From a virus: a stretch of DNA of 64,000 nucleotides. Position 1 is the first letter of the stretch; each line of letters begins with the position of its first letter. Of the stretch, positions 1 to 64,000 are shown piece after piece. The notes beneath the pieces were generated by a model that saw only the letters and a list, made by a program, of their open reading frames with translations, was not told the origin of the DNA and ran no database searches. The translations under genes and the position numbers were made by a program. The stretch lies in IMG/VR virus record IMGVR_UViG_3300031578_000012. The stretch is one strand, 5' to 3'.

Positions 1-205
1 AAAATTGGCTACTTGGAACACTTCTCTAACTCAAACAGCCACTGATTTTGTTACTGCTCATGCTGCTGCTTACGCCGCTGTAGGTATAACCCTTACAAGT
101 TCTACTGTAGATCTTATATTTACAGCTATAGTGGAAGGAACGCCTTTTATTCATCCGGTTATTACCAATGTAACGCCTGATCTGGCTGGAACTGTAGTAA
201 ATACA
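1..205 (+). repeat. Copy A of a ~205-bp duplicated segment (partner 880..1084)
   Basis: Positions 1-123 match 880-1002 with 2 mismatches and 151-189 match 1030-1068 exactly. A 27-nt core (124-150) is strongly diverged. Confidence 0.9.
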
Positions 206-334
206 ACACCTAATACTCCTACTCCATTATCATACCATGGTATTTTTGCTGCTGTTGTAGCCGGGGAGAAATTACATAGTAGAACAGAATTTACCGGTGT
301 TGAGATATCAGCCGGGTCAATAGTTGTATACTAA
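2..334 (+). CDS. 5'-truncated virion-module protein, repeat-domain paralog of 578..1465
   Basis: The frame is open to the window edge. LATWNTSLTQTATDFVTAHAAAYAAVGITLTSSTVDLIF...HPVITNVTPDLAGTVVNTTP is nearly identical to the centre of ORF 578..1465. Confidence 0.7.
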   Translation, partial: KLATWNTSLTQTATDFVTAHAAAYAAVGITLTSSTVDLIFTAIVEGTPFIHPVITNVTPDLAGTVVNTTPNTPTPLSYHGIFAAVVAGEKLHSRTEFTGVEISAGSIVVY

Positions 335-549
335 TGATAAAACTAATAAATAATACAAACGTAGGCTGGGGTCAGTACTTCAAACCTACACCAAAAAATA
401 TTCAAAAATTGTCTGACGCTATTGTAGCTTTTGCAACTATCGTTTCCGGATCGGCGGTAATGGCTGATATGAAATGGTTGGCATTTGTTTTTATTGTACT
501 TGGTGCAATTGGTACATTCGGACAGAAATTTTTCTCAAATGGTAATTAG
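334..549 (+). CDS. Small membrane protein (one hydrophobic helix)
   Basis: 71-aa ORF. Its ATG overlaps the upstream stop (TAATG). Hydrophobic stretch WLAFVFIVLGAIGTFG. Confidence 0.55.
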   Translation: MIKLINNTNVGWGQYFKPTPKNIQKLSDAIVAFATIVSGSAVMADMKWLAFVFIVLGAIGTFGQKFFSNGN

Positions 550-577
550 AATCTTTTAATATTAAATACTTGGAATT

Positions 578-1465
578 ATGAAACATGTTGATTTATTTGA
601 TCATCCGGAAAATGCGTTAGTTGAAGAAACTATGGCATTGAATGTTTTAACTTTCACCGGAGCATCGGGGACCGCTACAGTTACTGTGGGGAACCTTTCA
701 CTGTTGGCTACCTTCTCTAATTCGTTACAGGAGACTGCCATGAAATTTATTATCTCTCACTTGGCAACTTTGAAGCAAAGCGGCTACACCGCAACTATTG
801 GTCTTCAGGCTCAGGTGGATACTGTTACTCTTACTGGTAGTAGCGGTACCGCTAATGTTACCGAAGCTGGCGGATTGACAAAATTGGCTACTTGGAACAC
901 TTCTCTAACTCAAACAGCCACTGATTTTGTTACTGCTCATGCTGCTGCTTACGCCGCTGTAGGTATAACCCTTACAAGCTCTACTGTAGATCTTATCTTT
1001 ACTGGGGCTGTAGCTGGTGTATCTTTTGATCATCCGGTTATTACCAATGTAACGCCTGATCTGGCTGGTACGGTAGTAAATACTACTCCCTGGAATACGG
1101 AAGTGATTACTTTTGGTCATGTTGTAGGTCAAGCTCCTGTAACTGTTACTAACGCTACTGGTGATCTAACTGGTACACTTGGATGTGTATATTACCCAGA
1201 TATGGAATTTGGTCGTATATTCAGATTGCTTTCTCAAGCTTCATTTACGATTGGGGCTGTTAAGAATCCACTGGATGGTGCTTACATTAGGCTTGAAATA
1301 ACAGCCGGTGGTGCACATACCATTACTTGGGATACATCTTATCAGTTTGCTGGTGGTACCGAGCATACTCAAACCTCTTCTGGTTTAGATATCCTTGAAG
1401 GACACTATAACGATACGGCAGGTAAAGTATATATTCAACCGTGGGCAGCTGCTGTAGGGGCTTAA
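578..1465 (+). CDS. Virion-module protein built from tandem ~60-aa modules
   Basis: 295-aa ORF. It has an internal repeat: LTFTGASGTATVTVG..LATFSNSLQETAMKF versus VTLTGSSGTANVTEAG..LATWNTSLTQTATDF. Confidence 0.75.
   Translation: MKHVDLFDHPENALVEETMALNVLTFTGASGTATVTVGNLSLLATFSNSLQETAMKFIISHLATLKQSGYTATIGLQAQVDTVTLTGSSGTANVTEAGGLTKLATWNTSLTQTATDFVTAHAAAYAAVGITLTSSTVDLIFTGAVAGVSFDHPVITNVTPDLAGTVVNTTPWNTEVITFGHVVGQAPVTVTNATGDLTGTLGCVYYPDMEFGRIFRLLSQASFTIGAVKNPLDGAYIRLEITAGGAHTITWDTSYQFAGGTEHTQTSSGLDILEGHYNDTAGKVYIQPWAAAVGA
880..1084 (+). repeat. Copy B of the duplicated segment (partner 1..205)
   Basis: See copy A. The offset between the copies is 879 nt. Confidence 0.9.
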
Positions 1466-1725
1466 TTTAATACCATTAAACCGTGGGAGCTATCTATAGG
1501 GTAGATATTGAGAAACGGATGGAGAATACCGGTACATTTACTCGTCCTTTTTATGTAAAGGGGTATGAGTTGAGAGAGTACTATTTATTTGGTATTAAAA
1601 TTAAGTCGGCAAGTACTGCTGCTACTTATCCGGATAAAACAGAATAGTTTTAATTCTCCTTTTCTTTCTTGAAATCCTATCCTTGGGTTCCGGGGTTAGG
1701 ATTTTTATTTTTAAACACAAATCTC

Positions 1726-4700
1726 ATGGAAGGCACTAAAGGACAGGAATACATACTTCAAACATTTCATGCTGGTCTCATGCGAGAGATCGATGAGGAT
1801 ATGATCCCACCAAATAGCGGAATTGTTCTTAATAGTAAACATTTGCGGTTGGATGAAAAGGAGCATGGATCTTTGCAGGCTGTGAAGGGAGATGTTGAAT
1901 ATGATTCTATATCGCTAACCGATGATTTTTATTGGATTGGTGGGGTGTGGGTGGCCGGGTACTTGGTTACCTTTTGGCATGAGAATGTATCTGCCGGCAC
2001 TGATCGAACTGTCGTATACATGCTTGGTTCTGGCTCCCTTGAAAAGGTAGCCGAGAGTGAATATTTACCAGGTCGTGACGGGGAGGATATGAAGCATCTT
2101 GATATTGATGCCAACTATGAGACCGGGGAGATTTTTATTACAGACGGACAGATTACTCCTATTATATTAGATGTAAATGACCTATGGGCTCAGAAGGCTA
2201 CTACCAAGTATACTACTGCTTATGATGCTACTTTGTATAATATAAAGCTGATTAACCAAGTAAATCAACCTAAATTTATTTCATTAGACGATGTGGGGGC
2301 AGGGGCCGGTCTTCGTAAAGGGAGTTACGCCTATTCCTTACGTTATGGAATGTTTAATGGAGAGTATACTCCATGGGGGCCTCTTAGTCCATATATACCT
2401 GTTCCTGAGAATTATGACCGAGCTAATACAAATGTATTGATTCCAGGTTCCAAAGTATACGGAGGAGCTTCAGATTTGGTACCTTCCAGGTATGGTATAC
2501 GACTATTACTTCGGATAAATAATGCTCCAGGGTTTGATTTCATTGAACTTAAACGCTATGCTAATCAGAATAGCGCAGCATTAGGTTATACTCCTAGTGC
2601 AGAATTTTTGCGGGTTGGTATAGATGCGGGAGGTTCTACGGTTAATATTTCGGAGATGGCGGCGGATATTATAGAGTTTCAGGATACAGACAACAAACAG
2701 TGGATTGTATATGACGAGACTGAAATAGGTTTTAAAGCCTCCATAAAAAGCGCTAGAACTATTCGGTATTATGAAGGAAGAGTAATTTTGGGCGGTATTA
2801 AGTATGAGTCCAGAGAGTTAGAAGACTTGGATATTTTTATCAATGCACCAAGCGTGTCTAAGTTGGGTTATCCTATTAAAAAGAATCTTGGAACGGCGGG
2901 ATATACGGATATTAATAACCAAGTATTTAACAAAACACATAGATTGGGGGAGCGTTATGGATATGCTGCTCAACTAAGGGATGATCAAGGAAATGTGTTA
3001 TTTTCTGTTCCGTTAAAAAATGCTACTCAAGATTTTCGAAATTTTAAATTTCCGGAGCGCCGGGAAGGGGTACCCGCTTCAGAGAGAATAGAATTTGAAA
3101 ATCCAAGTGTTCCTTATTTGCAGGATGTAGATAGTGGTAGTGGTACGAGCATGGATTTTGTGTATGAAGTATGGAAGAGTGAGAACCATAAGAAAACCAT
3201 ATCAGGCAGTGCAAGACAGACGCGAACCATATTTGATGATGATGGTGATTATGCCTATAATCCAATAACTCCTACAGGAAGGGATCCTGGTTATGGGGGT
3301 AATGGGCGAAACTATAAAGGAATGGATTCGGTGTATTGTGATAGAGTGGAGGGAGAAGATCCTAGCGGCTATGCTTATGACCCTACTGGTTATGGTGCGT
3401 CTTTTTGGTCTACCGGGTTTAGATTAGGAGGAATAGATATATCTGCACTACCAGATTGGGTAGCCGGTTTTAGTGTGGTGAGAACCCCAGCAGCTGGTCG
3501 TGTAGTGTGCCAGGGTATTGCAACTTATGCCCTTTTAGAGAAAGCTCCAGGAGCTACTAATCCTGCTTTACAGAAAGATCTAGATAAGGTATGGTTTTAT
3601 TCTCCTGAATTTGATACTGTGATTGGAGACAAAGTTAAAATTTATGATGATATAAAAACCAATCCAGCTAGTTACTCTGTACAGCTGGTGAGTCCGTTAG
3701 GATTTTTTTCAGAGTTACAGTCGGGTTTTTATACTGGAGTTACTCCCGATTACGGTAAGTTGGATTTTCTTACCTGGGCGACTATGCAACATAATAATGC
3801 TGGTGCCATTAATCCTACAGATGCAAATTCTGAGATTGGAACAGGTAATGGTTATATTTCTTTTGGTAGGTTTAGGAATTGGCAAGGTAACATATATATC
3901 GCTACAGATCATAAATGGGGTATAGCTTCAGCCGTTGATGTGGACATAGATGGAAAGAATGGAAGGTCAAATTATTTAGAAATCACTTTAGATGTAGGAA
4001 CACCCGCTCCGGATCATTTTTATTATAATCCAGACTTAGATGCCGTATCTGGTGATACATATGATGATGGTATGGAGTTTCATGAACCATTATATATTGT
4101 TAATATTATTCAGGATGCCGTATCTATTCCTATAGATAATACTAACCTATATCAGGAAATTGGGCATTACCAGAAATTACGAAGTATAATCGGATACGGA
4201 TCCGGGGATGATAATCCTGTGTTTTACCTAGCGGATGAGCGTCCGGAAGATTGTATTGCTTCAGAGTCTTATTTAACTGGAGGAGCTACATCTGTTCGTT
4301 ATATTGAAGTTAACGGGCAGAAATGGTTAGATCTTAGCCAGCAGGATAGTACAGAACGGGCAGCAAGGAATCTGGACATACATAATGATGGGTATACTAC
4401 GATTTATTCTATTAATTATTATGGTACATATCTGGGTACCAGAGTGGACGGTACCGGAAGGCACTATATTATATTTGATCAGGAAAGCACAGGAACACAA
4501 ATCATTCCCGCAGGTGGGGATGAAATTACGGTGGTATATAATTCCAATGTACCCATTGATATTTATCTTGGAGATAATATAATAAGTCTTACCAGTTTTG
4601 TACCTATAGATTGTGAGATTAAAGATGCTTGGCTTGCGCATGACGGAGATAAAGAACAATCATTCAGGATTAGGGGTCCTATGCCTTACAGACAATGGCA

Positions 4701-6213
4701 TCTTAATGATCTTTATAGGCAAGCAGAGGTGGCTACTGAAAGTGGAGGTAAATATGTAGAACTTACTAATTTATTAAATTTAAACTATTTACGTCAGTGG
4801 CTTATCATGTTCCCGGTAGAGAGCACAGTAAACATTCCATTGGTATATAAAAATTTCTTTCCTCATCGAGCTTATGTTATGCGTCCTAATGATTATAGTG
4901 TTATGAAGGCCACCGAAGACGAAAGAGAGTACTATGCTAGAATAGGTATCGCGAGAGGCTACGCAGATGATTATCCAGGGGAGCAACTAATGTGGGGGTT
5001 TGGTGGTTTTCATTTTCCGGAAGGATCTAATTTTGATTATAGTAAACTAGTACCACAAAAGGCTCCCGGAAAACCAGCATCTTCAGAGAGTGAGGTGACT
5101 AACTATCCTAAAAGGTTTGTATGGACTGTTCAGAAATCGCCAAATAGATCTTCTTCTAATGCTCTTAAAAGTATTTTGCCTACCAATTTTTATGATCTTA
5201 GCCACTATAAATCGGAACAGATATCTATATTATATGATCAGTATTCTAGTCGGGGAAACAATTTATATGTGGTAACCGACAAGGCTGTAGGATTATTATT
5301 AACAGATAAAACTATTGTAAGAGATTTTGTAGGAGATTCTTTGGGTATAGCAGCACAGGAGGGGAACTTTATTCAGGGGGAACAATGGCTAAACGAATCT
5401 GTTGGATGTCCTGCCAATTTGTTTAGAGGAAAATCTGAGGGGATTATTAAAGTGGATAATAGGCCAATAGATATCCTTACATTTCCTACTATAAATGATA
5501 TAGCGGTTCTTAGAGATAATACTATTGTGACCCTTAAAGCAGGTATGCGAGATGTTATAGAGAGTGCTATAGGTCTTAAAGGTAATCAGTATTATGGATC
5601 TTCTGATGATGATAAACTATTTTCTTCTTTTGTATATTCCAAACGAAATGAGTTATGGATTAATGCTGAAGGTTCTCTCATTGTATATAGCTTTATAAAG
5701 AATAATTGGATTATGGAGCTGGATTTTGCTAAATATACGCAGGTTTTTCATTGTCCGTGGTTAACTGGGGCTTTAACGGATGGTAATGTTGTTATAGCTC
5801 ATGATAGGGTGGGTGATATTATGTATGCAGGAGGATTTGAGAATTATGAAACAACTGAGGGAGCGTGGAACATAGAAAGCAATCCTACGAAAGAGGTGAC
5901 TTTTGTGTGTAATCCGGGGCATGGCAGGACTTATGAATTTATAGATATTTATGTTAAGGCATACGCAGCTCCAACGGCTCAACTAACACCTAGTCGTGAT
6001 ATAGCTTACGGGGGTAATTGGGGAAATGCTGCAGACATTGCCCCTGGTGACTGGGATACTTATGGGAATAATTGGTTTTATGCTAGAATTCCAAGACGAA
6101 CAACAGTCGGGACTGTGGTGAAGGGTAATTTATTGTATGTAAAATTATCTGGAACAAATTTATATAATTTGAAGTATGTAAAGATAGGTTATAGACCTAT
6201 ACAGGGAGGTTAG
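1726..6213 (+). CDS. Large (1495 aa) virion structural protein, function unknown
   Basis: Uninterrupted 4.5-kb ORF inside the structural block. The ATG at 1726 is preferred over the TTG at 1669 used by the track. I can assign no catalytic motif. Confidence 0.8.
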   Translation: MEGTKGQEYILQTFHAGLMREIDEDMIPPNSGIVLNSKHLRLDEKEHGSLQAVKGDVEYDSISLTDDFYWIGGVWVAGYLVTFWHENVSAGTDRTVVYMLGSGSLEKVAESEYLPGRDGEDMKHLDIDANYETGEIFITDGQITPIILDVNDLWAQKATTKYTTAYDATLYNIKLINQVNQPKFISLDDVGAGAGLRKGSYAYSLRYGMFNGEYTPWGPLSPYIPVPENYDRANTNVLIPGSKVYGGASDLVPSRYGIRLLLRINNAPGFDFIELKRYANQNSAALGYTPSAEFLRVGIDAGGSTVNISEMAADIIEFQDTDNKQWIVYDETEIGFKASIKSARTIRYYEGRVILGGIKYESRELEDLDIFINAPSVSKLGYPIKKNLGTAGYTDINNQVFNKTHRLGERYGYAAQLRDDQGNVLFSVPLKNATQDFRNFKFPERREGVPASERIEFENPSVPYLQDVDSGSGTSMDFVYEVWKSENHKKTISGSARQTRTIFDDDGDYAYNPITPTGRDPGYGGNGRNYKGMDSVYCDRVEGEDPSGYAYDPTGYGASFWSTGFRLGGIDISALPDWVAGFSVVRTPAAGRVVCQGIATYALLEKAPGATNPALQKDLDKVWFYSPEFDTVIGDKVKIYDDIKTNPASYSVQLVSPLGFFSELQSGFYTGVTPDYGKLDFLTWATMQHNNAGAINPTDANSEIGTGNGYISFGRFRNWQGNIYIATDHKWGIASAVDVDIDGKNGRSNYLEITLDVGTPAPDHFYYNPDLDAVSGDTYDDGMEFHEPLYIVNIIQDAVSIPIDNTNLYQEIGHYQKLRSIIGYGSGDDNPVFYLADERPEDCIASESYLTGGATSVRYIEVNGQKWLDLSQQDSTERAARNLDIHNDGYTTIYSINYYGTYLGTRVDGTGRHYIIFDQESTGTQIIPAGGDEITVVYNSNVPIDIYLGDNIISLTSFVPIDCEIKDAWLAHDGDKEQSFRIRGPMPYRQWHLNDLYRQAEVATESGGKYVELTNLLNLNYLRQWLIMFPVESTVNIPLVYKNFFPHRAYVMRPNDYSVMKATEDEREYYARIGIARGYADDYPGEQLMWGFGGFHFPEGSNFDYSKLVPQKAPGKPASSESEVTNYPKRFVWTVQKSPNRSSSNALKSILPTNFYDLSHYKSEQISILYDQYSSRGNNLYVVTDKAVGLLLTDKTIVRDFVGDSLGIAAQEGNFIQGEQWLNESVGCPANLFRGKSEGIIKVDNRPIDILTFPTINDIAVLRDNTIVTLKAGMRDVIESAIGLKGNQYYGSSDDDKLFSSFVYSKRNELWINAEGSLIVYSFIKNNWIMELDFAKYTQVFHCPWLTGALTDGNVVIAHDRVGDIMYAGGFENYETTEGAWNIESNPTKEVTFVCNPGHGRTYEFIDIYVKAYAAPTAQLTPSRDIAYGGNWGNAADIAPGDWDTYGNNWFYARIPRRTTVGTVVKGNLLYVKLSGTNLYNLKYVKIGYRPIQGG

Positions 6214-6233
6214 GAAATGAGAGGAATTTTTAG

Positions 6234-6241
6234 TATTTTTG
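6234..6241 (+). promoter_or_regulatory. TAnnTTTG box (TATTTTTG), candidate Bacteroidota-type -7 promoter element
   Basis: Matches TAnnTTTG. It lies 25 nt upstream of the ATG at 6266. Confidence 0.4.
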
Positions 6242-6265
6242 TTTTATATGCATAATAATTAAAAA

Positions 6266-6568
6266 ATGGGTGAAGAGAAGAAGGTACTTGCAAAGGCGGA
6301 GTTAAGTTTGCACTTACAAGAAACTGTAGGAATGCCTGATTATCAAGCTAATTGGGTACTGGATTCGTTGTTTGATTTTATAGCGAGTCATGTTAAAGAG
6401 GGTAATGAGGTTCTTTTGAAGGGTCTGGGTAGATTTGTATATGTGGATCGGGAAGGGACCAGGAAATCAAATTTAAGTGGGGATTTAATAGTTCCGCACA
6501 AACAAGTGAAGTTCCGTATCAATCAGCATTTAGCTAAATATGTACGGATAAATACAAGAGTTGAATAA
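6266..6568 (+). CDS. HU/IHF-family DNA-binding protein
   Basis: 100 aa. GLGRFVYVDREGTRKSNLSGDLIVPHKQVKFR resembles the beta-arm region of bacterial HU/IHF. The N-terminal helical part fits the family size. Confidence 0.8.
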   Translation: MGEEKKVLAKAELSLHLQETVGMPDYQANWVLDSLFDFIASHVKEGNEVLLKGLGRFVYVDREGTRKSNLSGDLIVPHKQVKFRINQHLAKYVRINTRVE

Positions 6569-6584
6569 TTAAAAATATATAATC

Positions 6585-7256
6585 ATGCCAAATACAGGGA
6601 TTGATGTAACTAAAGGAGCTGTCGGTGGTGCCGCTAAAGGTGCTATTATAGGAGGAAGTATTGGTGGTCCTATAGGAATGGGTGTAGGCACTGTAATTGG
6701 TGGCGTATGGGGCGGCATAACTGCAGGTAAGAAGTCAAAGGCTATGAGCCAGGCTCTGCAGAGGATAGAAGATTTACCTATGGTGGATCCTAACCAGGTA
6801 GCTTTTCAGGACCAGCTTGCCAGGGAAAAGAGAGCTGTCGAATCCGGTTTCACAACCGATTTCCAGGTTTCCCGGGATATTTTACAGCAAAGTCAAGCGG
6901 GGCAATTAAGCGTAGCTTCTAAGGTAGGAGCCAGCAATCCAGCTTTAGCTTTATCCATGATGGCTCAAGTGAACCAAGGTTTTACTACTGGGATGAATCA
7001 AGCTTTGGGTACTATTTCTACCAGGAGTTTAGCTTATACAACTATGATGGGAGATATGGTAGACAAGATTGCCAAGCGTAAATTAGATATTGAGGTGTTC
7101 AAAGCACAGGCTCAAATCGGGCAGGCTGCTGCCGAATATAAGGATAGAGTTGAACAAACAAATGCTGATCTTGCTTTTGGTATAGAAAAAGCTCCAGAGA
7201 TAAAAGAAGGTTTTACAGATTTGATTAGTAGAATATCTGGTGGTGGTGTACAATAA
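6585..7256 (+). CDS. Glycine-zipper protein, putative internal/ejection virion protein
   Basis: The N-terminus GAVGGAAKGAIIGGSIGGPIGMGVGTVIGGVWGGITAG is a glycine-zipper membrane-type segment. The gene lies in the structural operon. Confidence 0.6.
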   Translation: MPNTGIDVTKGAVGGAAKGAIIGGSIGGPIGMGVGTVIGGVWGGITAGKKSKAMSQALQRIEDLPMVDPNQVAFQDQLAREKRAVESGFTTDFQVSRDILQQSQAGQLSVASKVGASNPALALSMMAQVNQGFTTGMNQALGTISTRSLAYTTMMGDMVDKIAKRKLDIEVFKAQAQIGQAAAEYKDRVEQTNADLAFGIEKAPEIKEGFTDLISRISGGGVQ

Positions 7257-7271
7257 TTAAAATAAAATATA

Positions 7272-8999
7272 ATGCCTGATAACAACAATAATCCGAGTGT
7301 AGTTACTGATGAATCTGGTGGTAATTATGGCGGCATAAAACAAAATGCTGATCCGCTTGGTAGTGTCCAGGCGCAGTACTTACAGAATTTATGGCGTATG
7401 GCCCAGGAGCCTGTAAAAGCTCCCTTAACTCCCGCCCAGGAATTTCCTACGCTCAGTAAAGGTATTCAGGTAGGTACTTCAAGTACTGAGACTCTTGGTT
7501 CTCAGCCTATTTTTGGTGTTGGTGGTGGAGTAGTTAGTATGGCTGGTATTGATGCCATGAAAAAAGCAAGAAAGCAAGCAGAGATAGATTATTATAAAAG
7601 TTTGAAGCCGGATCCTACAGCTTTTGAATTGGGTGTAAAATTGGATAATCTGGCTCTTACAGACGAGTGGAATCAGAAGAAAAAGGAATTGGTAGACGCT
7701 TTACGCAATGAATTTTTAGTTGCTCTCGAAGGGCAGGAGGATGCCGACTTTAAAGCAGCTAAACTTGTTGAATCTTCTCCAGAATTAGCCGCTACGCTTA
7801 GGAAGATGGATAACACGGCTTCTATGGTTAATGTTGCTAGGAAGAAGTTGTTAGAGATTATTGAGGCAGCTGCTTATCCGGAGGAAGCTTATGTATCAAA
7901 AGAGATGATGGGAAGGGCGCAGGAATTTTTAGCTTTATTGGATGATCCGGATTATATATTAAATAATTCGGTTGAAGCTATATATCTAGCAGCCGAGAAA
8001 ATGCATACTAATACGAGCCTATATACTATTGTAGAGGGGGCTGTAACAAAGTATGGGGAGCGAACCCGTACTGATTTTCAGAGAGCTTCCAGCATGGATA
8101 CGGATGTTCGGGAATCATGGATAAAGAAGGAAATTACAGGGCCTCAGGAGGAGGATATTAAGGCTATGTATGAAAATATTGTTGCTCGTAATCCTTGGGT
8201 TGCTAAGGATGAAGATGCTGCAGCCTTTATTAAGAGGGAGTTGAAAGCTCAATCTGATTTTGTTGTGAAGAAATCCCTGGAAGATATTGTTAAGACAGAG
8301 AAGCAGAAGAATGTGGATGCAAGAAGCTTAGGTTTATTGGTCGATGACAAAGGAAAGATCATATTTGAGCCCATGAGTACGCCATGGGGGATAAAAGGAG
8401 AAAACGGAATTCATTATGGGGCTCATACTAATGGAGATCCGTACGCAATTGAATTGTATGCAGGTACTGAAATGTATATCAAAGACAAGGGACAAACCCT
8501 TAAAGTGACTTTACAGGATCCGGCTACTATGAATTTACGTGGCGAGTATACGTTAAAAGAGGGTAGAGGAGGAATTTTATCTGGTAGGTACATTGACGGT
8601 AAAGTAATTCTGGAGCAGAAAATATTATATGATCCAGATGAGGTAGTACGTAGTCAGACTAAAAAAGGCAAAACTTCTTTTGTTGGGGTTCCAACAGATA
8701 CTCAGGCTACCACTCAGGAAGCCCCATTTGTTGTATTGGATGAAAACGGTAATAAAATAACTATACGTGGTAGGTTTACAGCCGCTGTATCTTGGGATGA
8801 TTATAAGTCTGATGTAAGAGCAATAAATCCAGGCTTACAAGCTATTCATGGTGACTTACCGGGAATAGAGGATATTGATATACACGGTAGCCAGGATAAT
8901 CCAATAATTTTGGATGCTAGTAATACCAGGATAACTATTGATCCTAATAAATATTATGAACTTGATGGTACATTATATAAAGGAGATCAAATTGAATGA
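7272..8999 (+). CDS. Virion-module protein (575 aa), function unknown
   Basis: Long ORF whose stop overlaps the start of the giant gene (ATGA at 8996). Confidence 0.7.
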   Translation: MPDNNNNPSVVTDESGGNYGGIKQNADPLGSVQAQYLQNLWRMAQEPVKAPLTPAQEFPTLSKGIQVGTSSTETLGSQPIFGVGGGVVSMAGIDAMKKARKQAEIDYYKSLKPDPTAFELGVKLDNLALTDEWNQKKKELVDALRNEFLVALEGQEDADFKAAKLVESSPELAATLRKMDNTASMVNVARKKLLEIIEAAAYPEEAYVSKEMMGRAQEFLALLDDPDYILNNSVEAIYLAAEKMHTNTSLYTIVEGAVTKYGERTRTDFQRASSMDTDVRESWIKKEITGPQEEDIKAMYENIVARNPWVAKDEDAAAFIKRELKAQSDFVVKKSLEDIVKTEKQKNVDARSLGLLVDDKGKIIFEPMSTPWGIKGENGIHYGAHTNGDPYAIELYAGTEMYIKDKGQTLKVTLQDPATMNLRGEYTLKEGRGGILSGRYIDGKVILEQKILYDPDEVVRSQTKKGKTSFVGVPTDTQATTQEAPFVVLDENGNKITIRGRFTAAVSWDDYKSDVRAINPGLQAIHGDLPGIEDIDIHGSQDNPIILDASNTRITIDPNKYYELDGTLYKGDQIE

Positions 9000-11900
9000 G
9001 CGATAATCCATGGTTAACTAGAATAAAAGAGCCACCTTCGGTAGAGGAATTACCGGTTGAAGCGGCAGAACAGACCGGTCAAGCCGGTTTGCCTGTACCT
9101 AGTAATAATCCGTGGTTGGATAGGATTCCAAAGGAGCTAAGAACAGCGGTCAGTTCTACTTTTGTAGCGCCGGCTGTTCAGTATGATCCTATAAAGGAGC
9201 TTTTGGACCAGGGATTTACTTTCGAAGAAGCTGTAGAGACTGCTCACGCAGATTATGATAAGCAGCTTAAGAGCACTAAAAAATCTATCCGTGATGATAT
9301 CAATAATATAGTTGAGGGAGGTTATTATGATTATTACTATGGAGTAGGTACCAAGAAGCAAAAAGTGGATCGTAAGGTTAAGCGGGGTCAGGATGAACTT
9401 ACTGACAAGGCTTTAGATATTGCTCTTGACGAGATAAATAGAGAATTGTTTGAGGAGGTGGGAGACAATAGGCTTGGTATTGAGTTGAGTAAGATAGCCG
9501 GTATAGATATAGGAGAGATAACAGATCCGGTTGTATTTGGGAAAGCGCTGGATCAATTAGATCGTCAGGTAGCTTTAGATGTTAATAAGATATTACCAGA
9601 TGAAGCACTCAAGCGGGTAGACATTCAGAATCAAATCGATGCGGAGTTAGCAAGAAAGCCAACTGAAGAAGTACCTACAGATTGGCCTAAGATACGTAGT
9701 CTTCAGACTCAGTTATCAAGTACTGGAATTGTATTCTATGATCCTATTACTGGTGAGCGTGTGATGGAAGGAGAAGAGATGTCTGAGGAATCTCAGGAGG
9801 TATTAAATCTTATAAAACAGTTTGAACAGGAATATGGAGAGAGGCTAACCACTAAAAAAATGTTGGCCGATGAGTTCATGTTAACTTACGGAGCCTGGTT
9901 AGATGCTAAAGATAGGTTTGAAGAGCATGTCCTTCCATATAGGGAGGAAACTATTCGGCGTGGTGAAACCATGGTAGGTGATAGAGGAATTTCTTCTACT
10001 CATTATCTTTTCAGGCAAATGGGGGCTCCTCTTAATGTTAAAGCTTATCAAGCTAAGAAAACAGAACTGGATGCCCAGATGTATGCGTTATCTATGCTAT
10101 ACTGGGCTAATTATTCTCCAGAGAACATAAAGAAAGATTTAGGTTATCATTTACAGACTTCTGCAAAGGCGTTTACTACTGGGGCTCTAATTCCTATGAT
10201 GTTAAGATCTTCTGAATATAATGAATTATTCGGAACTCCAGATAGAGAAGTGTTGGATATTATGAAGAGGGCCATGTTAGAATTGAATATTCCTATGACT
10301 GAGGGAGAGAAAAAGAAATTTGATGTTACATTAGGGGAGAAAGTTAATCAATTAGGCTCTGGTTTATTTGGGTTCATGATACCTTTAGGGGCTTTAGGTA
10401 AAGTTGAGAAAGCTGCGTGGACTTTAACAAAGTTAGATGATGCTGTAAGATTATTATCTCAAGGCAGCAAATTAAAAAAGATATTAGCGGGATCAATAAA
10501 GGTCGCTTCTGAGGAAGGTAAATTTTTATTGGCTGGGGCTCCTGGTGGGGCTGGTGGTGGTTTCTCTACGGGTACGCAAATCGCTAATGCAGCTTGGGGT
10601 AGGGTAGTCAAATCGGGGGCGAATATATCTCCATGGACCAGGTTTGTTATGGGTATGGTTACGGGGGGTACCGGTATGACTGCTGGTATGTACGGGGCTC
10701 AGACTATGGAGGCTGGTGTAGAGGCTCTTCTTAGTGATTCTAAACTTAGTCATGAGTTGAAGACTATGTTTGGGGATCTGTCTATTCCAGAGGAGCGAAA
10801 GGAATTCTATGAAGAGTTATTAGCTAGGGTTATGGTGAACATGGCATTTGCTGGGGCGCATTCTAGGTTTTCTGATCCTAAGTATGATGGGTTGAAGCAA
10901 ATGGAGAAGGATTTTCGTAAGGCCGGCCGTGAAGAAGATGCAAATGAAGTTAAAACTGTGATAGATGGGTCTAAGCAGGCTGATAAGATACTGTTGGAGC
11001 TTGGATCACAGGGGCGTATAGGTAAAGAACTTACTCTTGGTGAGGAGGGTATGCGGATGCGTGAGAGCAATAAAGAAGCAGCACGTAGGGCCAAGGCTGA
11101 AAAATTAGCAACAACTTATCAGGAAAGGCTTACAAAATTGAAAAGCGAACAGCCAGAACTATTTTGGTCTGTAGATGTCCCTGACCCAGAGGTTCTAGCT
11201 ACAGCTGCTGAGACTGGTCGTTTAGTAGATGTTGGTGGGGGTATGGGTCTTGTTACTCCAGAAGGGAGGATGATAGGGTTGTTTAGGTACAAACCTGGGG
11301 CTAAAGGAGTAGCTAAAGCCGTACAAGAGAAGAGAATTGAAGAAGGAGGCGATCATTTAGATGTTTATGATATTACCCCAGAGGGTAAGAAAACATCTTT
11401 GGTTGATAATTATAAGAAGCAGGGATTAGTGGTTGTCGGAAGGCTTAAGTGGAATGAGAAGTTGGCTCCAAAGGATACTCCACAAAAAGTAAAAGATCAG
11501 AAGCCAGATGTAGTATTTATGGTGTTGGATAAGAATAATGTATTAAAGCCGGAGGATCTTAATAAAAGATTTAACTCTTATAATAAGGTTGTAGAGTATC
11601 AGCAGGAGATGGTGGCTGAGATGCGAAGAAAACAAAAGACAGGGGAAGCTACCGATGCATTTTTTGGTGATGTATCTGCAGGAAGGAAAGGCATGTCTGA
11701 CGTTGAGTATGAACCTACATTAGAAATTACTCCCGAAAAGCATGGTGAATTTATTAAGCATTATAATCCTCATAGAGGTAATTTTGATGATCACATAAGT
11801 AAGTCTATACCAGGTCACAAAGAGATTCAGGTCGCTACAGGAGATGCCATTATTAAAACCATATCTAGTGGTAAGGTTGCGGATATAGGGGGTTCTGAGA

Positions 11901-14900
11901 ATAGTTGGGCCAAGGCTATTACTGAAATGTCTAAAGGTAAGATAGAAACCGTTACAGTGGATCCACAGGAAGACATGCATAGACATAGTGATAAGACTCC
12001 TGTTAAAGGAAATACTTTTGTGGAGAAACCAATAATGCATGAATGGGAGGGTAAAACTCCGTGGAAGCCAAAACGTGAATATGATGTAGTTCATGAGAGT
12101 ATGGTGTTTCAGTTTGTCTCAAACGAGCGTAAAGCTCAACTTGATTATATCAGGGATAATGTGTTGAAAAAGGACGGGCTGCTGTTGTTAGAGGAGAAGT
12201 TCATCCCGAAAGGCAGTAAAGAATCCGAGACGAAGACGGATGAATTTGGAAGAAAAATAGTCACTGATTCAGAAATGGAAGTAGCTGAGGGGTTGGATAT
12301 GATTCATGGAGCACTTCAGGAAAGTAAGGGTAAGTTTACTCTTACAGATAAAATAAAACAAGCGGAAATAGTGGGTAAAAATCTTGTTATAAGAGATGCT
12401 GACCATATCAATGAACTTAAGAAAGATGCTAGTGATGCTATAAAGAAAATAGATAAGGCCAAAAAAGATGGAGGCGTTTTCAAGATAGGAGAGATGGAAG
12501 TTGAGGGAGTCGAACTTAACATGTGGCGTGACAATTATGAACGGAGAATATATCGTTTAGATAAATTACAGGAGTTTAAGGAAGATAAAAATGTGGTATC
12601 ACAATTAGAGTGGTCAAAGAATGAAGCTAAGAAGGATGAATACAAGGCCAAGTATTTCAAGCCAGAGGAATTGACGAAGAAGAAGGAAGAGGTTATCTTA
12701 GGCATGCATGAGAACATGGTTTCGAATGAAGCTCTGGAGCAGCTTCTGGTAGAAAGTTTTGATCATGTGTTTCGGTATTGGGATAGCGGTAATTTTAAAG
12801 GTTATGCGGCAACCAATAGTTTGACTAAAGCTCAGGCGTTTGCACAAAATATAGGAAATACAGGGCAGAGTGAGTTTAGTTCTTCTCCAATAGAGTTTAT
12901 TAAAGGAGGTTCTGGAAAGCCTCCGAAGACTCCTATTCAACGCAGGATTGATAGAGCATTAGGTATACCAAGAGAAAAGAAGAAAATTGTTGTAGAGGAG
13001 TATGCTGCCTTAAAGGATCAATTAAGGTTAGAAGCAAAGGTAGGGAAGGAGATTGTAAGTAATGCTGCAGAGGTGCGGGAGATATTTGCGGATTTCATTC
13101 GGTCCAAGAAAGGTATTGCAGGACTGGATGCTAAACTTTCTACAGCAATGATGAATAAGATAAATAGGATAGATTTTACTAAGCCAAAGACCATCCAGGA
13201 AGCTATGGATTATATTGATCGGGTTTTAGAAGATGCTAGATTTCGTCAGGAGTTGATTGAGTTTGAAAGTACATATGAGAATATAGAAAAAATCGTTGAT
13301 CCAACTACTTATGAGAAGAAGGAGGGTGGGATTTTAAAAGGTAAGGATAAGTTCTTTATTGAGACTAAAGATCAGTTGGTCGAGTTAGGAAAGGAGGCCA
13401 GGGAAGGTAATTGGGAAGAAGCTCAACAGAAACTTTTGGATAAAATAAAGAATCTTGAAGGGGAATATCCTACGGCTGAAGAGTATTTGGAAATCGAGCG
13501 TTTAGGTTTCCAGGGGATTTTAAACGAGACCTTCAAGGGAAATTTAGCAGAACTTAAAGGCAGGTTTCAGGATCTTAAGGAGATACGTAAAGACGGGCGT
13601 ACTAAAGCAGCAGCAGCTCGTATTGCTTATAGGGACGCTATGGATACTGTTAGGGGCTCTATATTTAATATTCTTACAGGGCAGGGAGAGAAAATGCCGG
13701 GATTGACTCCATCTGAAAAAGCTAATTTTAGAATGTCTTCAGCTAAGAAATACTTGAGTAGGCTTGATTGGGTAGCTACAGATTCTTGGCCTACATATCT
13801 TGATAAGTTATCAAAGAACGATAAGACTTCTAAGCCTTATCGGAGTTATCTTAGCACGTTTCTTCTTGATATGAAGACCGCTTCTGAGCAGGGAGAGTAT
13901 AAAGGCCTTGAAACCCATATAAACACGATATCAGATAAATATAAAGAAATTAATGGTTTAAAGTCTAGTAGGGATGTGGTTAAATTATCCATAGAACGTA
14001 CTAAAATGATTGAAGAAGTGTCTTGGATAGATGATATATCTGGAGAACGGAAGGTAGAGCAGATGACTCAGAATCAAATGTATGATAGGTGGATGAAACT
14101 GCAGGATCCAACACTGGTTCGTAGTATGGAGACCATGGGATTATTAAGAGAGGGTGAACTAACAAATAAAGCTAAAGCCTTGGAGGAGGCGTTGTTACCA
14201 GAAACAAGAGAGTGGGCAGATTGGCAATTATATGAGTTTTATCCGGAATATTATAAAGGTATAAATGAGGTGTATCGTAAAATATTTGGTACAGATATGT
14301 CGTATAATCCATTTTATTCTCCATTATTCCCGGAGGTAGAAGGAAAGAAGGCTCCACGTGAAGATCAGCTATTGGCTGATGTTACCATTAGAAATACTGC
14401 AAATAATTCTAGCTTAAAGGCTCGTACCAAGCATGGGTTAACTTTGCGTACTATGGATGGGGACAGGGTTTTAATTAACCATGTACAGAAAATGGAGTTT
14501 TTTAAGAATTGGGCAGAAACTATACGTACTTATGAAGAAATATTTTCAAATGGGGATATACGTGAAACTATACGACAGAATTTTGGTGATAAATATGTGG
14601 AATATGGAGATTGGTGGATAGATCAGTTTGCCCGTAGGCCTAAACAGATTACGGAGTTAGATCGTGTTACAACTAAGATCCGCACAACATTTACTTTAGG
14701 TTCATTAGGTCTTAAAGCTGTTCCGCTAGTTAAGCAGCTTACTTCCATACCGGCTTTTATGGATAATATACCTATCAAAGAGTTTGTTAATCCTGTAACT
14801 GCCGTAGATAATGCAACTGATTTTTTTAGTAAGAAAAAGAGATCACAATTAGAGGATACAGAAGGATATGGTTGGGATGTATTAATGACTTCTGTTTATA

Positions 14901-15901
14901 TGCAGGAGCGTGTACGTAAAGGATGGGAGCGAGATGTTATGCTTGTTATGCAAAAGGATTATCAAAACGTTTTGAATTCTGGCCTGGATTGGAAGAGCAA
15001 CATGATGTTTTTGACAAAATGGGGAGATAGGGCTGCTATTTTTGTAGGGGGCTGGCCGGTGTATAAATATCATTATAAACAGGCTATTAATGATAATTTG
15101 TCTCCTAAAGAAGCACATACTATAGCGATAAAGGAGTTTGAAACAGCTGCTAGGAGTTCACAGCAGTCTGGTATGGTGGCGGATTTATCTTTTGTACAGC
15201 AAGCTAATCCATATTTAAAAATGCTGACTATGTATAAGACAGCCCCATTTCAATATCATAGAAAAGCGGTTGGAGCTGTCCGTAATTTAATAGCTGGTAG
15301 GGAGACCTGGGATAAGGCTCTTAAGACCGTAGCAATTTATCATGTCATTATTCCAGCTATGTTTCAATTGACTGCAAATGGGTTTAATTGGGACGGGGAA
15401 GAAATGTTACGTTCTGCTTTGATAGGTAATTTTAATAATATGTTTGCTGTAGGTGATGCTGTTCAGGGAATAATGGATATATTAGGTAAGGAGCCGTGGT
15501 CTTATCAAGCTTCTCCTATTGAATCTGTTCCAGTTGATGTGGCAAAAGTTATAGGGGATTTAGGAGCCCTTGATTATGATGATATTACTTTCTATGATGT
15601 GTGGGAAGCATTAGATAATTTGGCTAGGCTTACTGGGAATGTAACCGGGTATCCTACAGACGCTTCTTATAATACACTAGATGGACTATTAGATATTATT
15701 TCAGATGATACTAATTATCCTGTTCGTAGGATTCTTGGGTGGAGTGAGTACAGATTAGATCGGGGATATGACCTGCCAAACGCGCTTCAAAATTGGTTAT
15801 TGAACAATCCGGATGCAAGTTTAGAGGAAATAAAAACTAAGGAATTAGAGATAAAAAATATTGAAGGAAGAGAGTTGAAGCCTAGGATTATAGGCGAATA
15901 A
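8996..15901 (+). CDS. Giant (2301 aa) polyvalent virion protein with an embedded CmoA-like SAM-dependent methyltransferase domain
   Basis: 6.9-kb ORF. The segment at nt ~11760-12230 carries NFDDHISKSIPGH, VADIGGSENSW, VTVDPQEDM, DVVHESMVFQFVS and LKKDGLLLLEEKF, which are collinear with the CmoA motifs FDERV..SVPGY, VYDLGCSLG, AVDNSPAM, ASMVVLNFTLQFL and LNPGGALVLSEKF. Gly-rich and hydrophobic segments flank it. Confidence 0.85.
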   Translation: MSDNPWLTRIKEPPSVEELPVEAAEQTGQAGLPVPSNNPWLDRIPKELRTAVSSTFVAPAVQYDPIKELLDQGFTFEEAVETAHADYDKQLKSTKKSIRDDINNIVEGGYYDYYYGVGTKKQKVDRKVKRGQDELTDKALDIALDEINRELFEEVGDNRLGIELSKIAGIDIGEITDPVVFGKALDQLDRQVALDVNKILPDEALKRVDIQNQIDAELARKPTEEVPTDWPKIRSLQTQLSSTGIVFYDPITGERVMEGEEMSEESQEVLNLIKQFEQEYGERLTTKKMLADEFMLTYGAWLDAKDRFEEHVLPYREETIRRGETMVGDRGISSTHYLFRQMGAPLNVKAYQAKKTELDAQMYALSMLYWANYSPENIKKDLGYHLQTSAKAFTTGALIPMMLRSSEYNELFGTPDREVLDIMKRAMLELNIPMTEGEKKKFDVTLGEKVNQLGSGLFGFMIPLGALGKVEKAAWTLTKLDDAVRLLSQGSKLKKILAGSIKVASEEGKFLLAGAPGGAGGGFSTGTQIANAAWGRVVKSGANISPWTRFVMGMVTGGTGMTAGMYGAQTMEAGVEALLSDSKLSHELKTMFGDLSIPEERKEFYEELLARVMVNMAFAGAHSRFSDPKYDGLKQMEKDFRKAGREEDANEVKTVIDGSKQADKILLELGSQGRIGKELTLGEEGMRMRESNKEAARRAKAEKLATTYQERLTKLKSEQPELFWSVDVPDPEVLATAAETGRLVDVGGGMGLVTPEGRMIGLFRYKPGAKGVAKAVQEKRIEEGGDHLDVYDITPEGKKTSLVDNYKKQGLVVVGRLKWNEKLAPKDTPQKVKDQKPDVVFMVLDKNNVLKPEDLNKRFNSYNKVVEYQQEMVAEMRRKQKTGEATDAFFGDVSAGRKGMSDVEYEPTLEITPEKHGEFIKHYNPHRGNFDDHISKSIPGHKEIQVATGDAIIKTISSGKVADIGGSENSWAKAITEMSKGKIETVTVDPQEDMHRHSDKTPVKGNTFVEKPIMHEWEGKTPWKPKREYDVVHESMVFQFVSNERKAQLDYIRDNVLKKDGLLLLEEKFIPKGSKESETKTDEFGRKIVTDSEMEVAEGLDMIHGALQESKGKFTLTDKIKQAEIVGKNLVIRDADHINELKKDASDAIKKIDKAKKDGGVFKIGEMEVEGVELNMWRDNYERRIYRLDKLQEFKEDKNVVSQLEWSKNEAKKDEYKAKYFKPEELTKKKEEVILGMHENMVSNEALEQLLVESFDHVFRYWDSGNFKGYAATNSLTKAQAFAQNIGNTGQSEFSSSPIEFIKGGSGKPPKTPIQRRIDRALGIPREKKKIVVEEYAALKDQLRLEAKVGKEIVSNAAEVREIFADFIRSKKGIAGLDAKLSTAMMNKINRIDFTKPKTIQEAMDYIDRVLEDARFRQELIEFESTYENIEKIVDPTTYEKKEGGILKGKDKFFIETKDQLVELGKEAREGNWEEAQQKLLDKIKNLEGEYPTAEEYLEIERLGFQGILNETFKGNLAELKGRFQDLKEIRKDGRTKAAAARIAYRDAMDTVRGSIFNILTGQGEKMPGLTPSEKANFRMSSAKKYLSRLDWVATDSWPTYLDKLSKNDKTSKPYRSYLSTFLLDMKTASEQGEYKGLETHINTISDKYKEINGLKSSRDVVKLSIERTKMIEEVSWIDDISGERKVEQMTQNQMYDRWMKLQDPTLVRSMETMGLLREGELTNKAKALEEALLPETREWADWQLYEFYPEYYKGINEVYRKIFGTDMSYNPFYSPLFPEVEGKKAPREDQLLADVTIRNTANNSSLKARTKHGLTLRTMDGDRVLINHVQKMEFFKNWAETIRTYEEIFSNGDIRETIRQNFGDKYVEYGDWWIDQFARRPKQITELDRVTTKIRTTFTLGSLGLKAVPLVKQLTSIPAFMDNIPIKEFVNPVTAVDNATDFFSKKKRSQLEDTEGYGWDVLMTSVYMQERVRKGWERDVMLVMQKDYQNVLNSGLDWKSNMMFLTKWGDRAAIFVGGWPVYKYHYKQAINDNLSPKEAHTIAIKEFETAARSSQQSGMVADLSFVQQANPYLKMLTMYKTAPFQYHRKAVGAVRNLIAGRETWDKALKTVAIYHVIIPAMFQLTANGFNWDGEEMLRSALIGNFNNMFAVGDAVQGIMDILGKEPWSYQASPIESVPVDVAKVIGDLGALDYDDITFYDVWEALDNLARLTGNVTGYPTDASYNTLDGLLDIISDDTNYPVRRILGWSEYRLDRGYDLPNALQNWLLNNPDASLEEIKTKELEIKNIEGRELKPRIIGE

Positions 15902-15905
15902 TGTG

Positions 15906-15913
15906 TAACTTTG
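15906..15913 (+). promoter_or_regulatory. TAnnTTTG box (TAACTTTG)
   Basis: Lies in the 27-nt gap after the giant gene, 15 nt upstream of the ATG at 15929. Confidence 0.35.
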
Positions 15914-15928
15914 TAAAAATATAAAATT

Positions 15929-16669
15929 ATGGCAAATTTCCAGATTACAATAACAAATCCTATTACCTTACAGGTAGATATTACGGATCAGAATGATGTC
16001 CTTACTATAGTGGACCATTCTAATTATGATGATGCAAGTCCAGAAGCTGGTCATAACCAGGCAGATTTTGCTGACTTGAGGCGGATGAAGATTACTTTAC
16101 CTACAGGTACGGAGTATCTTCTGTCTTCCTTGTATCCGCTTGAAGGTGATATAACTTTGGCTGTACCTGCGGGTGCTGTGTTACCTATGTCTACCGCATA
16201 TGCTTATACTACCGGAGACGGAAAGTATATAATTGAATTGGTAGTAGTACCTACTTGGGGAACTGGGTATTCATATCTTTTTAGTACTGCGCCCTATGTG
16301 TATTACGATGGGGTAGTGTACAGGTGTCTCCAGAATAGTTCTGCAAATATACCGGATGAGGCGCCAACATATTGGGAGCCGCAAGCTACAGTATCGACCG
16401 TATCATCCAAGTATAAACTGACTCAGAATATTGTTCCCATCAGCGACATGAAGGAAGTATGGGCCAGGCTGGTGTTTAATGTGAATTGCGTAAATAATAA
16501 AGTTGGTCCAAGGTATGAAGATTTATTCCGGGATCCTCAATTTATTGATGCAGTGCGATTATGTCTGCTTATGGATAGTATACCGGTTCTTATGAAGGTA
16601 GATGCCTGGACAGAGGTAGCAATGAATGTAAACTTTGCCAAGGAAATTAGCGCTAAATATGGATATTAA
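15929..16669 (+). CDS. Virion-module protein (246 aa)
   Basis: ORF with an ATG start, positioned between the giant protein and the fibre genes. Confidence 0.7.
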   Translation: MANFQITITNPITLQVDITDQNDVLTIVDHSNYDDASPEAGHNQADFADLRRMKITLPTGTEYLLSSLYPLEGDITLAVPAGAVLPMSTAYAYTTGDGKYIIELVVVPTWGTGYSYLFSTAPYVYYDGVVYRCLQNSSANIPDEAPTYWEPQATVSTVSSKYKLTQNIVPISDMKEVWARLVFNVNCVNNKVGPRYEDLFRDPQFIDAVRLCLLMDSIPVLMKVDAWTEVAMNVNFAKEISAKYGY

Positions 16670-16706
16670 TCGATGGGAATATGTATAATTTATTAACATA
16701 ATAATC

Positions 16707-16934
16707 ATGGGAAGTTTTACAGCAGAAGAGAAATTAGCAAGAGACGTTACTCGTAAGGCAGCGTCTGATCTGTATGGGACCGTACCAGGCAATGTGCTTA
16801 GTGGGAATATCCGTTATTTTGAACTGATGAACAGGGCGATGATTTTGATAATTCTGGAAGATGAGGATACGAATGATTTTCTCACGGATGCCGAACAAGA
16901 TACCTTGGAAGGAAAATTGATAATTAATTCATAG
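16707..16934 (+). CDS. Small acidic protein (75 aa)
   Basis: ORF in the operon. Its stop overlaps the next start. Confidence 0.5.
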   Translation: MGSFTAEEKLARDVTRKAASDLYGTVPGNVLSGNIRYFELMNRAMILIILEDEDTNDFLTDAEQDTLEGKLIINS

Positions 16935-17218
16935 TGCCTGACCTATTTAGTAATAAACCACAAAAGGTTTTCGTGGAGGGAGAGAATCCAGATAACCAGG
17001 TACCGCTTGGTGAAGATGATGACAATATATTCACCGAAGGGCAGGACGGAGTTGTGGGTAACGAAATTGATTTTAATGATGATGTCTTTACTGAGGGACA
17101 GGAGGGGCAGTGCGGAGGTGATATTGATTTTAATGATGATGTCTTTACTGAGGGACAGGAGGGTGTTATAGAGTCGGAATTATTTGAAACTGGTGTATTT
17201 ATCCCTGGTTGGAAATAA
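16934..17218 (+). CDS. Acidic tandem-repeat protein (GTG start)
   Basis: 94 aa with three copies of the (I)DFNDDVFTEGQEG-type unit. The GTG overlaps the upstream TAG by 1 nt. Confidence 0.5.
   Translation: MPDLFSNKPQKVFVEGENPDNQVPLGEDDDNIFTEGQDGVVGNEIDFNDDVFTEGQEGQCGGDIDFNDDVFTEGQEGVIESELFETGVFIPGWK
17066..17163 (+). repeat. Tandem repeat, period 57 nt (two 41-nt identical cores)
   Basis: attgattttaatgatgatgtctttactgagggacaggaggg occurs at 17066-17106 and again at 17123-17163. Confidence 0.9.
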
Positions 17219-17242
17219 GCATAATTAATATAGTATTTTTGT

Positions 17243-19891
17243 ATGGCAGATCCGTTAGGAAATAAACGACTCATCATTGATGATAATCCTCAATGGAACA
17301 ATAGTATATTCCATGAGGGTAATCTTCCACCGAATACGGTCGTGTTTGATGACCTGGACTTGGGGTGTGATCCTACACAACCGGTAGAAGATCCTACGCC
17401 TTCTCTTGAGGGTTATTGGGATCGGGACGATACAAACGGATATTTATACCCAAAGCAGTTATCAGATGCTGTAATGGTAGGCAAGACTGCTCCTACTTAT
17501 GGAGAGATGCTGGGGGTAACTGGTAGTATCTATACTAATGTTGGGTACCTTCTTGACGCCAATTCAAAAATTTATCGACCGGCGGCGAATCAGATTTTCT
17601 TTCAAATAAACAGTGTAAATGCTTTAAAATTATATTACGGGACCGCCAAATATCTTGGAGGAGAAATTACATCGGGATGGAAGTTACCCCTGGACACCCC
17701 TTCCATCTCGGCTCCTCCTTACACCTTTCAGGGGGATGAAGATACCGGTATGTACCATCTTGAAGCTAATGGTATTGGATTCGTTGGTGGTGGATCCAGT
17801 TTGCTAGCACTAAACGCAGATGGATCCATAATCTTGGGAACCATTCCTACCGATGACCCGACTTCAGCTATGCCGGCACTTGCAATTGATACGGCTACCG
17901 GTAAGATACATAAGCGTGACCTGGATGATCTTCATGTGCATTCCAATATTTCGGTTCTGGATCTTCTTGGCGCTAGTGGGGGAAAGCTTACCTATAACGG
18001 GGTTTTGGTAACAGATTTTACCGGGTATGCTACTGAAGCTTATGTTGATGCAGCTGATGCTATTTTGCAGGCAGATATTAACACCAGATCTTTAAATACT
18101 CATAATCATACTTTAGTTAGTCTTACGGAACATAGTTATACTAGCTTAACAGATAAACCGGATTTAACTTCTCTTCATATTCATACGAATAAACCTACTC
18201 TGGATGTGATAGCTGATTATACTTCTGCTACTCAGAATGATTTGCTTATTCGAGATGCTGCCGGCACAGCCTGGGTGCCTCCATCTACTTTTAGTGTTCC
18301 AATAGAACTTGTAAATGGGTCGTTCAGAGAAACATTTGATGCAAGAGTAACCAGTAATGGTACAGATATAACAATGTCCTTGGAACAAACGGGAACAGGA
18401 AACCTTACTATGCAGTTCAGTGATGGATATACTACTTTAGACTGTACTCCTGCTCTTACCATTATCCTTACCGCCGGAACCGATGCTATTCCTCAAAAAA
18501 ATTATATTTATATACTACAATCAACAAAGGCTCTCACAAAGAGTACTTCGGACTGGCCGGCTATTGAACATATAAAAGTTGGATTCTTTTTGGTTTCATC
18601 ACCTACCTATGTTCAGGCAGAAGGTCCTCTAATTAATCAGAACTGGAACGATCATCTATCTGGAACAGATAATATGGGCCATCTTGGTCATATTTCAGAA
18701 AGAGCACGTAGGGATGCTGCACATTATTTCAGTGGTATAGATGGAACCGGAACGGATGATTACACAACCAGTACTACCGGATCCGTTACAGTTCAGTGTA
18801 GCTCCGGAGTTGCTTATCAACTGCATGCATATACATATGCAGCAAAAGATACAAGTGGTACTGATGATATACATGTGGTGAATCATGATACTACTCCTTA
18901 TTATGCCACTCAGAATCTGTATAATGTGGTAAATGACGCCAATGGAGGTTCATTAACCAATAGATATTTTAATATTGTACTTTGGGGCGTGATTAATAAA
19001 ACCGGGGAATACTCACCTTTATTTGTCAATCTACCTACCGGATCATACAATGTTCTCAACGATGCTGTGACTGATAAAAATGGGTATGATGTATTTTCCA
19101 TGCCGAGAGAATTTAATTTAGATTCAAGTACAGGATTTCTCATTGCCAGACTTACCTTTCGGAAAGAAGGTACAAGTTGGACTTATCATAGTACGGTTGA
19201 TTTAAGAGGACAAACTTCTATAGGTGTAGCAACAGGAGGAGTAGGAGGATCTATAACTTCCTTTTCTGATGCTGTGTTTGATATCTATAACAACGCAGAT
19301 AACACTAAACTTATCAATTTTGATCTTAGTGGGTTGACAACTGCAACTACCAGAGTGATCACACCTTATGACGGGAATGTCAGTCTGGTTAATTATGATG
19401 GATCAATTTTGAAGGTTGATGCCATACAGGAACTTACTTTAAATGCAGGTATATTACTTGGAAATGTTATGACTGTTGACCAGGAGAACAGCCGGGTAGG
19501 GATAGGAGAACCGGTTCCTGCGTATAAACTGGATGTCGCTGGTAGTGGTAGGTTTGCCGGTACAACGCTGGGACAGTCTATTATAGGATATGGGCTGATA
19601 ATTAATAACCAGGCATACCCTGGTCCTGAAGGCGATTTTCAAGTCAAGACAGATATTTACAATGCAATTGCTGTTGATGCAAGTGAAGATTCAATACTAA
19701 TAATGAGTAATATCTTAGGTAAGGTTGGATTTTTCAATGCAACTCCATCAATTCAATCTACAGGATGGAGCGTTACTAATCATGTAGTAGATAAAATTTT
19801 CAATGCAAATGCTACAACAATAAATGAACTCTGTGATGTACTTGGAGAATTAATAACTGAATTAAAACTTAAAGGAATACTGGGAAGTTAA
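17243..19891 (+). CDS. Tail fibre protein (882 aa)
   Basis: Long Gly/Thr/Ser/Asn-rich ORF in the tail block, first of three consecutive fibre or spike genes. The function is assigned from position and composition. Confidence 0.65.
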   Translation: MADPLGNKRLIIDDNPQWNNSIFHEGNLPPNTVVFDDLDLGCDPTQPVEDPTPSLEGYWDRDDTNGYLYPKQLSDAVMVGKTAPTYGEMLGVTGSIYTNVGYLLDANSKIYRPAANQIFFQINSVNALKLYYGTAKYLGGEITSGWKLPLDTPSISAPPYTFQGDEDTGMYHLEANGIGFVGGGSSLLALNADGSIILGTIPTDDPTSAMPALAIDTATGKIHKRDLDDLHVHSNISVLDLLGASGGKLTYNGVLVTDFTGYATEAYVDAADAILQADINTRSLNTHNHTLVSLTEHSYTSLTDKPDLTSLHIHTNKPTLDVIADYTSATQNDLLIRDAAGTAWVPPSTFSVPIELVNGSFRETFDARVTSNGTDITMSLEQTGTGNLTMQFSDGYTTLDCTPALTIILTAGTDAIPQKNYIYILQSTKALTKSTSDWPAIEHIKVGFFLVSSPTYVQAEGPLINQNWNDHLSGTDNMGHLGHISERARRDAAHYFSGIDGTGTDDYTTSTTGSVTVQCSSGVAYQLHAYTYAAKDTSGTDDIHVVNHDTTPYYATQNLYNVVNDANGGSLTNRYFNIVLWGVINKTGEYSPLFVNLPTGSYNVLNDAVTDKNGYDVFSMPREFNLDSSTGFLIARLTFRKEGTSWTYHSTVDLRGQTSIGVATGGVGGSITSFSDAVFDIYNNADNTKLINFDLSGLTTATTRVITPYDGNVSLVNYDGSILKVDAIQELTLNAGILLGNVMTVDQENSRVGIGEPVPAYKLDVAGSGRFAGTTLGQSIIGYGLIINNQAYPGPEGDFQVKTDIYNAIAVDASEDSILIMSNILGKVGFFNATPSIQSTGWSVTNHVVDKIFNANATTINELCDVLGELITELKLKGILGS

Positions 19892-19893
19892 AG

Positions 19894-21942
19894 ATGGCGA
19901 AAACTATTACATGGGAAACAACTAACTTCAGAATTAGAGCTGATGGCGGTGATGTAGATGATCCTATTACCTTTCAGGATATTGTTGATTATTTCAAGGC
20001 AAATCCAATTGACTCAAATATAGCATTTCCACAAAAATATGGAGCCAGTCCTTACGAATTATGTGAAGGCAACGCTTCTGATTGGAACGGAGTAAATGGA
20101 ATGAATGATCCGATAGATGACGCTGTGGACTTTCGGGTAAACAGCCAAAGTATTAAGGCTGAGGTTGCATCATTGCCTTCATCAAACCCATTTACTTTAA
20201 TTGCTTGGTATAACGAAGATTATGTAAGAATTGATATTAACGCTTTAGCTTTGGGATTTTCTGTTGGTGATGAAATTTTGGTCGGAGATACTACGAATTT
20301 TAATGGTATTTATCAGGTTACTGGATTCCTTTATTCTACTTATATGTATGCTCGTCATTTCAAAAATATAACTTCTGATTTACCGCCAGAAAGTTCAGGT
20401 AATGTTTACACTCCGTTAGCGGTAGAATTTAATAGGAATAACCAATACACTGATTGGAAATACCCTGCATATAATGTTTTCTGGGCCTGTATGTGTGATG
20501 CCTTCAATTTTTCGATAAAATCTGACGGGGTGGGATCACCTATACTGAAAGCCATTACAATACGAAACGGATATAATTATACTCCTACCAATTCTCAATT
20601 AATTTACGGATGCAGTACGTCAATTATAGACCTTCCATTGACATCTTCATGGCAAGACATTGAATACGTTTTCCGTGATGATTTCATACCATTAGGATGG
20701 GGTATAAACTCAGGAGTAAGGGCGTATTATGCCAGAGTCGCACGAATTTATTTCTTTTTTGATGGACTTTCAGTAGGAGAGAATGTATGGCTTGACGGGG
20801 TAAGGATGGTTTTGCGCGATCCCAATCCAAAAGAATTATCATATAATGAGTATGAATTTTTTACACCTTTATACATAGGTGCAGGAGGCGTGACGCATTT
20901 CAGGGATCATGGATTTCTGGTAAAATTTACAATGCTTGAGCAAACAATGATAACCAATGCTGCAGGGACTTCGATTACAGCTAACGGGTCTATTGGGGAC
21001 ATACAGCTTGGAGATTGGAACGGAACAGATAAAGAAGGTGGAACATTCTATTTTAATCAGTTTTCCTCAGAGGATAATGGTGCATTTATAATGCAAAACG
21101 TACGATGTCAAGGGATACAATTTCAAAGCAAGAAAGACGTTTATGCCTTTGCAAATTTTAGCACAGCTTCTGGATCTCAATTTAGAAATTGTAATTTTGT
21201 AAACCAGATAAATTTTTATGGGGCATTTAATGTATCCTTTGAGAATTGTGCCTTTATGGGTGGCAGATATTTTATGGCATTTCCGGGAGCGGAAATAGTA
21301 ATTAATGGAATGACAGTTTATGGAATTGGAAGTTATCCGTTTTTCATTCGTGGAGTTGCAGTAATGACAGATTTTAAAGGATTGAAGATCATTGATGCGA
21401 CAGCAAATAAATCGCTTGTCTATGCTGATAGTTATGGTGAAGGACCAAATGGAGTGAGATTCGTTAATTTTGATATTTCTGAGTGTAATAATCCACAAAT
21501 GGGAGTAAGCATAAGTGGACCATATAATAAACCTTTGAACAAATTTGCCTTTTCCTTTAATCTTACTGTAACAAATGGAGATGGAGTTGTAATAGAAAAT
21601 GCAAATGTTATAATGAAGGACAAGGACGGGAATGAATTGTTCAATGTAAATACTAATTCAAGTGGAGCAATCACAGAGCAGATCGTAACATATTATCAGA
21701 ATGATCCTGATTCAGTTGTACATGACTCTTTATACTTTGATAACGAGAGTTTATGGGTTACCTTCTATCCATACACCCTGACTATAACAAAGGCTAATTA
21801 CCAGACATACACCCGCACCTTCTTTGATAGCTACACAAGGGATTTAGAAGTCGCAAAGAAAGGCGCTAAATGGGAAATTGCATTACAATTACCTAAAACC
21901 GTTATTCACAGTGCAGAACTGTATGGAGCAACAATATATTAA
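19894..21942 (+). CDS. Tailspike-like protein with parallel beta-helix repeats (putative glycan depolymerase)
   Basis: Periodic N/G-x-hydrophobic rungs, FRNCNFVNQINFYGAFNVSFENCAFMGGRYFMAFPGAEIVINGMTVYG, are typical of pectate-lyase-fold spikes. Confidence 0.6.
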   Translation: MAKTITWETTNFRIRADGGDVDDPITFQDIVDYFKANPIDSNIAFPQKYGASPYELCEGNASDWNGVNGMNDPIDDAVDFRVNSQSIKAEVASLPSSNPFTLIAWYNEDYVRIDINALALGFSVGDEILVGDTTNFNGIYQVTGFLYSTYMYARHFKNITSDLPPESSGNVYTPLAVEFNRNNQYTDWKYPAYNVFWACMCDAFNFSIKSDGVGSPILKAITIRNGYNYTPTNSQLIYGCSTSIIDLPLTSSWQDIEYVFRDDFIPLGWGINSGVRAYYARVARIYFFFDGLSVGENVWLDGVRMVLRDPNPKELSYNEYEFFTPLYIGAGGVTHFRDHGFLVKFTMLEQTMITNAAGTSITANGSIGDIQLGDWNGTDKEGGTFYFNQFSSEDNGAFIMQNVRCQGIQFQSKKDVYAFANFSTASGSQFRNCNFVNQINFYGAFNVSFENCAFMGGRYFMAFPGAEIVINGMTVYGIGSYPFFIRGVAVMTDFKGLKIIDATANKSLVYADSYGEGPNGVRFVNFDISECNNPQMGVSISGPYNKPLNKFAFSFNLTVTNGDGVVIENANVIMKDKDGNELFNVNTNSSGAITEQIVTYYQNDPDSVVHDSLYFDNESLWVTFYPYTLTITKANYQTYTRTFFDSYTRDLEVAKKGAKWEIALQLPKTVIHSAELYGATIY

Positions 21943-21945
21943 GTA

Positions 21946-24240
21946 ATGGCAAACTTTGGAGATATAAATACAGACTTAGTACTAGCCGCATCACAGGCTG
22001 TCCGGAGAAATGCGGCGAATGATGCATTTGAAGCATTTGTTCCAGCATCTGCCACTGAGGTTTTCTGGCTTAGAGATATAGTTGGAGCTCCATTTCTTTA
22101 TCCAAAAACTGCTGGCGATGACGTAAAAATTGATGCAGAGTTATTTGTAGATACAATTAAGGAATATAGTTCTGGAGTAACCATTGAAGGAATTAAATCC
22201 ATTGATTCTTATTGGATTATTCCAGAAATTACTGCCCCTGCTGGTACACCTGCCGCTACTGAAGGATATCTTTTCATGGACAGTGCTGATGACCATATCA
22301 AATTTAAGAATAGTACAACGACTTATGATCTTACTGATACGGGTGGTGGGGGTATGGTTTACCCGGGTGCAGGGATAGCTCTTTCAACCGGAGCAGCTTG
22401 GGGAACATCTATTGCCGATAATAGTACAAACTGGAATACTGCTTATTCTCATAGCCAAATAATTACAGGTAATCCGCATGCTCTTGATTATAATGATGTA
22501 GGGGCAGCTGCAGTATCTCATGTACACGGTAATATTACCAATGCTGGGGCTATCGGATCAACTACAAATCTTCCTATCATTACAACCACTTCTGGTGTAT
22601 TAATAGCAAGTTCATTTGGAACAGGTGCTAATACATTTTGTCAAGGTAATGATGCCCGGCTATCCGATTCCAGGACTCCTACGGCTCATGCTATGGATTC
22701 GGCTACCTATCATACCAGTAGTGATGTAACGACTTTAAATGCCACAACCTCTAAGCATGGATTCTTACCTAAATTGGGTGGAGGCACAACAAATTATCTT
22801 CGCGCTGATGGGACATGGGCAACACCTCCTGGGGGTAGTGCTGTTTCAGTAGCCAATCAAGGTGATAACCGTGTTGTTACTGCTACAGCAGTTGGAGATG
22901 CTTTAAATGCTGAAGCTAATTTTACTTTTGATGGAACAACACTTTCTGTTATAGGCGGAAGTTATCAATTAAATATTACTGATGAAACGGTTGATTTTAC
23001 AAGAGCTTCAGCAAATTATATCAGAGCTTCTACTGCAGGTGGGTATTTTGGTATTATAACTAATGGTTTAGGAGTAGCAGTCTCTAATGCTCTCATATAT
23101 TTATCAACTGATGCTGCATATTTACGTCATGGTGGCGCTACCCCCGCTACGAAATTCGCAACAACTGCTACAGGAGTTAATGTCACAGGAGCTATGGTTA
23201 GTAATACAGCTGAGATAGGCGGGGATGTTACAATAAATGCGGGGGGGGCAACTTCTTTCTGGTTTATAGATGCTGATCATAATCTCAAAGTACAGGTAGA
23301 AAATGTTACAGCGGAGTTTGCAAGAGGTATGGCTGTTATGAATACTACTACCACTTATATGCAGATTGGTTTCTATGGTGTAAATTCTACTTTTGGGAGT
23401 GGGTTTGCTTATATCGGAAAGGCTTATAATGATCAATGCGCAAAATTTTACCCGGATGCTCAGGCTGAGTTACATTATAATAACGCAATAAAGTTTGAAA
23501 CAACAACTTTAGGTGTACTTGTAACAGGGGAGGTTAAATCATCTTCTGGATATTTTGCATCCAATGGTGCTAATGTTTATCTTGGGGTGACAGGTGGAGG
23601 TACGGTTTACTTACGTCCTACGGCTTATGGATCTGCAACTGCTCAATCTACCTTTTCAATTACTCAGGCTTTAGTGGGAACTCCTTTGGCTGTTACAGGG
23701 GCTTTACAGGTTAATGCTGATAATTCAGCGGGTTATGCAGCCATATTCGACCAGGATCATGCTACTGCTCACGGTATAAGAATTAACTTGGATGCAACAG
23801 CTGGGATTACATATAACGCAATATATGCAGAGAATTCAGTCGGGCAGATTGCTGAACTTCGATCAGACGGTGATTGGTGGGCTGCTGACTATATATTAAG
23901 TTCAGACAAGAGATTAAAAGATATATATGCTACTGTAGAGGACGGTCTTGATGGAGTTATGAAATTAAACCCGGTTACTTTTAGATGGAAAGATAAAAGA
24001 AATGATCTTATTCATACTGGGTTTGTTGCTCAAGAAGTACGGGAAGTATATCCCGAGCTCGTAAAAAAAGGTTCTGACGGGTTCCTTTCATTATCATACG
24101 GAAAGATGTCTGTGCTTGCCATAGCCGGGGTACAGGATCTTAGCAGGAAAGTGGATACCATTGAAGACAGGCTACAAAAAAGAATTACTGAACTTGAAGA
24201 CCGAGTACAGGAATTGGAAGATGACAAGTGGTGTATATAA
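21946..24240 (+). CDS. Tail fibre with C-terminal intramolecular chaperone (peptidase S74-type) domain
   Basis: The C-terminus SSDKRLKDIYATVEDGLDGVMKLNPVTFRWKD...GFVAQEVREVYPELV...LSLSYGKMSVLAIAGVQDL, followed by a coiled coil, matches the endosialidase/fibre autoproteolytic chaperone signature. Confidence 0.85.
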   Translation: MANFGDINTDLVLAASQAVRRNAANDAFEAFVPASATEVFWLRDIVGAPFLYPKTAGDDVKIDAELFVDTIKEYSSGVTIEGIKSIDSYWIIPEITAPAGTPAATEGYLFMDSADDHIKFKNSTTTYDLTDTGGGGMVYPGAGIALSTGAAWGTSIADNSTNWNTAYSHSQIITGNPHALDYNDVGAAAVSHVHGNITNAGAIGSTTNLPIITTTSGVLIASSFGTGANTFCQGNDARLSDSRTPTAHAMDSATYHTSSDVTTLNATTSKHGFLPKLGGGTTNYLRADGTWATPPGGSAVSVANQGDNRVVTATAVGDALNAEANFTFDGTTLSVIGGSYQLNITDETVDFTRASANYIRASTAGGYFGIITNGLGVAVSNALIYLSTDAAYLRHGGATPATKFATTATGVNVTGAMVSNTAEIGGDVTINAGGATSFWFIDADHNLKVQVENVTAEFARGMAVMNTTTTYMQIGFYGVNSTFGSGFAYIGKAYNDQCAKFYPDAQAELHYNNAIKFETTTLGVLVTGEVKSSSGYFASNGANVYLGVTGGGTVYLRPTAYGSATAQSTFSITQALVGTPLAVTGALQVNADNSAGYAAIFDQDHATAHGIRINLDATAGITYNAIYAENSVGQIAELRSDGDWWAADYILSSDKRLKDIYATVEDGLDGVMKLNPVTFRWKDKRNDLIHTGFVAQEVREVYPELVKKGSDGFLSLSYGKMSVLAIAGVQDLSRKVDTIEDRLQKRITELEDRVQELEDDKWCI

Positions 24241-24274
24241 GATGACATTTAAAATAAAAAACAAATAATTAAAA

Positions 24275-25648
24275 ATGGCAAGAGTACCCGATTCTACAAG
24301 TTTTGCACTTTCTGAAGTAAGAGATGTTATTGATGATGATCCTGCTACAGCAGTTGTAACAAGTGTAACAGACAATGGTGGTGTTGCCAGATTTAATACA
24401 TCAAATACAAAAGGTCTCGATCCTGGCGATAACATTTCATTAACTGGATTTACTTCCTATAATGGTGTATATGCTGTTACTGCATTAAGTACAGATAGCT
24501 GGATTGAAACAATTCAGGGTTATGCAGGCGATGAATCTGGTATTTGGACTGCTACATTGTTAAAGACCCTTATTGATTGTTTTGATAATGCCATTGCAGC
24601 AAGGTTTGATCCAAGATATGAAGGATCAAAGGACCGTCAAAGTAATTTTCAGAATTATGGATGGCAGTTAATACTTACTTTGATAAATACTCATTACGAT
24701 GCTACAAGATCCTATAATAACCTAGACGGATGTACTGGTTGGCTTTTTGTTGCATGTGCATATGGATTAGTTTCTTATTCAGTTAATTCTAGCGGAGTGT
24801 TGTCCTATAAAGATACTTGGACAGATGCTGATGATGATTCTTTACTAAATATTTGGGTAGCAGACAGTGATAACTTTATTTTCTGCGTTGATGGGTATGA
24901 TGATACATTGAGATCTTTCACTTACAATGTAACCACAGGGGCTATAACATATATAGACGATGATGGACAAATATATGTCAATCCGTTACCAGGGAACATT
25001 GCAGGTCAAGGAAATACTATTACCGGGGATGATAATAAATTTGTTTTTTTTCTTACTAATCCTGGTAGTGGTTACAATGCCATTATAACATCTGAGTACG
25101 ATGGAAGTGCAAACATAGCTTATAAAACATCTATTACCGGGGCCCTTAATGAAACGTTTAGTGCTATCTGGTATGATATTTCAAGCGGTTATCTATTCAC
25201 AGTCGGGTCAGCAGGGTTGTCAATTTTTAGCATTAATCAAACAACAGGAGTATTAACAAGAATAGATTCTGAGAATGGTGGCCTGGGTGCAGGATGGAAC
25301 GATGTATGGACTGATGGTATTTATGCCTATGTCAGTACTACTTCTTATGGACTTGCTGTTTTTTCATGGGATGGTGGTGGAAATCTTACTTTTGAAGATT
25401 GGACAGATACTGACGATTCGTCAGCAATATATGCCATATCTGGTGACACTGATAATAAGTTTATCTATTGTCAGGGTGGAGATGGTAAAGTTCATATTTT
25501 TACTTTCCATAACGGTGCAGTATATTGTCACGGGGAGAGTACTGCAGCAGTTTCAAATATGCTGGACGTACATGTTCCGTATGATGTGGTAAATGTACTA
25601 GCAGTAGCAAGAGGTACTACAGGTCTTTCTACATATGGAATTAGTTAA
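24275..25648 (+). CDS. Beta-propeller-like repeat protein (LVIVD-like GL-x-hydrophobic repeats)
   Basis: Repeated motifs YGLVSYSVNSSGVLS, AGLSIFSINQTTGVLT, YGLAVFSWDGGGNLT and TGLSTYGIS. Confidence 0.55.
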   Translation: MARVPDSTSFALSEVRDVIDDDPATAVVTSVTDNGGVARFNTSNTKGLDPGDNISLTGFTSYNGVYAVTALSTDSWIETIQGYAGDESGIWTATLLKTLIDCFDNAIAARFDPRYEGSKDRQSNFQNYGWQLILTLINTHYDATRSYNNLDGCTGWLFVACAYGLVSYSVNSSGVLSYKDTWTDADDDSLLNIWVADSDNFIFCVDGYDDTLRSFTYNVTTGAITYIDDDGQIYVNPLPGNIAGQGNTITGDDNKFVFFLTNPGSGYNAIITSEYDGSANIAYKTSITGALNETFSAIWYDISSGYLFTVGSAGLSIFSINQTTGVLTRIDSENGGLGAGWNDVWTDGIYAYVSTTSYGLAVFSWDGGGNLTFEDWTDTDDSSAIYAISGDTDNKFIYCQGGDGKVHIFTFHNGAVYCHGESTAAVSNMLDVHVPYDVVNVLAVARGTTGLSTYGIS

Positions 25649-25684
25649 ATGATGTTATATTTTTGTTTTTAATCTAAAAAATGT

Positions 25685-25692
25685 TATCTTTG
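25685..25692 (+). promoter_or_regulatory. TAnnTTTG box (TATCTTTG) ahead of the replication block
   Basis: Lies in the 112-nt gap between the structural and replication modules. It is followed by the alternating Pu/Py run tacacgtacacaca. Confidence 0.45.
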
Positions 25693-25760
25693 TGGGTACA
25701 CGTACACACAAAGACAGATAGTTGTCGAATAATTGTAATTATAATTAAAAAAAGAGTATT

Positions 25761-26084
25761 ATGGCAAAGATTAAGTTTGATGTGGAGTTGAAGAATCTTA
25801 AGGGTGACCAAATAAAGGGGCCGGATAATGAAATTTGGACATTAGGGGATGCTTGTAAGAATGCCCTGTTGTCATATGATGAAAAAGCATCTGGAAATGA
25901 GAAGTATGAAGCGTTTCAGCTTTCTATGAAAATCGATTCTGCTCCTGCAGACGGTGTTGATTTAAAAGCGGAAGAAATTACTAAAATTAAGAATGCAGTC
26001 GGAAGAACCGGCTTTCCATTACTTGTAGGTATAGTATGGAATCTATTGGAAGGAAAAGATCCTTATAAATCCGTTAAAGTATAA
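25761..26084 (+). CDS. Hypothetical protein (107 aa)
   Basis: First ORF after the candidate promoter. Confidence 0.6.
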   Translation: MAKIKFDVELKNLKGDQIKGPDNEIWTLGDACKNALLSYDEKASGNEKYEAFQLSMKIDSAPADGVDLKAEEITKIKNAVGRTGFPLLVGIVWNLLEGKDPYKSVKV

Positions 26085-26089
26085 TAACC

Positions 26090-26371
26090 ATGGCTGGATG
26101 CTTATCTACTGAAGAGTGTAAAAAAATACTAACGAATCAGGAAGCACTGAAGGGGAGCAACAAAATCCTTCAAGGGGATGTTTCTGCAATAAAGAATGCT
26201 TTGTTAGGGGATATGTATCATCCAGTTGGTTTAGTAGAAAGGGTTCGTATCCACGAAAAGAAGATTTCGAAGATAGAAAGATCTAGTCTTGTTTTTGCGG
26301 GTATAAGTACAATACTTGTAACGATTGCTATTTTTTGGCGTAATATAACCGCCATATTTGTTGGCGGATAA
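26090..26371 (+). CDS. Hypothetical protein with C-terminal TM helix
   Basis: 93 aa. Hydrophobic stretch LVFAGISTILVTIAIFW. Confidence 0.55.
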   Translation: MAGCLSTEECKKILTNQEALKGSNKILQGDVSAIKNALLGDMYHPVGLVERVRIHEKKISKIERSSLVFAGISTILVTIAIFWRNITAIFVGG

Positions 26372-26393
26372 TACTACAAATTTACCGGGATAT

Positions 26394-27719
26394 ATGACAA
26401 CAGACTTCCAGTTAGGACTGTTGCGATATCTTGTTCAGGAGCCAGATGGTGTTGAGTACATATTAGACATAGAGGAAGATATTTTTGATCTGGTCCAGTA
26501 TCAGATTGCTTTACAGATTCTCAAGAAGTACTACCGACTCTATAACATCACCCCGGGACGAATCGCAGCACAGCAATTTCTTGAAGAAGAAATAACGGAC
26601 ACTACTGACCTAAGTAAGGATGTAGCCAACTCGTTGAGGGATACTTTTGTATCCGTATATGAACCCCTATCAGACAATGATAAGGTAAAACTCCAGGATA
26701 CTCTTGTTATCCAGATCCAGGAGAAGCACATAGATAATATCTTTACTGATTATGCTGATAATAGATTATCTCCAGATCAGCTAATTCTTAGAATAAACAA
26801 GGTTGCCTCTTTTGTAAAAACTCCTGGTATTGATCTTTATGCCGATGGGAGTTTTTTAGCTAGGGATAGATCCCTTCACTACGATGATCAGGTAGAAGGC
26901 AATCCTACATTTCTCCATGACCTTAATATGCTCACATCCGCTAGGGGATTTTACAGTCCTCAGCTAATCGTATTCATGTCGGGTCCTAAGCACTTTAAGA
27001 CCGGCTTTATGATAATATTAGCCGTAGAGTATGCCCGGGATGGGTATAGCGTATATTATGCTGATGGAGAGAACGGGGCTAGAAGTATTCGCAATCGGGC
27101 AAAACAGACTCTTATGGGGTGCACACTCTCGGAGTTGTTTGATCCGGCTATATCAACCGAGTTGGATGATACCCTGATGCGGTGGAGCAGGAACATGGGA
27201 GGAGACATTTTCATAGAGGGTTATCCATCTTATATGAAAACACCTAATGATGTCCGGGGTAGACTGCAGTTCTTAAAAGATGAGCATGGCTTTATTCCAG
27301 ATATTATTTTTTGGGACTCCATAGACCATTTCATACCTAGTAATCCGGTAGATCAGAAAAGAGATACCCGGATCCAGATTCAAAAAGTATATCATGAGGT
27401 GATCAATCTTAATAAACAGCTCGGCTGTTTTTCTTTTGCTCCTTCCCAGGTTAACAGAAAAGCCGTTAACAAGAAAACATTTGATATGACTGACCTTTCG
27501 GAAGATTTTGGTAAGGCTATGAATGCTCATGCTGTATTTGCCATATGCGGTACTCCAGATGAAATAGATATGAATATCCGGAGAATCATACCAGTGGTGC
27601 AGCGGGAGGGAGTAGCCTACAAGGGTAGAAATATGTGTTTGGTGCAGGTTGATGAGGAGAGACAAATAGTAGAAGAGCTGGACAAGGAAGCTTATTTAGA
27701 GGGGGTGGAAGATGATTGA
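26394..27719 (+). CDS. DnaB-like replicative helicase
   Basis: Walker A-like GPKHFKTG, Walker B-like DIIFWDSIDH and a RecA-type C-terminal half. The ATG at 26394 is preferred over the TTG at 26358. Confidence 0.8.
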   Translation: MTTDFQLGLLRYLVQEPDGVEYILDIEEDIFDLVQYQIALQILKKYYRLYNITPGRIAAQQFLEEEITDTTDLSKDVANSLRDTFVSVYEPLSDNDKVKLQDTLVIQIQEKHIDNIFTDYADNRLSPDQLILRINKVASFVKTPGIDLYADGSFLARDRSLHYDDQVEGNPTFLHDLNMLTSARGFYSPQLIVFMSGPKHFKTGFMIILAVEYARDGYSVYYADGENGARSIRNRAKQTLMGCTLSELFDPAISTELDDTLMRWSRNMGGDIFIEGYPSYMKTPNDVRGRLQFLKDEHGFIPDIIFWDSIDHFIPSNPVDQKRDTRIQIQKVYHEVINLNKQLGCFSFAPSQVNRKAVNKKTFDMTDLSEDFGKAMNAHAVFAICGTPDEIDMNIRRIIPVVQREGVAYKGRNMCLVQVDEERQIVEELDKEAYLEGVEDD

Positions 27720-28671
27720 TAAGGAGCGTCTATATACATATTTTGCTAAGAACCATGGTCCTTTGTACAAAACCAGTAATGGATGGTATGAAGGAGTATG
27801 TCCCTTTTGCGGTCGGCCGAAACTGGCTCTTAATTTCATTTACAAGCAAGCAAAGTGTTGGCGGGAGTGTTTTAACGGATTTGCGGTGGATCTGATCATG
27901 AAATATCATGGGATTAGGTACGTTGAGGCTCTTGATATGATAGAAGAGTATGATCCTACATACATTAAACTTGCCGGAACTTCTACCTATCAGCGATCAG
28001 ATGTAATACTACCTGAAGGTTATACTCCCATTCTTTTCGGGGAGGGGATCATGGGGGACCGGGCTCGTCATACTTTGGAGAGTCGTGGAATGGATCTTAA
28101 TTACCTGGATCGTATAGGTGTAGGCTATTGTAACAAGGAACATAAGGAATCAAAGAAAAACTATTTTGGGTATATCATTATACCTTTTAAACACGATGGT
28201 ATTTTGGTTTACTTTATCGCCCGGGATTTTACGGGGAACCATTTACGGTACAAGAATCCGTCTAAAGAAGAGTATGGTATAGGTAAGGGAGAGATTCTTT
28301 TCAATGAAGAGGCTCTGTACCTAAATGAGAAGATATATGTTATGGAGGGATGGTCAGATGCGGCTACGGTAGGCCCGGCTGGTGTGTCTATCCAAGGTTC
28401 TGATATGGGTATATATCAACGAACCAAGATAATACAAAGTCCGGTTCAGGAAGTTGTTGTAATTCCTGATGTTGGTTTTTATTCCAATGGTCTTCGTATA
28501 GCTAGTAAGCTAATCAGCCATAAGTCTGTAAAAGTGATAGATTTGGTTGAGTTAAAAGATCTGGGTAAAGATGTGAATCAAATAGGTAAAGTTAATGTTC
28601 TGTCGTTAGAGGACCATGTTCCTTGGTTGACCAGGAAAACAGTATATACAGAGTTACGCCATGCTTCGTGA
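27712..28671 (+). CDS. DNA primase (zinc finger + TOPRIM)
   Basis: CPFCGRPK...CWRECFNG zinc finger. TOPRIM motifs MEGWSDAATV and VVVIPDVG. Confidence 0.85.
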   Translation: MIDKERLYTYFAKNHGPLYKTSNGWYEGVCPFCGRPKLALNFIYKQAKCWRECFNGFAVDLIMKYHGIRYVEALDMIEEYDPTYIKLAGTSTYQRSDVILPEGYTPILFGEGIMGDRARHTLESRGMDLNYLDRIGVGYCNKEHKESKKNYFGYIIIPFKHDGILVYFIARDFTGNHLRYKNPSKEEYGIGKGEILFNEEALYLNEKIYVMEGWSDAATVGPAGVSIQGSDMGIYQRTKIIQSPVQEVVVIPDVGFYSNGLRIASKLISHKSVKVIDLVELKDLGKDVNQIGKVNVLSLEDHVPWLTRKTVYTELRHAS

Positions 28672-29554
28672 TCCATCCATACATATGTGTCGATCCGATC
28701 TTATCAGGATTTTGGAAAAGGAAAGGGTAATTCAGAGGATCCTAGACAGGGAGTTTTTATTTGCTCAGGATATTGTTAGTGTGCTTTTGACACATTATAA
28801 GGATAATATCAAAGATAGGATAATTTTGACAGCACTGGCTAAAACCAGGAAGAAGCTAGAACGAACTGTCCTGGCCGAAGAAAATATTGTAGAGGATTTT
28901 AATAAGGTATATAACGCCGCTATGCTGGCGAACAACATAAAAACACTGCCAATCAAGAAAAGCGATCCTCATTACTTGACACTGAAAGAGATAGCTAAAC
29001 AGGCCTATGATTTTTGTCAACTCTTCGATTTACCTTTAGAGGCAGGTTTCAACCTATACGTTGACATTGGGATTAAATTGCTGGACCGGAAATTTTCTAT
29101 TTACAGGTTGAAATCATACAGCATTAAAATTGTAGAGCACTACGATAATAAGATACTAATAGAAAATGATAGCACACCAGACCGTACTATTGCTATGGCA
29201 AAGGCCTGGCAAAGCGCCATGTCTCAGTTTTTCGGGCAGGATATAAAGGTTGAAGGCATTAAAGAATATATATACTTCGTCCATGCCAAGAATGATGCAG
29301 ACCATATGCAAGCAGATTATCAGGATTGGATTAACGCCCAGTTTGAAAAGTGGGCTTTTTTGAATAATGCTCCGGCTTTCAGTCAGCTACATGGAGAGAA
29401 CGCCGGCTTGAATTATTCCTTATATATGGGAAAAGAATCAAAGGAATTTGCTTCAGAGGAAGAAAAAACTTATTTTAAAAATGTGAAGGGTGAAAAAAAG
29501 ATCCAGACCAAGGCCGATAAGCAAAAAAAGACAGGTCGTAAACCGACAGTATAA
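28661..29554 (+). CDS. Hypothetical protein (297 aa)
   Basis: ORF overlapping the primase stop. Confidence 0.65.
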   Translation: MLRDPSIHMCRSDLIRILEKERVIQRILDREFLFAQDIVSVLLTHYKDNIKDRIILTALAKTRKKLERTVLAEENIVEDFNKVYNAAMLANNIKTLPIKKSDPHYLTLKEIAKQAYDFCQLFDLPLEAGFNLYVDIGIKLLDRKFSIYRLKSYSIKIVEHYDNKILIENDSTPDRTIAMAKAWQSAMSQFFGQDIKVEGIKEYIYFVHAKNDADHMQADYQDWINAQFEKWAFLNNAPAFSQLHGENAGLNYSLYMGKESKEFASEEEKTYFKNVKGEKKIQTKADKQKKTGRKPTV

Positions 29555-29927
29555 AAAAGTATGTGATGACATTGACCGCAACCAACTATACACCTATGAT
29601 AGAATATTCTGTACATCATGTAATTGTACTCTGGCCGTGTATGGAGAAACTTTTAGAAATTGGGGCCATTCTCATAATCTTCCGAAAGGCCGATTCCCCA
29701 TTCTTATTGCGGAGAAAGCTAATATTTCTCCCCGTTGCCAGGACGAAAACAATAGGGAAGGATGTCACGAAGCTCTTGACCGGTGTGACTTTTCCCGTAT
29801 TTCAGGCTTTAGAGACCTGGGATCCATCATGGCCTATAGAAGAGAGAATGCGCCTGAAGAATACAATAAATTTGTTACTGGATTAAAAGCGGAGGGGTGT
29901 CATGACTACGAATATGAAGAAATCTAA
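29490..29927 (+). CDS. Cys/His-rich putative nuclease (HNH/NinG-like)
   Basis: CTSCNC...WGHSHNLPKGRF...CQDENNREGCHEALD. It has a GTG start and a 65-nt overlap with the upstream gene. The function is tentative. Confidence 0.45.
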   Translation: MKKRSRPRPISKKRQVVNRQYKKVCDDIDRNQLYTYDRIFCTSCNCTLAVYGETFRNWGHSHNLPKGRFPILIAEKANISPRCQDENNREGCHEALDRCDFSRISGFRDLGSIMAYRRENAPEEYNKFVTGLKAEGCHDYEYEEI

Positions 29928-30099
29928 TAGAAAAATATTGGTATTCATCAGTAAGATCACATCAGTATCAGGGATTAGCATGTTCTGGTATGAAGTAAAT
30001 GGGGTTCGTAAAGTGATAGAAGGGGATAGGAAAGAGGTAGGCGATAAAAGACAGGAATTGATTAACCTATATCAAGATGAACAATTAACAGCAAAATAA
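29902..30099 (+). CDS. Hypothetical protein (65 aa)
   Basis: Short ORF in the operon with no motif. Confidence 0.4.
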   Translation: MTTNMKKSNRKILVFISKITSVSGISMFWYEVNGVRKVIEGDRKEVGDKRQELINLYQDEQLTAK

Positions 30100-30133
30100 A
30101 AGCAGAATTTCTAGCCACTTAAAATACACAATC

Positions 30134-30694
30134 ATGAAAAAAATTATAGGAATCTCTGGAAAGCAGAGATCAGGAAAAAACAGCGTAGCTGAGGTGCTTG
30201 AAAGTATTCTTAGTTCATACGAAAAGGTTGTAATAACTTCCTTTGCAGATCGATTGAAGAAAGTATCGGCCATAGCGATGGGATTACCAGTAAATACTTT
30301 TTTTGCTGATTCATCAAAAGCAAAATTATACGAGATAGCGCCTGATATTTTTATGACCGGCCGGGAGATACTGCAGAAGGTGGGAACAGACTGTTTTCGA
30401 AATAATATCCATGATGATTTTTGGGTGTATTCTCTGATGAGTGGTCTGAATAGAGAGAAATCTGGTATATACATAATTCCGGATGTTCGGTTCCCAAATG
30501 AGTTCAAAGCCATAAGAGATGTTGGAGGTTACGTTATAAGAGTAGTTAGGCCAGGGTTTGAGGGGGATGACCATATATCTGAGACTGCCTTGGATGGATA
30601 TGGATTTGATTTCATGATATATAATGACTGCCCTTTAAAGGGGGCAAATTTCATAGCTCAAGTAGAACAATTTATACGAATATACATATATTAG
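30134..30694 (+). CDS. Deoxynucleoside monophosphate kinase (T4 gp1-like)
   Basis: P-loop GISGKQRSGKNS. IIPDVRFPNEFKAIRDVGGYVIRVVRPGFEGDDHISETAL parallels T4 gp1 IVPDTRQDHE...VIHVVRPGQKSNDTHITEAGL. Confidence 0.85.
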   Translation: MKKIIGISGKQRSGKNSVAEVLESILSSYEKVVITSFADRLKKVSAIAMGLPVNTFFADSSKAKLYEIAPDIFMTGREILQKVGTDCFRNNIHDDFWVYSLMSGLNREKSGIYIIPDVRFPNEFKAIRDVGGYVIRVVRPGFEGDDHISETALDGYGFDFMIYNDCPLKGANFIAQVEQFIRIYIY

Positions 30695-32179
30695 ATGCAG
30701 ATATTTCTGGATAATGTGCAGTCACTTTTGGTGGGGTCAGAGACTTTATTTAAGGCTCTTCGTAAATATATGTCGATAGACGTACCCGGAGCTTATTTTA
30801 CTGATGCTTACCGTAAGCATGGTTGGGACGGAAAACGGTATTTTATTACGCCTAAAGGTAATATGGCTACCGGCTTTCTTCCCCTGGTATTAAAGTATAT
30901 TGAAGAGGAATATCCGGAAACAAACATAGAGATCATAGACAAAAGAGGAGAAATACCCCGACAAAAAGAAGTATTTATAGAGAAGATAGGATCCGTTGCT
31001 GCTGCCAGTAAATATGAGTATCAGAAGGAGCTTATCGTCAAGTTTAATAATTTTATTTCATTCCGGAATCAATCGATCTATTTTCCGAGAGGTATAGTAG
31101 ATGCTGCAACCAATGCCGGTAAGACGGCTATTATGGCCGGGCTATACTTGAATTTGGAGGGGGTTAATAGGATGTTGGTAATCATCCATCGTAAAACTAT
31201 TTATAGGGAGTTGGTTGAGTTCATGACTTCTGTTTTTGGGGAAGTAGGAGAAATAAATCCGGATATCTATAAGATAGCTCCGGTTACAATAGGCATGATA
31301 AATACTATGCATTCTCGCTTACATGATGTTAATATGCGCCGGGATCTGGAATCTTTTAATATACTTGTTGTTGATGAAAGCCATCGAGCCGGTAGTTCTA
31401 TGTATTCAAAAGTACTGCAGAGGTGTCCGTCCCCAATCCGGATGTTTTTATCTGGGACCGCCCTGGATGCGGGTAAGGATGCTATTGTTAAAAAGATGAT
31501 CATGGTAGGGCTGTCCGGGCCTAAGTTGGGGGAGATAAGTAAACGGGAACTGATGGATAAGAAAATAAGTACGGAAGTGAAGGTGCATTTACATGTGTGT
31601 AATACTATATTAAGGGCTCCTATTGTGGATTACAAAGAGATGATGAAAGCCTGTGTCCATTATTCTTCAGAGCGGGTAGCTTTAATGTGGTTTATTATCA
31701 AGCAGAAGTATAAAGATGGGCTTATCCTGGTAGCGGTTAATGAAATTCACCATGGGGAGTTTTTGCTGAATCGATTACAGGAATTCAATGATGCGGATAA
31801 ACTAGGGTTGGCCATTGATCTAACCCATAGTGAAGATTCCAGGCAAATAGAAAAGGTGGATGCCTGTAAGCAGGGAGATCTGGATGTACTCATCAGCACA
31901 ACTGTACTCAAAGAGGGGGTAAACATTCCATTAGTAAGATATCTTATTTATGCGGCCGGAGGAAAATCCAAGATTGATATTAAGCAGTGGATGGGTAGGA
32001 TTGAGCGTTTGCATTCTACGAAGCCTTTCGTAGAGTTCCACGATTTCTATGATATTGGATCCTACATACAGCGTCATAGCGCGGTGCGCCGGCAGATCTA
32101 TATTGATGAACAGCTTGAAATTATAGAAGAATATAATATTAAAGAAATTAAAAAGTACAAATCTGTTGTAATTAATTAA
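30695..32179 (+). CDS. SF2 DEAD/DEAH-box helicase
   Basis: Walker A TNAGKT, Walker B VVDESH and motif VI QWMGRIERL. Confidence 0.85.
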   Translation: MQIFLDNVQSLLVGSETLFKALRKYMSIDVPGAYFTDAYRKHGWDGKRYFITPKGNMATGFLPLVLKYIEEEYPETNIEIIDKRGEIPRQKEVFIEKIGSVAAASKYEYQKELIVKFNNFISFRNQSIYFPRGIVDAATNAGKTAIMAGLYLNLEGVNRMLVIIHRKTIYRELVEFMTSVFGEVGEINPDIYKIAPVTIGMINTMHSRLHDVNMRRDLESFNILVVDESHRAGSSMYSKVLQRCPSPIRMFLSGTALDAGKDAIVKKMIMVGLSGPKLGEISKRELMDKKISTEVKVHLHVCNTILRAPIVDYKEMMKACVHYSSERVALMWFIIKQKYKDGLILVAVNEIHHGEFLLNRLQEFNDADKLGLAIDLTHSEDSRQIEKVDACKQGDLDVLISTTVLKEGVNIPLVRYLIYAAGGKSKIDIKQWMGRIERLHSTKPFVEFHDFYDIGSYIQRHSAVRRQIYIDEQLEIIEEYNIKEIKKYKSVVIN

Positions 32180-32188
32180 AATTTTAAG

Positions 32189-32196
32189 TATCTTTG
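32189..32196 (+). promoter_or_regulatory. TAnnTTTG box (TATCTTTG)
   Basis: Lies in the 28-nt gap, 11 nt upstream of the ATG at 32208. Confidence 0.4.
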
Positions 32197-32207
32197 TACC
32201 CAATAGT

Positions 32208-32669
32208 ATGAAACGAGAACCAAAAGAAAAAGCAGAAAAGGTAGATCTACTTAAGCCCTATACACCGTCCAAGCCACAGGATGACGGTTGTTTTGGCAAT
32301 ATGTGGGATCCACAACATAAAGATTGTTCTATATGCGCTGATATAGAGGTATGTGGTATACTATATCAGCAGAACCATATTCAGATTAAAAAGCAGAAGT
32401 TTGAAGAAGAGAACGGACCTACTTTAGATATGACTGATTTTGAGGCCATATCAATAGAAAAGGTAGAGAAACTGGCTTTACAATACCAGAATGACCAGGA
32501 GCCGATGACAGTGGATGAGCTGATTTCATACATAAAAACACAAGCGCGAACTAAGGATACAGTAGCAGTCCGAGAATACTTAAAGAGAGTACTACCAATG
32601 ACCAAAATGCATATACAAGAAGACGAAATTCATGTCCAAAGTAACAATAATAGTAGATCAGGAAACTAA
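32208..32669 (+). CDS. Hypothetical protein (153 aa)
   Basis: ORF overlapping the polymerase start. Confidence 0.6.
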   Translation: MKREPKEKAEKVDLLKPYTPSKPQDDGCFGNMWDPQHKDCSICADIEVCGILYQQNHIQIKKQKFEEENGPTLDMTDFEAISIEKVEKLALQYQNDQEPMTVDELISYIKTQARTKDTVAVREYLKRVLPMTKMHIQEDEIHVQSNNNSRSGN

Positions 32670-35094
32670 TCTTACTCTGCTTAATCGAACAATGATTGAT
32701 ACTGTCGGGTTTGACCCGGAGGAGGTAGTCAAGATCGATATAGTAGAAGGAGCCGGTAAGGTATGGTCCCGGATAAAAGCTGTGAAGCCTTCCGTAATTA
32801 TGCCGGTAGGTGAGAAGGCTTTAAATACACTGCTAGGGGTAAATGGCATAACCAAGCATGCTGGTCAGATATTATATAAAGACGATTATCCAATTGTTCC
32901 CATACTATCCCCGGGATACATCGAAAGAAATCATCATCAATTAAGAAGGTTTGCAGAGGATATCTACACAGCATACCAGGCTTCGCTCGGAATCAACAAG
33001 ATAGAGGCCACCAATCAATTTGTTATAATGGAGACCCTGGAAGAGGTTCACCATTTGGTCGAGTACATAAAAAGTGTTGGTTATGGAGCCTTCGACTTTG
33101 AAACTACACTTTTGACGGACATGGGTACCTTTGATCCGGACTTTGTAGTAACCTGTCTGAGTATATCTTTTCAGCAGGGATCTGCCTATGTATTACCAAT
33201 CAATCACCCACAACGTAAAATGAGTGATGACGATCTTCGAGCAGCTATTGACCTACTTGCTTATGAATTTTTTGGGGATCCAAATATTACAAAGATAGGT
33301 CAATATGTGAAGTTTGATATGCATTGTGCTGCTAGGCTTGGGATTACTGTGTTTAGGGGACCTTTCCACGATACAATGTTAATGCATCATCTGCTGGATG
33401 AGAATTCTTCGAACAAGCTTAAGGAGATGGTTCGATACTACTATCCACGATTCGCGAATTATGAATCAGAGGTAAGCAAGTACTCCTGGGATAGCATTCC
33501 GTTGAATATCCTGGCAAAATATAACGCCCTGGATGCAGATTTAACCTTCCGGCTATATTGGTTATTTACTGACATGCTTCTGGAAGACGAGCGACTTTAT
33601 AATCTGTACCGAAACCTGACCGCGCCGGCTACGGTGGTTCTATTCCGCTTGGAGGAAAACGGAATGATGCTTGATAAGAAGTATCTCCGTGATTCTATTG
33701 AAAAAGTTGGTGAATTTATACAGGAACTAGAGGAGGATATGCGGAATAACAAGAGTGTCATTTCATTTGATCATTACATTCAGGAGCAGGAAATAGAAGA
33801 TGCCATAGAGAATTACGAAGATAAACTAGAAAAAGAGAAGGGGATAGAATACAAAGGTAAATCAGCTCAAAACAATCAAACTATTAGGATAAAAAAGTAT
33901 ACTGAAGCGGTTGCGCAATTAAAGACAGGATCTTTGGTACCTACACATAAAATACTCAATTTTGGGTCTCCCGTACAGTTAGTAGACTTGCTATTTAGTG
34001 TTTGGGGCTTTAATTTCCTTCCTCCGATAGATCCCTGGACCAATAAATCTATACGGGCTACAGACAAAAACACTTTGGACTTGTTGAATGATCGATCAGG
34101 TTTTTTGGATAACCTACAATCCTGGAGGCAGCTTAAAAAGATTCAAGGTACGTATTTAAATGGTTTGATAGAAAAGCTGGATGGTAATCATTACATTCAC
34201 GGTACTTTTAACCAGCATGGAACTAAAACTGGTCGGCTTAGCTCGGACAAGCCTAACCTGCAGAACGTCATAAGCCGGACCAAATATAAGAAGGTAGAGG
34301 AAGCGGTAAAGTTTGTGAAGGGGGCTTTTATTGTACCGGAAGGATATACTCTAATGCAGGCTGACTATTCTCAGGCAGAACTTCGAATTATAGCTCACTA
34401 TGCAGACGAGACAGCCATGCTTGAGGCCTATGCCGCTGGAGAGGACCTGCATGAACGTACTGCAGCAAATGCCAGGAATTATACCCTGGAAGAATTTCGT
34501 GCTCTACCCGAAAAAGATTTTAAACAGTATAGATTTGAAGCTAAGGCTGAAAATTTTGGTTTTATTTACAGGATCTCCCCGGAAGGGTTTAGAGAATACG
34601 CCAGGGTTCAATATGGTATCCGAATGTCCTTACAAGCATCTCAGAAAAAGCGTGATGCTTTCTTTCAGCATTATCCCAGGATTCTGAAGTATCATGATTT
34701 GTATGTAAATAAGGCCAGGAAATTTAAGTATGTACGTACATTGTTTGGTAGCAAGATACGTATTCCAGAGATAGATAGTTTTAACCGTATTAAGAGAGGG
34801 CATGCAGAAAGAAACGCGATAAATGGACCTATACAGGGAACAGCCGGTCAGATGACCATATTCGCTCTTGTATTGCTGAAGCATCGCCTGGGACAGGATA
34901 TTCTTATGGTAAATACGGTACACGATAGTATATTATTTTACTGCTTGAACAGTAAAGTAGAGGAAAAAAAGGCCATTATTGAGGAAACCATGGAGAATTT
35001 ACCGCTAGAACAGTATTTTGACAAGGTTTTTGACAAAGTGAAGATGAAAGTGGATTTTGAGACTTCCAAAGAATCGTGGGAGGCTTTAAGCTAG
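32632..35094 (+). CDS. polA: Family A DNA polymerase with 3'-5' exonuclease and an N-terminal UDG-like domain
   Basis: Motif A DYSQAELR, motif B RFEAKAENFGFIY, motif C VHDSILF and exo motif FDFETT. The N-terminal ~110 aa resemble family-4 UDG (PVGEKALNTLLG, ILSPGYIERN). Confidence 0.95.
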   Translation: MSKVTIIVDQETNLTLLNRTMIDTVGFDPEEVVKIDIVEGAGKVWSRIKAVKPSVIMPVGEKALNTLLGVNGITKHAGQILYKDDYPIVPILSPGYIERNHHQLRRFAEDIYTAYQASLGINKIEATNQFVIMETLEEVHHLVEYIKSVGYGAFDFETTLLTDMGTFDPDFVVTCLSISFQQGSAYVLPINHPQRKMSDDDLRAAIDLLAYEFFGDPNITKIGQYVKFDMHCAARLGITVFRGPFHDTMLMHHLLDENSSNKLKEMVRYYYPRFANYESEVSKYSWDSIPLNILAKYNALDADLTFRLYWLFTDMLLEDERLYNLYRNLTAPATVVLFRLEENGMMLDKKYLRDSIEKVGEFIQELEEDMRNNKSVISFDHYIQEQEIEDAIENYEDKLEKEKGIEYKGKSAQNNQTIRIKKYTEAVAQLKTGSLVPTHKILNFGSPVQLVDLLFSVWGFNFLPPIDPWTNKSIRATDKNTLDLLNDRSGFLDNLQSWRQLKKIQGTYLNGLIEKLDGNHYIHGTFNQHGTKTGRLSSDKPNLQNVISRTKYKKVEEAVKFVKGAFIVPEGYTLMQADYSQAELRIIAHYADETAMLEAYAAGEDLHERTAANARNYTLEEFRALPEKDFKQYRFEAKAENFGFIYRISPEGFREYARVQYGIRMSLQASQKKRDAFFQHYPRILKYHDLYVNKARKFKYVRTLFGSKIRIPEIDSFNRIKRGHAERNAINGPIQGTAGQMTIFALVLLKHRLGQDILMVNTVHDSILFYCLNSKVEEKKAIIEETMENLPLEQYFDKVFDKVKMKVDFETSKESWEALS

Positions 35095-35132
35095 GCCGAT
35101 GTTGGCCGACATAATTAAATACGATCACCAAA

Positions 35133-36125
35133 ATGGGTTTAGACGTAAACAAGCTCAATGAACTTCAGGAAGACCTGGAGAAGCGAAGCCAAGGTTCGTC
35201 CAAGAACTGGATCAATGTAAAGAAGATCGAAGAACCAATAGATATCCGGATAATGGATCCGCTGGCGGCAATGAACGGTATTTATTACATTGAAGTACCA
35301 GTATGGTGGGTGAACAGGCAGAAATTAATTTCTCCTAAATTTTTAGGGGAAGAGTGTGTCCTGGATGCAGCAGTTAAGATGGCAAACACTGCAAAAGATG
35401 CGGAGATTACAGCCTTACTTTATGCTAAGGAGAACAACATGCCGAAGGTTTCATTCAGTTATGAATTTTGGATCCCGGTTCTTCAATTCATTTGGGATGT
35501 GAACAAGAAGCAGGAAATCATCAATATCTATGATAAGGGTGATAACTATGATGTGAATAAGATTCTTAAGTTTGTGGTTGATGATCGAGTTAAGATCATG
35601 CAAACTGGTATATCTCTTTTAAAGCAGATTAATCAGCTTGCTACAGCCAGGGGCGGTGGTGTGATGACGGAGATACTGGACGGCTTCAATATCCAAATAT
35701 CAAAATCAGGTAAAGGTAGGGATACCAAGTATGCCGCCGTAAAAACCGAAGCTATGCCAATGCCAGGAATATTCTATGAAGACCAGATATCTGTTATTGA
35801 TGTAGCGAAATCACAAATCTTTACCAATGAGTATTTGGATTCTGTGATTGGTGAATACCTGTACGGAGAAGAGAAAAAGGAAGAGGAGTATGCATTTCCG
35901 GAGATTCGTGCAGAATTGGAGGAACGCTTCAAGGAAGATGAATCGGAAGAGAAGAAGACACCAGCTCGCAAGAGACCGGGAGCCAGAACTGCTCCGAAGG
36001 CGGAACCAGAGGCTACTGAGAAGGAGACACCTGTTCAGGGTAGAGGCAGAGGAGCTGCCGCAACCACAGCTAGGGGTCGTGGCCGGAACATCGCTAATGA
36101 TATGGCAGACGTAGGGGACAACTAG
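35133..36125 (+). CDS. Hypothetical protein, possibly ssDNA-binding (RG-rich, acidic tail)
   Basis: 330-aa ORF between the polymerase and recombination genes. C-terminal RGRGRG...RGRGRNIANDMADVGDN. The function is a guess from position. Confidence 0.6.
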   Translation: MGLDVNKLNELQEDLEKRSQGSSKNWINVKKIEEPIDIRIMDPLAAMNGIYYIEVPVWWVNRQKLISPKFLGEECVLDAAVKMANTAKDAEITALLYAKENNMPKVSFSYEFWIPVLQFIWDVNKKQEIINIYDKGDNYDVNKILKFVVDDRVKIMQTGISLLKQINQLATARGGGVMTEILDGFNIQISKSGKGRDTKYAAVKTEAMPMPGIFYEDQISVIDVAKSQIFTNEYLDSVIGEYLYGEEKKEEEYAFPEIRAELEERFKEDESEEKKTPARKRPGARTAPKAEPEATEKETPVQGRGRGAAATTARGRGRNIANDMADVGDN

Positions 36126-36605
36126 ATGAGTAGGATCATCGACTATACAGTACTTGGTAAACTATCTCCAGACCTAACCAGTCTGGAGATAGACCATGCT
36201 GAGCCGATGAAACGCTTACTCAAGAATTTGGAAGGTTTAACCCTTGAGATTAATATCAAGAGGTTTTTCCACCAGAGATCTTTAGCTCAGAACAGATGGA
36301 TATGGGGTATATGTATTACCACTATTCAGGCCTGGTTAAAGGAAACCAATGGAGAATTCCCGGATAAAGATACTGTATATGCTTTTTTGCGAATCCGGGT
36401 TGTAGGCCATGGAGTAGTTATTCGAGAGATGGATGGTTTTGAAGTACCAGTAATCGAAGGTAAGCGGTTTTCACAAATGACCACAGTAGAGTTTTCAGAC
36501 GCCGTAGAGAAGATCGTAGAATATTATGCTCTTCGGGGGTTAGAGGTACCATTACCAAAACCGAAAGGAAATAATTTGATTAACGAATATTTAAACGATG
36601 AATGA
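36126..36605 (+). CDS. ninB: NinB/Orf-family recombination mediator
   Basis: RSLAQNRWIWGICITTIQ compares with lambda NinB RSLDQNRKLWACLGDVSRQ. KRFSQMTTVEFSDAVEKIVEY compares with QSTSRMRVGEFAELLELIQAF. Confidence 0.8.
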   Translation: MSRIIDYTVLGKLSPDLTSLEIDHAEPMKRLLKNLEGLTLEINIKRFFHQRSLAQNRWIWGICITTIQAWLKETNGEFPDKDTVYAFLRIRVVGHGVVIREMDGFEVPVIEGKRFSQMTTVEFSDAVEKIVEYYALRGLEVPLPKPKGNNLINEYLNDE

Positions 36606-37194
36606 ACCAAAAGCATACATAACAACTTACACCGGAGGTATGTTTGATATACTGGAGCCTCTAAAATCGCATATCACAATACACGATATTGCTCATAGTC
36701 TTTCTATGCAATGTCGCTTTAACGGTCACAGTCGATGTTTTTATTCGGTGGCTGAACACTCTTATCAAGCCAGTTTTTTGGTAAGTGGAAGTAAATTTAC
36801 AAAGCTAGGAGCTTTAATGCACGATGCCGCAGAAGCTTTTATGTCTGATATTCCTACTCCGGTTAAAAGACTCTTTCCCGAGATATATAAAGTTGAGGAA
36901 AAGATTGTACTGGCTATATTTGAGTTGCTTGAACTGGATTATGAAGCAGTTGATTGGGCTAAAGTGAAAGAAGTAGATAGGCTATTATTGCTTTATGAAC
37001 AGCAACAAATAGGTACTGTAGCCAATAAACATAAGGCTGCTTGGGGTCCCTGGCAGGAATTGTATCCGAACCAAACAAAAATTGTACGCGGAGAGCTTAA
37101 CAGCTTGAATATGCCACTTCCGGACCTAGAGGCCTGGGAACCAGAGCATGCAAAACACGCTTTCATCAGTAGATTTAACGAACTAACCTGGTAA
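36598..37194 (+). CDS. HD-domain phosphohydrolase (YfbR-like 5'-nucleotidase type)
   Basis: IAHSLSMQCRFNGH, AEHS and LMHDAAEAFMSDIP. Confidence 0.8.
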   Translation: MNEPKAYITTYTGGMFDILEPLKSHITIHDIAHSLSMQCRFNGHSRCFYSVAEHSYQASFLVSGSKFTKLGALMHDAAEAFMSDIPTPVKRLFPEIYKVEEKIVLAIFELLELDYEAVDWAKVKEVDRLLLLYEQQQIGTVANKHKAAWGPWQELYPNQTKIVRGELNSLNMPLPDLEAWEPEHAKHAFISRFNELTW

Positions 37195-37196
37195 TT

Positions 37197-38195
37197 ATGA
37201 AAAACATTGCTATAGTTACAGCAGATATTCATGTTCACAAATACAAGCAATTTAACCAGAATAATCGCCGGTTAATCAATGTGATTGGATATATCAATTA
37301 TCTGTTTAAGTTTGCTTACAAGAATGAGATTAACTGGATCCTATTTTCCGGGGACCTGTATAATAATATGCAGCTGATTGGTACTGAGGCAGAGGATATC
37401 ATTATTGAGTGTTTCCATCGTAATTTTCAAGCTAACCCTCATATTACCTGGGTAGCCATAAGTGGTAACCACGACCATGCTACTAAGAACCTTAAGGATG
37501 CACCGGCTAAAACAGCCTTACGACATCTTTCTGTACTGTTTCCCGGATTTTTATTGATTGATAATAGCGCGGTTACTATAGAAGGTGTTAAGATCCACGG
37601 TATCCCATATTATGAGTATCCTGAACATTTCATGGATAGTTTGGAATATACGGTTGAGCAGGCCATCAAACACGAACCTAAAAATAATATACTTCTTATG
37701 CATCAGCTTGTAGGTATGGATAACTCGCTAATTCTAGAAGATATTAATCCTGATCATAAATACTTACAATCTTTTCATACGGTATTTAATGGGCATGTAC
37801 ATAAACATTCTGAGGTTAGAGAAAACTTTATTAATGTAGGTAGCCCTTTACATAGGGATGCTGGGGACATAGGTATTCCTAAAGGATTTTTATTATTTGC
37901 TTTTGATACCCTGGAATGGGACTATTATGATCTTACTGATAAATACCCTCAATATATTCATAAAACTATAGGAGAAGAACTTACTGACTGGGAAAAGAAT
38001 CAGTATGTAATATGGGTGCCTTCCAAGCAAGAAGTACTTCCGGAAGACCAGGAGATTGTGGATAATTTTAGTTCAGATATAAAACCGGAAAAGTTATTTG
38101 AAAATTATGTCCGGGCGGCCTTGTCAGATGATGAGGCTAAGGAGCTGGGGGTTAACAAGGATGAATTAATTGAATTTGGATTAAGCTATTTATAA
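37197..38195 (+). CDS. sbcD: SbcD/Mre11-type nuclease
   Basis: Calcineurin-type phosphoesterase motifs ADIHV, GDLY, GNHD and GHVH. It sits directly upstream of the Rad50-like ATPase. Confidence 0.85.
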   Translation: MKNIAIVTADIHVHKYKQFNQNNRRLINVIGYINYLFKFAYKNEINWILFSGDLYNNMQLIGTEAEDIIIECFHRNFQANPHITWVAISGNHDHATKNLKDAPAKTALRHLSVLFPGFLLIDNSAVTIEGVKIHGIPYYEYPEHFMDSLEYTVEQAIKHEPKNNILLMHQLVGMDNSLILEDINPDHKYLQSFHTVFNGHVHKHSEVRENFINVGSPLHRDAGDIGIPKGFLLFAFDTLEWDYYDLTDKYPQYIHKTIGEELTDWEKNQYVIWVPSKQEVLPEDQEIVDNFSSDIKPEKLFENYVRAALSDDEAKELGVNKDELIEFGLSYL

Positions 38196-40402
38196 TGATA
38201 CAATTTAATATGATAACGGCACAAGGGTTTGGGTCTATTGTTAAGCCCCTTACTTTTCATTTCAATCATTCTGGACTAAGCCTGATAAAAGGTATTAATG
38301 GATCTGGAAAAACTACAGTATTTGAGGCTCTGGTATGGTGTCTATATGGTATCAACCTAAAAGGAAAGACCGGTGATATGGTCATGTCCTGGCCGGAAAC
38401 TCGTACTTCAGCCTTTATAGGGACTGCTGTAAGCGTATGCTTTAAGGTTGATGACAATCTGTATACGATTATCCGGAATAAGAAATTTAAGGGAAAGCAC
38501 ATGGGTCTGAAGGGAGAAGATAGGTTAATGCTATTTGTTAATGAGGAATTGATACCTGATGAGCTCCATAAAGACGGCATGCAAGATTACATTAATCAGC
38601 TTTTGGGTGTGGACTCCAGGATTTTTATGAATTCCATTATGTTCGGTCAGCGGATGGCTAAGTTGGTGGAAAGTAAGAATGATGATAAGCGCAAGCTATT
38701 TGAGGAATTGTTCGATACTGAATGGATTGAATCCTTTAAGCAGAGGATGAATGAGCGTAAGGCCGAAGTAAACTTAAATATCAACACAGCGGAGAATAAT
38801 TGGGATTCTAATCAGTTTAGGATTACAGATCTTCAAGAACGTATAGCACAAAATCAGGAAGCTTTAACCAAATGGAAAGATGAACATACTGTCCGGATAG
38901 AAAACTATAAAAAGGATTATGTGACCGCTGAATCCGTATGGCACCAAGCTCAGGAGGATATTAAGGCGCTGGGTAAAGCTCCGGAATTTGATGAAGAAGC
39001 CTACCAGGATAAGGATAAGAAATATAGCCAGTTGGAGCTGGACATTGGTGAAATATTAAGGAAAGTAGGTCGTATAGAGGGACAGATGGATATGTTAGCG
39101 GATGAGGATCCTGCTGTGTTGAAGAAGGGAATATTAGGCATAAGGTCAGAAATCAGTGAATTAGATGAGCGTATGGCTAATTTTGGATGGAAAGAAGGAC
39201 AAGATATTAAGGGGGAAGTTGGAGCTATTGGTGAGATGTTGGATGATATTAATACGGCTTTGAAAGTAGCTCTATCCAGAGAAAAGGATCTAATTCACGG
39301 TTTAGACGCTAGTACAGCCTCAGATGAAGTATGTTATGCTTGCGGTCAACTTTTGGATGCAGAGGGAAAAGAAAAGATACGGCAATCGGTAGAAAAAGTA
39401 AAAGCTGAACAGAAAGCCCTTCATGAAGATATAGCTGCTAAAACGGCTACTCAAAGTCAGCTGGAAGAAGATCTTGAACTTTGGGAAAAGCTGTATAAGT
39501 GCCAGCAGGAAATCGAAGGCCATAATGAAAATATTGCTGTGAAAGAGGGGCTTATTAAGGATATCAGTGAACAGCAGGCCAAAGGAAAGGAACTGAATGA
39601 TCAGATCAAGGCCCTGAAAGAGAGCATGATTCCTATGGATGCTGAAGCGGAAAAGATGTTGGAAGAACTGAAAAATTTGGATATAGAGCGGGAAACCTGG
39701 AGAGAGTGGAACAAAAAGAAAGAAAACCTGTTCCAAGAGTGTATCCGCTTACAAAATAGCGCGGCAGACGCGCAAGGTAGATTAAGAGAAGTACAGGCCG
39801 AAAAGCCACCACAGTTTTACATAGAAACCGATCTAGCTAAGGTTGAGAAGGAGTGCACAGCTCAAAAGCAATTGAGTAAAATGATCAGCCAATTAAAAAG
39901 AGAGCATGGACTTCTGACTTGGTGGACGGTAAAAGCGCTAGGCGCTACTGGATTGAAAGCTTATGTATTTAAGGCTATGTTAGGCCAGCTGAATAACTTC
40001 ACCAGGAAGTACGGCCAGAGATTAGGGGTCTCTATTGAGTTTAGCATAGATATTACAAAAGCTTCCAAACCCTTTCAGACAGTGTGTTCGATAGGAGACA
40101 AGAAGGACAAGGATTACCGGGAGTTTTCCGGCGGTCAGAAACAGCGACTGGATATTGTATTAGTGTTTGCCATGCATGATCTGATATCTCAAACTGCTGC
40201 TATGAATATCCTGATAATGGACGAAGTTTTCGAAGGGCTGGATGAAGAGGGAGAAGCTGCGGTGTTTGATCTAATTCGTATGAAAGCGGATGAAGGTAGG
40301 CAGGTATATGTAATCAGCCATAGTCAAGTGCTGGACAGCCTGTACTCTAGCAGTATACAAGTAACACAAGATAAAGATGGGTCTACAATTATTGAAGTAT
40401 GA
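38195..40402 (+). CDS. sbcC: SbcC/Rad50-type ATPase
   Basis: Walker A GINGSGKTT, a long coiled coil with CYAC hook, signature FSGGQKQRLD and Walker B ILIMDEVFEGLD. Confidence 0.9.
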   Translation: MIQFNMITAQGFGSIVKPLTFHFNHSGLSLIKGINGSGKTTVFEALVWCLYGINLKGKTGDMVMSWPETRTSAFIGTAVSVCFKVDDNLYTIIRNKKFKGKHMGLKGEDRLMLFVNEELIPDELHKDGMQDYINQLLGVDSRIFMNSIMFGQRMAKLVESKNDDKRKLFEELFDTEWIESFKQRMNERKAEVNLNINTAENNWDSNQFRITDLQERIAQNQEALTKWKDEHTVRIENYKKDYVTAESVWHQAQEDIKALGKAPEFDEEAYQDKDKKYSQLELDIGEILRKVGRIEGQMDMLADEDPAVLKKGILGIRSEISELDERMANFGWKEGQDIKGEVGAIGEMLDDINTALKVALSREKDLIHGLDASTASDEVCYACGQLLDAEGKEKIRQSVEKVKAEQKALHEDIAAKTATQSQLEEDLELWEKLYKCQQEIEGHNENIAVKEGLIKDISEQQAKGKELNDQIKALKESMIPMDAEAEKMLEELKNLDIERETWREWNKKKENLFQECIRLQNSAADAQGRLREVQAEKPPQFYIETDLAKVEKECTAQKQLSKMISQLKREHGLLTWWTVKALGATGLKAYVFKAMLGQLNNFTRKYGQRLGVSIEFSIDITKASKPFQTVCSIGDKKDKDYREFSGGQKQRLDIVLVFAMHDLISQTAAMNILIMDEVFEGLDEEGEAAVFDLIRMKADEGRQVYVISHSQVLDSLYSSSIQVTQDKDGSTIIEV

Positions 40403-40914
40403 AGAAAATAGAAGGATTTGAGAATTATTCAATAACTTGGGATGGAAGAGTATGGAGCCATAAACGTAAAAAATTTGTTAAATCTTGGACTAACGGATTC
40501 GGGTACCATCATATAGCCTTGTGGAAAGATAAAAGTAAACGTTATCAATTTAGTATTGCTAGGTTAGTGGCTCAGGCTTTTATTCCAAACCCGGATAATA
40601 AGCCGCAAGTTAATCATATAGACGGGGTTAAGGATAACAACCATAAAAATAATTTAGAATGGGTAACAGCGAAGGAAAATATTGATCATGCAATAAATAT
40701 GGGATTAATAGTATGTCCAGATCAAACAATAAATAACAAAAGAAAAATACCCATTAATGTTTACGATTATATAACAGGAAAATTGAGATCTACGCATACC
40801 TCCATAAGTGAGACAGCTAGATATTATAGTATATCTAGAGGAAATATTTGGGGAGTTTTAGCTGGGAAGCGGAGACAAACAAATGGATTAACATTTGAAA
40901 ACATTTCTCAATAA
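40399..40914 (+). CDS. HNH homing endonuclease (NUMOD4 + HNH)
   Basis: EGFENYSITWDGRVWS (NUMOD4-like) and VNHIDGVKDNNHKNNLEWVTAKENIDH (HNH). It overlaps the sbcC stop. Confidence 0.85.
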   Translation: MKKIEGFENYSITWDGRVWSHKRKKFVKSWTNGFGYHHIALWKDKSKRYQFSIARLVAQAFIPNPDNKPQVNHIDGVKDNNHKNNLEWVTAKENIDHAINMGLIVCPDQTINNKRKIPINVYDYITGKLRSTHTSISETARYYSISRGNIWGVLAGKRRQTNGLTFENISQ

Positions 40915-40930
40915 TTTAATATTTTAATTT

Positions 40931-41554
40931 ATGTCAGAATTTAGTGAAACTCTTAAAAGCGAGATTGAAGAGGCCAGGAAAGCCTCAGTAGATTATTTGT
41001 CTGCTAAATCTTCGGGAGTTGGCACAGCAACGAAAAATCTAGGAGCGGATCCTGATACAAGATATATCCGTAGGTTGAAAAGAAGAAAGACCGAATACCT
41101 GGACGCTCTTGTGAATCAATTCTTCAGATTTCGTATGATCCAGCCGGACACGGAGGGGGAAGAAGTAACGGCCAGGTTTAACTATCTGGATGATTTATGG
41201 AAAAAGGCTTGTGAACGCTTTAACTTAAAGGGGAAGCAAGGCCGTACTCCTAAGAAGGGAGAGAAACTTCCTGAAATGATAACCCCAGGTCATGGCCGGC
41301 CTTTCGTGTTGGTATATGAGGCCTTTCAGCAACGGGTTGAGTATTTCATGGATATGGAAAAGAAACAAATTAAGGCCGCTAAGAAAAAAGCCGAAGAGAA
41401 AATTGCTGAACACTGGCTGAAGGTGAACTATCACCGTCTGTTTCGGAAATGGCCGTTTCGGACTATCTGGTTCTGGCTCCTGGCTTTAGGCCGGAAAAAA
41501 CAGTATAACCAGAAGTGGAACAGGTTTTATAAGAACCATATATACGAAGAATAA
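40931..41554 (+). CDS. Hypothetical basic protein (207 aa)
   Basis: ORF with an ATG start and no motif. Confidence 0.65.
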   Translation: MSEFSETLKSEIEEARKASVDYLSAKSSGVGTATKNLGADPDTRYIRRLKRRKTEYLDALVNQFFRFRMIQPDTEGEEVTARFNYLDDLWKKACERFNLKGKQGRTPKKGEKLPEMITPGHGRPFVLVYEAFQQRVEYFMDMEKKQIKAAKKKAEEKIAEHWLKVNYHRLFRKWPFRTIWFWLLALGRKKQYNQKWNRFYKNHIYEE

Positions 41555-41574
41555 TCATTTAAAATTTAATTCAA

Positions 41575-41778
41575 ATGAAAGCAAAAAAAGTAAAAAATGT
41601 ATATAGCGTAGGAAATATGATATTTCAAGCTATACCAGAAACTTATATTTATAAAGGATGTTATTTTAAGTGTGAAACCATAGCGGAGAAACCATGCTTA
41701 GATACAAAATTGGGATTAGCCTTAAGAAAAAAGGCAGATTGCGGAGGTAATCATACTATTTATATACGTTTAAAGTGA
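41575..41778 (+). CDS. Hypothetical protein (67 aa)
   Basis: Short ORF coupled to the next gene. Confidence 0.45.
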   Translation: MKAKKVKNVYSVGNMIFQAIPETYIYKGCYFKCETIAEKPCLDTKLGLALRKKADCGGNHTIYIRLK

Positions 41779-42332
41779 AAAGTATAGAAGAGGATCTTTT
41801 CGGTGGGCGCAAGAAGCAACCAATCAATCAGAAGCAGAAAGGAAATCGCAATGAATTGGTTGTGGCTAAGTTATTATCAGAATGGACCGGATCAGAATTT
41901 ACCCGGGTGCCTATGTCCGGTGGTTTACGATGGAAGAATGCTGTCAATATATGTGGGGATGTTGTGTCTACCGATCCCTCTTTTGATTTTCCGTTTTCAG
42001 TAGAGACCAAGCACATTAAATACCTGGGTATAGATTGGAAGGATCTTAATCAGGGATATCAGTTGAGAAAGAATTCAGTGTTATACAGGTACTTTGAACA
42101 GGCTTCCAGGGATGCAGAGAGAGCCGGTAAGAAGCCTTTGCTAATAATCCGTCAAAATGATATGCCTGAGAAGGAATATTTCCTTATTTTTAGACTTGAG
42201 GGATTATTTTCTGCTGTGATGCTAAACTCTGGTGGAGCAACACAAATATTATTCGGAGATAATATAGCTGGTTTTTTATTCTCAGAAATAAAAAATATTG
42301 AATTTAAACAATTTATACAATGGATGACTTAA
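41775..42332 (+). CDS. PD-(D/E)XK nuclease, Holliday-junction-resolvase-like
   Basis: GNRNELVVAKLLSEW...RVPMSGG...CGDVV...FSVETKH fits an Hjc-like D...E-x-K core. It has a GTG start. Confidence 0.55.
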   Translation: MKSIEEDLFGGRKKQPINQKQKGNRNELVVAKLLSEWTGSEFTRVPMSGGLRWKNAVNICGDVVSTDPSFDFPFSVETKHIKYLGIDWKDLNQGYQLRKNSVLYRYFEQASRDAERAGKKPLLIIRQNDMPEKEYFLIFRLEGLFSAVMLNSGGATQILFGDNIAGFLFSEIKNIEFKQFIQWMT

Positions 42333-43006
42333 TAAATTTTGTAGCAAATGCACAAATACCGGTACGTAATCGTAGCCGTAAGTGTCCCTATGTCGAGATC
42401 ATAGATCCTGGACATGGTGGTATTATCGATGGAAAATACGTAACGGCTCCTGATAAGATGTGGAAGCATCCTGGATTTACCTTCTATGAGGGGGTATTCA
42501 ACCGAGCTGTAGCCTGGAGGCATGCTCAGGATATGTTTGCTAACAATAGGAGCTACGAGATTGTAGTGTATAATAATCATGATATATCGAGACTTGAAAG
42601 AGTAGCCCGAGCTAAGGACATTCACAAGGAGGCCCTGAAAGCCGGATTCAAAACTTATTATCATTCTATACATGGTAATGCCTTTGGAGTACAGTCTGTG
42701 AAGGGGGTGGAGGTATATACATCACCCGGGACCACTAAATCGGATCCGGTGGCTACAGTTTATTATTACCAGTTAGCTAAGCTTGGATGGAATATGCGGC
42801 CATGTTTTCAAGATGGGGATCCGGATAAAGAGGCTAGATTTACAGTTTTAACTGAGACTCCAATGCCGGCCATTCTTTCCGAAACTGGGTTTTTCAGTAA
42901 TCCGGAAGAGGCTAAGCTGATGAGCGAATTATTTACGGTTAACCAGATTGCCTTGCTTATGACCCAAGCGGATCAGCGGGTGCAACAATTAAATCTATTA
43001 GGATGA
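42320..43006 (+). CDS. N-acetylmuramoyl-L-alanine amidase (endolysin)
   Basis: Amidase_3-type motifs IIDPGHGG, HSIHGNAF and ILSETGFFSNPEE. Confidence 0.85.
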   Translation: MDDLINFVANAQIPVRNRSRKCPYVEIIDPGHGGIIDGKYVTAPDKMWKHPGFTFYEGVFNRAVAWRHAQDMFANNRSYEIVVYNNHDISRLERVARAKDIHKEALKAGFKTYYHSIHGNAFGVQSVKGVEVYTSPGTTKSDPVATVYYYQLAKLGWNMRPCFQDGDPDKEARFTVLTETPMPAILSETGFFSNPEEAKLMSELFTVNQIALLMTQADQRVQQLNLLG

Positions 43007-43698
43007 AAAACAATATTATATTAATACTGCTAGTGATAGCCCTTACCACGGCTTTGGTATTTACTCTTGGAGACAGGCGGAGTATTAACAAGGACTATAA
43101 GAACCTGGAAGGCCTGCTAAACGATACCATTGAACATTATGAAGTCAGAACTCTGGCCGATGGTCAGGTAATTAATGAGCAAGCTCAGGTAATTACCACT
43201 AAAGATAATGCTTTAACAGCTGGTCTGGTAAAGCAGGAAGAACTTAAGGCTAGAAATTTGCGCAAAGATGTAACTATAGTTCGGCTGCAAAACGAGATTG
43301 CTGCCGTTAATTTGGAAGCAAATTATATTGATACTGTGACGGTGTATGATACTGTCATTAATAATACCGGGTATATAAGTGTTCCCAGATCTTTTAATTA
43401 CATTGATGAATGGTCCAGGATATTTGGTACGGTAAAAATTGACGGGGTAACAATTGATACACTCCGAGTCTTTAGTGAGCCAACTATATATATAGGTTAT
43501 CAACGGCAGAGCTTTTTCAAACCGCTAAATGCCGTAGTAATTACGGAGAATAAGAACCCTTATCTCCGTACAACCGGAATGCAGAATGTAGTCATACAAC
43601 AAAAGCCACCTATCTATAAACGACCATGGTGGCATAGAGGAGAAGGCTCGGCCGCAACAATAGGCGTACTGATATTACTGCGGAATTTGTTTAATTAA
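43003..43698 (+). CDS. Membrane-anchored protein, i-spanin-like lysis accessory candidate
   Basis: N-terminal TM IILILLVIALTTALVF and a C-terminal hydrophobic tail. ATGA overlap with the endolysin. Confidence 0.5.
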   Translation: MKNNIILILLVIALTTALVFTLGDRRSINKDYKNLEGLLNDTIEHYEVRTLADGQVINEQAQVITTKDNALTAGLVKQEELKARNLRKDVTIVRLQNEIAAVNLEANYIDTVTVYDTVINNTGYISVPRSFNYIDEWSRIFGTVKIDGVTIDTLRVFSEPTIYIGYQRQSFFKPLNAVVITENKNPYLRTTGMQNVVIQQKPPIYKRPWWHRGEGSAATIGVLILLRNLFN

Positions 43699-43708
43699 TA
43701 ATTAATTT

Positions 43709-43975
43709 ATGAAAAAATGGACTGTTCTGATTGCCTTGCTTATGGTTTTTGTCGTTTGCGGGTCACCCGATCCCTACGATAAAATACAAGCCACCGAAGC
43801 AAAGTGGCAACAGCTATTCCCTCAGCGGATAAATTACGACTTTCAGACCCGAGAGGACCTGATAAGGTTGTACCAGCTATCGCCGAATAAGTATCTTTGG
43901 TTCCCGGATTCATTTCCTGCGGTGTACAAACAAAAGAATTTATACCATCATAAATATAATCAAATAAAAAAATGA
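43709..43975 (+). CDS. Lipoprotein, o-spanin-like candidate
   Basis: Signal peptide with lipobox MVFVVC-GS. Confidence 0.55.
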   Translation: MKKWTVLIALLMVFVVCGSPDPYDKIQATEAKWQQLFPQRINYDFQTREDLIRLYQLSPNKYLWFPDSFPAVYKQKNLYHHKYNQIKK

Positions 43976-44202
43976 ATTGGTTAATACTTTCATATATATT
44001 AATGGTCATATCTATTTTTGGGTTGTTTTTAAACGCACGAAAAAATATTTTATGCTGGCCTATATGGTTAATTTCATCTGTTCTTTGGGTTGTTTATTTT
44101 ATACATCTTCAAGAGCATGCAAGTATAATTATGTGGATTGTCTATACAGGATTTAACATATATGGATGGTTTGCCTGGAAAAAAGCAAAACAAAACTTAT
44201 AA
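43972..44202 (+). CDS. Small 3-TM membrane protein, holin candidate
   Basis: 76 aa with three hydrophobic helices. ATGA overlap with the lipoprotein gene. Confidence 0.5.
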   Translation: MNWLILSYILMVISIFGLFLNARKNILCWPIWLISSVLWVVYFIHLQEHASIIMWIVYTGFNIYGWFAWKKAKQNL

Positions 44203-44212
44203 CTGAGATAAG

Positions 44213-44584
44213 ATGAACACAATAACTTTTCAGGAGTTAAATGATCGGATTACGTGGACATTATCACAAAAGATTGATCATTCGCTTTATGTTATTGATT
44301 CATTTTTTGCACAATATCCCAATTGTAGGGTTGCCTTTTCTGGTGGTGTGGACAGTACTGTAATGTTAGATTTAGTCAAAATGCTAAAAAAAGATGTTAT
44401 CCCGGTATTTGGAAACACAACAAATGAACACTCTGAAATATTAAGATTTGTAAAAAGTGTTGACAATATAAATATTGTACACCCCGAAACAACTTTTATA
44501 AAGGTAATTGAAGAATACGGTTTTCCGATGATAAGCAAGCGGGTTAAATATGCTATTAAATGGGTCGTGCAAATTCATAAATAA
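44213..44584 (+). CDS. PP-loop (PAPS reductase-like) N-terminal fragment
   Basis: SGGVDS PP-loop in VAFSGGVDSTVMLDLV. It is only 123 aa, whereas the family is usually about twice that length. Confidence 0.6.
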   Translation: MNTITFQELNDRITWTLSQKIDHSLYVIDSFFAQYPNCRVAFSGGVDSTVMLDLVKMLKKDVIPVFGNTTNEHSEILRFVKSVDNINIVHPETTFIKVIEEYGFPMISKRVKYAIKWVVQIHK

Positions 44585-44592
44585 TAAAAGCC

Positions 44593-45072
44593 ATGAGACA
44601 CTTAAATTTCTATTGTGACGGATCCTGCTACAATCACCCTACATTTAATACCATGGGTATTGGGGTCTTTTGTCCCGAGCTGGATATTAGGATTAGTGAG
44701 TATGAGGGGTATGGTACCAATAATATAGCTGAGTATAAAGCTGTGATCATGGCTCTCCTGTATATAGCAAGGCTTATTATTGATTCAGATTTTAAAGTAC
44801 GAACTAATCAACAATATAAGAATATTTATATTTATAGTGATAGTCAGATTGTAGTAAGGCAGTTAAATGGTAATTATCAAGTACATAATGAAAATTTACT
44901 TCAACAATTTTTACATGCTACAGGATTAATTACAGCATTACGTAAAACAATAAAAATTAATATTGAATGGACTCACAGATCCACACCAGAACAACAAATA
45001 GCAGATGAATTATCTAGAAAAGGAAACCCCCATTACGCGGAAGTTGAAGGGGGACCAACCGATAGCTTTTGA
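44593..45072 (+). CDS. rnhA: Ribonuclease HI
   Basis: DEDD residues in context: CDGS, NNIAEYKAVIMAL, YSDSQ and IADELSRKG. Confidence 0.85.
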   Translation: MRHLNFYCDGSCYNHPTFNTMGIGVFCPELDIRISEYEGYGTNNIAEYKAVIMALLYIARLIIDSDFKVRTNQQYKNIYIYSDSQIVVRQLNGNYQVHNENLLQQFLHATGLITALRKTIKINIEWTHRSTPEQQIADELSRKGNPHYAEVEGGPTDSF

Positions 45073-46387
45073 AAAGCTGAAAATATTTTTAAAGATGGCC
45101 GGTGGAGGCATGCATTTGCTTGAAGGGTATGCCGGTACCGGTAAAACTTTTCTCCTGGCAGAGATCATAGATTACCTGGAGCAGAATACTCAGCACCGGG
45201 CTTTAATTACTGCCCCTACACATAAAGCTGTGAAGGTATTACGTCACTTCGTTCCGGGAGTAGATGCAATGACTACTCATGCTGCTTTGGCTTTAACTGA
45301 ATATATAGACGGTCACGGTAACCAGACATTCAAGCGCCAGGGTAATAAACCTGTACCTGCCATAGAATATCAGTTTGTGGTAGTTGATGAGGCTTCTATG
45401 TTGGCGGATGATTTGTTTATGGAACTGGTACCTTTTGTAGAGATGGGAATTAAGGTTCTGTTTGTTGGGGACCCTATGCAAATCCCACCAGTAAACCAGA
45501 AGGACAGCATGCCTATGAACAAGGATGTCCGGAAAGACTATAACATATCGGTAGTCAGTTTAAAGGAGATTATACGACAGGAAGAGGGCAATCCGATCAT
45601 AGAGACTTCATTTAAGATTAGAAAAGCCATTTTAAGGCCCTCTCCCATCGTTATACGGGAAAATGGACTAACTCTTCAAGGAGAGGTGAGATTCGTCAGG
45701 AGAGCTGACGAAAGCCTGCTTATCGAAGAGATTTTGCCTTTGTATGCATCTGAGGAGTTTAGTAAGGATCCAGATACAATAAAAGTGATAGCCTGGACCA
45801 ACAAAACTGTGAACCGGTTTAATGATATCATAAGAGCGCATTTATTTGGTGAGAATCTACCTAAAGTCATTGAGGGGGACAAATTAATAGCTGATGCCCC
45901 AGTCATGGAGGATAAACGGATCCTGATTCATACTAACGAAGAAATGGATGTGGTAGAAGTAAACATAAATGAAATGTCTTTAGGAAGTACCTGGATTATG
46001 AAATATTATCATTGTCGGGTTAGGTTGCAACGAACTTCAGGTATCTACAATGAAGTCATGATCAGAATTGTTCATGAAGAATCAGAAGATCTATATGATA
46101 CTATTATAGGTAAACTGAGGGTCCTGGCTAAATCACACAAGCAAGGAGGCTATGAAGCTCGATCAGCCTGGATGGATTATTTCGGATTTATAGAGGAATG
46201 GCACAGGGTTAAATATAACTACGCTATTACAGCGCATAAATCGCAGGGCAGTACATATAAACAAGTGGTAGTATTAGAGTATGATATGGAGCACAACCGA
46301 AAGACCTTTGAGAAGAACCGTATATTGTACACAGCATGTACGCGACCTTCCCATTGCCTGATTGTTGTTTACAACCCGCTTACTTAG
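45005..46387 (+). CDS. SF1 helicase (Dda/RecD-like)
   Basis: Walker A GYAGTGKTF, Walker B VVVDEASM, AITAHKSQGSTY and YTACTR. The start is uncertain (45005 or 45095). Confidence 0.85.
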   Translation: MNYLEKETPITRKLKGDQPIAFEKLKIFLKMAGGGMHLLEGYAGTGKTFLLAEIIDYLEQNTQHRALITAPTHKAVKVLRHFVPGVDAMTTHAALALTEYIDGHGNQTFKRQGNKPVPAIEYQFVVVDEASMLADDLFMELVPFVEMGIKVLFVGDPMQIPPVNQKDSMPMNKDVRKDYNISVVSLKEIIRQEEGNPIIETSFKIRKAILRPSPIVIRENGLTLQGEVRFVRRADESLLIEEILPLYASEEFSKDPDTIKVIAWTNKTVNRFNDIIRAHLFGENLPKVIEGDKLIADAPVMEDKRILIHTNEEMDVVEVNINEMSLGSTWIMKYYHCRVRLQRTSGIYNEVMIRIVHEESEDLYDTIIGKLRVLAKSHKQGGYEARSAWMDYFGFIEEWHRVKYNYAITAHKSQGSTYKQVVVLEYDMEHNRKTFEKNRILYTACTRPSHCLIVVYNPLT

Positions 46388-46401
46388 TAGGCGGGTTTTT
46401 T
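46375..46401 (+). terminator. Intrinsic terminator at the convergence of the rightward and leftward blocks
   Basis: cccgctta-cttag-taggcggg forms an 8-bp stem with one G-U pair, followed by TTTTTT. Confidence 0.7.
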
Positions 46402-46829
46402 ATATAACTATTATTTTCGGTTTTGAGTTTGAGGATTTCCTTTTTAAGGCCTTTGATAACAAGATCCACAATAGCCAGGGCCGTAACTACTGTCACAGAT
46501 ATACCCACACTCTCCAGCATTCCCACATCGTTATCCGGTGTATAGTATTTCATATACCCTATTTGTTTGGGTTTAGGAGCAGGATTTGGATTGGATAGGT
46601 AATCAGAAATTTGTTCCGGTGATTGTTGTTGAATTGTACGAGAATCATACAAAGGTTGTAGGACAGGGCGTATTCCGTTGTTAGGCATATCCTCCAGGAT
46701 AACTTCAACGTAAGCAAGCTCTGCATTCATTACATGCTGAGCATACTTAGATAATACATCAATTCTGTATTCCATGTGCTTAATGAGCACGGAATTTTTG
46801 GCTATTTTTTCAACTATATCTTCTTTCAT
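46380..46829 (-). CDS. Hypothetical protein with C-terminal TM helix (149 aa)
   Basis: Last ORF of the leftward block. Hydrophobic stretch VGISVTVVTALAIVDLVI. Confidence 0.6.
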   Translation of the reverse strand: MKEDIVEKIAKNSVLIKHMEYRIDVLSKYAQHVMNAELAYVEVILEDMPNNGIRPVLQPLYDSRTIQQQSPEQISDYLSNPNPAPKPKQIGYMKYYTPDNDVGMLESVGISVTVVTALAIVDLVIKGLKKEILKLKTENNSYIKNPPTK

Positions 46830-46937
46830 TCTGTAAAGATATGTAAATTAAATGGAAAATCCAATTTAGTTCTACAAAATATGACAAATAATCCCTATGA
46901 TCTTAGATTAAAATTAGGGTATAGGATTTTAAACAAT

Positions 46938-46987
46938 AGAAAACCCGGAGCAATTCATGCATAATACATGTTTTGTCCGGGTTTTCT
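46938..46987 (-). terminator. Long-stem hairpin after gene 46986..47585 (possible terminator)
   Basis: agaaaacccgga / tccgggttttct form a 12-bp stem with a 26-nt loop. The U-tract is weak. Confidence 0.35.
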
Positions 46988-47585
46988 AACTAGAAGAGTA
47001 GATCAAAAAGTCATTTTTAGTATCCAATACTTTACCCATTTTATCCGCAAGGTCTTCAAACATGTTTTGAAGATCCCGGGGAAATGTGAACAAGGTTACC
47101 TTATCCATATGATCCACAATCTTCAGCTCCTTGAAACGTACAGGTATTTTACCGTCCTTCCGGTTTGATAGTAGCCGGTTACGAATTCTTTTTACATTCC
47201 TAGCCTGGACATTATTCAGGATTAACTCCCCGTCCAGGTAGAACCGGTAACCTTCTTTAGGAAAATATACTGGCCGGCATAACAGGACTTCATACATTCT
47301 GGCAGGATCATTCTTGGTAATGGTTCCCGCTATTCTGAAGAGATGGTCATTCATTACGATATGATTTGCTGGGATCTTATCTGATGGGTATGGCCGGACA
47401 TACGAAATATCGTATATTGTTTCCCTATTCTTATCAATCAGATAAATGGTGTTATCAATCCGATCCATGAGAACAGTAGTTCCATCAGGTTTGATAATAG
47501 CTTTCTCTTCCAGGATAGCATGCTGACTTAAATACTGAGTAACAGTATCTAGCATGGTAACTTCAGATAATTCCATCTTGTTCAT
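46986..47585 (-). CDS. Hypothetical protein (199 aa)
   Basis: ORF with ATGA overlap to the upstream gene. Confidence 0.65.
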   Translation of the reverse strand: MNKMELSEVTMLDTVTQYLSQHAILEEKAIIKPDGTTVLMDRIDNTIYLIDKNRETIYDISYVRPYPSDKIPANHIVMNDHLFRIAGTITKNDPARMYEVLLCRPVYFPKEGYRFYLDGELILNNVQARNVKRIRNRLLSNRKDGKIPVRFKELKIVDHMDKVTLFTFPRDLQNMFEDLADKMGKVLDTKNDFLIYSSS

Positions 47586-47869
47586 GATTGCCTCCTTTTT
47601 AAACTCAGCTCAGAAAGACGCTGGCGTTGTTCTACGAAATGATCTGGGTTATTAGCCATCAAGACCTTGTATATCAGACCTGAATAGTCCAACCAGTTTA
47701 TGACTTCCAAGGAAAATTCTTTCGTGGCTTCTTCCCTGATTTCATTCCATTCCTCTACTTCACCTACATTAACCATGCGTTCAGCTAAAGCTTGTTGTTC
47801 CAGGGTAAAGCAAGGATGGAAAAAAGGCTTTCCCCATACATCGTTTCCACTATTTACATAATACATCAT
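47582..47869 (-). CDS. Hypothetical protein (95 aa)
   Basis: The start is trimmed to the ATG at 47869, which is preceded by AGGAGGT (47874-47880). The longer track ORF overlaps the upstream gene. Confidence 0.6.
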   Translation of the reverse strand: MMYYVNSGNDVWGKPFFHPCFTLEQQALAERMVNVGEVEEWNEIREEATKEFSLEVINWLDYSGLIYKVLMANNPDHFVEQRQRLSELSLKRRQS

Positions 47870-47882
47870 ATTTACCTCCTTT

Positions 47883-48263
47883 TTAATTAAGTTGAGCTTT
47901 CTTATGGGGGTTACCCATTGAAGACAATGAAATGCGTATAGCTGTTTCCTGGTTGTGTCCCCAAACAGCTTTAGTAAGAGCATCTGCAACATTAGAACAT
48001 ACGTCATAATTGTTGCTGTCGAAATATACATAGGTAGGATAATACCCGGTGGTCCCTTCCTCAGCTATTCCAAGCATAAACTGATGATTATCCATTTCGA
48101 ATCCGGACCTAGGTAGTGCTACGGTAAAGGCCAGCTTCTTATCTTCTTTCCACTGATCCACGATTAGCAGCCATAGCCTGTCAAACAGACCAGGAACAGT
48201 TTTTGGAACAAAATGTCCCTTGAACTGTTCATCAATTAAATGAACTCTCTCTGTTGTTTCCAT
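47883..48263 (-). CDS. Hypothetical protein (126 aa)
   Basis: ORF with TAATG overlap to the upstream gene. Confidence 0.6.
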   Translation of the reverse strand: METTERVHLIDEQFKGHFVPKTVPGLFDRLWLLIVDQWKEDKKLAFTVALPRSGFEMDNHQFMLGIAEEGTTGYYPTYVYFDSNNYDVCSNVADALTKAVWGHNQETAIRISLSSMGNPHKKAQLN

Positions 48264-48901
48264 TAGCCGTAGATTAGTTTGTTAAATATTGCATATTGCA
48301 TTATGCAATCTGCGTCACCAGCATCATGATTCTCGATTAAATATTCTATCGAGTTTCCGCTGTTCTCAGCATGCTGTTTGAGTCCGTTGATAAACTTATC
48401 AAGAGTAAGGAGATGAATGAACTGATCACTAACAGCACCTTCAGGTTCATGTAAAGCCAGAATACCTCCGTATCCTACAACATCAGATGCATATTCAATT
48501 TTATCCTCTGCATCCTTCGGGCTCTCATGTATGGTAGCTTTAGCACACCAATAATTGATGCCTCCTTCCAGAGCGCAGGCGATAATATCGTTTACGTCCC
48601 ATGGATTGATTTGATAATTTACAGTAATATCAATTAATCTTCCTTTACTCCCGTATAAGAATCCGGGCTTTTGCCTGGCCTGCTTAGAATGGAATGGGTC
48701 TACCTTTTCAGATATGTTTCCGGTCCATCCTTTAGTCGTGGCAATAGTTCTCAGATCACCATCATTGGTAATATCTGTGTAGGTCCAACAGGATCCTGTG
48801 TGTTTATACAGGAGCCCATCGATCACTCGGTAAAGCTTGTCATCATGGCGGAACTCCCCAACCTTGAATCCGATAACTTTGTTACCATTTTTTTCATTCA
48901 T
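48263..48901 (-). CDS. Hypothetical protein (212 aa)
   Basis: ORF with an AGTATT box 29 nt upstream. Confidence 0.65.
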   Translation of the reverse strand: MNEKNGNKVIGFKVGEFRHDDKLYRVIDGLLYKHTGSCWTYTDITNDGDLRTIATTKGWTGNISEKVDPFHSKQARQKPGFLYGSKGRLIDITVNYQINPWDVNDIIACALEGGINYWCAKATIHESPKDAEDKIEYASDVVGYGGILALHEPEGAVSDQFIHLLTLDKFINGLKQHAENSGNSIEYLIENHDAGDADCIMQYAIFNKLIYG

Positions 48902-48924
48902 AATTAACTACATTATTGAAAGTT

Positions 48925-48932
48925 AATACTAG
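48925..48932 (-). promoter_or_regulatory. CTAGTATT box, 29 nt upstream of the ATG at 48901
   Basis: Member of the recurrent AGTATT motif family. See the finding on this motif. Confidence 0.45.
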
Positions 48933-49144
48933 GACTCTCTATGCACTTTGGAGCGCCGCCTGTTGAATTCTGCTAATCCTATACCAATCTCAGACGGTTC
49001 TTCAGTACTACTGAAGGGAGAATTGGGACCGAATCTACCAGATTTCTGTTGGGCGAGCTTCTGTGCATACTGCGAATTTTTCCCGCCTTCTGATTTGGAT
49101 AAGCGAGCTTTTCTGCGCTTGTTTACGACCTTTCTTTTTGACAT
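48929..49144 (-). CDS. Small basic protein (71 aa)
   Basis: K/R-rich ORF with an AGTATT box 29 nt upstream. Confidence 0.5.
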   Translation of the reverse strand: MSKRKVVNKRRKARLSKSEGGKNSQYAQKLAQQKSGRFGPNSPFSSTEEPSEIGIGLAEFNRRRSKVHRES

Positions 49145-49167
49145 AAATACTTGAATTATTGAGAATT

Positions 49168-49175
49168 AATACTAG
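49168..49175 (-). promoter_or_regulatory. CTAGTATT box, 29 nt upstream of the ATG at 49144
   Basis: Same motif and spacing as at 48925. A second AGTATT lies at 49178-49183. Confidence 0.45.
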
Positions 49176-49252
49176 AAAATACTGTCTAAAATGTTTGCTT
49201 ATATCGTTAAAAATACGTATCTTCGTATAGGTTCTTTGACATAATTATACCT

Positions 49253-50410
49253 TTATACCCTCTCCAGTATTTCTGTAGCCAGATCAAATATACGGTTATA
49301 GAAATATTGGGTAGGGACCTTTCTTCCAAATGATTTTTCCAGGGATAGTTCATTGCTATCTTCTGGTGAAATTACTCCCATTTCTTCACCATATTCGCTC
49401 TCTTTATAGATAGCCAAGTTGTAAATATTAAGAGCATACAATTTACTCTTTGATTCATTGATAAAATCAAGAGTATGGATATAGGTGACTATATCCTCTT
49501 CTACAATTCCAATTATCACATTCAGGATAACCTTCAGTCCTTGGTTATGAAGCTTGATCACGGCCGTACGTATCAGCTTCTCACTTGCCGGTTTATGCAG
49601 GGCTTTCAGGATCCTATCATTAAACGATTCTACTCCCATCTCTACTATCCTTACTCCCAGGTCCTGTAGCTCTTCTATGAATCCAGGCTTGTTAAGCTGG
49701 GCTGCTGTAGTCTGAATGATGAACCCTTCAAACTCCGGGTTGTTAGTCCGGACTATATCATACGCTTCCTTCAATATATTATAGTTGGGAGCCTGTCCAA
49801 AGGTAGAATCAGCAACATATACATACTGAAATCTCAGTGACGTAGAAATACGTGTTGCCTGGTATAATATTTCCTCCCTGGTCTTCTCCTGGATCCAGTG
49901 CTGAGTAGTACAGAACTTACACTTATGCTTGCACCCTGTAGATAGAGTGATACGCGGGATAGTGGTTGTATTCTCAAAATGTCTGTAGTTAAGCGCATAT
50001 TTATAAGGTACACCCAGATACTCTGCCAAGGCTTCAGGATTATCGAAATATTTCAAGCCTGGTATTTGAATATATCCCCCAGTCAGGATCTTGGCTTTAC
50101 CTGTGTATTCCCGGACAAACTTTTCGATAAATGATTTGTTCACATCCATTACAGAGAATAGGATATAGTCATAATGATTAATGTTTGTAATTGGCTCGCT
50201 ATTTTCCAGGACCAGGAAATCAGTATTTATATAACCATCCAGAAAGCCATCGATTTCAGCTATCCATAATGGAATCTCCCAAAAATGCGTTCCCTTCTGG
50301 TAGCCTTTTTTAAGCCTGTAAATATCCTCATAATACCTGCTGGCCTTTGTGTCCTGGTAGGGACCATTGATCAGCTTTGAGCTTACTTGTATGTATAGTA
50401 ACTTCTTCAT
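49253..50410 (-). CDS. Radical SAM enzyme with N-terminal ~150-aa alpha/beta domain
   Basis: CX3CX2C motif (C160-KHK-C164-KF-C167) in the context TLSTGCKHKCKFCTTQ. The 385-aa size and Cys position fit B12-binding-type (class B-like) radical SAM architecture. Confidence 0.8.
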   Translation of the reverse strand: MKKLLYIQVSSKLINGPYQDTKASRYYEDIYRLKKGYQKGTHFWEIPLWIAEIDGFLDGYINTDFLVLENSEPITNINHYDYILFSVMDVNKSFIEKFVREYTGKAKILTGGYIQIPGLKYFDNPEALAEYLGVPYKYALNYRHFENTTTIPRITLSTGCKHKCKFCTTQHWIQEKTREEILYQATRISTSLRFQYVYVADSTFGQAPNYNILKEAYDIVRTNNPEFEGFIIQTTAAQLNKPGFIEELQDLGVRIVEMGVESFNDRILKALHKPASEKLIRTAVIKLHNQGLKVILNVIIGIVEEDIVTYIHTLDFINESKSKLYALNIYNLAIYKESEYGEEMGVISPEDSNELSLEKSFGRKVPTQYFYNRIFDLATEILERV

Positions 50411-50712
50411 TCAGTTTCATATAAATGTTCAGCTATCTCTGGATGTACTTTTTTGAAGTATACGGAAATGAAGTCAGGATTGATATGATTAATCCCTTCT
50501 GATTCTAACCGGCGGACAGCATTTTGAAATTGTCTATCTATGCGTATACAAACAGTTATTAAATCCTTGTCACTTTTGTTCAATTTATCAAGTACTTGGA
50601 CTTTGATATGATGTGTGATTGCCTTGTGTAATTCTTGACTAATTTGAACATCATCTTCAATACAGGTTGAAGGCTTTTTACAAATCATATAGAATTCATC
50701 GTCTAGAAACAT
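50407..50712 (-). CDS. Hypothetical protein (101 aa)
   Basis: The start is trimmed to the ATG at 50712, because the track extension runs through the tRNA-like element TL1. ATGA overlap with the radical SAM gene. Confidence 0.6.
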   Translation of the reverse strand: MFLDDEFYMICKKPSTCIEDDVQISQELHKAITHHIKVQVLDKLNKSDKDLITVCIRIDRQFQNAVRRLESEGINHINPDFISVYFKKVHPEIAEHLYETE

Positions 50713-50736
50713 AATATTGATTTTAATATTAAATTT

Positions 50737-50780
50737 GTACCCCACCAGGATTCGAACCTGGTTAGTACCATACGGGGCTA
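50737..50780 (-). ncRNA. tRNA-like minihelix TL1 (acceptor stem + T-arm, no anticodon arm)
   Basis: RNA: UA[G]CCCCG-UAUGGUACUAA-CCAGG-UUCGAAU-CCUGG-UGGGGUA-C. The 5' UAG is the stop codon of ORF 50778..51074. Confidence 0.7.
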
Positions 50781-51074
50781 GAAGCAAACACTTACATATG
50801 TGGATTTGTCTGTTAAGCTTACTATCATAAGTAAGTCATCCACTTCATCAGGAGCTATACAATCCAGCGTTATTAAATACCTACCAACAGGAGTAAAGAT
50901 AGTAACAGATTCAAATGGATCAAGATAATCTGTGAATACAATGATATTTGTTGATGTCTCTTCTACAGTCACAATACCAGGACAGGCACCATTGGTAACC
51001 GTAATGTACGGCGGATGCATAATCTCACATGATGTGAGCAGAGCAATTGCAAGCAGCAAGAATAGAGTTTTCAT
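50778..51074 (-). CDS. Lipoprotein (98 aa)
   Basis: Signal peptide with lipobox LLTSC. Confidence 0.6.
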   Translation of the reverse strand: MKTLFLLLAIALLTSCEIMHPPYITVTNGACPGIVTVEETSTNIIVFTDYLDPFESVTIFTPVGRYLITLDCIAPDEVDDLLMIVSLTDKSTYVSVCF

Positions 51075-51586
51075 AACGTAGCTTTTTCGTAAACAGTCTC
51101 ACCATTGGAAAATGTAGCTACAACTCTCAAGGGTATGGAATAATCCTTGTAGATCTTCTCCAGCTTAGTAATAAGCTCTTCAGTGACCTGGTTAACCCAG
51201 TTAATGGCCCTGGTGGCCTGCTGGTTATTCAAACCTTCATAATTTAGATCATCCTGGTCCAGGCTGTATACCCAGTCGGATCCTCCTGTAGAGTATTGCA
51301 GAGCCCAATCCAGGTTGCAGCCAGCATAATATCCGCTACGTATGATAGCAGATACTCTAACTTCGATACAGATACCTCCCCAGTATCCATTGGTATTCAG
51401 ACTCCCAAGGACATGTGAAGGAAAGGATCTCAGCTCATGCCGGTCATGTCCTCCATCCTGGTATTCATCCAGCTGAGAGAGCTCGGACTCCAGGTTGTCT
51501 TTCAGATCCTGGTAGTCATAATCGTTCTCCAGCTCACACGCGAACACGCGGCTAGCGTTAACATTATGAAAATTACTTGTACTCAT
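51071..51586 (-). CDS. Hypothetical acidic protein (171 aa)
   Basis: ORF preceded by AGGAGGT (51591-51597). Confidence 0.65.
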   Translation of the reverse strand: MSTSNFHNVNASRVFACELENDYDYQDLKDNLESELSQLDEYQDGGHDRHELRSFPSHVLGSLNTNGYWGGICIEVRVSAIIRSGYYAGCNLDWALQYSTGGSDWVYSLDQDDLNYEGLNNQQATRAINWVNQVTEELITKLEKIYKDYSIPLRVVATFSNGETVYEKATL

Positions 51587-51615
51587 AATTACCTCCTATT
51601 TTTGATTAAACATTT

Positions 51616-51661
51616 GTACCCTGCCTGGAGTCGAACCAGGCCAAATACTATATCAGGGTTA
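51616..51661 (-). ncRNA. tRNA-like minihelix TL2
   Basis: RNA: UA[A]CCCUG-AUAUAGUAUUUGG-CCUGG-UUCGACU-CCAGG-CAGGGUA-C. The 5' UAA is the stop codon of ORF 51659..51907. Confidence 0.7.
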
Positions 51662-51907
51662 AGAAAATATTGACTGGTCCCCGGCCAGTGCTCTCTTCAT
51701 TAAATTAGACTTAGGCAGAACTTGCGTCCGGATCAAGAATTTCACGGTGTCCTTCTTCAAGCAATATTCCTTATGTTTACCTGGTTGCACTTCATAAAAC
51801 CGGATCTGGTTACCGGACCGGCGGATTTCCAGATGTAACCCGGTATATACACCTGCCCGGATCTGCTGCCCGGCTTGGTCTTTGAATTGTACTACAATTG
51901 CGCTCAT
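51659..51907 (-). CDS. Hypothetical protein (82 aa)
   Basis: ORF overlapping the upstream stop. Confidence 0.55.
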   Translation of the reverse strand: MSAIVVQFKDQAGQQIRAGVYTGLHLEIRRSGNQIRFYEVQPGKHKEYCLKKDTVKFLIRTQVLPKSNLMKRALAGDQSIFS

Positions 51908-52281
51908 ACCTTACAGTTAATAAGAGTATCACTATCAATATGATAGATAAAATCCTGCTTCAAAGTTTCACCAAGGAAGATAGCGGAAGATTTGTCCGTA
52001 TGTGATACTGAACATATATCCAGGTAAGTTTTACCCTCATGGATCCAGACTCCCAGGAAGAATCCACTTTGTAACCAGCACTTGTTGTCCTTGGCATACT
52101 CGGCAATAGCAATACTCAAGGTCTCCCAGTCGGTTGTATTCAGAACCCTATCATTTGCTATCCCTCCGATAACATAACCAGAGATGGGAGCCCGGCCAAG
52201 GTTATCTACAGTGCATCCTCCCGTATTCAGGGCTATTCTAGCGATCCGCTTGCTAAAAATTGATTTGAATTTGTTCTTCAT
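51904..52281 (-). CDS. Hypothetical protein (125 aa)
   Basis: ORF with an AGTATT box 24 nt upstream. Confidence 0.6.
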   Translation of the reverse strand: MKNKFKSIFSKRIARIALNTGGCTVDNLGRAPISGYVIGGIANDRVLNTTDWETLSIAIAEYAKDNKCWLQSGFFLGVWIHEGKTYLDICSVSHTDKSSAIFLGETLKQDFIYHIDSDTLINCKV

Positions 52282-52299
52282 GACTTCATAAATTAGATT

Positions 52300-52307
52300 A
52301 ATACTGG
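52300..52307 (-). promoter_or_regulatory. CCAGTATT box, 24 nt upstream of the ATG at 52281
   Basis: Member of the AGTATT motif family. Confidence 0.4.
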
Positions 52308-52309
52308 TA

Positions 52310-52483
52310 CTATCCCCATCCTTGCCCCCAAAGACATACAGCTATAACCGCAAAACATAAGACAGTGATTATTAGTACTTTGACTGCTATTTCAATCCTG
52401 GCTTCCCGCTTGCGTTCGGCCTCCGATTTTTCCCTGGTAACTGCCGGGGTTGGACGGAATGTGAAAACGTTACTGTGACTCAT
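52310..52483 (-). CDS. Small membrane protein (57 aa), not in the ORF track
   Basis: MSHSNVFTFRPTPAVTREKSEAERKREARIEIAVKVLIITVLCFAVIAVCLWGQGWG. It has a TM helix and fills an otherwise empty gap. Confidence 0.45.
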   Translation of the reverse strand: MSHSNVFTFRPTPAVTREKSEAERKREARIEIAVKVLIITVLCFAVIAVCLWGQGWG

Positions 52484-52501
52484 AACTTTAAAATATTAGT
52501 G

Positions 52502-52509
52502 AATACTAG
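52502..52509 (-). promoter_or_regulatory. CTAGTATT box, 24 nt upstream of the ATG at 52483
   Basis: Member of the AGTATT motif family, directly downstream of TL3. Confidence 0.4.
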
Positions 52510-52520
52510 AAATAAATTCG

Positions 52521-52566
52521 TGCCTGGTCCAGGATTTGAACCCGGACCGGATACCATTTCAGGCTA
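52521..52566 (-). ncRNA. tRNA-like minihelix TL3
   Basis: RNA: UA-GCCUGAA-AUGGUAUCCGGU-CCGGG-UUCAAAU-CCUGG-ACCAGGC-A. The 5' UAG is the stop codon of ORF 52564..52887. The acceptor stem has only 5 bp. Confidence 0.6.
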
Positions 52567-52887
52567 GTCAAGGATTGCGCTATACATTGACTGGTTGATC
52601 TTAAGCAATAAATACCTGGCCCGGTCAAATGTCTGGATCGCGCTGCCCCGCGATACGTTATACTTTGCTAGGATTGTTGGGTGGAATTCATTGTAGCTAA
52701 GATCTTGGACAAAATCAACTATTGATTTCTCCAATGGATTTGCATCAAGTGATTCACCTGTAAAGGGATTTCTGACCTGGCTAGTATCTCCGGACTTTTC
52801 AATGGCCTGGATCTGGCTGGCTAGGTACGCAGCGATAAATTTATCATCGGCTGCTGTGATCTTTTCACCGTTACAATACTTTTCCAT
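52564..52887 (-). CDS. Hypothetical protein (107 aa)
   Basis: ORF with an AGTATT box 24 nt upstream. Confidence 0.6.
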   Translation of the reverse strand: MEKYCNGEKITAADDKFIAAYLASQIQAIEKSGDTSQVRNPFTGESLDANPLEKSIVDFVQDLSYNEFHPTILAKYNVSRGSAIQTFDRARYLLLKINQSMYSAILD

Positions 52888-52905
52888 AATTGTAAATTTA
52901 AAATT

Positions 52906-52913
52906 AATACTAA
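52906..52913 (-). promoter_or_regulatory. TTAGTATT box, 24 nt upstream of the ATG at 52887
   Basis: Member of the AGTATT motif family, 4 nt downstream of TL4. Confidence 0.4.
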
Positions 52914-52919
52914 AACTTT

Positions 52920-52965
52920 GTACCCGGGTAAGGATTCGAACCTTACCTGTATACCATACGAGTTA
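52920..52965 (-). ncRNA. tRNA-like minihelix TL4
   Basis: RNA: UA[A]CUCGU-AUGGUAUACAG-GUAAGG-UUCGAAU-CCUUAC-CCGGGUA-C. The 5' UAA is the stop codon of ORF 52963..53193. Confidence 0.65.
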
Positions 52966-53193
52966 TCCAGTATAATTTGCGGCCCAATTATCAAAGGCTG
53001 ATATTATATCCCGGATTTGATTTGCTTCATATGAATAGTCAGATAGGTCAATAAATTTATCCTCCAATTGTCTGACTTCCTTTTGTCCAAAATTTTCATA
53101 TAATCCATGCTTACTGCATTTATCAATAAGTTTGGCCGTAGCTGCATTAATAGCCTTTTGTACTTTAATTAACTTTTCCATTGTATAAAGCAT
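52963..53193 (-). CDS. Hypothetical protein (76 aa; alternative start 53181)
   Basis: ORF between TL5 and TL4. Confidence 0.55.
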   Translation of the reverse strand: MLYTMEKLIKVQKAINAATAKLIDKCSKHGLYENFGQKEVRQLEDKFIDLSDYSYEANQIRDIISAFDNWAANYTG

Positions 53194-53205
53194 TAGTTAA
53201 AAGTC

Positions 53206-53252
53206 GCACCCTGTCCCGGTAACGATCCAGGACTAACACCAATGCAGGGTTA
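53206..53252 (-). ncRNA. tRNA-like minihelix TL5 (divergent T-loop)
   Basis: RNA: UA[A]CCCUG-CAUUGGUGUUAG-UCCUGG-AUCGUUA-CCGGGA-CAGGGUG-C. The 5' UAA is the stop codon of ORF 53250..53486. Confidence 0.6.
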
Positions 53253-53486
53253 TTTCAAAGGTTTGAACGTATCGGAGAACAGTATACAACCTCCATTGGC
53301 TTCAGCCTGTCCAATTAGATTAAAACCCAGCTGCTGCAATGTAATAACGGCCTGTCCCCAATAGTCATTATCTTCAATATTGACTATAATGTGCTGCCTA
53401 AATCTTAGCGAATTAATTGATATCCTGGATGGTTTGGTATCGGTAGGTCTAATAAACCGGATCTGAAATGCATGGTAATTTTTCAT
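53250..53486 (-). CDS. Hypothetical protein (78 aa)
   Basis: The start is trimmed to the ATG at 53486 (MKNYHAFQ). An AGTATT box lies 24 nt upstream. Confidence 0.55.
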   Translation of the reverse strand: MKNYHAFQIRFIRPTDTKPSRISINSLRFRQHIIVNIEDNDYWGQAVITLQQLGFNLIGQAEANGGCILFSDTFKPLK

Positions 53487-53490
53487 GGTT

Positions 53491-53661
53491 TTAAATATTA
53501 AGTAAATACTCAGAATTAATGGCATACTTTGCGGTGTGTATTCTTTTCGGAAATGGATATATATCCAGGAGCTCCTCCAATCTGTGAACCTCATGTATTA
53601 TACTGGTTAATGTCTCAAATGTACAAATCTGTTTTTGATTAGTGTTAGAAGGGGCACTCAT
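53491..53661 (-). CDS. Hypothetical protein (56 aa)
   Basis: The start is trimmed to the ATG at 53661 (MSAPSNTNQ). An AGTATT box lies 23 nt upstream, inside the 3' end of the preceding gene. Confidence 0.45.
   Translation of the reverse strand: MSAPSNTNQKQICTFETLTSIIHEVHRLEELLDIYPFPKRIHTAKYAINSEYLLNI
53505..53512 (-). promoter_or_regulatory. TGAGTATT box, 24 nt upstream of the ATG at 53486
   Basis: Member of the AGTATT motif family. Confidence 0.4.
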
Positions 53662-54376
53662 CGTTATTATTTTTAGTGAATACTGAAGTATTGGAACCGT
53701 AGATAACTTTAGAGTATACATACCTATCCAGGTTAGCTGAAGGCTTCACTACAATAGTATCTAACGTGTCCCTGAATTGAATCCAGGTTATGGCTTGCAC
53801 TTCGTGTGCTCGCAGGCCTACTTTCTTACCAGCTATAACATAAGCGCTAGAAAGATCCCTGTAACGCTTCTCAGTCATCCATATCTCAGGTATCTCTTTA
53901 ACTGCAAGATTAACCCTGAATGAATGCCGGTCAATAGTAACCGGGCCCTGCTTCTCAGGATGAAAGATATTGGTAAAGAATGCTGAAGTCTTATTAACTT
54001 CTTTATAACAACCTATCAACAGTCGAAGAATCTGTTTTTCTGATAGCTTGTTATCCAGGATCTTTAATGCTTTAAATTTATTCTTGTTGTAGGTAGTTAC
54101 AACCATTTGCTGGAAGCTATATCCAGCCTTGTGACCTCTGATAAGGTTAATTGAATCAATGATATTCTGTATCCAATTTGTCCCTGGGCTAAGCGCCGCA
54201 ATTACTCCACATACGGTATGTACGGGCAGGTTATGCTGATCGGCTATATAAATGGCTATTTCTTTAGCCCTGGTATACCAGGACAGACCCTCCAGACGCT
54301 GCTTCTCACTTGAATTGTGATACGCGGCCAGGATATTTGTAACCTGGGTGTTGATAGAAGGTAGGCTTTTTTTCAT
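53645..54376 (-). CDS. Hypothetical protein (243 aa)
   Basis: Largest ORF in the leftward early cluster. I can name no motif. Confidence 0.7.
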   Translation of the reverse strand: MKKSLPSINTQVTNILAAYHNSSEKQRLEGLSWYTRAKEIAIYIADQHNLPVHTVCGVIAALSPGTNWIQNIIDSINLIRGHKAGYSFQQMVVTTYNKNKFKALKILDNKLSEKQILRLLIGCYKEVNKTSAFFTNIFHPEKQGPVTIDRHSFRVNLAVKEIPEIWMTEKRYRDLSSAYVIAGKKVGLRAHEVQAITWIQFRDTLDTIVVKPSANLDRYVYSKVIYGSNTSVFTKNNNDECPF

Positions 54377-54380
54377 GGCT

Positions 54381-54530
54381 TTATAGATATTTATTCAATC
54401 CTGGTATACTTGAAAATTTCTCAGGGTATAATTTCATTTCACACCCACCACATCTATGTTTAATACCAATTACTGATCGAATTGTATTTCCACAATCTTT
54501 GCAAGTTGATTTGTAAACCTTTGTTTTCAT
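54381..54530 (-). CDS. Zinc-ribbon mini-protein (49 aa), not in the ORF track
   Basis: MKTKVYKSTCKDCGNTIRSVIGIKHRCGGCEMKLYPEKFSSIPGLNKYL has two CxxC pairs. ATGA overlap with the upstream ORF. Confidence 0.5.
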   Translation of the reverse strand: MKTKVYKSTCKDCGNTIRSVIGIKHRCGGCEMKLYPEKFSSIPGLNKYL

Positions 54531-54703
54531 GCTTTCAGTAGTTTAGTGGCATGTCTGGTAGCACTTTGTATACTAGTAAATTGCTTGTTTGTTCTGAAGT
54601 GTCTCCAGGATAGCTTTGTTCTTTTCACTACGTGAATAGGAACATTTTCATAAGACTCAATTGTAATTGAGCGGTTACCTTTGGTAATAATTGTTGTATT
54701 CAT
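54527..54703 (-). CDS. Hypothetical protein (58 aa), not in the ORF track
   Basis: MNTTIITKGNRSITIESYENVPIHVVKRTKLSWRHFRTNKQFTSIQSATRHATKLLKA. It is the first ORF downstream of TL6. Confidence 0.45.
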   Translation of the reverse strand: MNTTIITKGNRSITIESYENVPIHVVKRTKLSWRHFRTNKQFTSIQSATRHATKLLKA

Positions 54704-54728
54704 TTGATTGTAAGTTAGTTAAACATTG

Positions 54729-54787
54729 TGCCAGTAATGAGATTTGAACTCATGGCCATTATTATTTTTGGCTTCCAGTTAACTGGC
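54729..54787 (-). ncRNA. tRNA-like element TL6 (acceptor stem + T-arm with 27-nt linker)
   Basis: RNA: GCCAGUU-AACUGGAAGCCAAAAAUAAUAAUGGCC-AUGAG-UUCAAAU-CUCAU-UACUGGC-A. It lies at the 5' end of the leftward operon, 25 nt before the ATG at 54703. Confidence 0.55.
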
Positions 54788-55138
54788 AAAAAGAAGAGTA
54801 AGTAAGGACTCTTGCAATTGTCACGGAAAGGGCTGCCCATGCCTGTTACCAGTACCCTTAACCCCCCCTCTATTGCTAGATAAGGAAAGACGTTATATTA
54901 TCCCTATCAATATAGAAAATCCTACGTCTTCCTTGGTCTCCGAACTTCAGATCCATCCGGTTAATTACTCCATATCGCCTTGAAATCCATCTCTCCGGGT
55001 AGGTTTGCGGTCATCCTTACTTACTTATCATGTCAATGTACTCATTTTCAGCGACTTACGAGCTTCTGTGCTGCTCTGCGCGTGTTTCAATGGTATAAAG
55101 GTAATAATACGTTACGACAATGCAAACTTGAGTATCAG

Positions 55139-55217
55139 TCAGTTACAGCGATAAACAGACCAGTTTATTCAACATTCTGCGCGTTTATTACACTATCATT
55201 CAATCAGTTACAGCGAT
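55139..55217 (+). repeat. Direct 14-nt repeat tcagttacagcgat (x2, 65 bp apart)
   Basis: Copies at 55139-55152 and 55204-55217. Confidence 0.85.
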
Positions 55218-55271
55218 CCGGCGTTGCCTGGTGTATGGTCCATAAATATTTTTAAAATAAATAACAGTGTT

Positions 55272-55298
55272 CACGTGTACGTGCGTGTGTATGTGCAT
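55272..55298. repeat. 27-nt perfectly alternating pyrimidine/purine tract
   Basis: cacgtgtacgtgcgtgtgtatgtgcat. Confidence 0.85.
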
Positions 55299-55761
55299 TG
55301 TTCCTTCAAACCAGCGCTACCAGCAACCAGGCGCTACCAGCGGCCTGAGTGTGTATTTACAATACTAGCTATGTGACTACAATTGCACCCTGCGCCACGC
55401 GTGGAAAGAAATAAATAAATTGTGCACCATCAGCACCGGTGCCAGTCACCTACGCTGCCCTGTTCCCTTGGCGCTATAAAACCGTACACCCCTAGCCTAT
55501 TGAATACCAGCGCATTACGAGCGAATGTCTTATATCTTATATTATGTTAAGTAGAGGCTAGTGCGCTGGTGCTCAATTACATAAGTAAAATAGGGGACCC
55601 TATTGCGCTTGGTTCAGATCCAGTTTAGTTTTCTGTCAAACCGACCAGGGGGGTACAGCGCTAAAGGGTCCCATACACACGGAATAACGGGTTTCTGAGG
55701 ATGGGGTAGGGGTTAAGGGTCCCATTGGTATACATAAATAGAAAAATCGGAAATAGGGAGA

Positions 55762-55769
55762 TATTTTTG
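55762..55769 (+). promoter_or_regulatory. TAnnTTTG box (TATTTTTG), rightward
   Basis: Exact match to the motif. It faces the leftward boxes located 17-35 nt away. Confidence 0.35.
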
Positions 55770-55785
55770 TACTGCACTTGTAGTA

Positions 55786-55804
55786 CAAATGTAATACAAA
55801 TGTA
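55786..55804 (-). promoter_or_regulatory. Two tandem leftward TAnnTTTG boxes (TACATTTG x2)
   Basis: The plus strand shows caaatgta at 55786-55793 and 55797-55804. They are candidate promoters for the leftward early operon. Confidence 0.4.
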
Positions 55805-55903
55805 GTACAATTACTTTTTAGGGAACTATAAACCCCAATTTTTAGGGTGTTTGGTTCCTAAAGGGGTATTAAATATAGTCTGACTATATATTTTACGTTA
55901 TAA

Positions 55904-55941
55904 ATAACCATTTTTCACAAAGAATAACCCTTTTTCACAAA
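55904..55941 (+). repeat. Tandem 20-nt repeat ataacc(a/c)tttttcacaaa x2
   Basis: Copies at 55904-55921 and 55924-55941. Confidence 0.85.
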
Positions 55942-56111
55942 ATATGCGAAAAAGGCCGTCTCCACCGCCGGAAGGACCTTATTAGAGGCCCTGAAACCCA
56001 GTTATATGGACTTTTCTGGATATGTTATGCTAATTTAGATACATTCTAAAGTTAAATTCTTAGGTATTTTATAAAACATTTTGTACCTTGCACCAAATTT
56101 AAAGCTGGAAA

Positions 56112-56279
56112 ATGAAAGCCACACATGTTGAAATCAAAAAATCCTGCCGGGAAACACACGGAAAGCTGGGTGCCTTCCTGGAAGCTATAAAATATCTGCA
56201 AAAGCAATATATGTTTTATTTACAGGCAAAACAGAACAAGGATAAAACTATCCGGATAGAAATTCATATCGATGAATGA
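56112..56279 (+). CDS. Hypothetical protein (55 aa), not in the ORF track
   Basis: MKATHVEIKKSCRETHGKLGAFLEAIKYLQKQYMFYLQAKQNKDKTIRIEIHIDE. It is the first ORF of the rightward small-gene block. Confidence 0.4.
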   Translation: MKATHVEIKKSCRETHGKLGAFLEAIKYLQKQYMFYLQAKQNKDKTIRIEIHIDE

Positions 56280-56282
56280 AAT

Positions 56283-56396
56283 ATGGTAAACTTAAAGGAA
56301 CTTGAGAAAAGGCTTGATGAAACCCTGGCTAAAGAAACCAAAAATAGCTTAAATAAGTGGCTAGACGAACAACGGTCCACCGAATATATAGAATAA
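56283..56396 (+). CDS. Hypothetical protein (37 aa), not in the ORF track
   Basis: MVNLKELEKRLDETLAKETKNSLNKWLDEQRSTEYIE. It is tightly packed between neighbouring genes. Confidence 0.3.
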   Translation: MVNLKELEKRLDETLAKETKNSLNKWLDEQRSTEYIE

Positions 56397-56397
56397 G

Positions 56398-56694
56398 ATG
56401 GGACTATTTATTTGTGCTAAATGTAATTGTATAGAAAATACTGCTCTTGGTTGGTATTGGAGTTCGGATGAAAGCAAAGAAATGATAATATTACCACCCG
56501 AATTAGAACAATATCATGGTAAGCCTCTTTGTTCAGAGTGTTTACCAAACGTTCCATTTGTAGATAGGAGTGGATTTACGGGAAAAGGTAAATGGCACAA
56601 TAAATGGCCTAAAATAAATTATAATGAATGGAAAGATACTGATGAATCCAGGCATTATAAACGAGATGGTTACACGCTTAACTATATCGGATAA
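56398..56694 (+). CDS. Cys-rich (zinc-ribbon-like) protein (98 aa)
   Basis: CAKCNC...CSEC. Confidence 0.55.
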   Translation: MGLFICAKCNCIENTALGWYWSSDESKEMIILPPELEQYHGKPLCSECLPNVPFVDRSGFTGKGKWHNKWPKINYNEWKDTDESRHYKRDGYTLNYIG

Positions 56695-56709
56695 TTGCCC
56701 TTAAATAGA

Positions 56710-57018
56710 ATGGAAAAAATATACGTCAGATTTGGTGAAATTCCAACAGATGAACAAAGTGAAATATGGTGTGGTGATGTGAAAATTGGCAAAGAAAAAG
56801 GTGTTTCAGTATATGAAGCATTACAAGATGATAACGGAAAAATTAATATTCTAATGCCTAAACTTACATACAGCGCTTGTGTTTCATTGTCTGGATGTAT
56901 AGAAAGAAAGTCTTATATAATTACAGGAGAATTAGTTGGAATGGGAAGTGATGCCGAACCATTGTTAAGAAACTGTAAATTATTAAAGGAAATAAATTTA
57001 ATTCCCTTAAAACCATGA
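56710..57018 (+). CDS. Hypothetical protein (102 aa)
   Basis: The ATG at 56710 is preferred. The track uses the TTG at 56695. Confidence 0.55.
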   Translation: MEKIYVRFGEIPTDEQSEIWCGDVKIGKEKGVSVYEALQDDNGKINILMPKLTYSACVSLSGCIERKSYIITGELVGMGSDAEPLLRNCKLLKEINLIPLKP

Positions 57019-57296
57019 AAACAGCAGAAGTAAAAACATTAATTAATGAAATGCAAAAATTATGGGATAATCCATACTCTAAAATGTGTTTTGAAGATGC
57101 AGATGGTACACCCAGATACTCTGCCAAAGCAGTTGTGACATTGGTAAAAAAGACCTTTAAATCTTACGCAAATGGTTACGTTAAAGAAATCTTGCTTGAA
57201 TTAATCAGCATCAGAGAATACATGAAAGAAAAGGATGCATTTCATGGGTACGGACAAATGAATGATTTAATTACTAAATTAGAAGAAATAAAATGA
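57015..57296 (+). CDS. Hypothetical protein (93 aa)
   Basis: ATGA-coupled ORF. Confidence 0.55.
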   Translation: MKTAEVKTLINEMQKLWDNPYSKMCFEDADGTPRYSAKAVVTLVKKTFKSYANGYVKEILLELISIREYMKEKDAFHGYGQMNDLITKLEEIK

Positions 57297-57526
57297 ACAC
57301 AAACGAAGAAATGAAAACCTTATCAGTCCTTCCCGTATGTGGGAGAAGGCATGTAGTTAAACGCATTGAACGAACTGGCGTATTAAAGTACAAAGTCAAG
57401 GGAACCAGTCGTATGTTCACTACGCTGATCCCTCAACCCAATTACCGGGGAACCGGTCTAGCTTTGTGCGGGATCCTATTAAGAGGCGAGACCTTGCAAG
57501 AATGGATAATCCGGACAAAAAACTAA
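57293..57526 (+). CDS. Hypothetical protein (77 aa)
   Basis: ATGA-coupled ORF. Confidence 0.5.
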   Translation: MNTNEEMKTLSVLPVCGRRHVVKRIERTGVLKYKVKGTSRMFTTLIPQPNYRGTGLALCGILLRGETLQEWIIRTKN

Positions 57527-57530
57527 AGCC

Positions 57531-57692
57531 ATGGAACGCAGAAAATTCTTTAGATCACTTACAATCGCTACAGGAGCGGCCATAATAGTACCTGAAGTAC
57601 TACGCGAATCTCCTGAAAAGGAATATGTGGACCTGGATACTTCTAAGTTGCAAAGTTTCTTTGATAAGTACTCTTATCACAAAAAGCCATAA
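57531..57692 (+). CDS. Mini-protein with twin-arginine-type signal (53 aa), not in the ORF track
   Basis: MERRKFFRSLTIATGAAIIVPEVLRES... Its stop overlaps the next ATG (TAATG). Confidence 0.45.
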   Translation: MERRKFFRSLTIATGAAIIVPEVLRESPEKEYVDLDTSKLQSFFDKYSYHKKP

Positions 57693-57916
57693 TGGAGTAC
57701 ACACCATATACAACTACTCAACCAAAGTTTTGTCATGGACAAACCGTTGAGTTTACTCACCATAATGGTAATTCAATGGTTGGAAAAATAACAGCCCTTG
57801 AAACCCATTATAACTATCAAACCGGAGTTGGCTATCATATTTACGAGATTCTTAGAGAAGGAAATGTCAGATCTTGGTGGATAGGCGAAAGAAAAATAAT
57901 TACCGTTTTAAATTAA
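57692..57916 (+). CDS. Hypothetical protein (74 aa)
   Basis: ORF in the operon. Confidence 0.5.
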   Translation: MEYTPYTTTQPKFCHGQTVEFTHHNGNSMVGKITALETHYNYQTGVGYHIYEILREGNVRSWWIGERKIITVLN

Positions 57917-57926
57917 AATCAAAGTC

Positions 57927-58196
57927 ATGAATCATAATTGGAGTAGATCAATAGAAACAACCATCCATCGTACACCAGTACACGTGTTAGTTTACCTAGA
58001 CACAGATGAAGATGGCTATGAAGGAGTAAGGATCCGAACTATGTTGAATGAATATTTTTTGGAAACCTTTATTACCGTGGAAGAGCGTGATTATGCTTAT
58101 ATTCTTATTCCTACTTTTCCTGTACGAACAATAAAACGCATTCTCGAAATTGAAGCACTAAACCAAGGAGCATGGGACGCTAGAACATTACGTTAA
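57927..58196 (+). CDS. Hypothetical protein (89 aa)
   Basis: ORF in the operon. Confidence 0.5.
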   Translation: MNHNWSRSIETTIHRTPVHVLVYLDTDEDGYEGVRIRTMLNEYFLETFITVEERDYAYILIPTFPVRTIKRILEIEALNQGAWDARTLR

Positions 58197-58213
58197 TTTA
58201 ATACACACACAAA

Positions 58214-58636
58214 ATGAAAAAGTTTAAACTGATCTCACTAGTAATCTCATTGATGTTGCTAATGAATTTGTCACTTGCCGGACAAAATTATCACATTGAT
58301 AAAATTGTTACCGCTACCTGGAATGTGGAACTCTCTACCTGGAATGATTATCAGGAAGAAGATTTTACTGGTATAATTTCATTCAATGATGAAGGGTTTG
58401 AAGTAAAAACCCAAAATCAGACATTAACCTATATAATAGTAACGTCAGCCGGGAATGAAACCCTCAGCAATGATGATTGCCGACATTACTATTATGGGAC
58501 AGATGCTGAAGGAAACAGGTATGTCTTTGAATTAAGTCATGCTATTGAAGGCAAATTTAACTATATGATCGTGGTTACACCTACGCTTGTTACAAAATAC
58601 ATTCTAGGTGATATTATTCGAACAGTAATCACATGA
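58214..58636 (+). CDS. Secreted protein (signal peptide, 140 aa)
   Basis: MKKFKLISLVISLMLLMNLSLAGQ. Confidence 0.55.
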   Translation: MKKFKLISLVISLMLLMNLSLAGQNYHIDKIVTATWNVELSTWNDYQEEDFTGIISFNDEGFEVKTQNQTLTYIIVTSAGNETLSNDDCRHYYYGTDAEGNRYVFELSHAIEGKFNYMIVVTPTLVTKYILGDIIRTVIT

Positions 58637-58857
58637 TTAAATTTGTAGGTAAAACTGTGCTGGGTGTTATTTTAGTTTGTTTTCTAGCTACTCTAAGCGG
58701 GACGCTGCTATATTTCATCTGGCCAGTGGCTATAAGCGCCTTTCCAGGGCTAGTTGCAGCCGGATCTCTGGCAGCTAAACTTACCTGGTTTCAAGCAGTT
58801 TGCTTAACTTGGTTGTGCTTGATGCTCATAAAAGGCTCTGGCTCGATCAGCAAATAA
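58633..58857 (+). CDS. Membrane protein (74 aa, 2-3 TM)
   Basis: Hydrophobic throughout. ATGA-coupled. Confidence 0.5.
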   Translation: MIKFVGKTVLGVILVCFLATLSGTLLYFIWPVAISAFPGLVAAGSLAAKLTWFQAVCLTWLCLMLIKGSGSISK

Positions 58858-58868
58858 ATAAATTAATT

Positions 58869-59072
58869 ATGTCAAAAAGAACAGACACTGAGCGCTTGGA
58901 CGCTCTTGAAAAAATCTCCCGGGGACCGGATGCAGCTAGGCCTAGATACGGAATTGGATGGATTTTACGTATGTCCAATACTGGTCGTGGCTTAAGACTG
59001 CACGAAAGTAACAGTATAGAGGCTAATCCGAATATCCGGAAGGCTATCGATAGGTACCTGGATGCTGAATAA
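58869..59072 (+). CDS. Hypothetical protein (67 aa)
   Basis: The ATG at 58869 (MSKRTDTERL) is preferred over the track start at 58800, which overlaps the upstream gene. Confidence 0.5.
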   Translation: MSKRTDTERLDALEKISRGPDAARPRYGIGWILRMSNTGRGLRLHESNSIEANPNIRKAIDRYLDAE

Positions 59073-59127
59073 TTATTATCGTCTTATTGTATATTAACTG
59101 CTAATACGAAGATAATAATTATCCATA

Positions 59128-59331
59128 ATGAACAAATACGTTAAACTGAAGGAAAATATACAGCGCAAAGCCCTGGAGCGAAGGATGGTCATGACGGAAC
59201 CAGTACTTCAGTGGCTTGCCTGGGTGTTTATACCTGAACTAATTGAGGAGTATAATAAGTGGCTTCTGGACCAAGGATATACAGACTCCGATATTGTGCA
59301 TGAATTCGAGTTAAAAGATTTTTTGCAATGA
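59128..59331 (+). CDS. Hypothetical protein (67 aa)
   Basis: ORF with an ATG start. Confidence 0.5.
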   Translation: MNKYVKLKENIQRKALERRMVMTEPVLQWLAWVFIPELIEEYNKWLLDQGYTDSDIVHEFELKDFLQ

Positions 59332-59391
59332 CATATGATCCTACCAACAAAGCAACAAGGAATCATTCAAACAACTTAAAAATAAACGCCC

Positions 59392-59640
59392 GTGAAAATA
59401 CCATTAAAATATAGAACAAAGTTAGTAGGACAATATAATCCAGCAATATCATCTTGCCCGAATTATGAATGTGATTTTATAAAAGGTTTTGATAGCATGG
59501 ATTGGTTTGTTGGTTTTACAGATGAATTTGTAGTATGTGAATGTCCAAAATGTTTTACAAAATGGTATTATCATCATAGAGGAGAAGCCCGTATTAGAAC
59601 AATATTAAGATGTTTGAAATTCAAACCAACCAAACCATGA
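59392..59640 (+). CDS. Zinc-ribbon-like protein (82 aa, GTG start)
   Basis: CPNYEC...CECPKC. Confidence 0.45.
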   Translation: MKIPLKYRTKLVGQYNPAISSCPNYECDFIKGFDSMDWFVGFTDEFVVCECPKCFTKWYYHHRGEARIRTILRCLKFKPTKP

Positions 59641-59969
59641 AAAAACTACAATTTTATCGTAAAAAACCAGGCATAATCCAGGCAATTCAGTGGACCGGCG
59701 AAAATTATCCTCAAGTAAAAGCATTCTGTCCAAATATCTATACCACCCAGAAGCAGTTAAAAGCTACAAATTACATGCTTTTTATACCTGATAAGTCTCA
59801 TACTATTGAAGGTTGTATGTGTGCAAATCCAGGAGATTTCATTATCAGAGGAACAGAGGGTGAGTTTTCTCTTCACAAAGAGGCTGCTTTTACACAGACC
59901 TATGAACACATAAGTAAAGCTAAAGCATTATTTTTAAAAATATTTTATAAATTTAAAGTTATAATCTGA
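59637..59969 (+). CDS. Hypothetical protein (110 aa)
   Basis: The ATG at 59637 overlaps the upstream TGA (ATGA). Confidence 0.55.
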   Translation: MKKLQFYRKKPGIIQAIQWTGENYPQVKAFCPNIYTTQKQLKATNYMLFIPDKSHTIEGCMCANPGDFIIRGTEGEFSLHKEAAFTQTYEHISKAKALFLKIFYKFKVII

Positions 59970-60304
59970 TGAAAGTAAAAATTAAATTTAGGATTACCCG
60001 ATGGAGATTCAGACTATTAGGTATATGGATTCGGATCTCTACATACAAATATTTAAAGTATGACCTGGAGGATCCGGATGATTGGCATGACTACAAACAA
60101 ATGACTAAGGCTTCAAGTATATGTTCGGCCTTATATGAATTTGATCAGTGGCTTAAAGACCAGGTAAAGTATGCTAACGGTGATGGTTTAAGCAAACATC
60201 ATGCATTAAAATACTGGACTCGCGTAGAAGCTCTCCAGGAAGCCAGGGACCAGATCCGTCAAGATTTGTATGACAAAGGCGTGATTATGGATGATATCTG
60301 TTGA
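59969..60304 (+). CDS. Hypothetical protein (111 aa)
   Basis: Coupled ORF. Confidence 0.55.
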   Translation: MKVKIKFRITRWRFRLLGIWIRISTYKYLKYDLEDPDDWHDYKQMTKASSICSALYEFDQWLKDQVKYANGDGLSKHHALKYWTRVEALQEARDQIRQDLYDKGVIMDDIC

Positions 60305-60308
60305 GGAA

Positions 60309-60332
60309 TTAAATGAGGGATTAAATGAGGGA
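60309..60332 (+). repeat. Tandem 12-nt repeat ttaaatgaggga x2
   Basis: Copies at 60309-60320 and 60321-60332, directly after the stop at 60304. Confidence 0.85.
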
Positions 60333-60438
60333 ATACCCATTATAATAGGTATCTTCGAAAAATATTTGCAATTTAAGTACAATATGGTATGTAATCACTA
60401 CTATATTGTGTATTTTACGTTAATTTAATACATGTATT

Positions 60439-60852
60439 ATGAACAAAGGTTATTTTAAAGTGCAGGCAGATAGAGGAATTGTTTCGATTCCTGAGCGTTT
60501 ATTTTTTGCTTGTGCTAAGAAGATTAGTGAAGCGGCAGCCCAAATGCTATCTAGAGATGGTGGTAGTTGGATAAGCGTTGCCCCAGGAGGGGATGTACTT
60601 CCTACACTTATCAAAAAGAGAACGTCAGATAATATTCTGGGCCGGTTTCCGGATGGGTTTTATGTGGCTACATTAACTGATTTAGTAAATCGCGAAGATG
60701 AAGAGTGCTTAGATCTAATTAGACGAATTAATACCGTATTAAAAGAAGATATTTTTACCGATCTTCTTACTCCCCAGGAACCCAAAGCATCAGAAGAAGT
60801 AAAGGAAGAAGTAGATCCTGCAGAAGAAACTAATTCTGATTCGAAAGTTTAA
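60439..60852 (+). CDS. Hypothetical protein with acidic C-terminus (137 aa)
   Basis: Last rightward ORF before the terminator. Confidence 0.6.
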   Translation: MNKGYFKVQADRGIVSIPERLFFACAKKISEAAAQMLSRDGGSWISVAPGGDVLPTLIKKRTSDNILGRFPDGFYVATLTDLVNREDEECLDLIRRINTVLKEDIFTDLLTPQEPKASEEVKEEVDPAEETNSDSKV

Positions 60853-60882
60853 TGGAATAGTACTAAATTTGTGATGATAAAT

Positions 60883-60915
60883 AAGGGGATCCGATTGGAG
60901 TCCCCTTATTATTTT
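60883..60915 (+). terminator. Intrinsic terminator
   Basis: aagggga-(10-nt loop)-tcccctt followed by attattttg. Confidence 0.6.
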
Positions 60916-60967
60916 GTCAGATATTTTTACTATATTTCTGACAGAATAGTAAAAATATCTGACAAAA
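60912..60967. repeat. 56-nt perfect inverted repeat (22-bp arms, 12-nt spacer)
   Basis: ttttgtcagatatttttactat / atagtaaaaatatctgacaaaa lie between convergent genes. Confidence 0.9.
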
Positions 60968-60987
60968 TATGTTTGTATTAACTGGTA

Positions 60988-61269
60988 TTATACTGTTGGT
61001 CTACATGTTTGTAGTTGCACAGCGGGGAATAGTTGAAAAGCCGCGTCTATCTGCCTGACCAGATTAAGACATTCCGGATCTTCTAAAGTATGTAATTTTT
61101 GTAAAGCAAACCTAACAGCGTCAAATTCAGTTACAGCCAGATTAAGTTCTTGTGGAATTCTGTACTCATCAGCTAGAAGATCATTGACCTGTGTTAAGAT
61201 TTTTTCTAGCTTTTTTCTAGCATCTACAAAGAACGCTTCTACCTCCCCATTCCATAGATTTGATTTCAC
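60988..61269 (-). CDS. Hypothetical protein (93 aa)
   Basis: Last ORF of the leftward 63.1-61.0 kb operon. Confidence 0.55.
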   Translation of the reverse strand: MKSNLWNGEVEAFFVDARKKLEKILTQVNDLLADEYRIPQELNLAVTEFDAVRFALQKLHTLEDPECLNLVRQIDAAFQLFPAVQLQTCRPTV

Positions 61270-61697
61270 ACCTGATCCGTTCTTTGAGCAACTCTATTGT
61301 GGAGAATTACATCACCGTATACAACAATATTTCCTGCGACTACGAGATCGGCTGAATTACCCTCAAATGATTCCACTACAGCAATAAATAAGGCATCTTT
61401 AGCCTGCTGTTCCTGGGGTAGATCTTCATACGGAACCATACAAGGATGTTCCTTCTTCTTCGGATCTTTAACTTTACCATACACCCATCCAGTATCTTCT
61501 TTCTCTTTCAGCCAGCTTTCATGGAGCTCTTCCGAAGTACTTTCTGGATTATCCAGTCGAAACTGAACACCTTTAACGGCGCTCTCCTTCTGCCAATCTG
61601 AAGCATCTGCCCAAGGGAGTTGGGAATCATCTCCTATACTAAAGCAATACGCCCGGTTCACCTCATGACATGTCTTTGCAATTTGTTCTACATTCAT
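61266..61697 (-). CDS. RyR-domain protein
   Basis: IAKTCHEVNRAYC...LHESWLKEKEDTGWVYGKVKDPKKKEHPCMVPYEDLPQEQQAKDALFIAVV matches the ryanodine-receptor-type repeat known from phages. Confidence 0.75.
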   Translation of the reverse strand: MNVEQIAKTCHEVNRAYCFSIGDDSQLPWADASDWQKESAVKGVQFRLDNPESTSEELHESWLKEKEDTGWVYGKVKDPKKKEHPCMVPYEDLPQEQQAKDALFIAVVESFEGNSADLVVAGNIVVYGDVILHNRVAQRTDQV

Positions 61698-61736
61698 AAT
61701 AAAAATATTTAGTTAAAAATTAAATTAAGATTTCTA

Positions 61737-62060
61737 CTATTTAAGATTTTCAGAATTTTCTAATTTAAAATCATTATTCAATATCAAGTCTTCCATTATT
61801 GTTGCAAGAGTATCTGTTAAAATTTCATTAGTATATAATTTGGTCTGACCTACCATAAAAAACATAACATGAACCAGCTCATGAAATAAGGTATGTAGCT
61901 GCCTATCTTCCGGTATATCTCTTCCATCAAAATAATTACATAGCTTGATTCTATTGTGATTTATATCTGCTTCTCCTAATACGCATTTACCATTACAATA
62001 ATCATTATCAATTACTACATTGATAGTCTGGTTGAATAGTTTTATTTTTGTTGGTAGCAT
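61737..62060 (-). CDS. Small HExxH metallopeptidase-like protein
   Basis: HTLFHELVHVMFF. Confidence 0.6.
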   Translation of the reverse strand: MLPTKIKLFNQTINVVIDNDYCNGKCVLGEADINHNRIKLCNYFDGRDIPEDRQLHTLFHELVHVMFFMVGQTKLYTNEILTDTLATIMEDLILNNDFKLENSENLK

Positions 62061-62061
62061 C

Positions 62062-62199
62062 TTACTTTTTCTTATGCGGCCCTACCGGTATAGTAGGATG
62101 TTTGGCGTTCCATATTCTAGCGGCTTTAGCTTTAGCGGCTTTCTCATTCATTCCCTCTCGAATGAAACGGTCTCTCATTTCTTCATATCCTTTAGGCAT
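62062..62199 (-). CDS. Hypothetical basic mini-protein (45 aa), not in the ORF track
   Basis: MPKGYEEMRDRFIREGMNEKAAKAKAARIWNAKHPTIPVGPHKKK. It abuts both neighbouring genes. Confidence 0.45.
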   Translation of the reverse strand: MPKGYEEMRDRFIREGMNEKAAKAKAARIWNAKHPTIPVGPHKKK

Positions 62200-62200
62200 C

Positions 62201-62365
62201 TTATTTAATTTCAAAAGTTATGGAAATATCTTCTTTTAATAATGGACACTCATCATGAATCGTTTCATTCCAATACTGTTTAACCACTACTATTCCTTTA
62301 ACAGCTTCACATTTCTCAAAAGTACGTAGTGGGCAATTATAACATCCATTAACCATTATCCTCAT
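62201..62365 (-). CDS. Cys-rich mini-protein (54 aa), not in the ORF track
   Basis: MRIMVNGCYNCPLRTFEKCEAVKG...DECPLL. TAATG overlap with the upstream gene. Confidence 0.4.
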   Translation of the reverse strand: MRIMVNGCYNCPLRTFEKCEAVKGIVVVKQYWNETIHDECPLLKEDISITFEIK

Positions 62366-63078
62366 TAGGCTTCTGATTTTACAGGGTTTGTTTCTGATTC
62401 TGGACTATCCGGAATTTCTGGCATTACTTCTTCCGGAAGCTTTATATCTGTAATCCTTGGCGGTTTCTTACCTTTAATCCGAGCCATTTCCAAAATCATC
62501 CATCTCCAGGCCAGCATTGCATGATGATATACCTGTAAGTATTCATGTTCAATGAGCTTGGGTAAATCTTCTTTTATGTTAATACTTAGATCATTAACAA
62601 ATACATCCAGTTCACTCTCCAGATTATTAACCTGTATTTCATAATCAAACTTTGTAAATTTATTTGGATTGATAACAGCAAGCTTGTTCATTGCAATTTC
62701 TCCGCTATCTAGCAATATGTCTTCAAAGATGTGATTTAAAGTAACATACACTACCTCCAGATTGTTAATAACATTATGTATGTACTGTGAATGTTTTCCC
62801 ATGTCCAAATAGTCAATTTCTTTTTGGACTTCCTGCATAGTTTGACTATAATTGTGAGCATTTTGACACAGGGCTGTATACTCTGGTTGAGATAGAGTTT
62901 TAACAAATTCCTTATCTTTATACTGAGTATGGTATGACTCCAGCTTTTTCATAACAGTTTGGAGGGTCTTTTGGTGATGTAATATCGCTCCTTTGTTATA
63001 GTTAAGAGATTTAACCATATTGGTCACCTGGGCCATTGTATCCCGCATAATCTTTGCAATCTTCGAATCTTGTAGCAT
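62365..63078 (-). CDS. Hypothetical protein (237 aa)
   Basis: The start is trimmed to the ATG at 63078 (MLQDSKIAKIM). The track extension runs through tRNA-like element TL7. Confidence 0.65.
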   Translation of the reverse strand: MLQDSKIAKIMRDTMAQVTNMVKSLNYNKGAILHHQKTLQTVMKKLESYHTQYKDKEFVKTLSQPEYTALCQNAHNYSQTMQEVQKEIDYLDMGKHSQYIHNVINNLEVVYVTLNHIFEDILLDSGEIAMNKLAVINPNKFTKFDYEIQVNNLESELDVFVNDLSINIKEDLPKLIEHEYLQVYHHAMLAWRWMILEMARIKGKKPPRITDIKLPEEVMPEIPDSPESETNPVKSEA

Positions 63079-63097
63079 AGTTTCTGGTTTAAATGAG

Positions 63098-63188
63098 GGC
63101 AGAAGGGGGGATTCGAACCCCCGGGTAGTAATTACTACTCCAGATCCAGTAGGAAAAGCCAGAAACCTACTGGCTATTTTACTTCCGC
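63098..63188 (-). ncRNA. 91-nt tRNA-like element TL7 with G3-U70 acceptor stem and non-canonical core
   Basis: Acceptor GCGGAAG/CUUCUGC (G3-U70), T-arm GGGGG-UUCGAAU-CCCCC and discriminator C. The core forms hairpins GCCAG-UAGGUUU-CUGGC and GUAGU-AAUU-ACUAC, but I find no standard D or anticodon arm. Confidence 0.55.
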
Positions 63189-63338
63189 CTACCATAATAT
63201 CGTCCCCGCCGAAGCGGGGGCCTGACTATGCAGCTACCTTGTGGCTCCATACAGGACTTAATTGAACAACTTTGCCAGTTATTCCTCAGTGATTTCAATT
63301 CGTGTTGTACTCTGCATGCTGTCAAAACATTCAGCCCC
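63189..63338 (-). ncRNA. ssrA: tmRNA coding piece (5' GGGGCUG, P2 5' strand, tag frame, UUCG-capped hairpin); 3' boundary uncertain
   Basis: RNA: GGGGCUGAAUGUUUUGACAGCAUGCAGAG...CUGGCAAAGUUGUUCAAUUAAGUCCUGUAUGGAGCCACAAGGUAGCUGCAUAG-UCAGG-CCCCGC-UUCG-GCGGGG. The candidate tag frame at 63276..63226 ends ...SHKVAA-stop. Confidence 0.75.
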
Positions 63339-63585
63339 GTAAGATACGATCTGGGGGTACGCCCAGGAGAAGCCTACCACGTATGGTAACCCGGCTCCCA
63401 GGACCCCAGATCGCGAGTTCTTACAAGAGGGGAGGAAAATTCTAGTCTAAGCACCTATCATTTACGCTCCTCAACGTATGATTTATGGTACTACTAGAAT
63501 CATCCCTCAAGACCATTGCCGTAAAACACCCCTTGGTCGCAAAAGCGTCCGCAGGGCTTGCGGTTGGATTTTTTATCATAAGTAG
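63339..63585 (-). ncRNA. 247-nt structured intervening segment between the tmRNA acceptor and coding pieces
   Basis: Hairpin 63549-63563 (CCGCA/UGCGG). A long rod at 63428-63511 (AUUCUAGU/ACUAGAAU plus GAGGG/CCCUC). A long rod at 63348-63412 (GAUCUGGGG/CCCCAGAUC, capped by UACCA-UACG-UGGUA). Confidence 0.6.
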
Positions 63586-63650
63586 TGGAGCTGCGGGGCT
63601 TCGAACCCCGGTCCAAACATGCTTTCCTTCACGAATATAACGAAATCAAA
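63586..63650 (-). ncRNA. ssrA: tmRNA acceptor piece (P2 3' strand, GGAC, T-arm, CAGCUCC-A 3' acceptor strand); 5' boundary uncertain
   Basis: RNA: UUUGAUUUCGUUAUAUUCGUGAAGGAAAGCAUGUUUGGAC-CGGGG-UUCGAAG-CCCCG-CAGCUCC-A. It pairs with the GGGGCUG and the three P2 segments of the coding piece downstream. Confidence 0.75.
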
Positions 63651-63670
63651 GAACGTATTTGTTAGAAATA

Positions 63671-63678
63671 TATACTAA
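63671..63678 (-). promoter_or_regulatory. TTAGTATA box upstream of the tmRNA acceptor piece
   Basis: Variant of the AGTATT box, 29 nt upstream of the first P2-pairing nucleotides. Confidence 0.35.
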
Positions 63679-63808
63679 ATATCTAACAAAAATAAAATTG
63701 GTCGCGTAGTTTATCTGTTCCCATCTTGTCTTATAAGAACGTCTTCTATGCAAGAGCAGACCGGCTATACTGATTACTCATACCCTAGCCTAATGATATG
63801 CACCTTTG

Positions 63809-63892
63809 ATGCAATGAAAGGATTCGAACCTTTGACCTGAAGCACGTTCTATGCCGCGCGGCAACCGCTCTATCCAACTGAGCTACATTGCA
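63809..63892 (-). tRNA. 84-nt tRNA-like gene with canonical acceptor, D- and T-arms but no recognisable anticodon arm
   Basis: UGCAAUG-UA-GCUC-AGUUGGAUA-GAGC-G-[27 nt GUUGCCGCGCGGCAUAGAACGUGCUUC]-AGGUC-AAAGG-UUCGAAU-CCUUU-CAUUGCA-U. The 27-nt centre does not form a 5-bp/7-nt-loop arm. Confidence 0.5.
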
Positions 63893-63899
63893 TACCTTG

Positions 63900-63972
63900 T
63901 AGCGGGGACAGGAGTCGAACCTGCAGTCGAAAGCTTATGAAGCTCTTGAGTTACCATTACTTCCACCCCGCA
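63900..63972 (-). tRNA. tRNA with anticodon CAU (Met, or Ile2 type), 73 nt, CCA not encoded
   Basis: Acceptor UGCGGGG/CCCCGCU (U1-U72 mismatch), anticodon arm AGAGC-UUCAUAA-GCUUU, variable CGACU and T-arm GCAGG-UUCGACU-CCUGU. The D-stem is weak. Confidence 0.75.
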
Positions 63973-63974
63973 AT

Positions 63975-63982
63975 AATACTGT
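63975..63982 (-). promoter_or_regulatory. ACAGTATT box 8 nt upstream of the tRNA(CAU) 5' end
   Basis: Same AGTATT core as the boxes upstream of early ORFs. Its position suggests a -10-like promoter element with transcription starting about 8 nt downstream. Confidence 0.4.
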
Positions 63983-64000
63983 TTTGAATCTGACTTCATT

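Follow-up and report, generated by a model that had tools for sequence, protein, structure and literature searches.

The locus and its giant gene

The 64,000-nucleotide stretch of DNA analysed (the window) comes from an uncultured marine-type podovirus, whose block of virion genes includes the gene for a giant multidomain, polyvalent-type protein of 2301 aa (8996..15901, + strand; ORF list and translation). The start ATG overlaps the stop codon of a 575-aa ORF just upstream. An identical protein was recovered on at least 12 contigs of ~80 kb each from JGI, ENA and Logan assemblies, so that the ORF, as first delineated, is real and not an assembly artefact.

The block is co-directional and runs from a P22_portal gene through genes for 223-aa, 575-aa and 2301-aa proteins to a tail fibre with Peptidase_S74, after which the replication genes follow. 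The P22 gp7/20/16 and T7 gp14/15/16 genes occupy the corresponding position. As with the P22 and T7 ejection proteins, three successively larger genes lie between the head and tail-accessory genes and the tail fibre, and the first of them is small and glycine-zipper-like; as with T7 gp16, the last protein is very large and carries an enzymatic domain. The two upstream genes (6585..8999, + strand) would be the partners in this putative ejection trio, judging by their position relative to portal and tail fibre, and weak Gly-zipper and tape-measure matches were obtained for the 223-aa protein. The likeness is positional only: no sequence similarity to P22 gp7/gp20/gp16 or T7 gp14/gp15/gp16 was detected, nor a transglycosylase domain, and a search of the 2301-aa protein for a lytic or another hallmark ejection-protein domain, or for a fusion with MuF or a portal, was negative. 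Panino, a podovirus, is the only cultured phage with the methyltransferase domain described below (PMC11590407), and the gene for its 1829-aa homologue lies among annotated virion structural genes. Gene position thus suggests that the 2301-aa protein is packaged in the virion.

The N-terminal 700 aa returned no homologue. This part begins with a duplicated short motif, NPWLTRI (aa 4-10) and NPWLDRI (aa 38-44; 9005..9127, + strand; regular expression on the translation), which had been noticed earlier and is confirmed. A motif scan of 130 other giant proteins did not find it; in P0063, the closest relative, another motif is duplicated (PDFGAFGV/PDFAAFGV). By composition, aa ~440-620 (10313..10855, + strand) form a Gly-rich, low-charge, hydrophobic, glycine-zipper-like region (of aa 501-600, 18% are Gly and 16% are charged), for which the homologue search was likewise empty. 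One strongly hydrophobic helix (aa 2108-2130) lies in the C-terminal module. Gly-rich and hydrophobic segments of the kind attributed to the protein are present.

The middle region (aa ~1310-1690; 12923..14065, + strand) is common to a few giants (phmmer against P0064, E 2e-64; BLAST against P0003 and P0063) and could be assigned to no family. The C-terminal module (aa ~1690-2250; 14063..15745, + strand) was matched by BLAST in P0002, P0003, P0004, P0054, P0063, P0122 and P0138. PHROG 9880, a 2231-position profile of unknown function, matches five of seven members, and no PDB match was obtained. Giants with this same module carry different enzymes (ART-PolyVal in P0054, an N6/N4 DNA methylase in P0004).

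The GNAT-like and methyltransferase domains

Two unrelated effector-type domains are joined in the polypeptide. The first (aa ~700-875; 11093..11620, + strand) was characterised with a 21-sequence alignment (A2), AlphaFold and Foldseek. Its AlphaFold model had a pLDDT of 95.7, and GNAT acetyltransferases made up nearly all of the best 46 Foldseek matches in the PDB (probability up to 0.99, E about 2e-3, with modest TM scores of 0.34-0.52); the remainder includes two methyltransferases. No Pfam or PDB match was found by sequence for the 21 members. The acetyl-CoA pyrophosphate-binding motif (Q/R-x-x-G-x-G/A) was not recognisable in the domain; the loop between strand 4 and helix 3 reads KPGAKGVAK in the 2301-aa protein and is not conserved across the family. 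A GNAT fold is thus supported by the predicted model, at fold level. The preliminary description had made a weaker GNAT call at nt ~11220-11460; this segment belongs to the discrete domain, and the call holds at the same level.

The second domain, a CmoA-related class I SAM-dependent methyltransferase (aa ~885-1300; 11648..12895, + strand), was identified by PHROG 4752, profiles, hhalign and AlphaFold/Foldseek. It matches PHROG 4752 with E 4e-11 and Pfam Methyltransf_23 with E 2e-4, the latter below the family cut-off. Its AlphaFold model retrieved 400 PDB chains at E<1e-3 in Foldseek, the best 50 of which are SAM-dependent class I methyltransferase-fold proteins, with full-length matches to CysG/BelI (TM 0.72-0.77) and CmoA (TM 0.60-0.63). 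The methyltransferase signal is not due to chance, and the SAM-methyltransferase fold proposed earlier is borne out. The core at nt 11760-12230, which had been called complete, was found to be present; the segment (aa 922-1078) stops after strand 5 (LLLLEEKF) and covers only the first two thirds of the domain. A private, largely helical insertion of 116 aa (aa ~1085-1200; 12248..12595, + strand) separates strand 5 from the lid helices; it was recognised from BLAST/MAFFT gaps against all relatives. It has low to moderate pLDDT in the AlphaFold model and no homologue in phmmer, and is followed by the lid helices and a YWDSGNFKGY hairpin.

Column statistics were taken from 167 relatives. Nearly all of the 60-odd conserved positions of the family are retained in the 2301-aa protein, and the SAM-binding motifs I (D963, G965, S967), II (D989) and IV (Q1039, F1040) are intact. 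Four conserved positions are changed (G969N, N991Q, A1012P and F1013I); these substitutions, together with the insertion in the lid, make a reduced or altered methyltransferase activity possible. In a plasmid-borne sister subfamily the acidic residues of motifs I and II are lost, and SAM-dependent catalysis is consequently not universal in the wider family. The GNAT-like domain directly adjoins the methyltransferase, on either side, in 21 of the 167 relatives and is always adjacent where it occurs, a constancy from which the two domains may be functionally coupled.

Spread among giant phage proteins and predicted delivery

The methyltransferase module was found in 1022 cluster representatives at E<1e-3 and in 425 at E<1e-30; the host proteins among the best 150 representatives are mostly 1000-5600 aa long. 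Among eighteen giants with the module, domains of the types ART-PolyVal (5), DUF7178 (5), GNAT (4), LPD38 (2) and InPase (1) were present. A search of the genomes of 185,579 species returned only two loci with the domain, one of which (L090) is a phage contig within a MAG, since a terminase gene lies on it. The family therefore appears to be restricted to phages, as far as these searches indicate.

The 2301-aa protein itself contains no Pfam-recognisable PolyVal or LPD domain. Hallmark polyvalent domains are linked to it through the network of shared modules, the methyltransferase occurring with ART-PolyVal, LPD38 and InPase and the C-terminal module with ART-PolyVal or N6_N4_Mtase. On this basis its earlier assignment to the class of giant polyvalent phage proteins was upheld. 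Like the polyvalent proteins known from phages and conjugative elements (Iyer et al., 2017; PMC5512222), it combines several unrelated enzyme domains in one giant chain, and its gene lies among those of the virion. GNAT domains are described there as a component class; of methylases and GNATs, a term search of that text turned up only DNA adenine methylases (EcoKI/TaqI-like) and a pair of GNAT families (RimI-like), and no CmoA-related methyltransferase. The same source describes P1 DarB as a large virion-associated protein whose methyltransferase enters the cell with DNA (PMC5512222). The 2301-aa protein is not of the DarB type, which the preliminary description had cited as an example. DarB consists of LPD36, an N6-adenine DNA methylase (NPPY/F; EcoKI/TaqI-like) and a SWI2/SNF2 helicase, whereas no Pfam match to any of these was detected in the 2301-aa protein and none of the real ORFs in the window has a DPPY/NPPY motif. 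P1 is, moreover, a myovirus with Dar-specific packaging partners.

On balance, the 2301-aa protein is probably internal to the virion of a P22-portal-type podovirus and ejected from it, built on the polyvalent plan and delivering a SAM-dependent transferase cassette, with ordinary methyl transfer as its most likely activity. In such a plan, enzyme cassettes would be spliced into a structural and delivery scaffold. The scaffold would comprise the N-terminal region with its glycine-rich hydrophobic stretch and the C-terminal PHROG-9880 module with its hydrophobic helix; the cassette would be the GNAT-like domain followed directly by the class I SAM-binding transferase. The protein would be packaged into the capsid and would leave through the tail with the DNA, alongside its 223-aa and 575-aa neighbours. 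In the cytoplasm the tandem enzyme would use host SAM, and possibly acyl-CoA, to modify one conserved host or phage target before phage gene expression. This target is probably anionic, a suggestion drawn solely from the many invariant Lys/Arg residues. Hundreds of giant phage proteins with multiple enzyme domains, presumed to enter the cell together with the DNA, contain this pair of a CmoA-related methyltransferase and a GNAT-like domain.

An unlikely alternative is that the protein is not ejected but acts late, in the particle structure (as a tail or hub component, for instance), in assembly or in the cytoplasm, or that its enzyme domains have decayed and are now no more than structural filler. 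The case for packaging is indeed positional, neither the N-terminal 700 aa nor the insertion has homologues, and the four substitutions and the loss of SAM-binding acidic residues in the plasmid relatives would fit decay. Against this, nearly all family-invariant residues are intact, those of the SAM site included, and many samples yielded one and the same protein sequence. The same cassette has also been shuffled into giants that are otherwise unrelated and bear genuine polyvalent effector domains, a pattern expected of selected effector modules and not of filler.

Relation to CmoA and probable chemistry of the transferase

When the family profile was run against the PDB using HMMER, the only end-to-end matches were to CmoA (220 residues aligned), and hhalign against E. 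coli CmoA gave 95.5% and E 1.4e-8 over 205 columns. All five pairs of motifs that had been likened by eye to CmoA are aligned by both programs. Out of 18950 NCBIfam models, TIGR00740 ranked first for the domain and for two relatives, and positions 24-232 of its 239 are covered. By these alignments CmoA is the nearest characterised family, in agreement with the resemblance first reported. Besides the class I Rossmann methyltransferase fold, the phage family has in common with CmoA (TIGR00740; PDB 4GEK, 4IWN, 1IM8; including CmoA of Synechococcus phage S-B43) the helix motif F..xI..S[IV]P at the N-terminus, a lid of helices that follows strand 5, and the W..NF.G hairpin. The residues in common are D62, G64, S66 and D89 together with the pocket residues Q136, F137, R143, E164, K165, K185, K198, N234 and F235 (CmoA numbering). 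Tyr39 of CmoA is mostly Phe in the phage family and His in the 2301-aa protein. CmoA is a free 247-aa dimer without the 116-aa lid insertion, whereas the phage domain is embedded in giant proteins.

The domain is not a CmoA orthologue. Scored without its insertion it reached 27.2 bits against TIGR00740, and the two relatives 28-32 bits; the equivalog cut-off is 193.3. Arg199 of CmoA forms a salt bridge to the carboxymethyl group (PMC3663124); HMMER and hhalign agree on the placement of its column, which is variable among the 167 relatives (A 33, K 24, Q 22, others) and holds Lys1230 in the 2301-aa protein. Given this score and this variability, the domain shows no sign of belonging to the cmo5U/carboxy-SAM pathway. 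The family-invariant H933, E968, K973, D1030, H1033, E1034, E1066, E1210, K1213 and D1263 stand in place of mostly hydrophobic CmoA residues (M31, L67, L72, V130, L131, F178), and CmoA has a hydrophobic ylide pocket (PMC10491745). The transferase and CmoA would descend from the same stock, the former as a phage-restricted family of its own. Its chemistry is most likely ordinary methyl transfer, not carboxy-SAM synthesis or cmo5U tRNA modification.

That the domain delivered with the DNA is an active carboxy-SAM synthase, or an enzyme that consumes SAM in some other way, is quite improbable. Such an enzyme could feed a carboxymethyl modification of phage DNA, like CmoA-CmoX of phage S-B43; alternatively, it could deplete or change the SAM pool of the host and so blunt SAM-dependent defences. 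The end-to-end alignment, the shared pocket residues and the Lys at the Arg199 position favour it, and there is precedent in phage CmoA enzymes, for which SAM depletion has been proposed (PMC12783734). The sub-cut-off score, the variable Arg199 column and the invariant His, Glu and Lys residues in the hydrophobic pocket speak against it. Of the possible carboxymethyl-transferase partners (CmoB, CmoX, TglF-like), the search covered the CmoX type by its C5-methylase motif (PCQ/ENV): none was seen in the real ORFs of the 64-kb window, which takes in all but ~16 kb of the genome, nor in the ORFs scanned otherwise, many small ones excepted.

Both PHROG 4752 and the GenBank entry of the Panino gene are labelled 'tRNA methyltransferase', probably after CmoA's former name. 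CmoA makes a cofactor and does not itself act on tRNA (PMC10491745), so the label carries no evidence. Panino and the phage encoding the 2301-aa protein both carry tRNA and tmRNA genes, but only three tRNA genes lie within 10 kb either side of the 46 other viral loci with the domain, and the link to tRNAs and tRNA mimics drawn in the preliminary description is not general. That the domain methylates tRNA or another RNA, acting on host or phage tRNAs as infection begins (for example to escape anticodon nucleases), is very unlikely: besides the label and these genes this reading could draw on the many invariant Lys/Arg residues, which might bind RNA, but no RNA-binding accessory domain was detected in the 2301-aa protein and the whole-domain structural neighbours, CmoA and CysG/BelI, are small-molecule enzymes (PMC11408123).

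CysG/BelI (PDB 9FCL, 9FCE) gave the best structural match over the whole domain, with the TM scores above calculated on the target; MM_2633 (3DTN) had the best E-value, yet a TM of 0.52-0.53. Both are small-molecule carboxylate O-methyltransferases with 10-12% sequence identity to the phage domain. CysG/BelI have a His-His-Asp calcium site (PMC11408123), which by residue spacing is estimated to fall where the phage family has the Q-F pair of CmoA.

Reading frame and genomic position

The 2301-codon reading frame (8996-15901, + strand) starts at an ATG that shares bases with the stop codon of the 575-aa ORF before it. Identical copies of its product (P0001) are encoded on at least 12 contigs of the JGI, ENA and Logan assemblies, ten of them 50-200 kb long and among these contigs of 80.5-82.7 kb; this confirms the frame proposed in the preliminary description and gives a genome size of about 80 kb. 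Megablast against 50,697 phage records gave no near DNA match to the gene, and tblastn found a relative only in Maribacter phage Panino, a podovirus (PMC11590407). The Panino CDS (1829 aa) is annotated ‘tRNA methyltransferase’, its neighbours are annotated as virion structural, and a tRNA/tmRNA array follows directly.

No homologues of the N-terminal 862 aa were found in a homologue search, and phmmer against 170 relatives returned none for aa 1-700 or for an insertion at aa ~1085-1200. The duplicated NPWL(T/D)RI motif reported near the N-terminus is present (window 9005-9127), and NPWLxRI was found in this protein alone; the closest full-length relative, P0063, carries another duplicated N-terminal motif (PDFGAFGV / PDFAAFGV, aa 11-42). 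Such pairs of short motifs may represent a commonly used signal for docking or packaging. The Gly-rich and hydrophobic segments noted earlier correspond to a Gly-rich stretch of low charge (aa ~440-620) and a strongly hydrophobic helix (aa 2108-2130).

A 733-aa P22_portal protein is encoded on the contig upstream of the window. It is followed by eleven co-directional genes, a 1495-aa protein, an HU-like protein, the 223-aa, 575-aa and 2301-aa genes, several more genes, and a tail fibre of 764 aa that has Peptidase_S74 at its C-terminus (tail-fibre PHROGs), downstream of which lies the replication module. The ejection or internal-core genes of P22 (gp7/20/16) and T7 (gp14/15/16) lie between the head/tail-accessory genes and the fibre, and the 2301-aa gene occupies the same position. 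The 223-aa protein, the small first member of the putative ejection trio, is glycine-zipper-like. Taken together, position, Gly-rich stretch and hydrophobic helix support the view that the 2301-aa protein is internal or ejected; a protein that is not ejected, or is not catalytic, is considered unlikely.

Pfam and PHROG searches of most neighbours (295, 1514, 575, 246, 882 and 682 aa) gave nothing useful. The HU-like DNA-binding protein (window 6266-6568, + strand, 100 aa; Pfam Bac_DNA_binding, phrog_379) lies in the virion block before the putative trio and may be a histone-like protein carried in the particle. The structural block encodes one more very large protein (window 1669-6213, + strand, 1495-1514 aa), for which neither Pfam nor PHROG gave a match. 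A 385-aa ORF (window 49253-50410, - strand) weakly matched the radical-SAM family phrog_27238 (E 3e-4) and would be another SAM-using enzyme of the genome.

The methyltransferase domain and its relation to CmoA

Direct profile scans placed Pfam Methyltransf_23 at aa 957-1067 (E 2e-4, sub-threshold) and phrog_4752, ‘tRNA methyltransferase’, at aa 929-1075 (E 4e-11). Homologue alignments covered aa ~870-1085 and resumed at aa ~1200-1300, the ~116-aa piece between these two blocks being found in the 2301-aa protein alone. Since homologues resume there, the core described earlier as complete (nt 11760-12230, aa 922-1078) is a methyltransferase core that ends after strand 5, without the lid helices or the YWDSGNFKGY hairpin. 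Residues 863-1320 were modelled with AlphaFold at a mean pLDDT of 78.7, with values above 90 across the Rossmann core and low ones for the insertion. Foldseek with this model gave 400 PDB matches at E<1e-3, and the best 50, which were listed, were SAM-dependent class I methyltransferase-fold proteins. Whole-domain matches comprised the carboxylate O-methyltransferases CysG/BelI (TM on target 0.72-0.77) and CmoA (TM on target 0.60-0.63), while MM_2633, related to CysG/BelI, gave the best E-value with a less complete match (TM 0.52-0.53). The His-His-Asp calcium site of CysG/BelI was rejected, its two His falling on Q-F of the family by residue-spacing estimate.

At the sequence level a profile was required: phmmer of the domain against the PDB returned nothing useful, and NCBIfam models scanned on a segment with the insertion and without the C-terminal third gave noise only. 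A profile of 23 sequences, run against the whole set of PDB sequences, aligned end to end (~220 residues) only with CmoA (1IM8, 4IWN and 4GEK, E 0.01-0.04), other methyltransferases matching around motif I only. Alignment of this profile with E. coli CmoA in hhalign gave a probability of 95.5% and an E-value of 1.4e-8 over 205 columns; the CmoA sequence used here matches, segment by segment, the one in the PDB alignments. Once the insertion was taken out, the CmoA model TIGR00740 was the best of 18,950 NCBIfam models (E 2.7e-6, model positions 24-232 of 239), as it was for the relatives P0006 and P0010. All five motif pairs by which the domain had been likened to CmoA were aligned as paired.

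The domain scored 27 bits with TIGR00740, for which the curated cut-off is 193. Arg199 of CmoA forms a salt bridge to the carboxymethyl group; CmoA enzymes conserve it, ordinary methyltransferases do not (PMC3663124). Its column, placed identically by HMMER and hhalign, is variable among 167 relatives (A 33, K 24, Q 22, others) and is Lys1230 in the 2301-aa protein. Judged by sequence, the domain is homologous to CmoA, yet is not a CmoA orthologue; the earlier CmoA-like assignment stands as homology and falls as family membership. The CmoA SAM-site residues D62, G64, S66, D89, Q136 and F137 are kept, and R143, E164, K165, K185, K198, N234 and F235 are also common to both. Column statistics over the 167 relatives showed near-invariant polar residues where CmoA has mostly hydrophobic ones (protein/CmoA: H933/M31, E968/L67, K973/L72, D1030/S127, H1033/V130, E1034/L131, E1066/S163, E1210/F178 and K1213/H181), with D1263 and K1268 as further near-invariant polar residues of the family's own. 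Positions conserved in the family are nearly all kept in the 2301-aa protein, the exceptions being G969N, N991Q, A1012P and F1013I. Hydrophobic surroundings of the SAM methyl group are thought necessary for the ylide chemistry of CmoA (PMC10491745), and the polar replacements therefore argue for a different chemistry. A true carboxy-SAM or SAM-depleting activity, suggested by CmoA being the sole end-to-end PDB match and the top NCBIfam model, is made quite improbable by these replacements, the variable Arg199 column and the low model score.

The label ‘tRNA methyltransferase’ in PHROGs and GenBank is probably a mislabel that can be traced to the former name of CmoA, an enzyme whose product is a cofactor and which does not itself act on tRNA (PMC10491745). 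An RNA or tRNA methyltransferase would fit the tRNA and tmRNA genes present in the window's phage and in Panino, but 46 other viral loci with the methyltransferase have three tRNA genes in total within 10 kb either side, so that general tRNA-gene linkage was rejected, the suggested connection with tRNA mimics was not borne out generally, and this activity is regarded as very unlikely. The array in the window (63097-63972, - strand) comprises tRNA-Glu, a tmRNA-like gene of permuted form (tag GKVVQLSPVWSHKVAA), an odd tRNA whose ‘anticodon’ was called as 2 nt, and tRNA-Met.

The GNAT-like domain, the polyvalent scaffold and the predicted role

About 20 relatives extend upstream of the methyltransferase and match aa ~700-875. 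An alignment of 21 such sequences had no Pfam match and no PDB sequence match. The model of aa ~700-875 (pLDDT 95.7) was matched by Foldseek to PDB entries of which the best 46 were nearly all GNAT acetyltransferases, with a few others including two methyltransferases; the GNAT matches reached a probability of 0.99 (E about 2e-3, TM 0.34-0.52). A tentative earlier call of a GNAT domain is thereby supported at the level of the fold, and the acetyl-CoA loop motif is not conserved across the family. By inspection of domain coordinates, the GNAT-like domain occurs in 21 of the 167 relatives, mostly upstream of the methyltransferase and in ~5 proteins downstream; because it always adjoins the methyltransferase, a functional pair is argued.

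Polyvalent proteins are believed to act as the earliest weapons of a phage, before phage genes are read, and their known enzymes are DNA adenine methylases, ADP-ribosyltransferases, peptidases, kinases and RNases. When 1.84 billion cluster representatives (clusters at 50% identity) were searched exhaustively with the profile, they yielded 1022 proteins at E<1e-3 and 425 at E<1e-30 (at least 425 clusters). The best 150 were mostly proteins of 1000-5600 aa with the methyltransferase in mid-protein. Among 18 such giants, Pfam identified ART-PolyVal and DUF7178 in five each, Acetyltransf_1 in four, LPD38 in two and InPase in one. The C-terminal ~560 aa of the 2301-aa protein (aa ~1690-2250) are homologous to the C-termini of other giants, among them P0054, which combines this module with ART-PolyVal, and P0004, which combines it with an N6/N4 DNA methylase and lacks the CmoA-like domain. 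The module had no PDB match, and in PHROGs matched only family 9880, which is annotated as of unknown function and has a 2231-position profile. Since giants with different enzymes have it in common, it is read as a conserved scaffold on which enzyme cassettes can be exchanged, as is typical of polyvalent proteins. ART-PolyVal, LPD38 and InPase fall in domain classes described for polyvalent proteins in the main text of Iyer et al., 2017 (PMC5512222), namely ARTs, LPDs and inorganic pyrophosphatases. In term searches that text yielded, as methylases, EcoKI/TaqI-like DNA adenine methylases only and, as GNATs, two RimI-like families, with no mention of CmoA or a methyltransferase of that kind.

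The 2301-aa protein is a polyvalent-type giant phage protein, a kind already known; its CmoA-related methyltransferase cassette, which has a GNAT-like domain as partner, is widespread and restricted to phages. The finding adds to the polyvalent repertoire a large and so far uncharacterised cassette with a SAM-dependent transferase, often accompanied by the GNAT-like domain. No real ORF of the window contains a C5-methylase (CmoX-like) or an NPPY motif. With neither a helicase nor an NPPY motif found, a DarB-like methylase-helicase, the P1 type cited as an established example in the preliminary description, was rejected.

A CmoA-related transferase, predicted to be competent to bind SAM, lies beside a GNAT-like domain in a polyvalent scaffold encoded at the position of podovirus ejection proteins. 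The protein would be packaged and then ejected with the DNA, and as soon as infection begins the tandem enzyme would modify one conserved target with host SAM, possibly acyl-CoA too. The set of invariant His, Glu, Lys and Arg residues suggests ordinary acid/base-assisted methyl transfer to an anionic substrate. CysG/BelI and CmoA, the whole-domain relatives by structure or sequence, act on small molecules (PMC11408123, PMC10491745), and for this reason a small-molecule or cofactor-like target is tentatively preferred to nucleic acid. Near-invariance of the active-site residues across otherwise unrelated phages points to a single, highly conserved target, whose identity could reveal a new mechanism of host takeover or anti-defence and would test whether CmoA-type chemistry was recruited to injection-stage conflict. 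It is conceivable, at a very low probability, that the virion-delivered module methylates no macromolecule and transforms SAM itself, to carboxy-SAM or another derivative or by consumption. If so, hundreds of virulent phages would inject a cofactor-remodelling enzyme at DNA entry, disabling SAM-dependent defences (type I/III restriction, BREX, SAM-AMP signalling) or priming hypermodification of their own DNA, and the GNAT-like domain beside it would have that same small molecule as its target.

Distribution

A relative is encoded on 112 stretches of IMG/VR, in ORFs of two size classes (~480-560 aa and giants up to ~5600 aa). None of the neighbours of the gene in the window was common to 79 viral loci or Panino; the cassette moves between unrelated phages. 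Pfam has no model dedicated to the family, which hardly occurs in cellular genomes or in phages in culture, Panino being the sole cultured case. A collection with one genome for each of 185,579 prokaryotic species yielded just two loci, both in Bacteroidota MAGs, and one of these (L090) carries a terminase gene and is therefore a phage contig. An origin in prophages or ICEs was rejected on these counts, and (virulent) phages are essentially the only carriers of the polyvalent-type domain.

The L090 locus (9980-13489 of the 78.9-kb ‘Arcicella MAG’ contig JAYVIV010000078.1, a phage with a terminase large subunit) holds two standalone methyltransferase copies (293 and 306 aa), 1.7 kb apart, beside an IS605 OrfB/TnpB-like gene. 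A divergent standalone sister subfamily was found on 196 plasmids, namely E. coli 5.7-kb MOBQ plasmids and Rhizobiaceae megaplasmids; examples are 553-2082 of locus L087 (E. coli plasmid NZ_CP075707.1) and 7938-8960 of locus L086 (S. meliloti CP050513.1). This subfamily has lost the acidic residues of motifs I and II (DIGGSEG is replaced by CLGMAEG or NLGAAES, and the motif II Asp is gone) and may therefore not bind SAM canonically. On the 5.7-kb MOBQ plasmids of E. coli and Salmonella, its gene lies directly upstream of a LysE-family exporter.

Follow-up and report, generated by a model that had tools for sequence, protein, structure and literature searches.

Minimal tRNA mimics at the gene boundaries of a phage operon belong to a wider phage-borne family

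Six tRNA-like elements in the window

Six short elements (TL1 to TL6), all on the minus strand of the window, the whole 64-kb stretch of viral DNA analysed here, sit exactly at gene boundaries in a leftward operon of small genes. In its predicted fold each TL mimics the acceptor/T-arm half of a tRNA together with the elbow. Sequence comparison places TL1 to TL5 and the variant TL6 in a phage-borne family of 39–44-nt structured elements, which occurs widely among phage contigs and only rarely in cellular genomes. From mimicry and position we infer a role in processing: with moderate confidence, and by analogy, the TLs are proposed to be a signal for host RNase Z, RNase P or the CCA-adding enzyme, punctuating or capping polycistronic mRNA. 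No description of a repeated intercistronic tRNA-top-half element of phages was found in Rfam or in the literature, in agreement with an earlier sequence-only reading of this DNA that knew of no precedent. The same reading had located six minus-strand elements, which the sequence bears out, and had quoted T-stem and loop sequences that proved correct on re-inspection.

Its single layout for all six elements held for TL1 to TL5, which the covariance model R1 matched at full length, but not for TL6, a subtype with an additional hairpin that R1 missed in the 64-kb window. The fold common to these five of the six elements (class A) consists of an acceptor-like stem of 5–6 bp, a linker of 11–13 nt containing YA-UGGU-R, a T stem of 5–7 bp with a canonical T-loop on top (divergent in TL5), and an unbroken 3' strand of 11–12 nt. 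The acceptor/T junction shifts (5/7 or 6/6), while the summed stem length is constant at 11–12 bp; the T stem had been given as 5–6 bp before. A 7-nt 5' strand, formerly ascribed to all elements, occurs in TL6 only and measures 5–6 nt in TL1 to TL5, and the helix is followed not by one unpaired C or A, but by a purine and a near-invariant C (R-C-N-A). Minimum free energy (MFE) folds of TL1, TL2, TL4 and TL6 agree with the proposed layout, TL3 and TL5 have near-equal alternative folds, and the folding-energy z-scores are modest, from -0.9 to -2.5.

TL1 (50735..50780, minus strand; R1 45.3 bits, E 1e-10, full length) reads UA|GCCCC-gUAUGGUACUA-ACCAGG-UUCGAAU-CCUGGU-GGGGU-A-C-AA, and its first paired base is the last base of the TAG stop of a 98-aa ORF (50778..51074). 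TL2 (51614..51661, minus strand; 39.3 bits, E 7e-9) has the linker variant AUAUAGUAUUUG and the T-loop UUCGACU; the TAA stop of an 82-aa ORF overlaps its first paired base. The corresponding base is overlapped by the TAG stop of a 107-aa ORF in TL3 (52518..52566, minus strand; 30.2 bits, E 4.5e-6) and by the TAA stop of a 76-aa ORF in TL4 (52918..52965, minus strand; 43.2 bits, E 4.6e-10). Both have the 5/7 geometry, with the strands GCCUG / GUCCGGG-UUCAAAU-CCUGGAC / CAGGC and then A-C-G-A in TL3, and ACUCG / GGUAAGG-UUCGAAU-CCUUACC / CGGGU and then A-C-A-A in TL4. TL5 (53204..53252, minus strand; 26.2 bits, E 8e-5) carries the divergent loop AUCGUUA and the linker CAUUGGUGUUAG. Its assignment to class A also draws on orthology: it is preceded by a 78-aa ORF whose homolog in another phage locus, L042 (51 % identity), has a TL at the equivalent place as well.

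TL6 (54728..54788, minus strand) has a three-part MFE fold (z -2.4). A 7-bp acceptor (UGCCAGU/ACUGGCA) is followed by UAACUGGAA, the extra hairpin GCCA-10 nt-UGGC (4 bp, 10-nt loop) and the T arm AUGAG-UUCAAAU-CUCAU, then by a U, the 3' strand and a C. An ortholog in a distant phage (L065, 2564-2628) shows two compensatory pairs in the T stem and one in the hairpin.

A strict descriptor (T-loop UUCRANN, a combined length of 11 bp or more for the two stems, a linker of 8–15 nt with GG) had four matches in the window, all of them minus-strand TLs; 200 Markov-simulated windows yielded a mean of 0.06 matches and a maximum of 1. R1 was seeded with six unrelated IMG/VR elements, none from this window. 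With filters off, it recovered TL1 to TL5 from the 64-kb window at E-values from 1e-10 to 8e-5, and the next matches, at about 17 bits, were only T arms of genuine tRNAs of the window. ARAGORN called none of the six TLs, as expected from the earlier statement that they are not full-length tRNAs, and they have neither a D stem nor an anticodon arm. None was called in a scan of Rfam 15 at E ≤ 10; the sole Rfam hint at any TL was a sub-threshold tmRNA match of 15.4 bits in L065 (2860-2889).

The D-loop-like linker stands in for the D arm, the anticodon arm and the variable region. The bipartite coaxial helix has 12 bp, sometimes 11 bp, and the 3' strand is 12 nt long in 35 of 42 copies. In the 25 rows without the seed pattern, the elbow invariants G53-C61, U54, U55, C56, R57, A58 and the linker GG were retained, and so was the flank R-C-N-A. 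Two further earlier claims stand with these data, the placement of the linker GG at the T-loop elbow and the likeness to the tRNA top half; the 12-bp acceptor/T stack read by RNase P, RNase Z and the CCA-adding enzyme is retained. Each TL ends with a discriminator-like purine and C-N-A, a 3' flank (N-C-A-A-A) like the one behind genuine tRNA genes of these viral loci, where C and then AAA is commonest; the window's own tRNAs are trailed by CAAG or CAAA.

A phage-borne family with conserved pairing

R1 yielded 93 matches from 76 sources. Two distant relatives carry eight class-A copies each, on one strand and clustered within 3.1–3.5 kb, and the copy number reaches 8–9 per phage operon. The family search pattern (gap 3–10) matched 75 loci in IMG/VR; its slightly narrower form for cellular genomes (gap 6–9) matched 24 loci in 596 Gb, merely 2–3 of them TL-like. 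The closest cultured phages have a DNA polymerase identity below 32 %. Among 43 distinct copies, 97.8 % of the pair cells were paired versus 56.0 % in shuffles (0/500), the covariation score was 0.98 versus 0.20 (slid controls 0.09–0.18), and double changes occurred at 11 of 12 pairs, which upholds the earlier argument from covariation to a conserved RNA fold. A non-circular test used 50 distinct matches to a pattern that leaves the stems unspecified: the T stem reached 5 bp or more in 46 versus 7.1 with swapped flanks, and closure by the 5' strand reached at least 11 bp in 17 versus 0.54 (maximum 4). TLs are retained behind homologous genes (51 % protein identity) despite wholly different stems.

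Genuine tRNA genes and tRNA-like RNAs are present elsewhere in the window, and small ORFs often intersperse phage tRNA clusters, as would suit decayed remnants of such a cluster. This reading, together with that of ordinary terminators or promoters, in each case denying the TLs a function of their own, is strongly disfavoured and has very little probability left. Remnants would not be expected to share an identical, precise internal deletion in every copy, to evolve by compensatory changes or to hold their position across phages at 30–55 % protein identity. A terminator is contradicted by the missing U-tract after the helix and by a terminator scan that flagged none of the six TLs, a promoter by promoter-like matches at chance level (32 versus 31.1 expected).

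In the arrays, each small ORF has a similar element and a leader box behind it, and the TLs persist while the genes between them differ among the window, L042 and L065. TLs might on these grounds be DNA-level linkers, short homologies or hairpins at cassette borders through which small early genes are exchanged between phages by recombination, comparable to the T4-type promoter-early-stem-loop cassettes or integron attC sites. We consider this very doubtful. The stems covary instead of being identical, so that copies have about 18 conserved bases in common and offer poor homology for recombination; these bases are those of the tRNA elbow. G-U pairs outnumber A-C pairs in the stems (17 versus 5) and the orientation is strictly sense, which argues for action at the level of the transcript. 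No integrase was found near the TLs.

Multiple copies per genome within operons of small accessory genes, among them what we take from their sequences to be a RadC/JAB-like protein in L065 and an ArdC-like protein in the locus L019, and mimicry limited to the tRNA half without the anticodon may also point to decoys or sponges, made early in infection, for host factors that act on this half. Acceptor-end-targeting defence toxins, nucleotidyltransferase toxins and tRNA-modifying or CCA-adding enzymes are candidates, and the tRNA pool would be protected or reprogrammed. Such a function is improbable: it would not require so strict a location at stop codons and gene borders, a free-standing small RNA gene or array being simpler, no linked defence or counter-defence gene was found, and known phage tRNA countermeasures concern anticodon loops.

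Placement at gene boundaries

Same-strand ORF coverage exceeded opposite-strand coverage for 42 of 44 elements, and the operon of the window is presumably an early one. In all five class-A elements of the window, and in about 20 of the 44 overall, the last base of the stop codon is also the first paired base (UA|R). From the TL to the next ATG the gap is short and regular. Many TLs are followed by a conserved box, TTTAACYAA, which is also present without a TL, so that a portion of the unit may act in initiation of the downstream gene rather than in processing. The box reads TTTAATCAA behind TL2 (51602..51610, minus strand), 5 nt past the trailing A-C and 16 nt before the ATG, and TTTAACTAA behind both TL5 (53193..53201, minus strand; 11 nt before the ATG) and TL6 (54715..54723, minus strand; 11 nt before the ATG of the first ORF). 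Stop-codon overlap, R-C-N-A trailer and downstream box were additional to the features of the earlier reading.

Regular spacing and a conserved box would also suit structural caps or protein-binding sites that stay uncleaved in the mRNA and do not involve tRNA-processing nucleases. Such a cap could protect against 3' exonucleases, keep neighbouring cistrons insulated, or link termination at the overlapping stop codon to initiation 14–40 nt downstream, perhaps by docking on an elbow-binding partner (the ribosomal L1 stalk or L5, SmpB, a phage protein). With the last base of the stop codon being exactly the first paired base, the 5' strand has to be melted by any ribosome that terminates there, which fits this idea, as does the resemblance to the tRNA-like domain of tmRNA, of which the phage has a permuted candidate. 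We nevertheless rate it as rather unlikely. The T-loop/GG elbow, the 12-bp rule and the tRNA-gene-like trailer are conserved beyond the needs of a simple cap and fit processing-enzyme determinants, no candidate for a binding protein was found, and TL6 lies at the operon head with no convincing ORF upstream, a 41-aa ORF (54715..54840) being the only one across it.

A possible role in mRNA maturation

In the processing model, TL mimics would fold at the gene boundaries of the polycistronic transcript and be recognised by the host tRNA-maturation machinery. RNase Z would cut 3' of the discriminator-like purine. That cut would leave the upstream message terminated by its stop codon and a compact, exonuclease-resistant cap, which the CCA-adding enzyme could extend, and the downstream message would begin about 25–40 nt ahead of its ATG. 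RNase P may also cut the 5' edge of the TL, within the stop codon between its A and its R, and free the TL as a small RNA. If RNase P cut at the 12-bp boundary, the upstream stop codon would lose its last base, which looks costly unless RNase Z acts alone or the codon is repaired. By means of a minimal tRNA mimic, TLs would do what RNase III sites do in the T7 early operon, or tRNAs and t-elements in mitochondrial transcripts. Work on minihelices makes recognition of TLs by processing enzymes plausible. RNase P is reported to cut phage RNAs and operon mRNAs (PMC11143913).

Relation to known systems

The UA|R arrangement at TLs resembles mitochondria, where the cut falls within some stop codons, which polyadenylation then completes. 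Plant mitochondrial t-elements, found via the motif GGTTCRANYCC, and the tRNAs that punctuate animal mitochondrial transcripts are shown or proposed to guide cleavage by RNase P and RNase Z that generates mRNA ends (PMC1920247; PMC11112384). Both systems place tRNA-like folds at gene borders in polycistronic or precursor mRNAs, as TLs do, and have this T-arm motif in common with them; however, t-elements are imperfect cloverleaves and the punctuating tRNAs are real ones, whereas TLs have a uniform 39–44-nt design with up to 8–9 copies per phage operon. In the T7 early operon, the host endonuclease RNase III cuts the polycistronic mRNA and leaves stabilising 3' hairpins. These sites are structured and intercistronic like TLs, with one before the first gene and with analogous position and spacing, but form a long irregular duplex, while the TL is a tRNA mimic with another presumed enzyme.

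The tRNA-like domain of tmRNA likewise has an acceptor stem, a GG segment without D stem, a T arm and no anticodon arm. In contrast to it, TLs lack the G3-U70 alanine identity pair (C-G predominates at position 3), helix 2, pseudoknots and a tag reading frame, and they are multi-copy and embedded in mRNA. Excision by RNase P and/or RNase Z occurs in mascRNA and the TMERs of MHV68. The bacterial Y RNA YrlA is reported to have a tRNA-like module and to occur in phages too (PMC4201824). MALAT1-type mascRNA, TMERs, YrlA and TLs all represent tRNA mimicry outside decoding, but the former three are cloverleaf-like or have a Ro-binding stem. Rfam models for elements of these types matched no TL, and the YrlA model matched only a genuine tRNA of the window (24 bits).

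The minimal in vitro substrate of RNase P, RNase Z, the CCA-adding enzyme and some synthetases is the acceptor-T-arm minihelix, which has the 12-bp coaxial acceptor/T helix and T-loop in common with the TL. Synthetic minihelices are plain hairpins, whereas TLs are natural and genomically encoded and add a D-loop-like bulge of 11–13 nt with the conserved UGGU, which enters the helix 5–7 bp from the loop. As a departure from tRNA, the acceptor-like stem of TLs has just 5–6 bp and the entry point of the linker is variable.

The elements and their place in the operon

The run of small ORFs at 50.7-54.8 kb on the minus strand yielded mostly no family matches; the annotated exceptions are a DUF7178 protein and a radical-SAM protein just downstream. 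Wherever an intergenic gap in this run reaches 60 nt or more, it contains one of the six tRNA top-half mimics, TL1 to TL6. In TL1-TL5 (class A), a 5' strand of 5-6 nt is followed by a linker of 11-13 nt with the motif UAUGGUA (variants AUAUAGUA, AAUGGUA and AUUGGUG), a G-C closed T stem of 5-7 bp and a 7-nt loop, which reads UUCGAAU, UUCGACU or UUCAAAU, and AUCGUUA in TL5. Both 3' strands are contiguous with a total of 11-12 nt, and the next bases are A/G, C, A/G and A. In all five cases the final base of the upstream ORF's TAA or TAG is the first paired base. TL6 (54728-54788, minus strand) is located at the operon head, where a convincing upstream ORF is absent. Its closing stem has 7 bp; then come UAACUGGAA, an additional hairpin (4 bp, 10-nt loop) and the T arm. 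Directly 5' of TL6 lies a weak 6-bp hairpin, AAGAGU/ACUCUU with an 8-nt loop, then CUUUUU (54813-54788, minus strand).

The sequence-only reading had proposed six elements of one layout with a 7-nt 5' strand. The observation is confirmed for TL1-TL5, because they were recovered by R1, a covariance model which never saw this genome; TL6 has a layout differing from the other five. The 7-nt strand applies to the closing stem of TL6, the 5' strand of TL1-TL5 being shorter.

Occurrence beyond chance and covariation

A strict descriptor applied to both strands of the 64 kb retrieved TL1-TL4 alone, at an expectation of 0.06 matches per window in simulated sequence. The pattern TATGGTA-N(3-10)-GGTTCGAATCC, which leaves both closing stems unspecified, was present in 75 IMG/VR loci with a gap sharply favouring 8 nt, and just 7 of the 75 were contained in ARAGORN tRNAs. 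Of 50 distinct matches, 46 formed a T stem with 5 bp or more, versus 7.1 after the 3' flanks had been exchanged among the pattern matches; closure by a 5' strand to at least 11 bp was observed in 17 of the 50 versus 0.54. R1 was built from six foreign pattern elements with 6+6 pairs. Run with filters off, it found TL1-TL5 at full length with 26-45 bits, and the next best matches were the T arms of the window's tRNAs.

Alignment with MAFFT and RNAalifold recovered just 3 T-stem pairs, since copies differ by one register in the position of the acceptor/T junction. The register problem was solved by seeding a covariance model with six sequences of equal geometry and realigning the remainder with Infernal. 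The R1 family search provided 93 matches in 76 sources; class B RNAs, which are GAGUAUGGUACUAUUG matches in tRNA arrays, were left out of the family statistics and 43 distinct elements were kept. In their alignment, which is fitted to the model and whose pairing figures therefore lean towards structure, 97.8 % of the pair cells were paired versus 56.0 % in shuffles (0 of 500), and the covariation score was 0.98 versus 0.20 in shuffles and 0.09-0.18 in slid controls; the flank-swap test is free of this bias. Compensatory double changes occurred at 11 of the 12 pairs, the remaining one being the invariant G53-C61 (tRNA numbering), so that the conserved fold proposed from the six copies was borne out on realigned family members. 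The elements are 39-44 nt long; the 3' strand, measured in 42 copies, has 12 nt in 35, 11 nt in six and 13 nt in one. Among 25 rows without the seed pattern, conservation extended on the 5' side to U(-2)A(-1) and the linker YA-UGGU-R, in the T arm to G53, U54, U55, C56, R57, A58, U60 and C61, and at the 3' end to R-C-N-A. G-U pairs outnumbered A-C in the family (17 versus 5), and in 42 of 44 elements the own strand had a higher ORF coverage than the opposite one; both findings indicate that the fold forms in the sense transcript. Fold and family are well supported: the TLs belong to a widespread, covariation-backed family of structured RNAs for which Rfam 15 holds no matching model.

Comparison with tRNAs and known tRNA mimics

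ARAGORN called only 63097-63972 in the window and no TL, and the Rfam tRNA model matched none of the TLs even with a cut-off of E<=10; genuine tRNAs by both tools are confined to 63.8-64.0 kb. The statement that the elements are not ordinary tRNAs therefore held, and mis-delimited full tRNAs are excluded. A D stem and an anticodon arm are missing, because the linker of 11-13 nt leaves no room for them. The T arm has the features of a tRNA, G53-C61 and U54-U55-C56-R57-A58, and a 12-bp acceptor/T stack is followed by a discriminator; the split of this stack is 5/7 or 6/6, versus 7/5 in tRNA. The third pair is CG in 22 elements, UA in 9, AU in 3, GC in 3 and UG in 2, never G-U.

Several known mimics were rejected. 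The tRNA-like domain of tmRNA is excluded by the missing G3-U70 and a length of just 39-44 nt; Rfam tmRNA matches to TLs reached at most 15.4 bits, at a gathering score of 47. An alanine or histidine minihelix identity is discarded with G3-U70 absent and A at position -1, and attP-like tRNA 3' fragments with the presence of the complementary 5' strand. The Rfam models of mascRNA-menRNA, YrlA and viral tRNA-like structures gave no match in 50500-55000 at E<=10, nor at E<=0.1 in L042, L065, L026 and L009, four of the retrieved loci. Matches of FopS and snoRNA/IRES models in the TL region were weak and at chance level. Integron attC sites are ruled out, as an integrase was not found among the operon proteins. 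Cassettes of the T4 PeSL type are also ruled out, since the stems differ and covary between copies and sigma-70-like promoter matches do not exceed chance.

Terminators, promoters and leader boxes

A terminator scan yielded 12 sites versus 7.4 expected, and none of the six TLs was among them. An intrinsic terminator is rejected on the basis of the flank, which is R-C-N-A and then A-rich without a U-tract. Promoter-like -35/-10 matches with 16-18-nt spacing, covering the sigma-70 type alone, numbered 32 in the region versus 31.1 expected. One of these chance-level matches, TTGCCA-17-AATAAT (54789-54761), overlaps the 5' half of TL6, and no consistent match was found downstream of TL1-TL5; the sigma-70 promoter reading is therefore not favoured. 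We regard a role of the TLs as linkers for shuffling at the DNA level as very improbable; decayed tRNA genes, terminators or promoters are scarcely conceivable. Both explanations are countered by the strand asymmetry and the covariation, as well as by the missing U-tract and the chance-level promoter counts.

A box TTTAAC[CT]AA is located 11-17 nt upstream of start codons, usually about 5 nt after a TL. On the minus strand it was found at 54723-54715, 53201-53193 and 61717-61709, and as the variant TTTAATCAA after TL2 (51610-51602). The box is also present without a TL. Many copies occur in L042 and L065, two contigs of distant relatives of the phage. A function in the leader, in initiation or as a promoter is conceivable. 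The T-loop as a -35 element for this box was discarded, given a spacing of 18-21 nt and a stem covariation left unexplained. In the downstream half of the operon, which has no TLs, start codons are preceded by a second leader motif, CTAGTATTAAyTyTCAATAAT (49175-49155 and 48933-48911, minus strand); this motif was also observed after TL3 and TL4.

Relatives and distribution

The phage has no close cultured relative: the best DNA polymerase match had less than 32 % identity, and megablast of 48-58 kb against the INPHARED phages gave no match. Single queries with the DUF7178 protein and a 171-aa protein retrieved no relatives from IMG/VR. An exact-protein look-up returned only four loci (L001-L004), all 100 %-identical copies of the same phage, hence there is no population variation for comparison. 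The phage is present in SRR8554503/05/12 and JGI 3300031669. A search for loci by alignment, with the small basic protein as query, provided just the two distant contigs already known. L065/L107 encodes DUF7178 and small basic proteins with 32 % and 55 % identity (tblastn, local), and L042/L108 the 78-aa protein with 51 % and the basic protein with 47 % identity. In each, a stretch of small ORFs spanning 3.1-3.5 kb contains 8 class-A TLs, all on the same strand, and the rest of the 12 kb has none. A TL is placed 3' of the 78-aa protein gene in the window (TL5) and in L042, with wholly different stem sequences. The TL6 ortholog of L065 has the same acceptor and compensatory pairs, two in the T stem and one in the extra hairpin; a TL6-specific pattern search found L065-identical copies and one chance match, nothing more. 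Between two TLs of L065, an ORF (3443-3889, plus strand) encodes the motif HNHPSG...D, which we take to be typical of RadC/JAB-like proteins; such a gene fits an accessory or anti-defence cluster.

Other lineages carry 1-3 TL copies, partly as tandem pairs, next to mostly small, unannotated genes. Tandems of two different TLs, about 130 nt apart and 3' of a 190-aa ORF, were present in L026 (7675-7842), L038 (9461-9662), L047, L066 and L069; in one of the two TLs the loop reads UUCGAUU and the second position carries an A-U closing pair. A slightly narrower pattern (gap 6-9) was matched 24 times across 596 Gb of bacterial and archaeal genome sequence, with just 2-3 TL-like cases. One of these, on a contig of Lentilactobacillus kosonis NBRC 111893 (L100, 1712-1760, minus strand; R1 40 bits), has a small ORF on either side and is presumably prophage-borne. 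The TL family is essentially viral.

Possible role in mRNA processing

The elbow of tRNA is built by G18/G19 with U55/C56, the U54-A58 pair and the G53-C61 pair, and the 12-bp acceptor/T stack with the discriminator is the ruler for RNase P, RNase Z and the CCA-adding enzyme. The conserved bases of the TLs are these elbow-building bases, including a G18/G19-like GG. Their trailer, C-A-A-A or C-G-A-A, resembles that of genuine tRNA genes of the same viral loci, for which C was the last base in 166 of 247 distinct ARAGORN calls and AAA the commonest next triplet (84 of 247); the window's own tRNAs carry the same trailer. A role as decoy for factors acting on the acceptor half of tRNA is in our view quite unlikely. 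In the simplest reading, the transcript would be treated as a pre-tRNA at every gene border. We favour a cut by RNase Z on the 3' side of the TLs, which may leave the stop codon and the TL as a protected 3' end of the upstream message and provide the next cistron with a short leader. The processing steps are plausible from mimicry, position and precedent. With the stop codon running into the first pair, the TL might also act uncleaved, as a cap or as a docking site for ribosomes or proteins coupled to termination; this appears doubtful.

Processing of mRNA by tRNA-maturation enzymes is established for mitochondria. T7 early mRNA carries RNase III sites, and the proposed 3' cut would follow the same logic. 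The same holds for the t-elements of plant mitochondria, tRNA-like processing signals (PMC1920247), with which the TLs share a GGTTCRANYCC-type T arm, a tRNA-like fold and a position at the gene border on the sense strand. RNase P, cutting at the 12-bp boundary, would split the stop codon between its A and R. This fuller mitochondrial analogy is possible, and the UA-R cut would mirror mitochondrial junctions with stop codons completed after processing (PMC11112384). Complete punctuation of the operon by an anticodon-less tRNA of about 42 nt, a phage form of the mitochondrial system, seems unlikely to us. Each TL would be excised by host RNase P together with RNase Z; with the RNase P site inside the stop codon, upstream messages would be left with ...UA at their 3' end. 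Of 25 unbiased copies, 24 retain the A at -1. The fate of the upstream gene would then hinge on 3' A-addition restoring UAA, or on trans-translation, with the phage's permuted tmRNA candidate (63226-63644) as a possible partner, and freed TLs would build up as CCA-tagged small RNAs.

Full-text searches of the literature accessible without subscription revealed no anticodon-less tRNA-like intercistronic repeat in phages, and no description was found of phage mRNAs processed by tRNA enzymes via a tRNA mimic. A 2023 survey contains thousands of unnamed candidate viral RNAs, some termed tRNA-like; its accessible parts do not describe the TL design, which may be silently included. The TLs would extend the known tRNA-like processing signals to a new class of hosts, with a minimal architecture that is also new. 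If the plausible mechanism is true, phages evolved a minimal portable tRNA mimic that turns host tRNA-maturation enzymes into mRNA processors for phage operons. Whatever the function, the family offers a natural experiment on how small an RNA can be and still present tRNA elbow and acceptor end, and it is an operon-boundary marker for the annotation of uncultured phages.

Other tRNA-like RNAs

The permuted (two-piece) tmRNA candidate on the minus strand matched the Rfam model tmRNA_permuted with 44.9 bits (gathering 47, E 1.9e-7); the ARAGORN tmRNA call spans 63135-63677 with the predicted tag peptide GKVVQLSPVWSHKVAA*. A tRNA named 'tRNA-???' by ARAGORN (63809-63892, minus strand; Rfam 47.5 bits) has 17 nt in place of the 7-nt anticodon loop; the presence of an intron or an unusual mode of decoding is conceivable. 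A 92-nt tRNA-like sequence (63097-63188, minus strand), for ARAGORN a tRNA-Glu, reached 25.3 bits with the Rfam tRNA model (gathering 29); it is followed by TTTAAACCAG and lies immediately before a probable ORF start (near 63078). Residues 929-1075 of a 2301-aa ORF (8996-15901, plus strand) matched phrog_4752, annotated as tRNA methyltransferase (E 4e-11).

Class B RNAs, found with the GAGUAUGGUACUAUUG-T arm pattern in tRNA arrays of large phage contigs, are tRNA-like, measure about 115 nt and have two T arms. They are located on the plus strand in L017 (~2276-2390) and L053 (863-979), and occur also in L015, L018, L023, L028, L031, L044, L070 and L074. An acceptor strand, a D arm, a hairpin (loop of 4 or 8 nt) in place of the anticodon arm, and the first T arm are followed by one or two small hairpins including AGUA-UGG-UACU, the second T arm, the acceptor 3' strand and A-C-R-A. 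ARAGORN called none of them; the Rfam tRNA model spans the one in L053 with a large insertion. The module UAUGGUA-spacer-T arm-3' strand-A-C-R-A is common to class B RNAs and TLs and may point to the origin of the latter.

Follow-up and report, generated by a model that had tools for sequence, protein, structure and literature searches.

Candidate tRNA-mimic punctuation elements that share a stop codon with phage early genes

Five tRNA-like elements in an early operon

The window, a 64-kb stretch of phage DNA, carries five tRNA-like elements (TL1 to TL5) on its minus strand, between early genes of the phage. They are oriented in the sense direction within the 65-80 nt gaps of the early operon, where each overlaps the upstream stop codon by 1 nt and ends 14-38 nt before the next ATG. 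The upstream ORFs, all on the minus strand, encode 98 aa with a lipoprotein-like N-terminus (50778..51074, before TL1), 82 aa (51659..51907, before TL2), 107 aa (52564..52887, before TL3), 72-76 aa (52963..53193, before TL4) and 78 aa as called (53250..53486, before TL5), the open frame of the last reaching 53594. All five are also called, with identical stops, by a public gene caller in the public assembly. For the ORF upstream of TL3, the sole homologue beyond the phage's own contigs is P0122 of L619 (68% identity), the one related phage found.

Each element is given here from 5ˊ to 3ˊ, with a slash before position +1. TL1 (50737..50780) reads UA/G-CCCCG, UAUGGUACUAA, the T arm CCAGG-UUCGAAU-CCUGG, UGGGG-U and A73 C74; its stop is the TAG at 50778-50780, and G50778, at +1, forms a G.U pair. 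TL2 (51616..51661) consists of UA/A-CCCUG, AUAUAGUAUUUGG, CCUGG-UUCGACU-CCAGG, CAGGG-U and AC, with a TAA at 51659-51661 whose A51659 (+1) forms an A-U pair. In TL3 (52520..52566), UA/G-CCUG and AAAUGGUAUCC precede an extended T arm (GGUCCGGG-UUCAAAU-CCUGGACC), (C)AGG-C and AC, and G52564 of the TAG at 52564-52566 is the +1 nucleotide of a G-C pair. TL4 (52920..52965) is made up of UA/A-CUCG, UAUGGUAUACA, GGUAAGG-UUCGAAU-CCUUACC, CGGG-U and AC; A52963 of its TAA (52963-52965) lies at +1 in an A-U pair. The most divergent of the five, TL5 (53206..53252), reads UA/A-CCCUG, CAUUGGUGUUAG, UCCUGG-AUCGUUA-CCGGGA, CAGGG-U and GC, and its TAA (53250-53252) likewise supplies A53250 as the +1 partner of an A-U pair.

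Structurally, the acceptor 5ˊ strands (GCCCCG, ACCCUG, GCCUG, ACUCG and ACCCUG in TL1 to TL5) close onto T arms to give tRNA-type coaxial stacks of 11, 11, 12, 12 and 12 bp. The T loops are of the tRNA type UUCRAnU (UUCGAAU, UUCGACU, UUCAAAU and UUCGAAU), with a divergent AUCGUUA in TL5. There is neither a D stem nor an anticodon arm. The acceptor strand and the T arm are only 11-14 nt apart, and an AUGGUA linker takes the place of the D loop. TL1 to TL5 may well be tRNA mimics that correspond to the 'top half' of a tRNA, in which the acceptor stem is stacked on the T arm. Annotation by tRNA finders and Rfam misses these elements: no Rfam family matches them, and a search for a tRNA cloverleaf within them gave zero Rfam matches even at E ≤ 10 and zero ARAGORN calls. 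Single-sequence folding is weakly better than for shuffled sequences (z = −1.0 to −2.0). The minimum-energy fold of TL1 contains both the acceptor stem and the T arm, whereas those predicted for TL2 and TL4 pair the linker GUAU with the 3ˊ GUAC and have no acceptor stem. Within 50.3-56.3 kb, no terminator-like site (a G+C-rich hairpin with a U run) and no promoter-like site (sigma-70-type hexamers, the promoter type that the scan covers) coincides with any TL.

The phage also encodes its own tmRNA, as the earlier note had proposed. The gene is circularly permuted (two-piece; 63226..63644, minus strand) and is supported by an ARAGORN call, by a match to Rfam family RF04321 that falls just short of the gathering score (44.9 bits against 47, E = 2e-7), and by reading of the sequence. 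Its acceptor piece combines a T arm with CAGCUCC-A, the coding piece begins GGGGCUG (giving G3.U70), and the tag, GKVVQLSPVWSHKVAA, has a typical ...VAA ending. Two real tRNA genes (63809..63972, minus strand) have no encoded CCA and carry the trailers U-CAAAGG and A-CAAGG. The TL trailers (A-CAAAU, A-CAAAU, A-CGAAU, A-CAAAG and G-CGACU in TL1 to TL5) match these window tRNA trailers, which are of the type N73-CAA(A/G)G.

A phage class and the register of its shared stop

A covariance model (R1) was derived from 15 elements, all from contigs outside the window. Run over both strands of the 64 kb with filters off, it recovered TL1 to TL5 at full length (positions 1-48): TL1 with 45.3 bits (E = 8.5e-10), TL2 with 32.4 bits (E = 2.8e-6), TL3 with E = 0.0015, TL4 with E = 0.0019 and TL5 with 15.4 bits (E = 0.12). 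The window has no other full-length match, and its real tRNAs match at the T arm alone. The model yields 98 matches at E ≤ 0.01 from 88 sources (87 phage or metagenome loci and the window), with up to eight within 2.7 kb on the densest contig. No full-length match occurs in 100 cellular-genome loci chosen by the same sequence pattern. TL1 to TL5 are members of a widespread class which, in present sampling, appeared solely in phage and metagenome contigs.

The fold is supported by strong covariation. Among 93 distinct elements, 96.2% of cells are paired, compared to 55.4% after shuffling, and the covariation score of 1.006, compared to 0.206, is reached by none of 500 shuffles. In a non-circular test, a closing stem of 5 bp or more is present at 53.5% of sequence-defined sites and at 8.8% when the flanks are permuted. 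Compensatory covariation is also evident between the window elements and their counterparts in L619. Across the class the commonest acceptor and T stack is 12 bp. Class elements are sense to the genes in 62 cases and antisense in 5, and 51 of 91 are followed by an ORF start at a distance of 10-49 nt. Covariation and sense orientation together indicate selection on RNA structure, with which a role in recombination could coexist.

The earlier note had placed the five stop codons correctly, each overlapping the 5ˊ strand of an acceptor-like stem that closes a T-arm element. Its pairing register, with a bulged third nucleotide and with the stop's U and A base-paired to the 3ˊ GUA, is not supported. 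The contiguous helix instead starts at the third stop nucleotide, which forms the first pair with position 72 (G.U in TL1, A-U in TL2, G-C in TL3, and A-U in TL4 and TL5), which leaves the U and A unpaired in the leader, at −2 and −1. The same arrangement is seen in the minimum-energy folds of TL1 and TL5, the two that form the acceptor stem, and the model built without window sequences puts the third stop nucleotide at the start of the acceptor. The first acceptor pair is present in 92 of 93 distinct elements (AU 39, GC 35, UA 13, CG 2, GU 2, UG 1). Of 108 elements, 18 could adopt the bulged register, where 13 ± 3 would be expected (p about 0.08). Because TL3 fits the corrected register through its G-C pair, no element need be left out. 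The conserved 3ˊ GGGU(A/G)C end, which had been attributed to pairing with the stop, is a tRNA-type end consisting of N72, the discriminator and C74, with U72-A73-C74 as the conserved form and a CCA-less trailer shared with the phage's own tRNAs, and it also occurs on class elements whose stop is located elsewhere.

Because each of the five acceptor-like stems physically includes the stop, canonical RNase P cleavage would still destroy it, as had been suggested. In the corrected register such a cut, if made, would separate the stop's third nucleotide from its second, so that the upstream RNA would end in ...UA and not at the last sense codon ahead of the stop. Overlap in five of five elements would occur by chance with a probability of about 0.27^5 = 0.0014 at the class-wide rate, or of about 6e-6 if a stop could lie anywhere 0-10 nt upstream.

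Placement of the third stop nucleotide at +1 (offset 0) is the sharp modal arrangement of the class, a strong preference yet a non-obligatory one. Seventy-one non-window elements lie behind an ORF of 40 codons or more. With +1 set by the model, 19 of these show offset 0, on 12 contigs, compared to three at −1 and two at +1. Without exception, these offset-0 cases are TAA with an A-U pair or TAG with a G-C pair. In the other 52 the stop is not shared in this manner, and offsets from −10 to +7 are tolerated across the class. UAA or UAG occupies positions −2 to +1 in 36 of 93 elements, against a background of 4.1%, and in 17 of these 36 it is not the stop of the long ORF upstream. Of the 93, 65 have A at position −1. 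The excess of offset 0 over −1 (19 to 3) goes beyond compaction alone, so stop sharing may carry an advantage.

L619 shares with the window phage solely the module TL4-gene-TL3. Its TL4 counterpart has the whole UAG buried in the helix; the genes upstream of the two TL4 elements are unrelated, and both have their stop inside the element. In the TL3 counterpart, by contrast, an intact UAA directly abuts the stem and the protein C-terminus is identical to that in the window phage. Since this UAA immediately precedes G+1, it would survive cleavage. Conservation of the embedded stop among relatives, by which the earlier note proposed to judge its idea, thus holds for TL4 and fails for TL3 and for the 52 class elements with an unshared stop. 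TL3 of the window, with its overlapping stop, and the abutting arrangement in L619 constitute a natural control pair.

Candidate functions of the elements

We favor a model in which the TLs are tRNA-mimic punctuation elements with their own UAR at the 5ˊ edge, and assign it a probability of about one half. It is their resemblance to tRNA, namely minihelix geometry, an elbow mimic and the N73-C74 trailer, that suggests processing. By analogy, host tRNA-maturation enzymes would recognize the elements: RNase P would act at −1/+1, and RNase Z, or an enzyme equivalent to it, behind the discriminator. They would punctuate the polycistronic early RNA in the way that mitochondrial transcripts are punctuated by tRNAs and those of plant mitochondria by t-elements. 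Because the class characteristically has A at −1 and a purine at +1, this U-A-purine edge is presumably part of the element and would serve as the stop for whichever ORF sits upstream. Stop sharing would then arise from compaction and from the joining of gene cassettes at the elements, and not as a non-stop device. In favor of punctuation we count the specificity of the covariance model, the covariation, the sense orientation, the offset-0 peak, the UAA or UAG at −2 to +1 even where the long upstream ORF stops elsewhere, the module shared with L619 despite unrelated genes upstream of TL4, the CCA-less tRNA trailers and the lack of coincident terminators or promoters. The weak single-sequence folding, the alternative folds of TL2 and TL4, the excess at offset 0 and the A at −1 count against it, as E. 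coli RNase P prefers U at −1. A bolder extension, which we consider a long shot, is that host RNase P clips the shared stop and the ...UA ends are either A-repaired to UAA or left non-stop, such that output tracks ribosome rescue. If so, early-protein output would depend on the ribosome-rescue state, through host or phage tmRNA, and the sharp class-wide peak of stops ending at +1 would be a footprint of RNase P clipping.

The earlier note had envisaged programmed non-stop messages, in which RNase P removes part of the stop and tmRNA, possibly the phage's own, rescues and tags the five early proteins. The overlap of the stop with +1 in all five TLs, the strong over-representation of offset 0 in the class, and the presence of a real phage tmRNA with a typical ...VAA tag ending are all compatible with this scheme, and the E. 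coli arfA mRNA provides a precedent (PMC10107115). However, a conserved and required loss of the stop, as in arfA, is not what is found: the TL3 counterpart in L619 retains its UAA, offset 0 is the minority state, and two class elements carry tandem in-frame TAA-TAA, of which one stop would outlast the cut. Moreover, among the other phage loci fetched, 20 have an ARAGORN tmRNA call; TL-like elements are absent from 17 of these and never exceed two in the rest, which amounts to no association in this sample. Tagging its own early proteins for destruction would also be costly to the phage, and no signal here supports it. Such a scheme therefore appears very improbable. The idea that the elements stay attached, with one or neither side cut, is unlikely but better matched to the offset tolerance of −10 to +7, which is easiest to accept with the stop uncut. 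Here a TL would form a structured cap, either on the 3ˊ end of the upstream mRNA with its stop intact or on the 5ˊ end of the downstream one, and a terminating ribosome would have to unwind the acceptor stem, linking termination with refolding and with the accessibility of the following start. The constant succession of stop, element, about 25 nt and start is in keeping with this, a ribosome paused at an offset-0 stop would, from its known footprint, cover the entire 7-nt 5ˊ strand, and in TL2 and TL4 the acceptor stem has a competitor, the pairing of the linker with the 3ˊ end (GUAU/GUAC). GUAC complementarity is not general in the class, however, and a plain hairpin would suffice as a cap; the conserved T loop, the D-loop-like GG, the 12-bp stack and the N73-C74 tail point instead to tRNA-binding enzymes.

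Two further explanations shift the function away from the mRNA. Released mini-tRNAs might themselves be the product, soaking up, as decoys or sponges, proteins with affinity for the tRNA elbow or the acceptor end, such as SmpB, tRNA-targeting defence toxins, or modification or CCA-adding enzymes, with the intercistronic site being merely convenient for expression. The architecture is that of the tmRNA tRNA-like domain minus the mRNA part, a 'TLD only' tmRNA remnant in DS6A serves as a phage precedent (PMC4131195), and the elements are multi-copy in the early-gene region. Nevertheless, we judge this improbable: the fixed spacing to both flanking genes and the shared stop would be left unexplained, the alanine identity pair G3.U70 is absent from all five TLs (TL4 has U3.G70 instead), and the TL linker is unlike the D-loop analogue found in the phage tmRNA. 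The least credible option is that the elements are DNA-level joints, either 45-nt repeats that promote cassette exchange or decaying tRNA genes without RNA function. It draws on the shared TL4-gene-TL3 module of L619, whose neighbouring genes are unrelated to those in the window, and on two flanking genes whose homologues occur elsewhere without any TL-like elements. It conflicts with the strict sense orientation and with strong compensatory covariation in both stems across the 93 distinct copies and the L619 counterparts.

Relation to known tRNA-shaped and phage processing signals

Processing signals shaped like tRNA are textbook in mitochondria; plant organelles and a few transcripts of eukaryotes also have them. 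No phage counterpart was found in the literature searched. In the mitochondrial punctuation model of Ojala, Montoya and Attardi, tRNA-shaped elements directly flank the coding regions of a polycistronic RNA, as TLs do, and a coding region can enter the element so that excision leaves a truncated stop, comparable to the ...UA that cleavage at TLs would give and that many animal mitochondrial mRNAs have. There, UA is completed to UAA by A-tailing, a step that is hypothetical for TLs. TLs differ in being non-decoding mini-elements that lack an anticodon arm, and in that their stop is encoded in full and simply shared.

The mascRNA-type tRNA-like elements, which are processed from longer transcripts, are of the same kind as the t-elements of plant mitochondria. 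The latter resemble TLs in being tRNA-like structures other than tRNAs within long transcripts, at which RNase P and RNase Z make the 3ˊ and 5ˊ ends of mRNAs (PMC1920247). Unlike TLs, both kinds are eukaryotic or organellar and present in single or few copies per genome, and in the literature consulted no sharing of a stop codon is reported for them. The tRNA-like domain of tmRNA also joins an acceptor stem to a T arm through a D-loop analogue without an anticodon arm, and has phage-encoded examples. These include the 'TLD only' remnant of mycobacteriophage DS6A, a type of molecule that inhibits tmRNA, perhaps by SmpB titration (PMC4131195). TLs differ by their lack of G3.U70, their other linker, and their multi-copy intercistronic location in mRNAs as opposed to a stand-alone gene.

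The stop codon of arfA is removed by an endonuclease, through an RNase III cut within a hairpin. This E. coli mRNA has no stop codon and is repressed by trans-translation (PMC10107115). In contrast to the TLs, this is one dedicated regulatory gene in which stop loss is conserved. The shared stop raises the question of whether a bacterial-type system tolerates, repairs or exploits mRNAs with a stop clipped by RNase P.

In the early operon of phage T7, RNase III sites between genes give rise to mono- or oligocistronic mRNAs with protective terminal structures. TLs are similarly structured elements between phage early genes and putative targets of a host RNase. They differ from the T7 sites, which are long irregular hairpins that usually do not overlap a stop, in being tRNA mimics and in the enzyme that would be involved. 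If TLs are cut by tRNA-maturation enzymes, they would represent a general route by which phages split early operons using essential host enzymes, and thus the RNase P/Z counterpart of the T7 RNase III sites.

Small tRNA-like elements at the junctions of early genes

The minus-strand genes that span ~47.5-54.7 kb of the window include five intergenic gaps of 65-80 nt, each of which carries one tRNA-like element: TL1 (50737..50780), TL2 (51616..51661), TL3 (52520..52566), TL4 (52920..52965) and TL5 (53206..53252). Read on the minus strand, all five elements share a common layout that begins with a stop codon at the 5' edge. This codon is followed by a C-rich strand of 5-6 nt, a linker of 11-14 nt that includes AUGGUA (AUAGUA in TL2 and AUUGGU in TL5), a 5-bp stem with a 7-nt loop (UUCGAAU, UUCGACU or UUCAAAU, and AUCGUUA in TL5), and finally a complementary G-rich strand that runs into U/C, A/G and C. 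The five stop codons are located where the earlier note placed them and close ORFs of 98, 82, 107, 76 and 78 codons; a public gene caller yields the same five ORFs with the same ends. The start codon of the next gene lies 14-38 nt beyond the element in all five cases.

These elements are not tRNAs. Neither a D stem nor an anticodon arm would fit into the available space, and the five sites are matched neither by ARAGORN nor by any tRNA or RNA family in Rfam, even at E <= 10. A role as terminator or promoter was rejected, as none of the candidate sites of either kind in the scanned region falls on a TL. A separate terminator-like hairpin (ACUGGCC...GACCAGU followed by CAAUAUUUUC; 51689-51673, minus strand) is present in the last codons of the ORF at 51659-51907, ~10 nt before the stop codon of TL2. 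Most such hairpins in the scanned region occur in a stretch of ~1.4 kb that lacks a convincing ORF (54703-56112), which separates two divergent early gene blocks.

Single-sequence thermodynamics provides weak support for the TL fold. In TL2 (51616-51661) and TL4 (52920-52965), the GUAU of the linker is complementary to the 3' GUAC, and RNAfold favours a longer hairpin over the acceptor stem. This predicted GUAU/GUAC pairing suggests a possible alternative conformation for these two elements.

Searches of Pfam and PHROGs with the proteins flanking the TLs return no functions, and no CCA-adding enzyme, poly(A) polymerase or RNase family is detected among the ORFs tested. Two genes downstream of TL1, the early operon also encodes a radical SAM protein (49253-50410, minus strand; PF04055, E = 4.8e-16).

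A class of elements with covarying stems

Pattern scans of DNA from viral and metagenome contigs reveal many elements of the same build whose stem sequences are quite different. Because MAFFT misaligned the acceptor strands when elements of mixed geometry were combined (alignments A1-A3), we built the covariance model R1 from 15 elements of a single geometry (alignment A4), all from contigs other than the window. R1 recovers TL1 to TL5 with E-values of 8.5e-10, 2.8e-6, 0.0015, 0.0019 and 0.12, respectively, and finds no further full-length match in the 64-kb window. In total, it produces 98 matches with E <= 0.01, spread over 88 sources (87 phage or metagenome loci and the window) with several per contig, and no full-length match in 100 cellular-genome loci picked by the same sequence pattern.

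Both stems covary strongly. Pairing is observed in 96.2% of stem cells, whereas shuffles give 55.4%; cells with changes on both sides number 455, compared to 115 in shuffles. Furthermore, among 142 sites chosen without selection on pairing (defined solely by AUGGUA and a T arm, with ARAGORN tRNAs excluded), 53.5% have a closing stem of 5 bp or more, whereas permuted flanks do so in 8.8% of cases (maximum 14.8%). The elements are mostly oriented in the sense of the flanking coding sequence (62 sense, 5 antisense), and a downstream ORF begins 10-49 nt away in 51 of 91 elements. The densest example found is a 2.7-kb metagenome contig (Ga0307432_1018319), which carries eight elements, approximately one per small ORF, five of them with the stop codon ending on the first stem nucleotide. 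We found no description of such elements in the literature, and Rfam scans of the TL region at permissive thresholds return no family. The observation of the earlier note is confirmed with a different register (see below), and it extends to a class for which no description was found in the literature or in Rfam.

Register of the stop codon and the 3' end

The earlier note proposed that the U and A of each stop codon pair with a 3' ...GUA sequence and that the third stop nucleotide is bulged. A contiguous helix is simpler, and five lines of evidence favour an arrangement in which the third stop nucleotide is paired as the first of the helix (position +1). The first pair is then G.U in TL1, A-U in TL2, G-C in TL3, and A-U in TL4 and TL5. 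In the predicted minimum-energy folds that include the acceptor stem (TL1 and TL5 only), the third stop nucleotide is paired while the U and A are single-stranded. With the corrected pair, the acceptor and T stems form stacks of 11, 11, 12, 12 and 12 bp in TL1 to TL5, and the mode for the class is 12 bp, which is the length of the acceptor/T stack of tRNA. In the R1 alignment, the first acceptor position is taken by the third stop nucleotide, with the U and A in two leader positions and the terminal A-C in two trailer positions. This first pair is formed in 92 of 93 distinct elements (39 AU, 35 GC, 13 UA, 2 CG, 2 GU and 1 UG), with the caveat that their alignment was fitted to the model. The bulged register is feasible in 18 of 108 elements compared to the 13 +/- 3 expected by permutation.

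The contiguous register also changes the reading of the conserved GGGU(A/G)C sequence, which had been attributed to pairing with the stop codon. It instead corresponds to N72 (the partner of +1), discriminator 73 and C74, and is tRNA-like on its own, such that stop pairing need not be invoked to account for it. The two real tRNAs of the window lack an encoded CCA and have the trailers U-CAAAGG and A-CAAGG. The same trailer is present in TL1 to TL4 (A-CAAAU, A-CAAAU, A-CGAAU and A-CAAAG). An initial scan of viral sequences for the T loop together with GGGTACAAA matched almost exclusively full-length tRNA genes and was set aside as a search tool; its one use was as evidence that this 3' end is of tRNA type.

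Stop sharing among unrelated phages

To count stop positions, we took the +1 nucleotide from the model and considered only elements preceded by an ORF of 40 codons or more whose end lies within -60 to +9; 71 non-window elements qualify. In 19 of these 71, distributed over 12 contigs, the third stop nucleotide is +1 itself (offset 0), with TAA forming A-U in 15 and TAG forming G-C in 4. Offset -1 occurs in three elements and offset +1 in two, and every other offset accounts for at most five. The arrangement described in the earlier note is therefore favoured across unrelated phages. Even at the class rate, five of five in the window is extreme (0.27^5 ~ 0.0014). The stop lies elsewhere in 52 of the 71 elements, mostly 1-15 nt upstream, and stop sharing is favoured, yet not obligatory. 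Two elements have a tandem in-frame TAA-TAA, such that one stop is outside the element.

UAA or UAG occupies positions -2 to +1 in 36 of 93 elements compared to a background of 4.1%, and in 17 of these 36 it does not serve as the stop codon of the long ORF upstream. A is found at position -1 in 65 of the 93, and G in just five. Given these biases, U-A-purine seems to belong to the 5' border of the element itself. A comparison with the stop offsets of full-length tRNAs was rejected as evidence for processing because tRNAs begin with G, and sharing is possible for them only via the rare TAG.

Only one phage contig, L619, was found to carry counterpart elements at matching positions. Its protein P0122 is 68% identical to that encoded upstream of TL3, and DNA similarity is confined to the segment TL4-gene-TL3 (L619 9547-10007, window 52959-52511), with unrelated neighbouring genes. 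At the TL3 counterpart, the protein C-terminus is identical (...SAILD), and L619 has UAA followed by G+1 where the G of the window's UAG is itself +1; this one-nucleotide difference shifts the stop outside the stem. The TL4 counterpart follows an unrelated gene, and its entire UAG can pair (UAGCCUG with CAGGCUA); R1 assigns +1 to the stop's A. In a third L619 element, UAG precedes GGUAUA, and the G of the stop is wobble-paired or just beyond the stem. Close relatives thus embed 0, 1 or 2-3 stop nucleotides, and such variation had been named in the earlier note as evidence against its proposal. On the sequence level, this comparison shows that different upstream genes use a stop provided at the edge of the element. 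Only TL4-gene-TL3 is common to both phages, and the elements may mark or promote the exchange of cassettes, a role like the one put forward for promoter-early stem-loops in T4-type phages.

Other routes to relatives were less productive. When the window region and four TL-rich loci were compared by BLAST with GenBank phages, nothing matched, and neither a cultured relative nor an annotation is available. A 243-aa neighbour protein led to no relatives among viral contigs. A 171-aa protein encoded just downstream of TL2 (51071-51586, minus strand) belongs to no Pfam or PHROG family. It has 291 homologues, of which the 120 listed show 40-50% identity. Where their contexts were inspected, these homologues occur in unrelated phages, mobile elements and contigs with integrase genes, all without TLs. 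Likewise, no TLs were found beside homologues of the 76-aa ORF, and contigs nearly identical to this phage carry exactly the same TLs and are hence uninformative.

The phage tmRNA is real, as the earlier note had recognized. Within the cluster of tRNAs at 63-64 kb, ARAGORN calls a two-piece tmRNA of the circularly permuted type (63226-63644, minus strand; ARAGORN span 63135-63677), with an acceptor piece (T arm plus CAGCUCC-A), a coding piece that opens with GGGGCUG to create G3.U70, and a readable tag (GKVVQLSPVWSHKVAA, ending ...KVAA). The Rfam model for permuted tmRNA scores 44.9 bits (E = 2e-7), and a default scan misses the gene because this score is 2 bits below the gathering score. A tRNA gene (63809-63892, minus strand; Rfam 47.5 bits) has 17 nt in place of the 7-nt anticodon loop and an anticodon unnamed by ARAGORN, and may contain an insertion, a small intron or an unusual decoding loop. 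In addition, a 92-nt tRNA-like sequence (63097-63188, minus strand; ARAGORN tRNA-Glu(UUC), Rfam 25.3 bits with a gathering score of 29) contains the perfect T arm GGGGG-UUCGAAU-CCCCC. This sequence shares nucleotides with the ARAGORN tmRNA span as well as with the start of the ORF at 62365-63195, and the start of this ORF is therefore probably mis-set.

The earlier note suggested that RNase P cleavage at the stop codon could create programmed non-stop messages that would be handled by this tmRNA. Comparison gives this proposal no support. Among 20 other fetched phage loci with ARAGORN tmRNA calls, 17 have no TL-like element and none has more than two; these loci are short and the evidence is weak, and TLs and tmRNA show no link beyond their presence in one genome. 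Moreover, the canonical cut would fall between stop nucleotides 2 and 3, leaving ...UA rather than the last sense codon.

Bacterial RNase P, RNase Z and CCA-adding enzyme are known to accept minihelices made of an acceptor stem and a T arm. We infer that these enzymes act on TLs, which are most likely mimics of the tRNA 'top half' recognised by host tRNA-maturation enzymes; their processing would split the early operon into pieces of 1-3 genes. We attribute stop sharing to the UAR edge that the element itself brings, to tight packing of the genome, and to the joining of gene cassettes at elements. These three causes do not explain why offset 0 outnumbers offset -1 so strongly (19 versus 3), which keeps a functional reading alive. 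Deliberate non-stop messages are one such possibility, and termination might also be coupled to unfolding of the stem. Alternatively, a clipped stop codon could possibly be mended by addition of A residues, as occurs in mitochondria. It is also conceivable that released mini-tRNAs are themselves the product and might act as decoys. In this regard, a 'TLD only' element is listed for mycobacteriophage DS6A, and such molecules inhibit tmRNA (PMC4131195).
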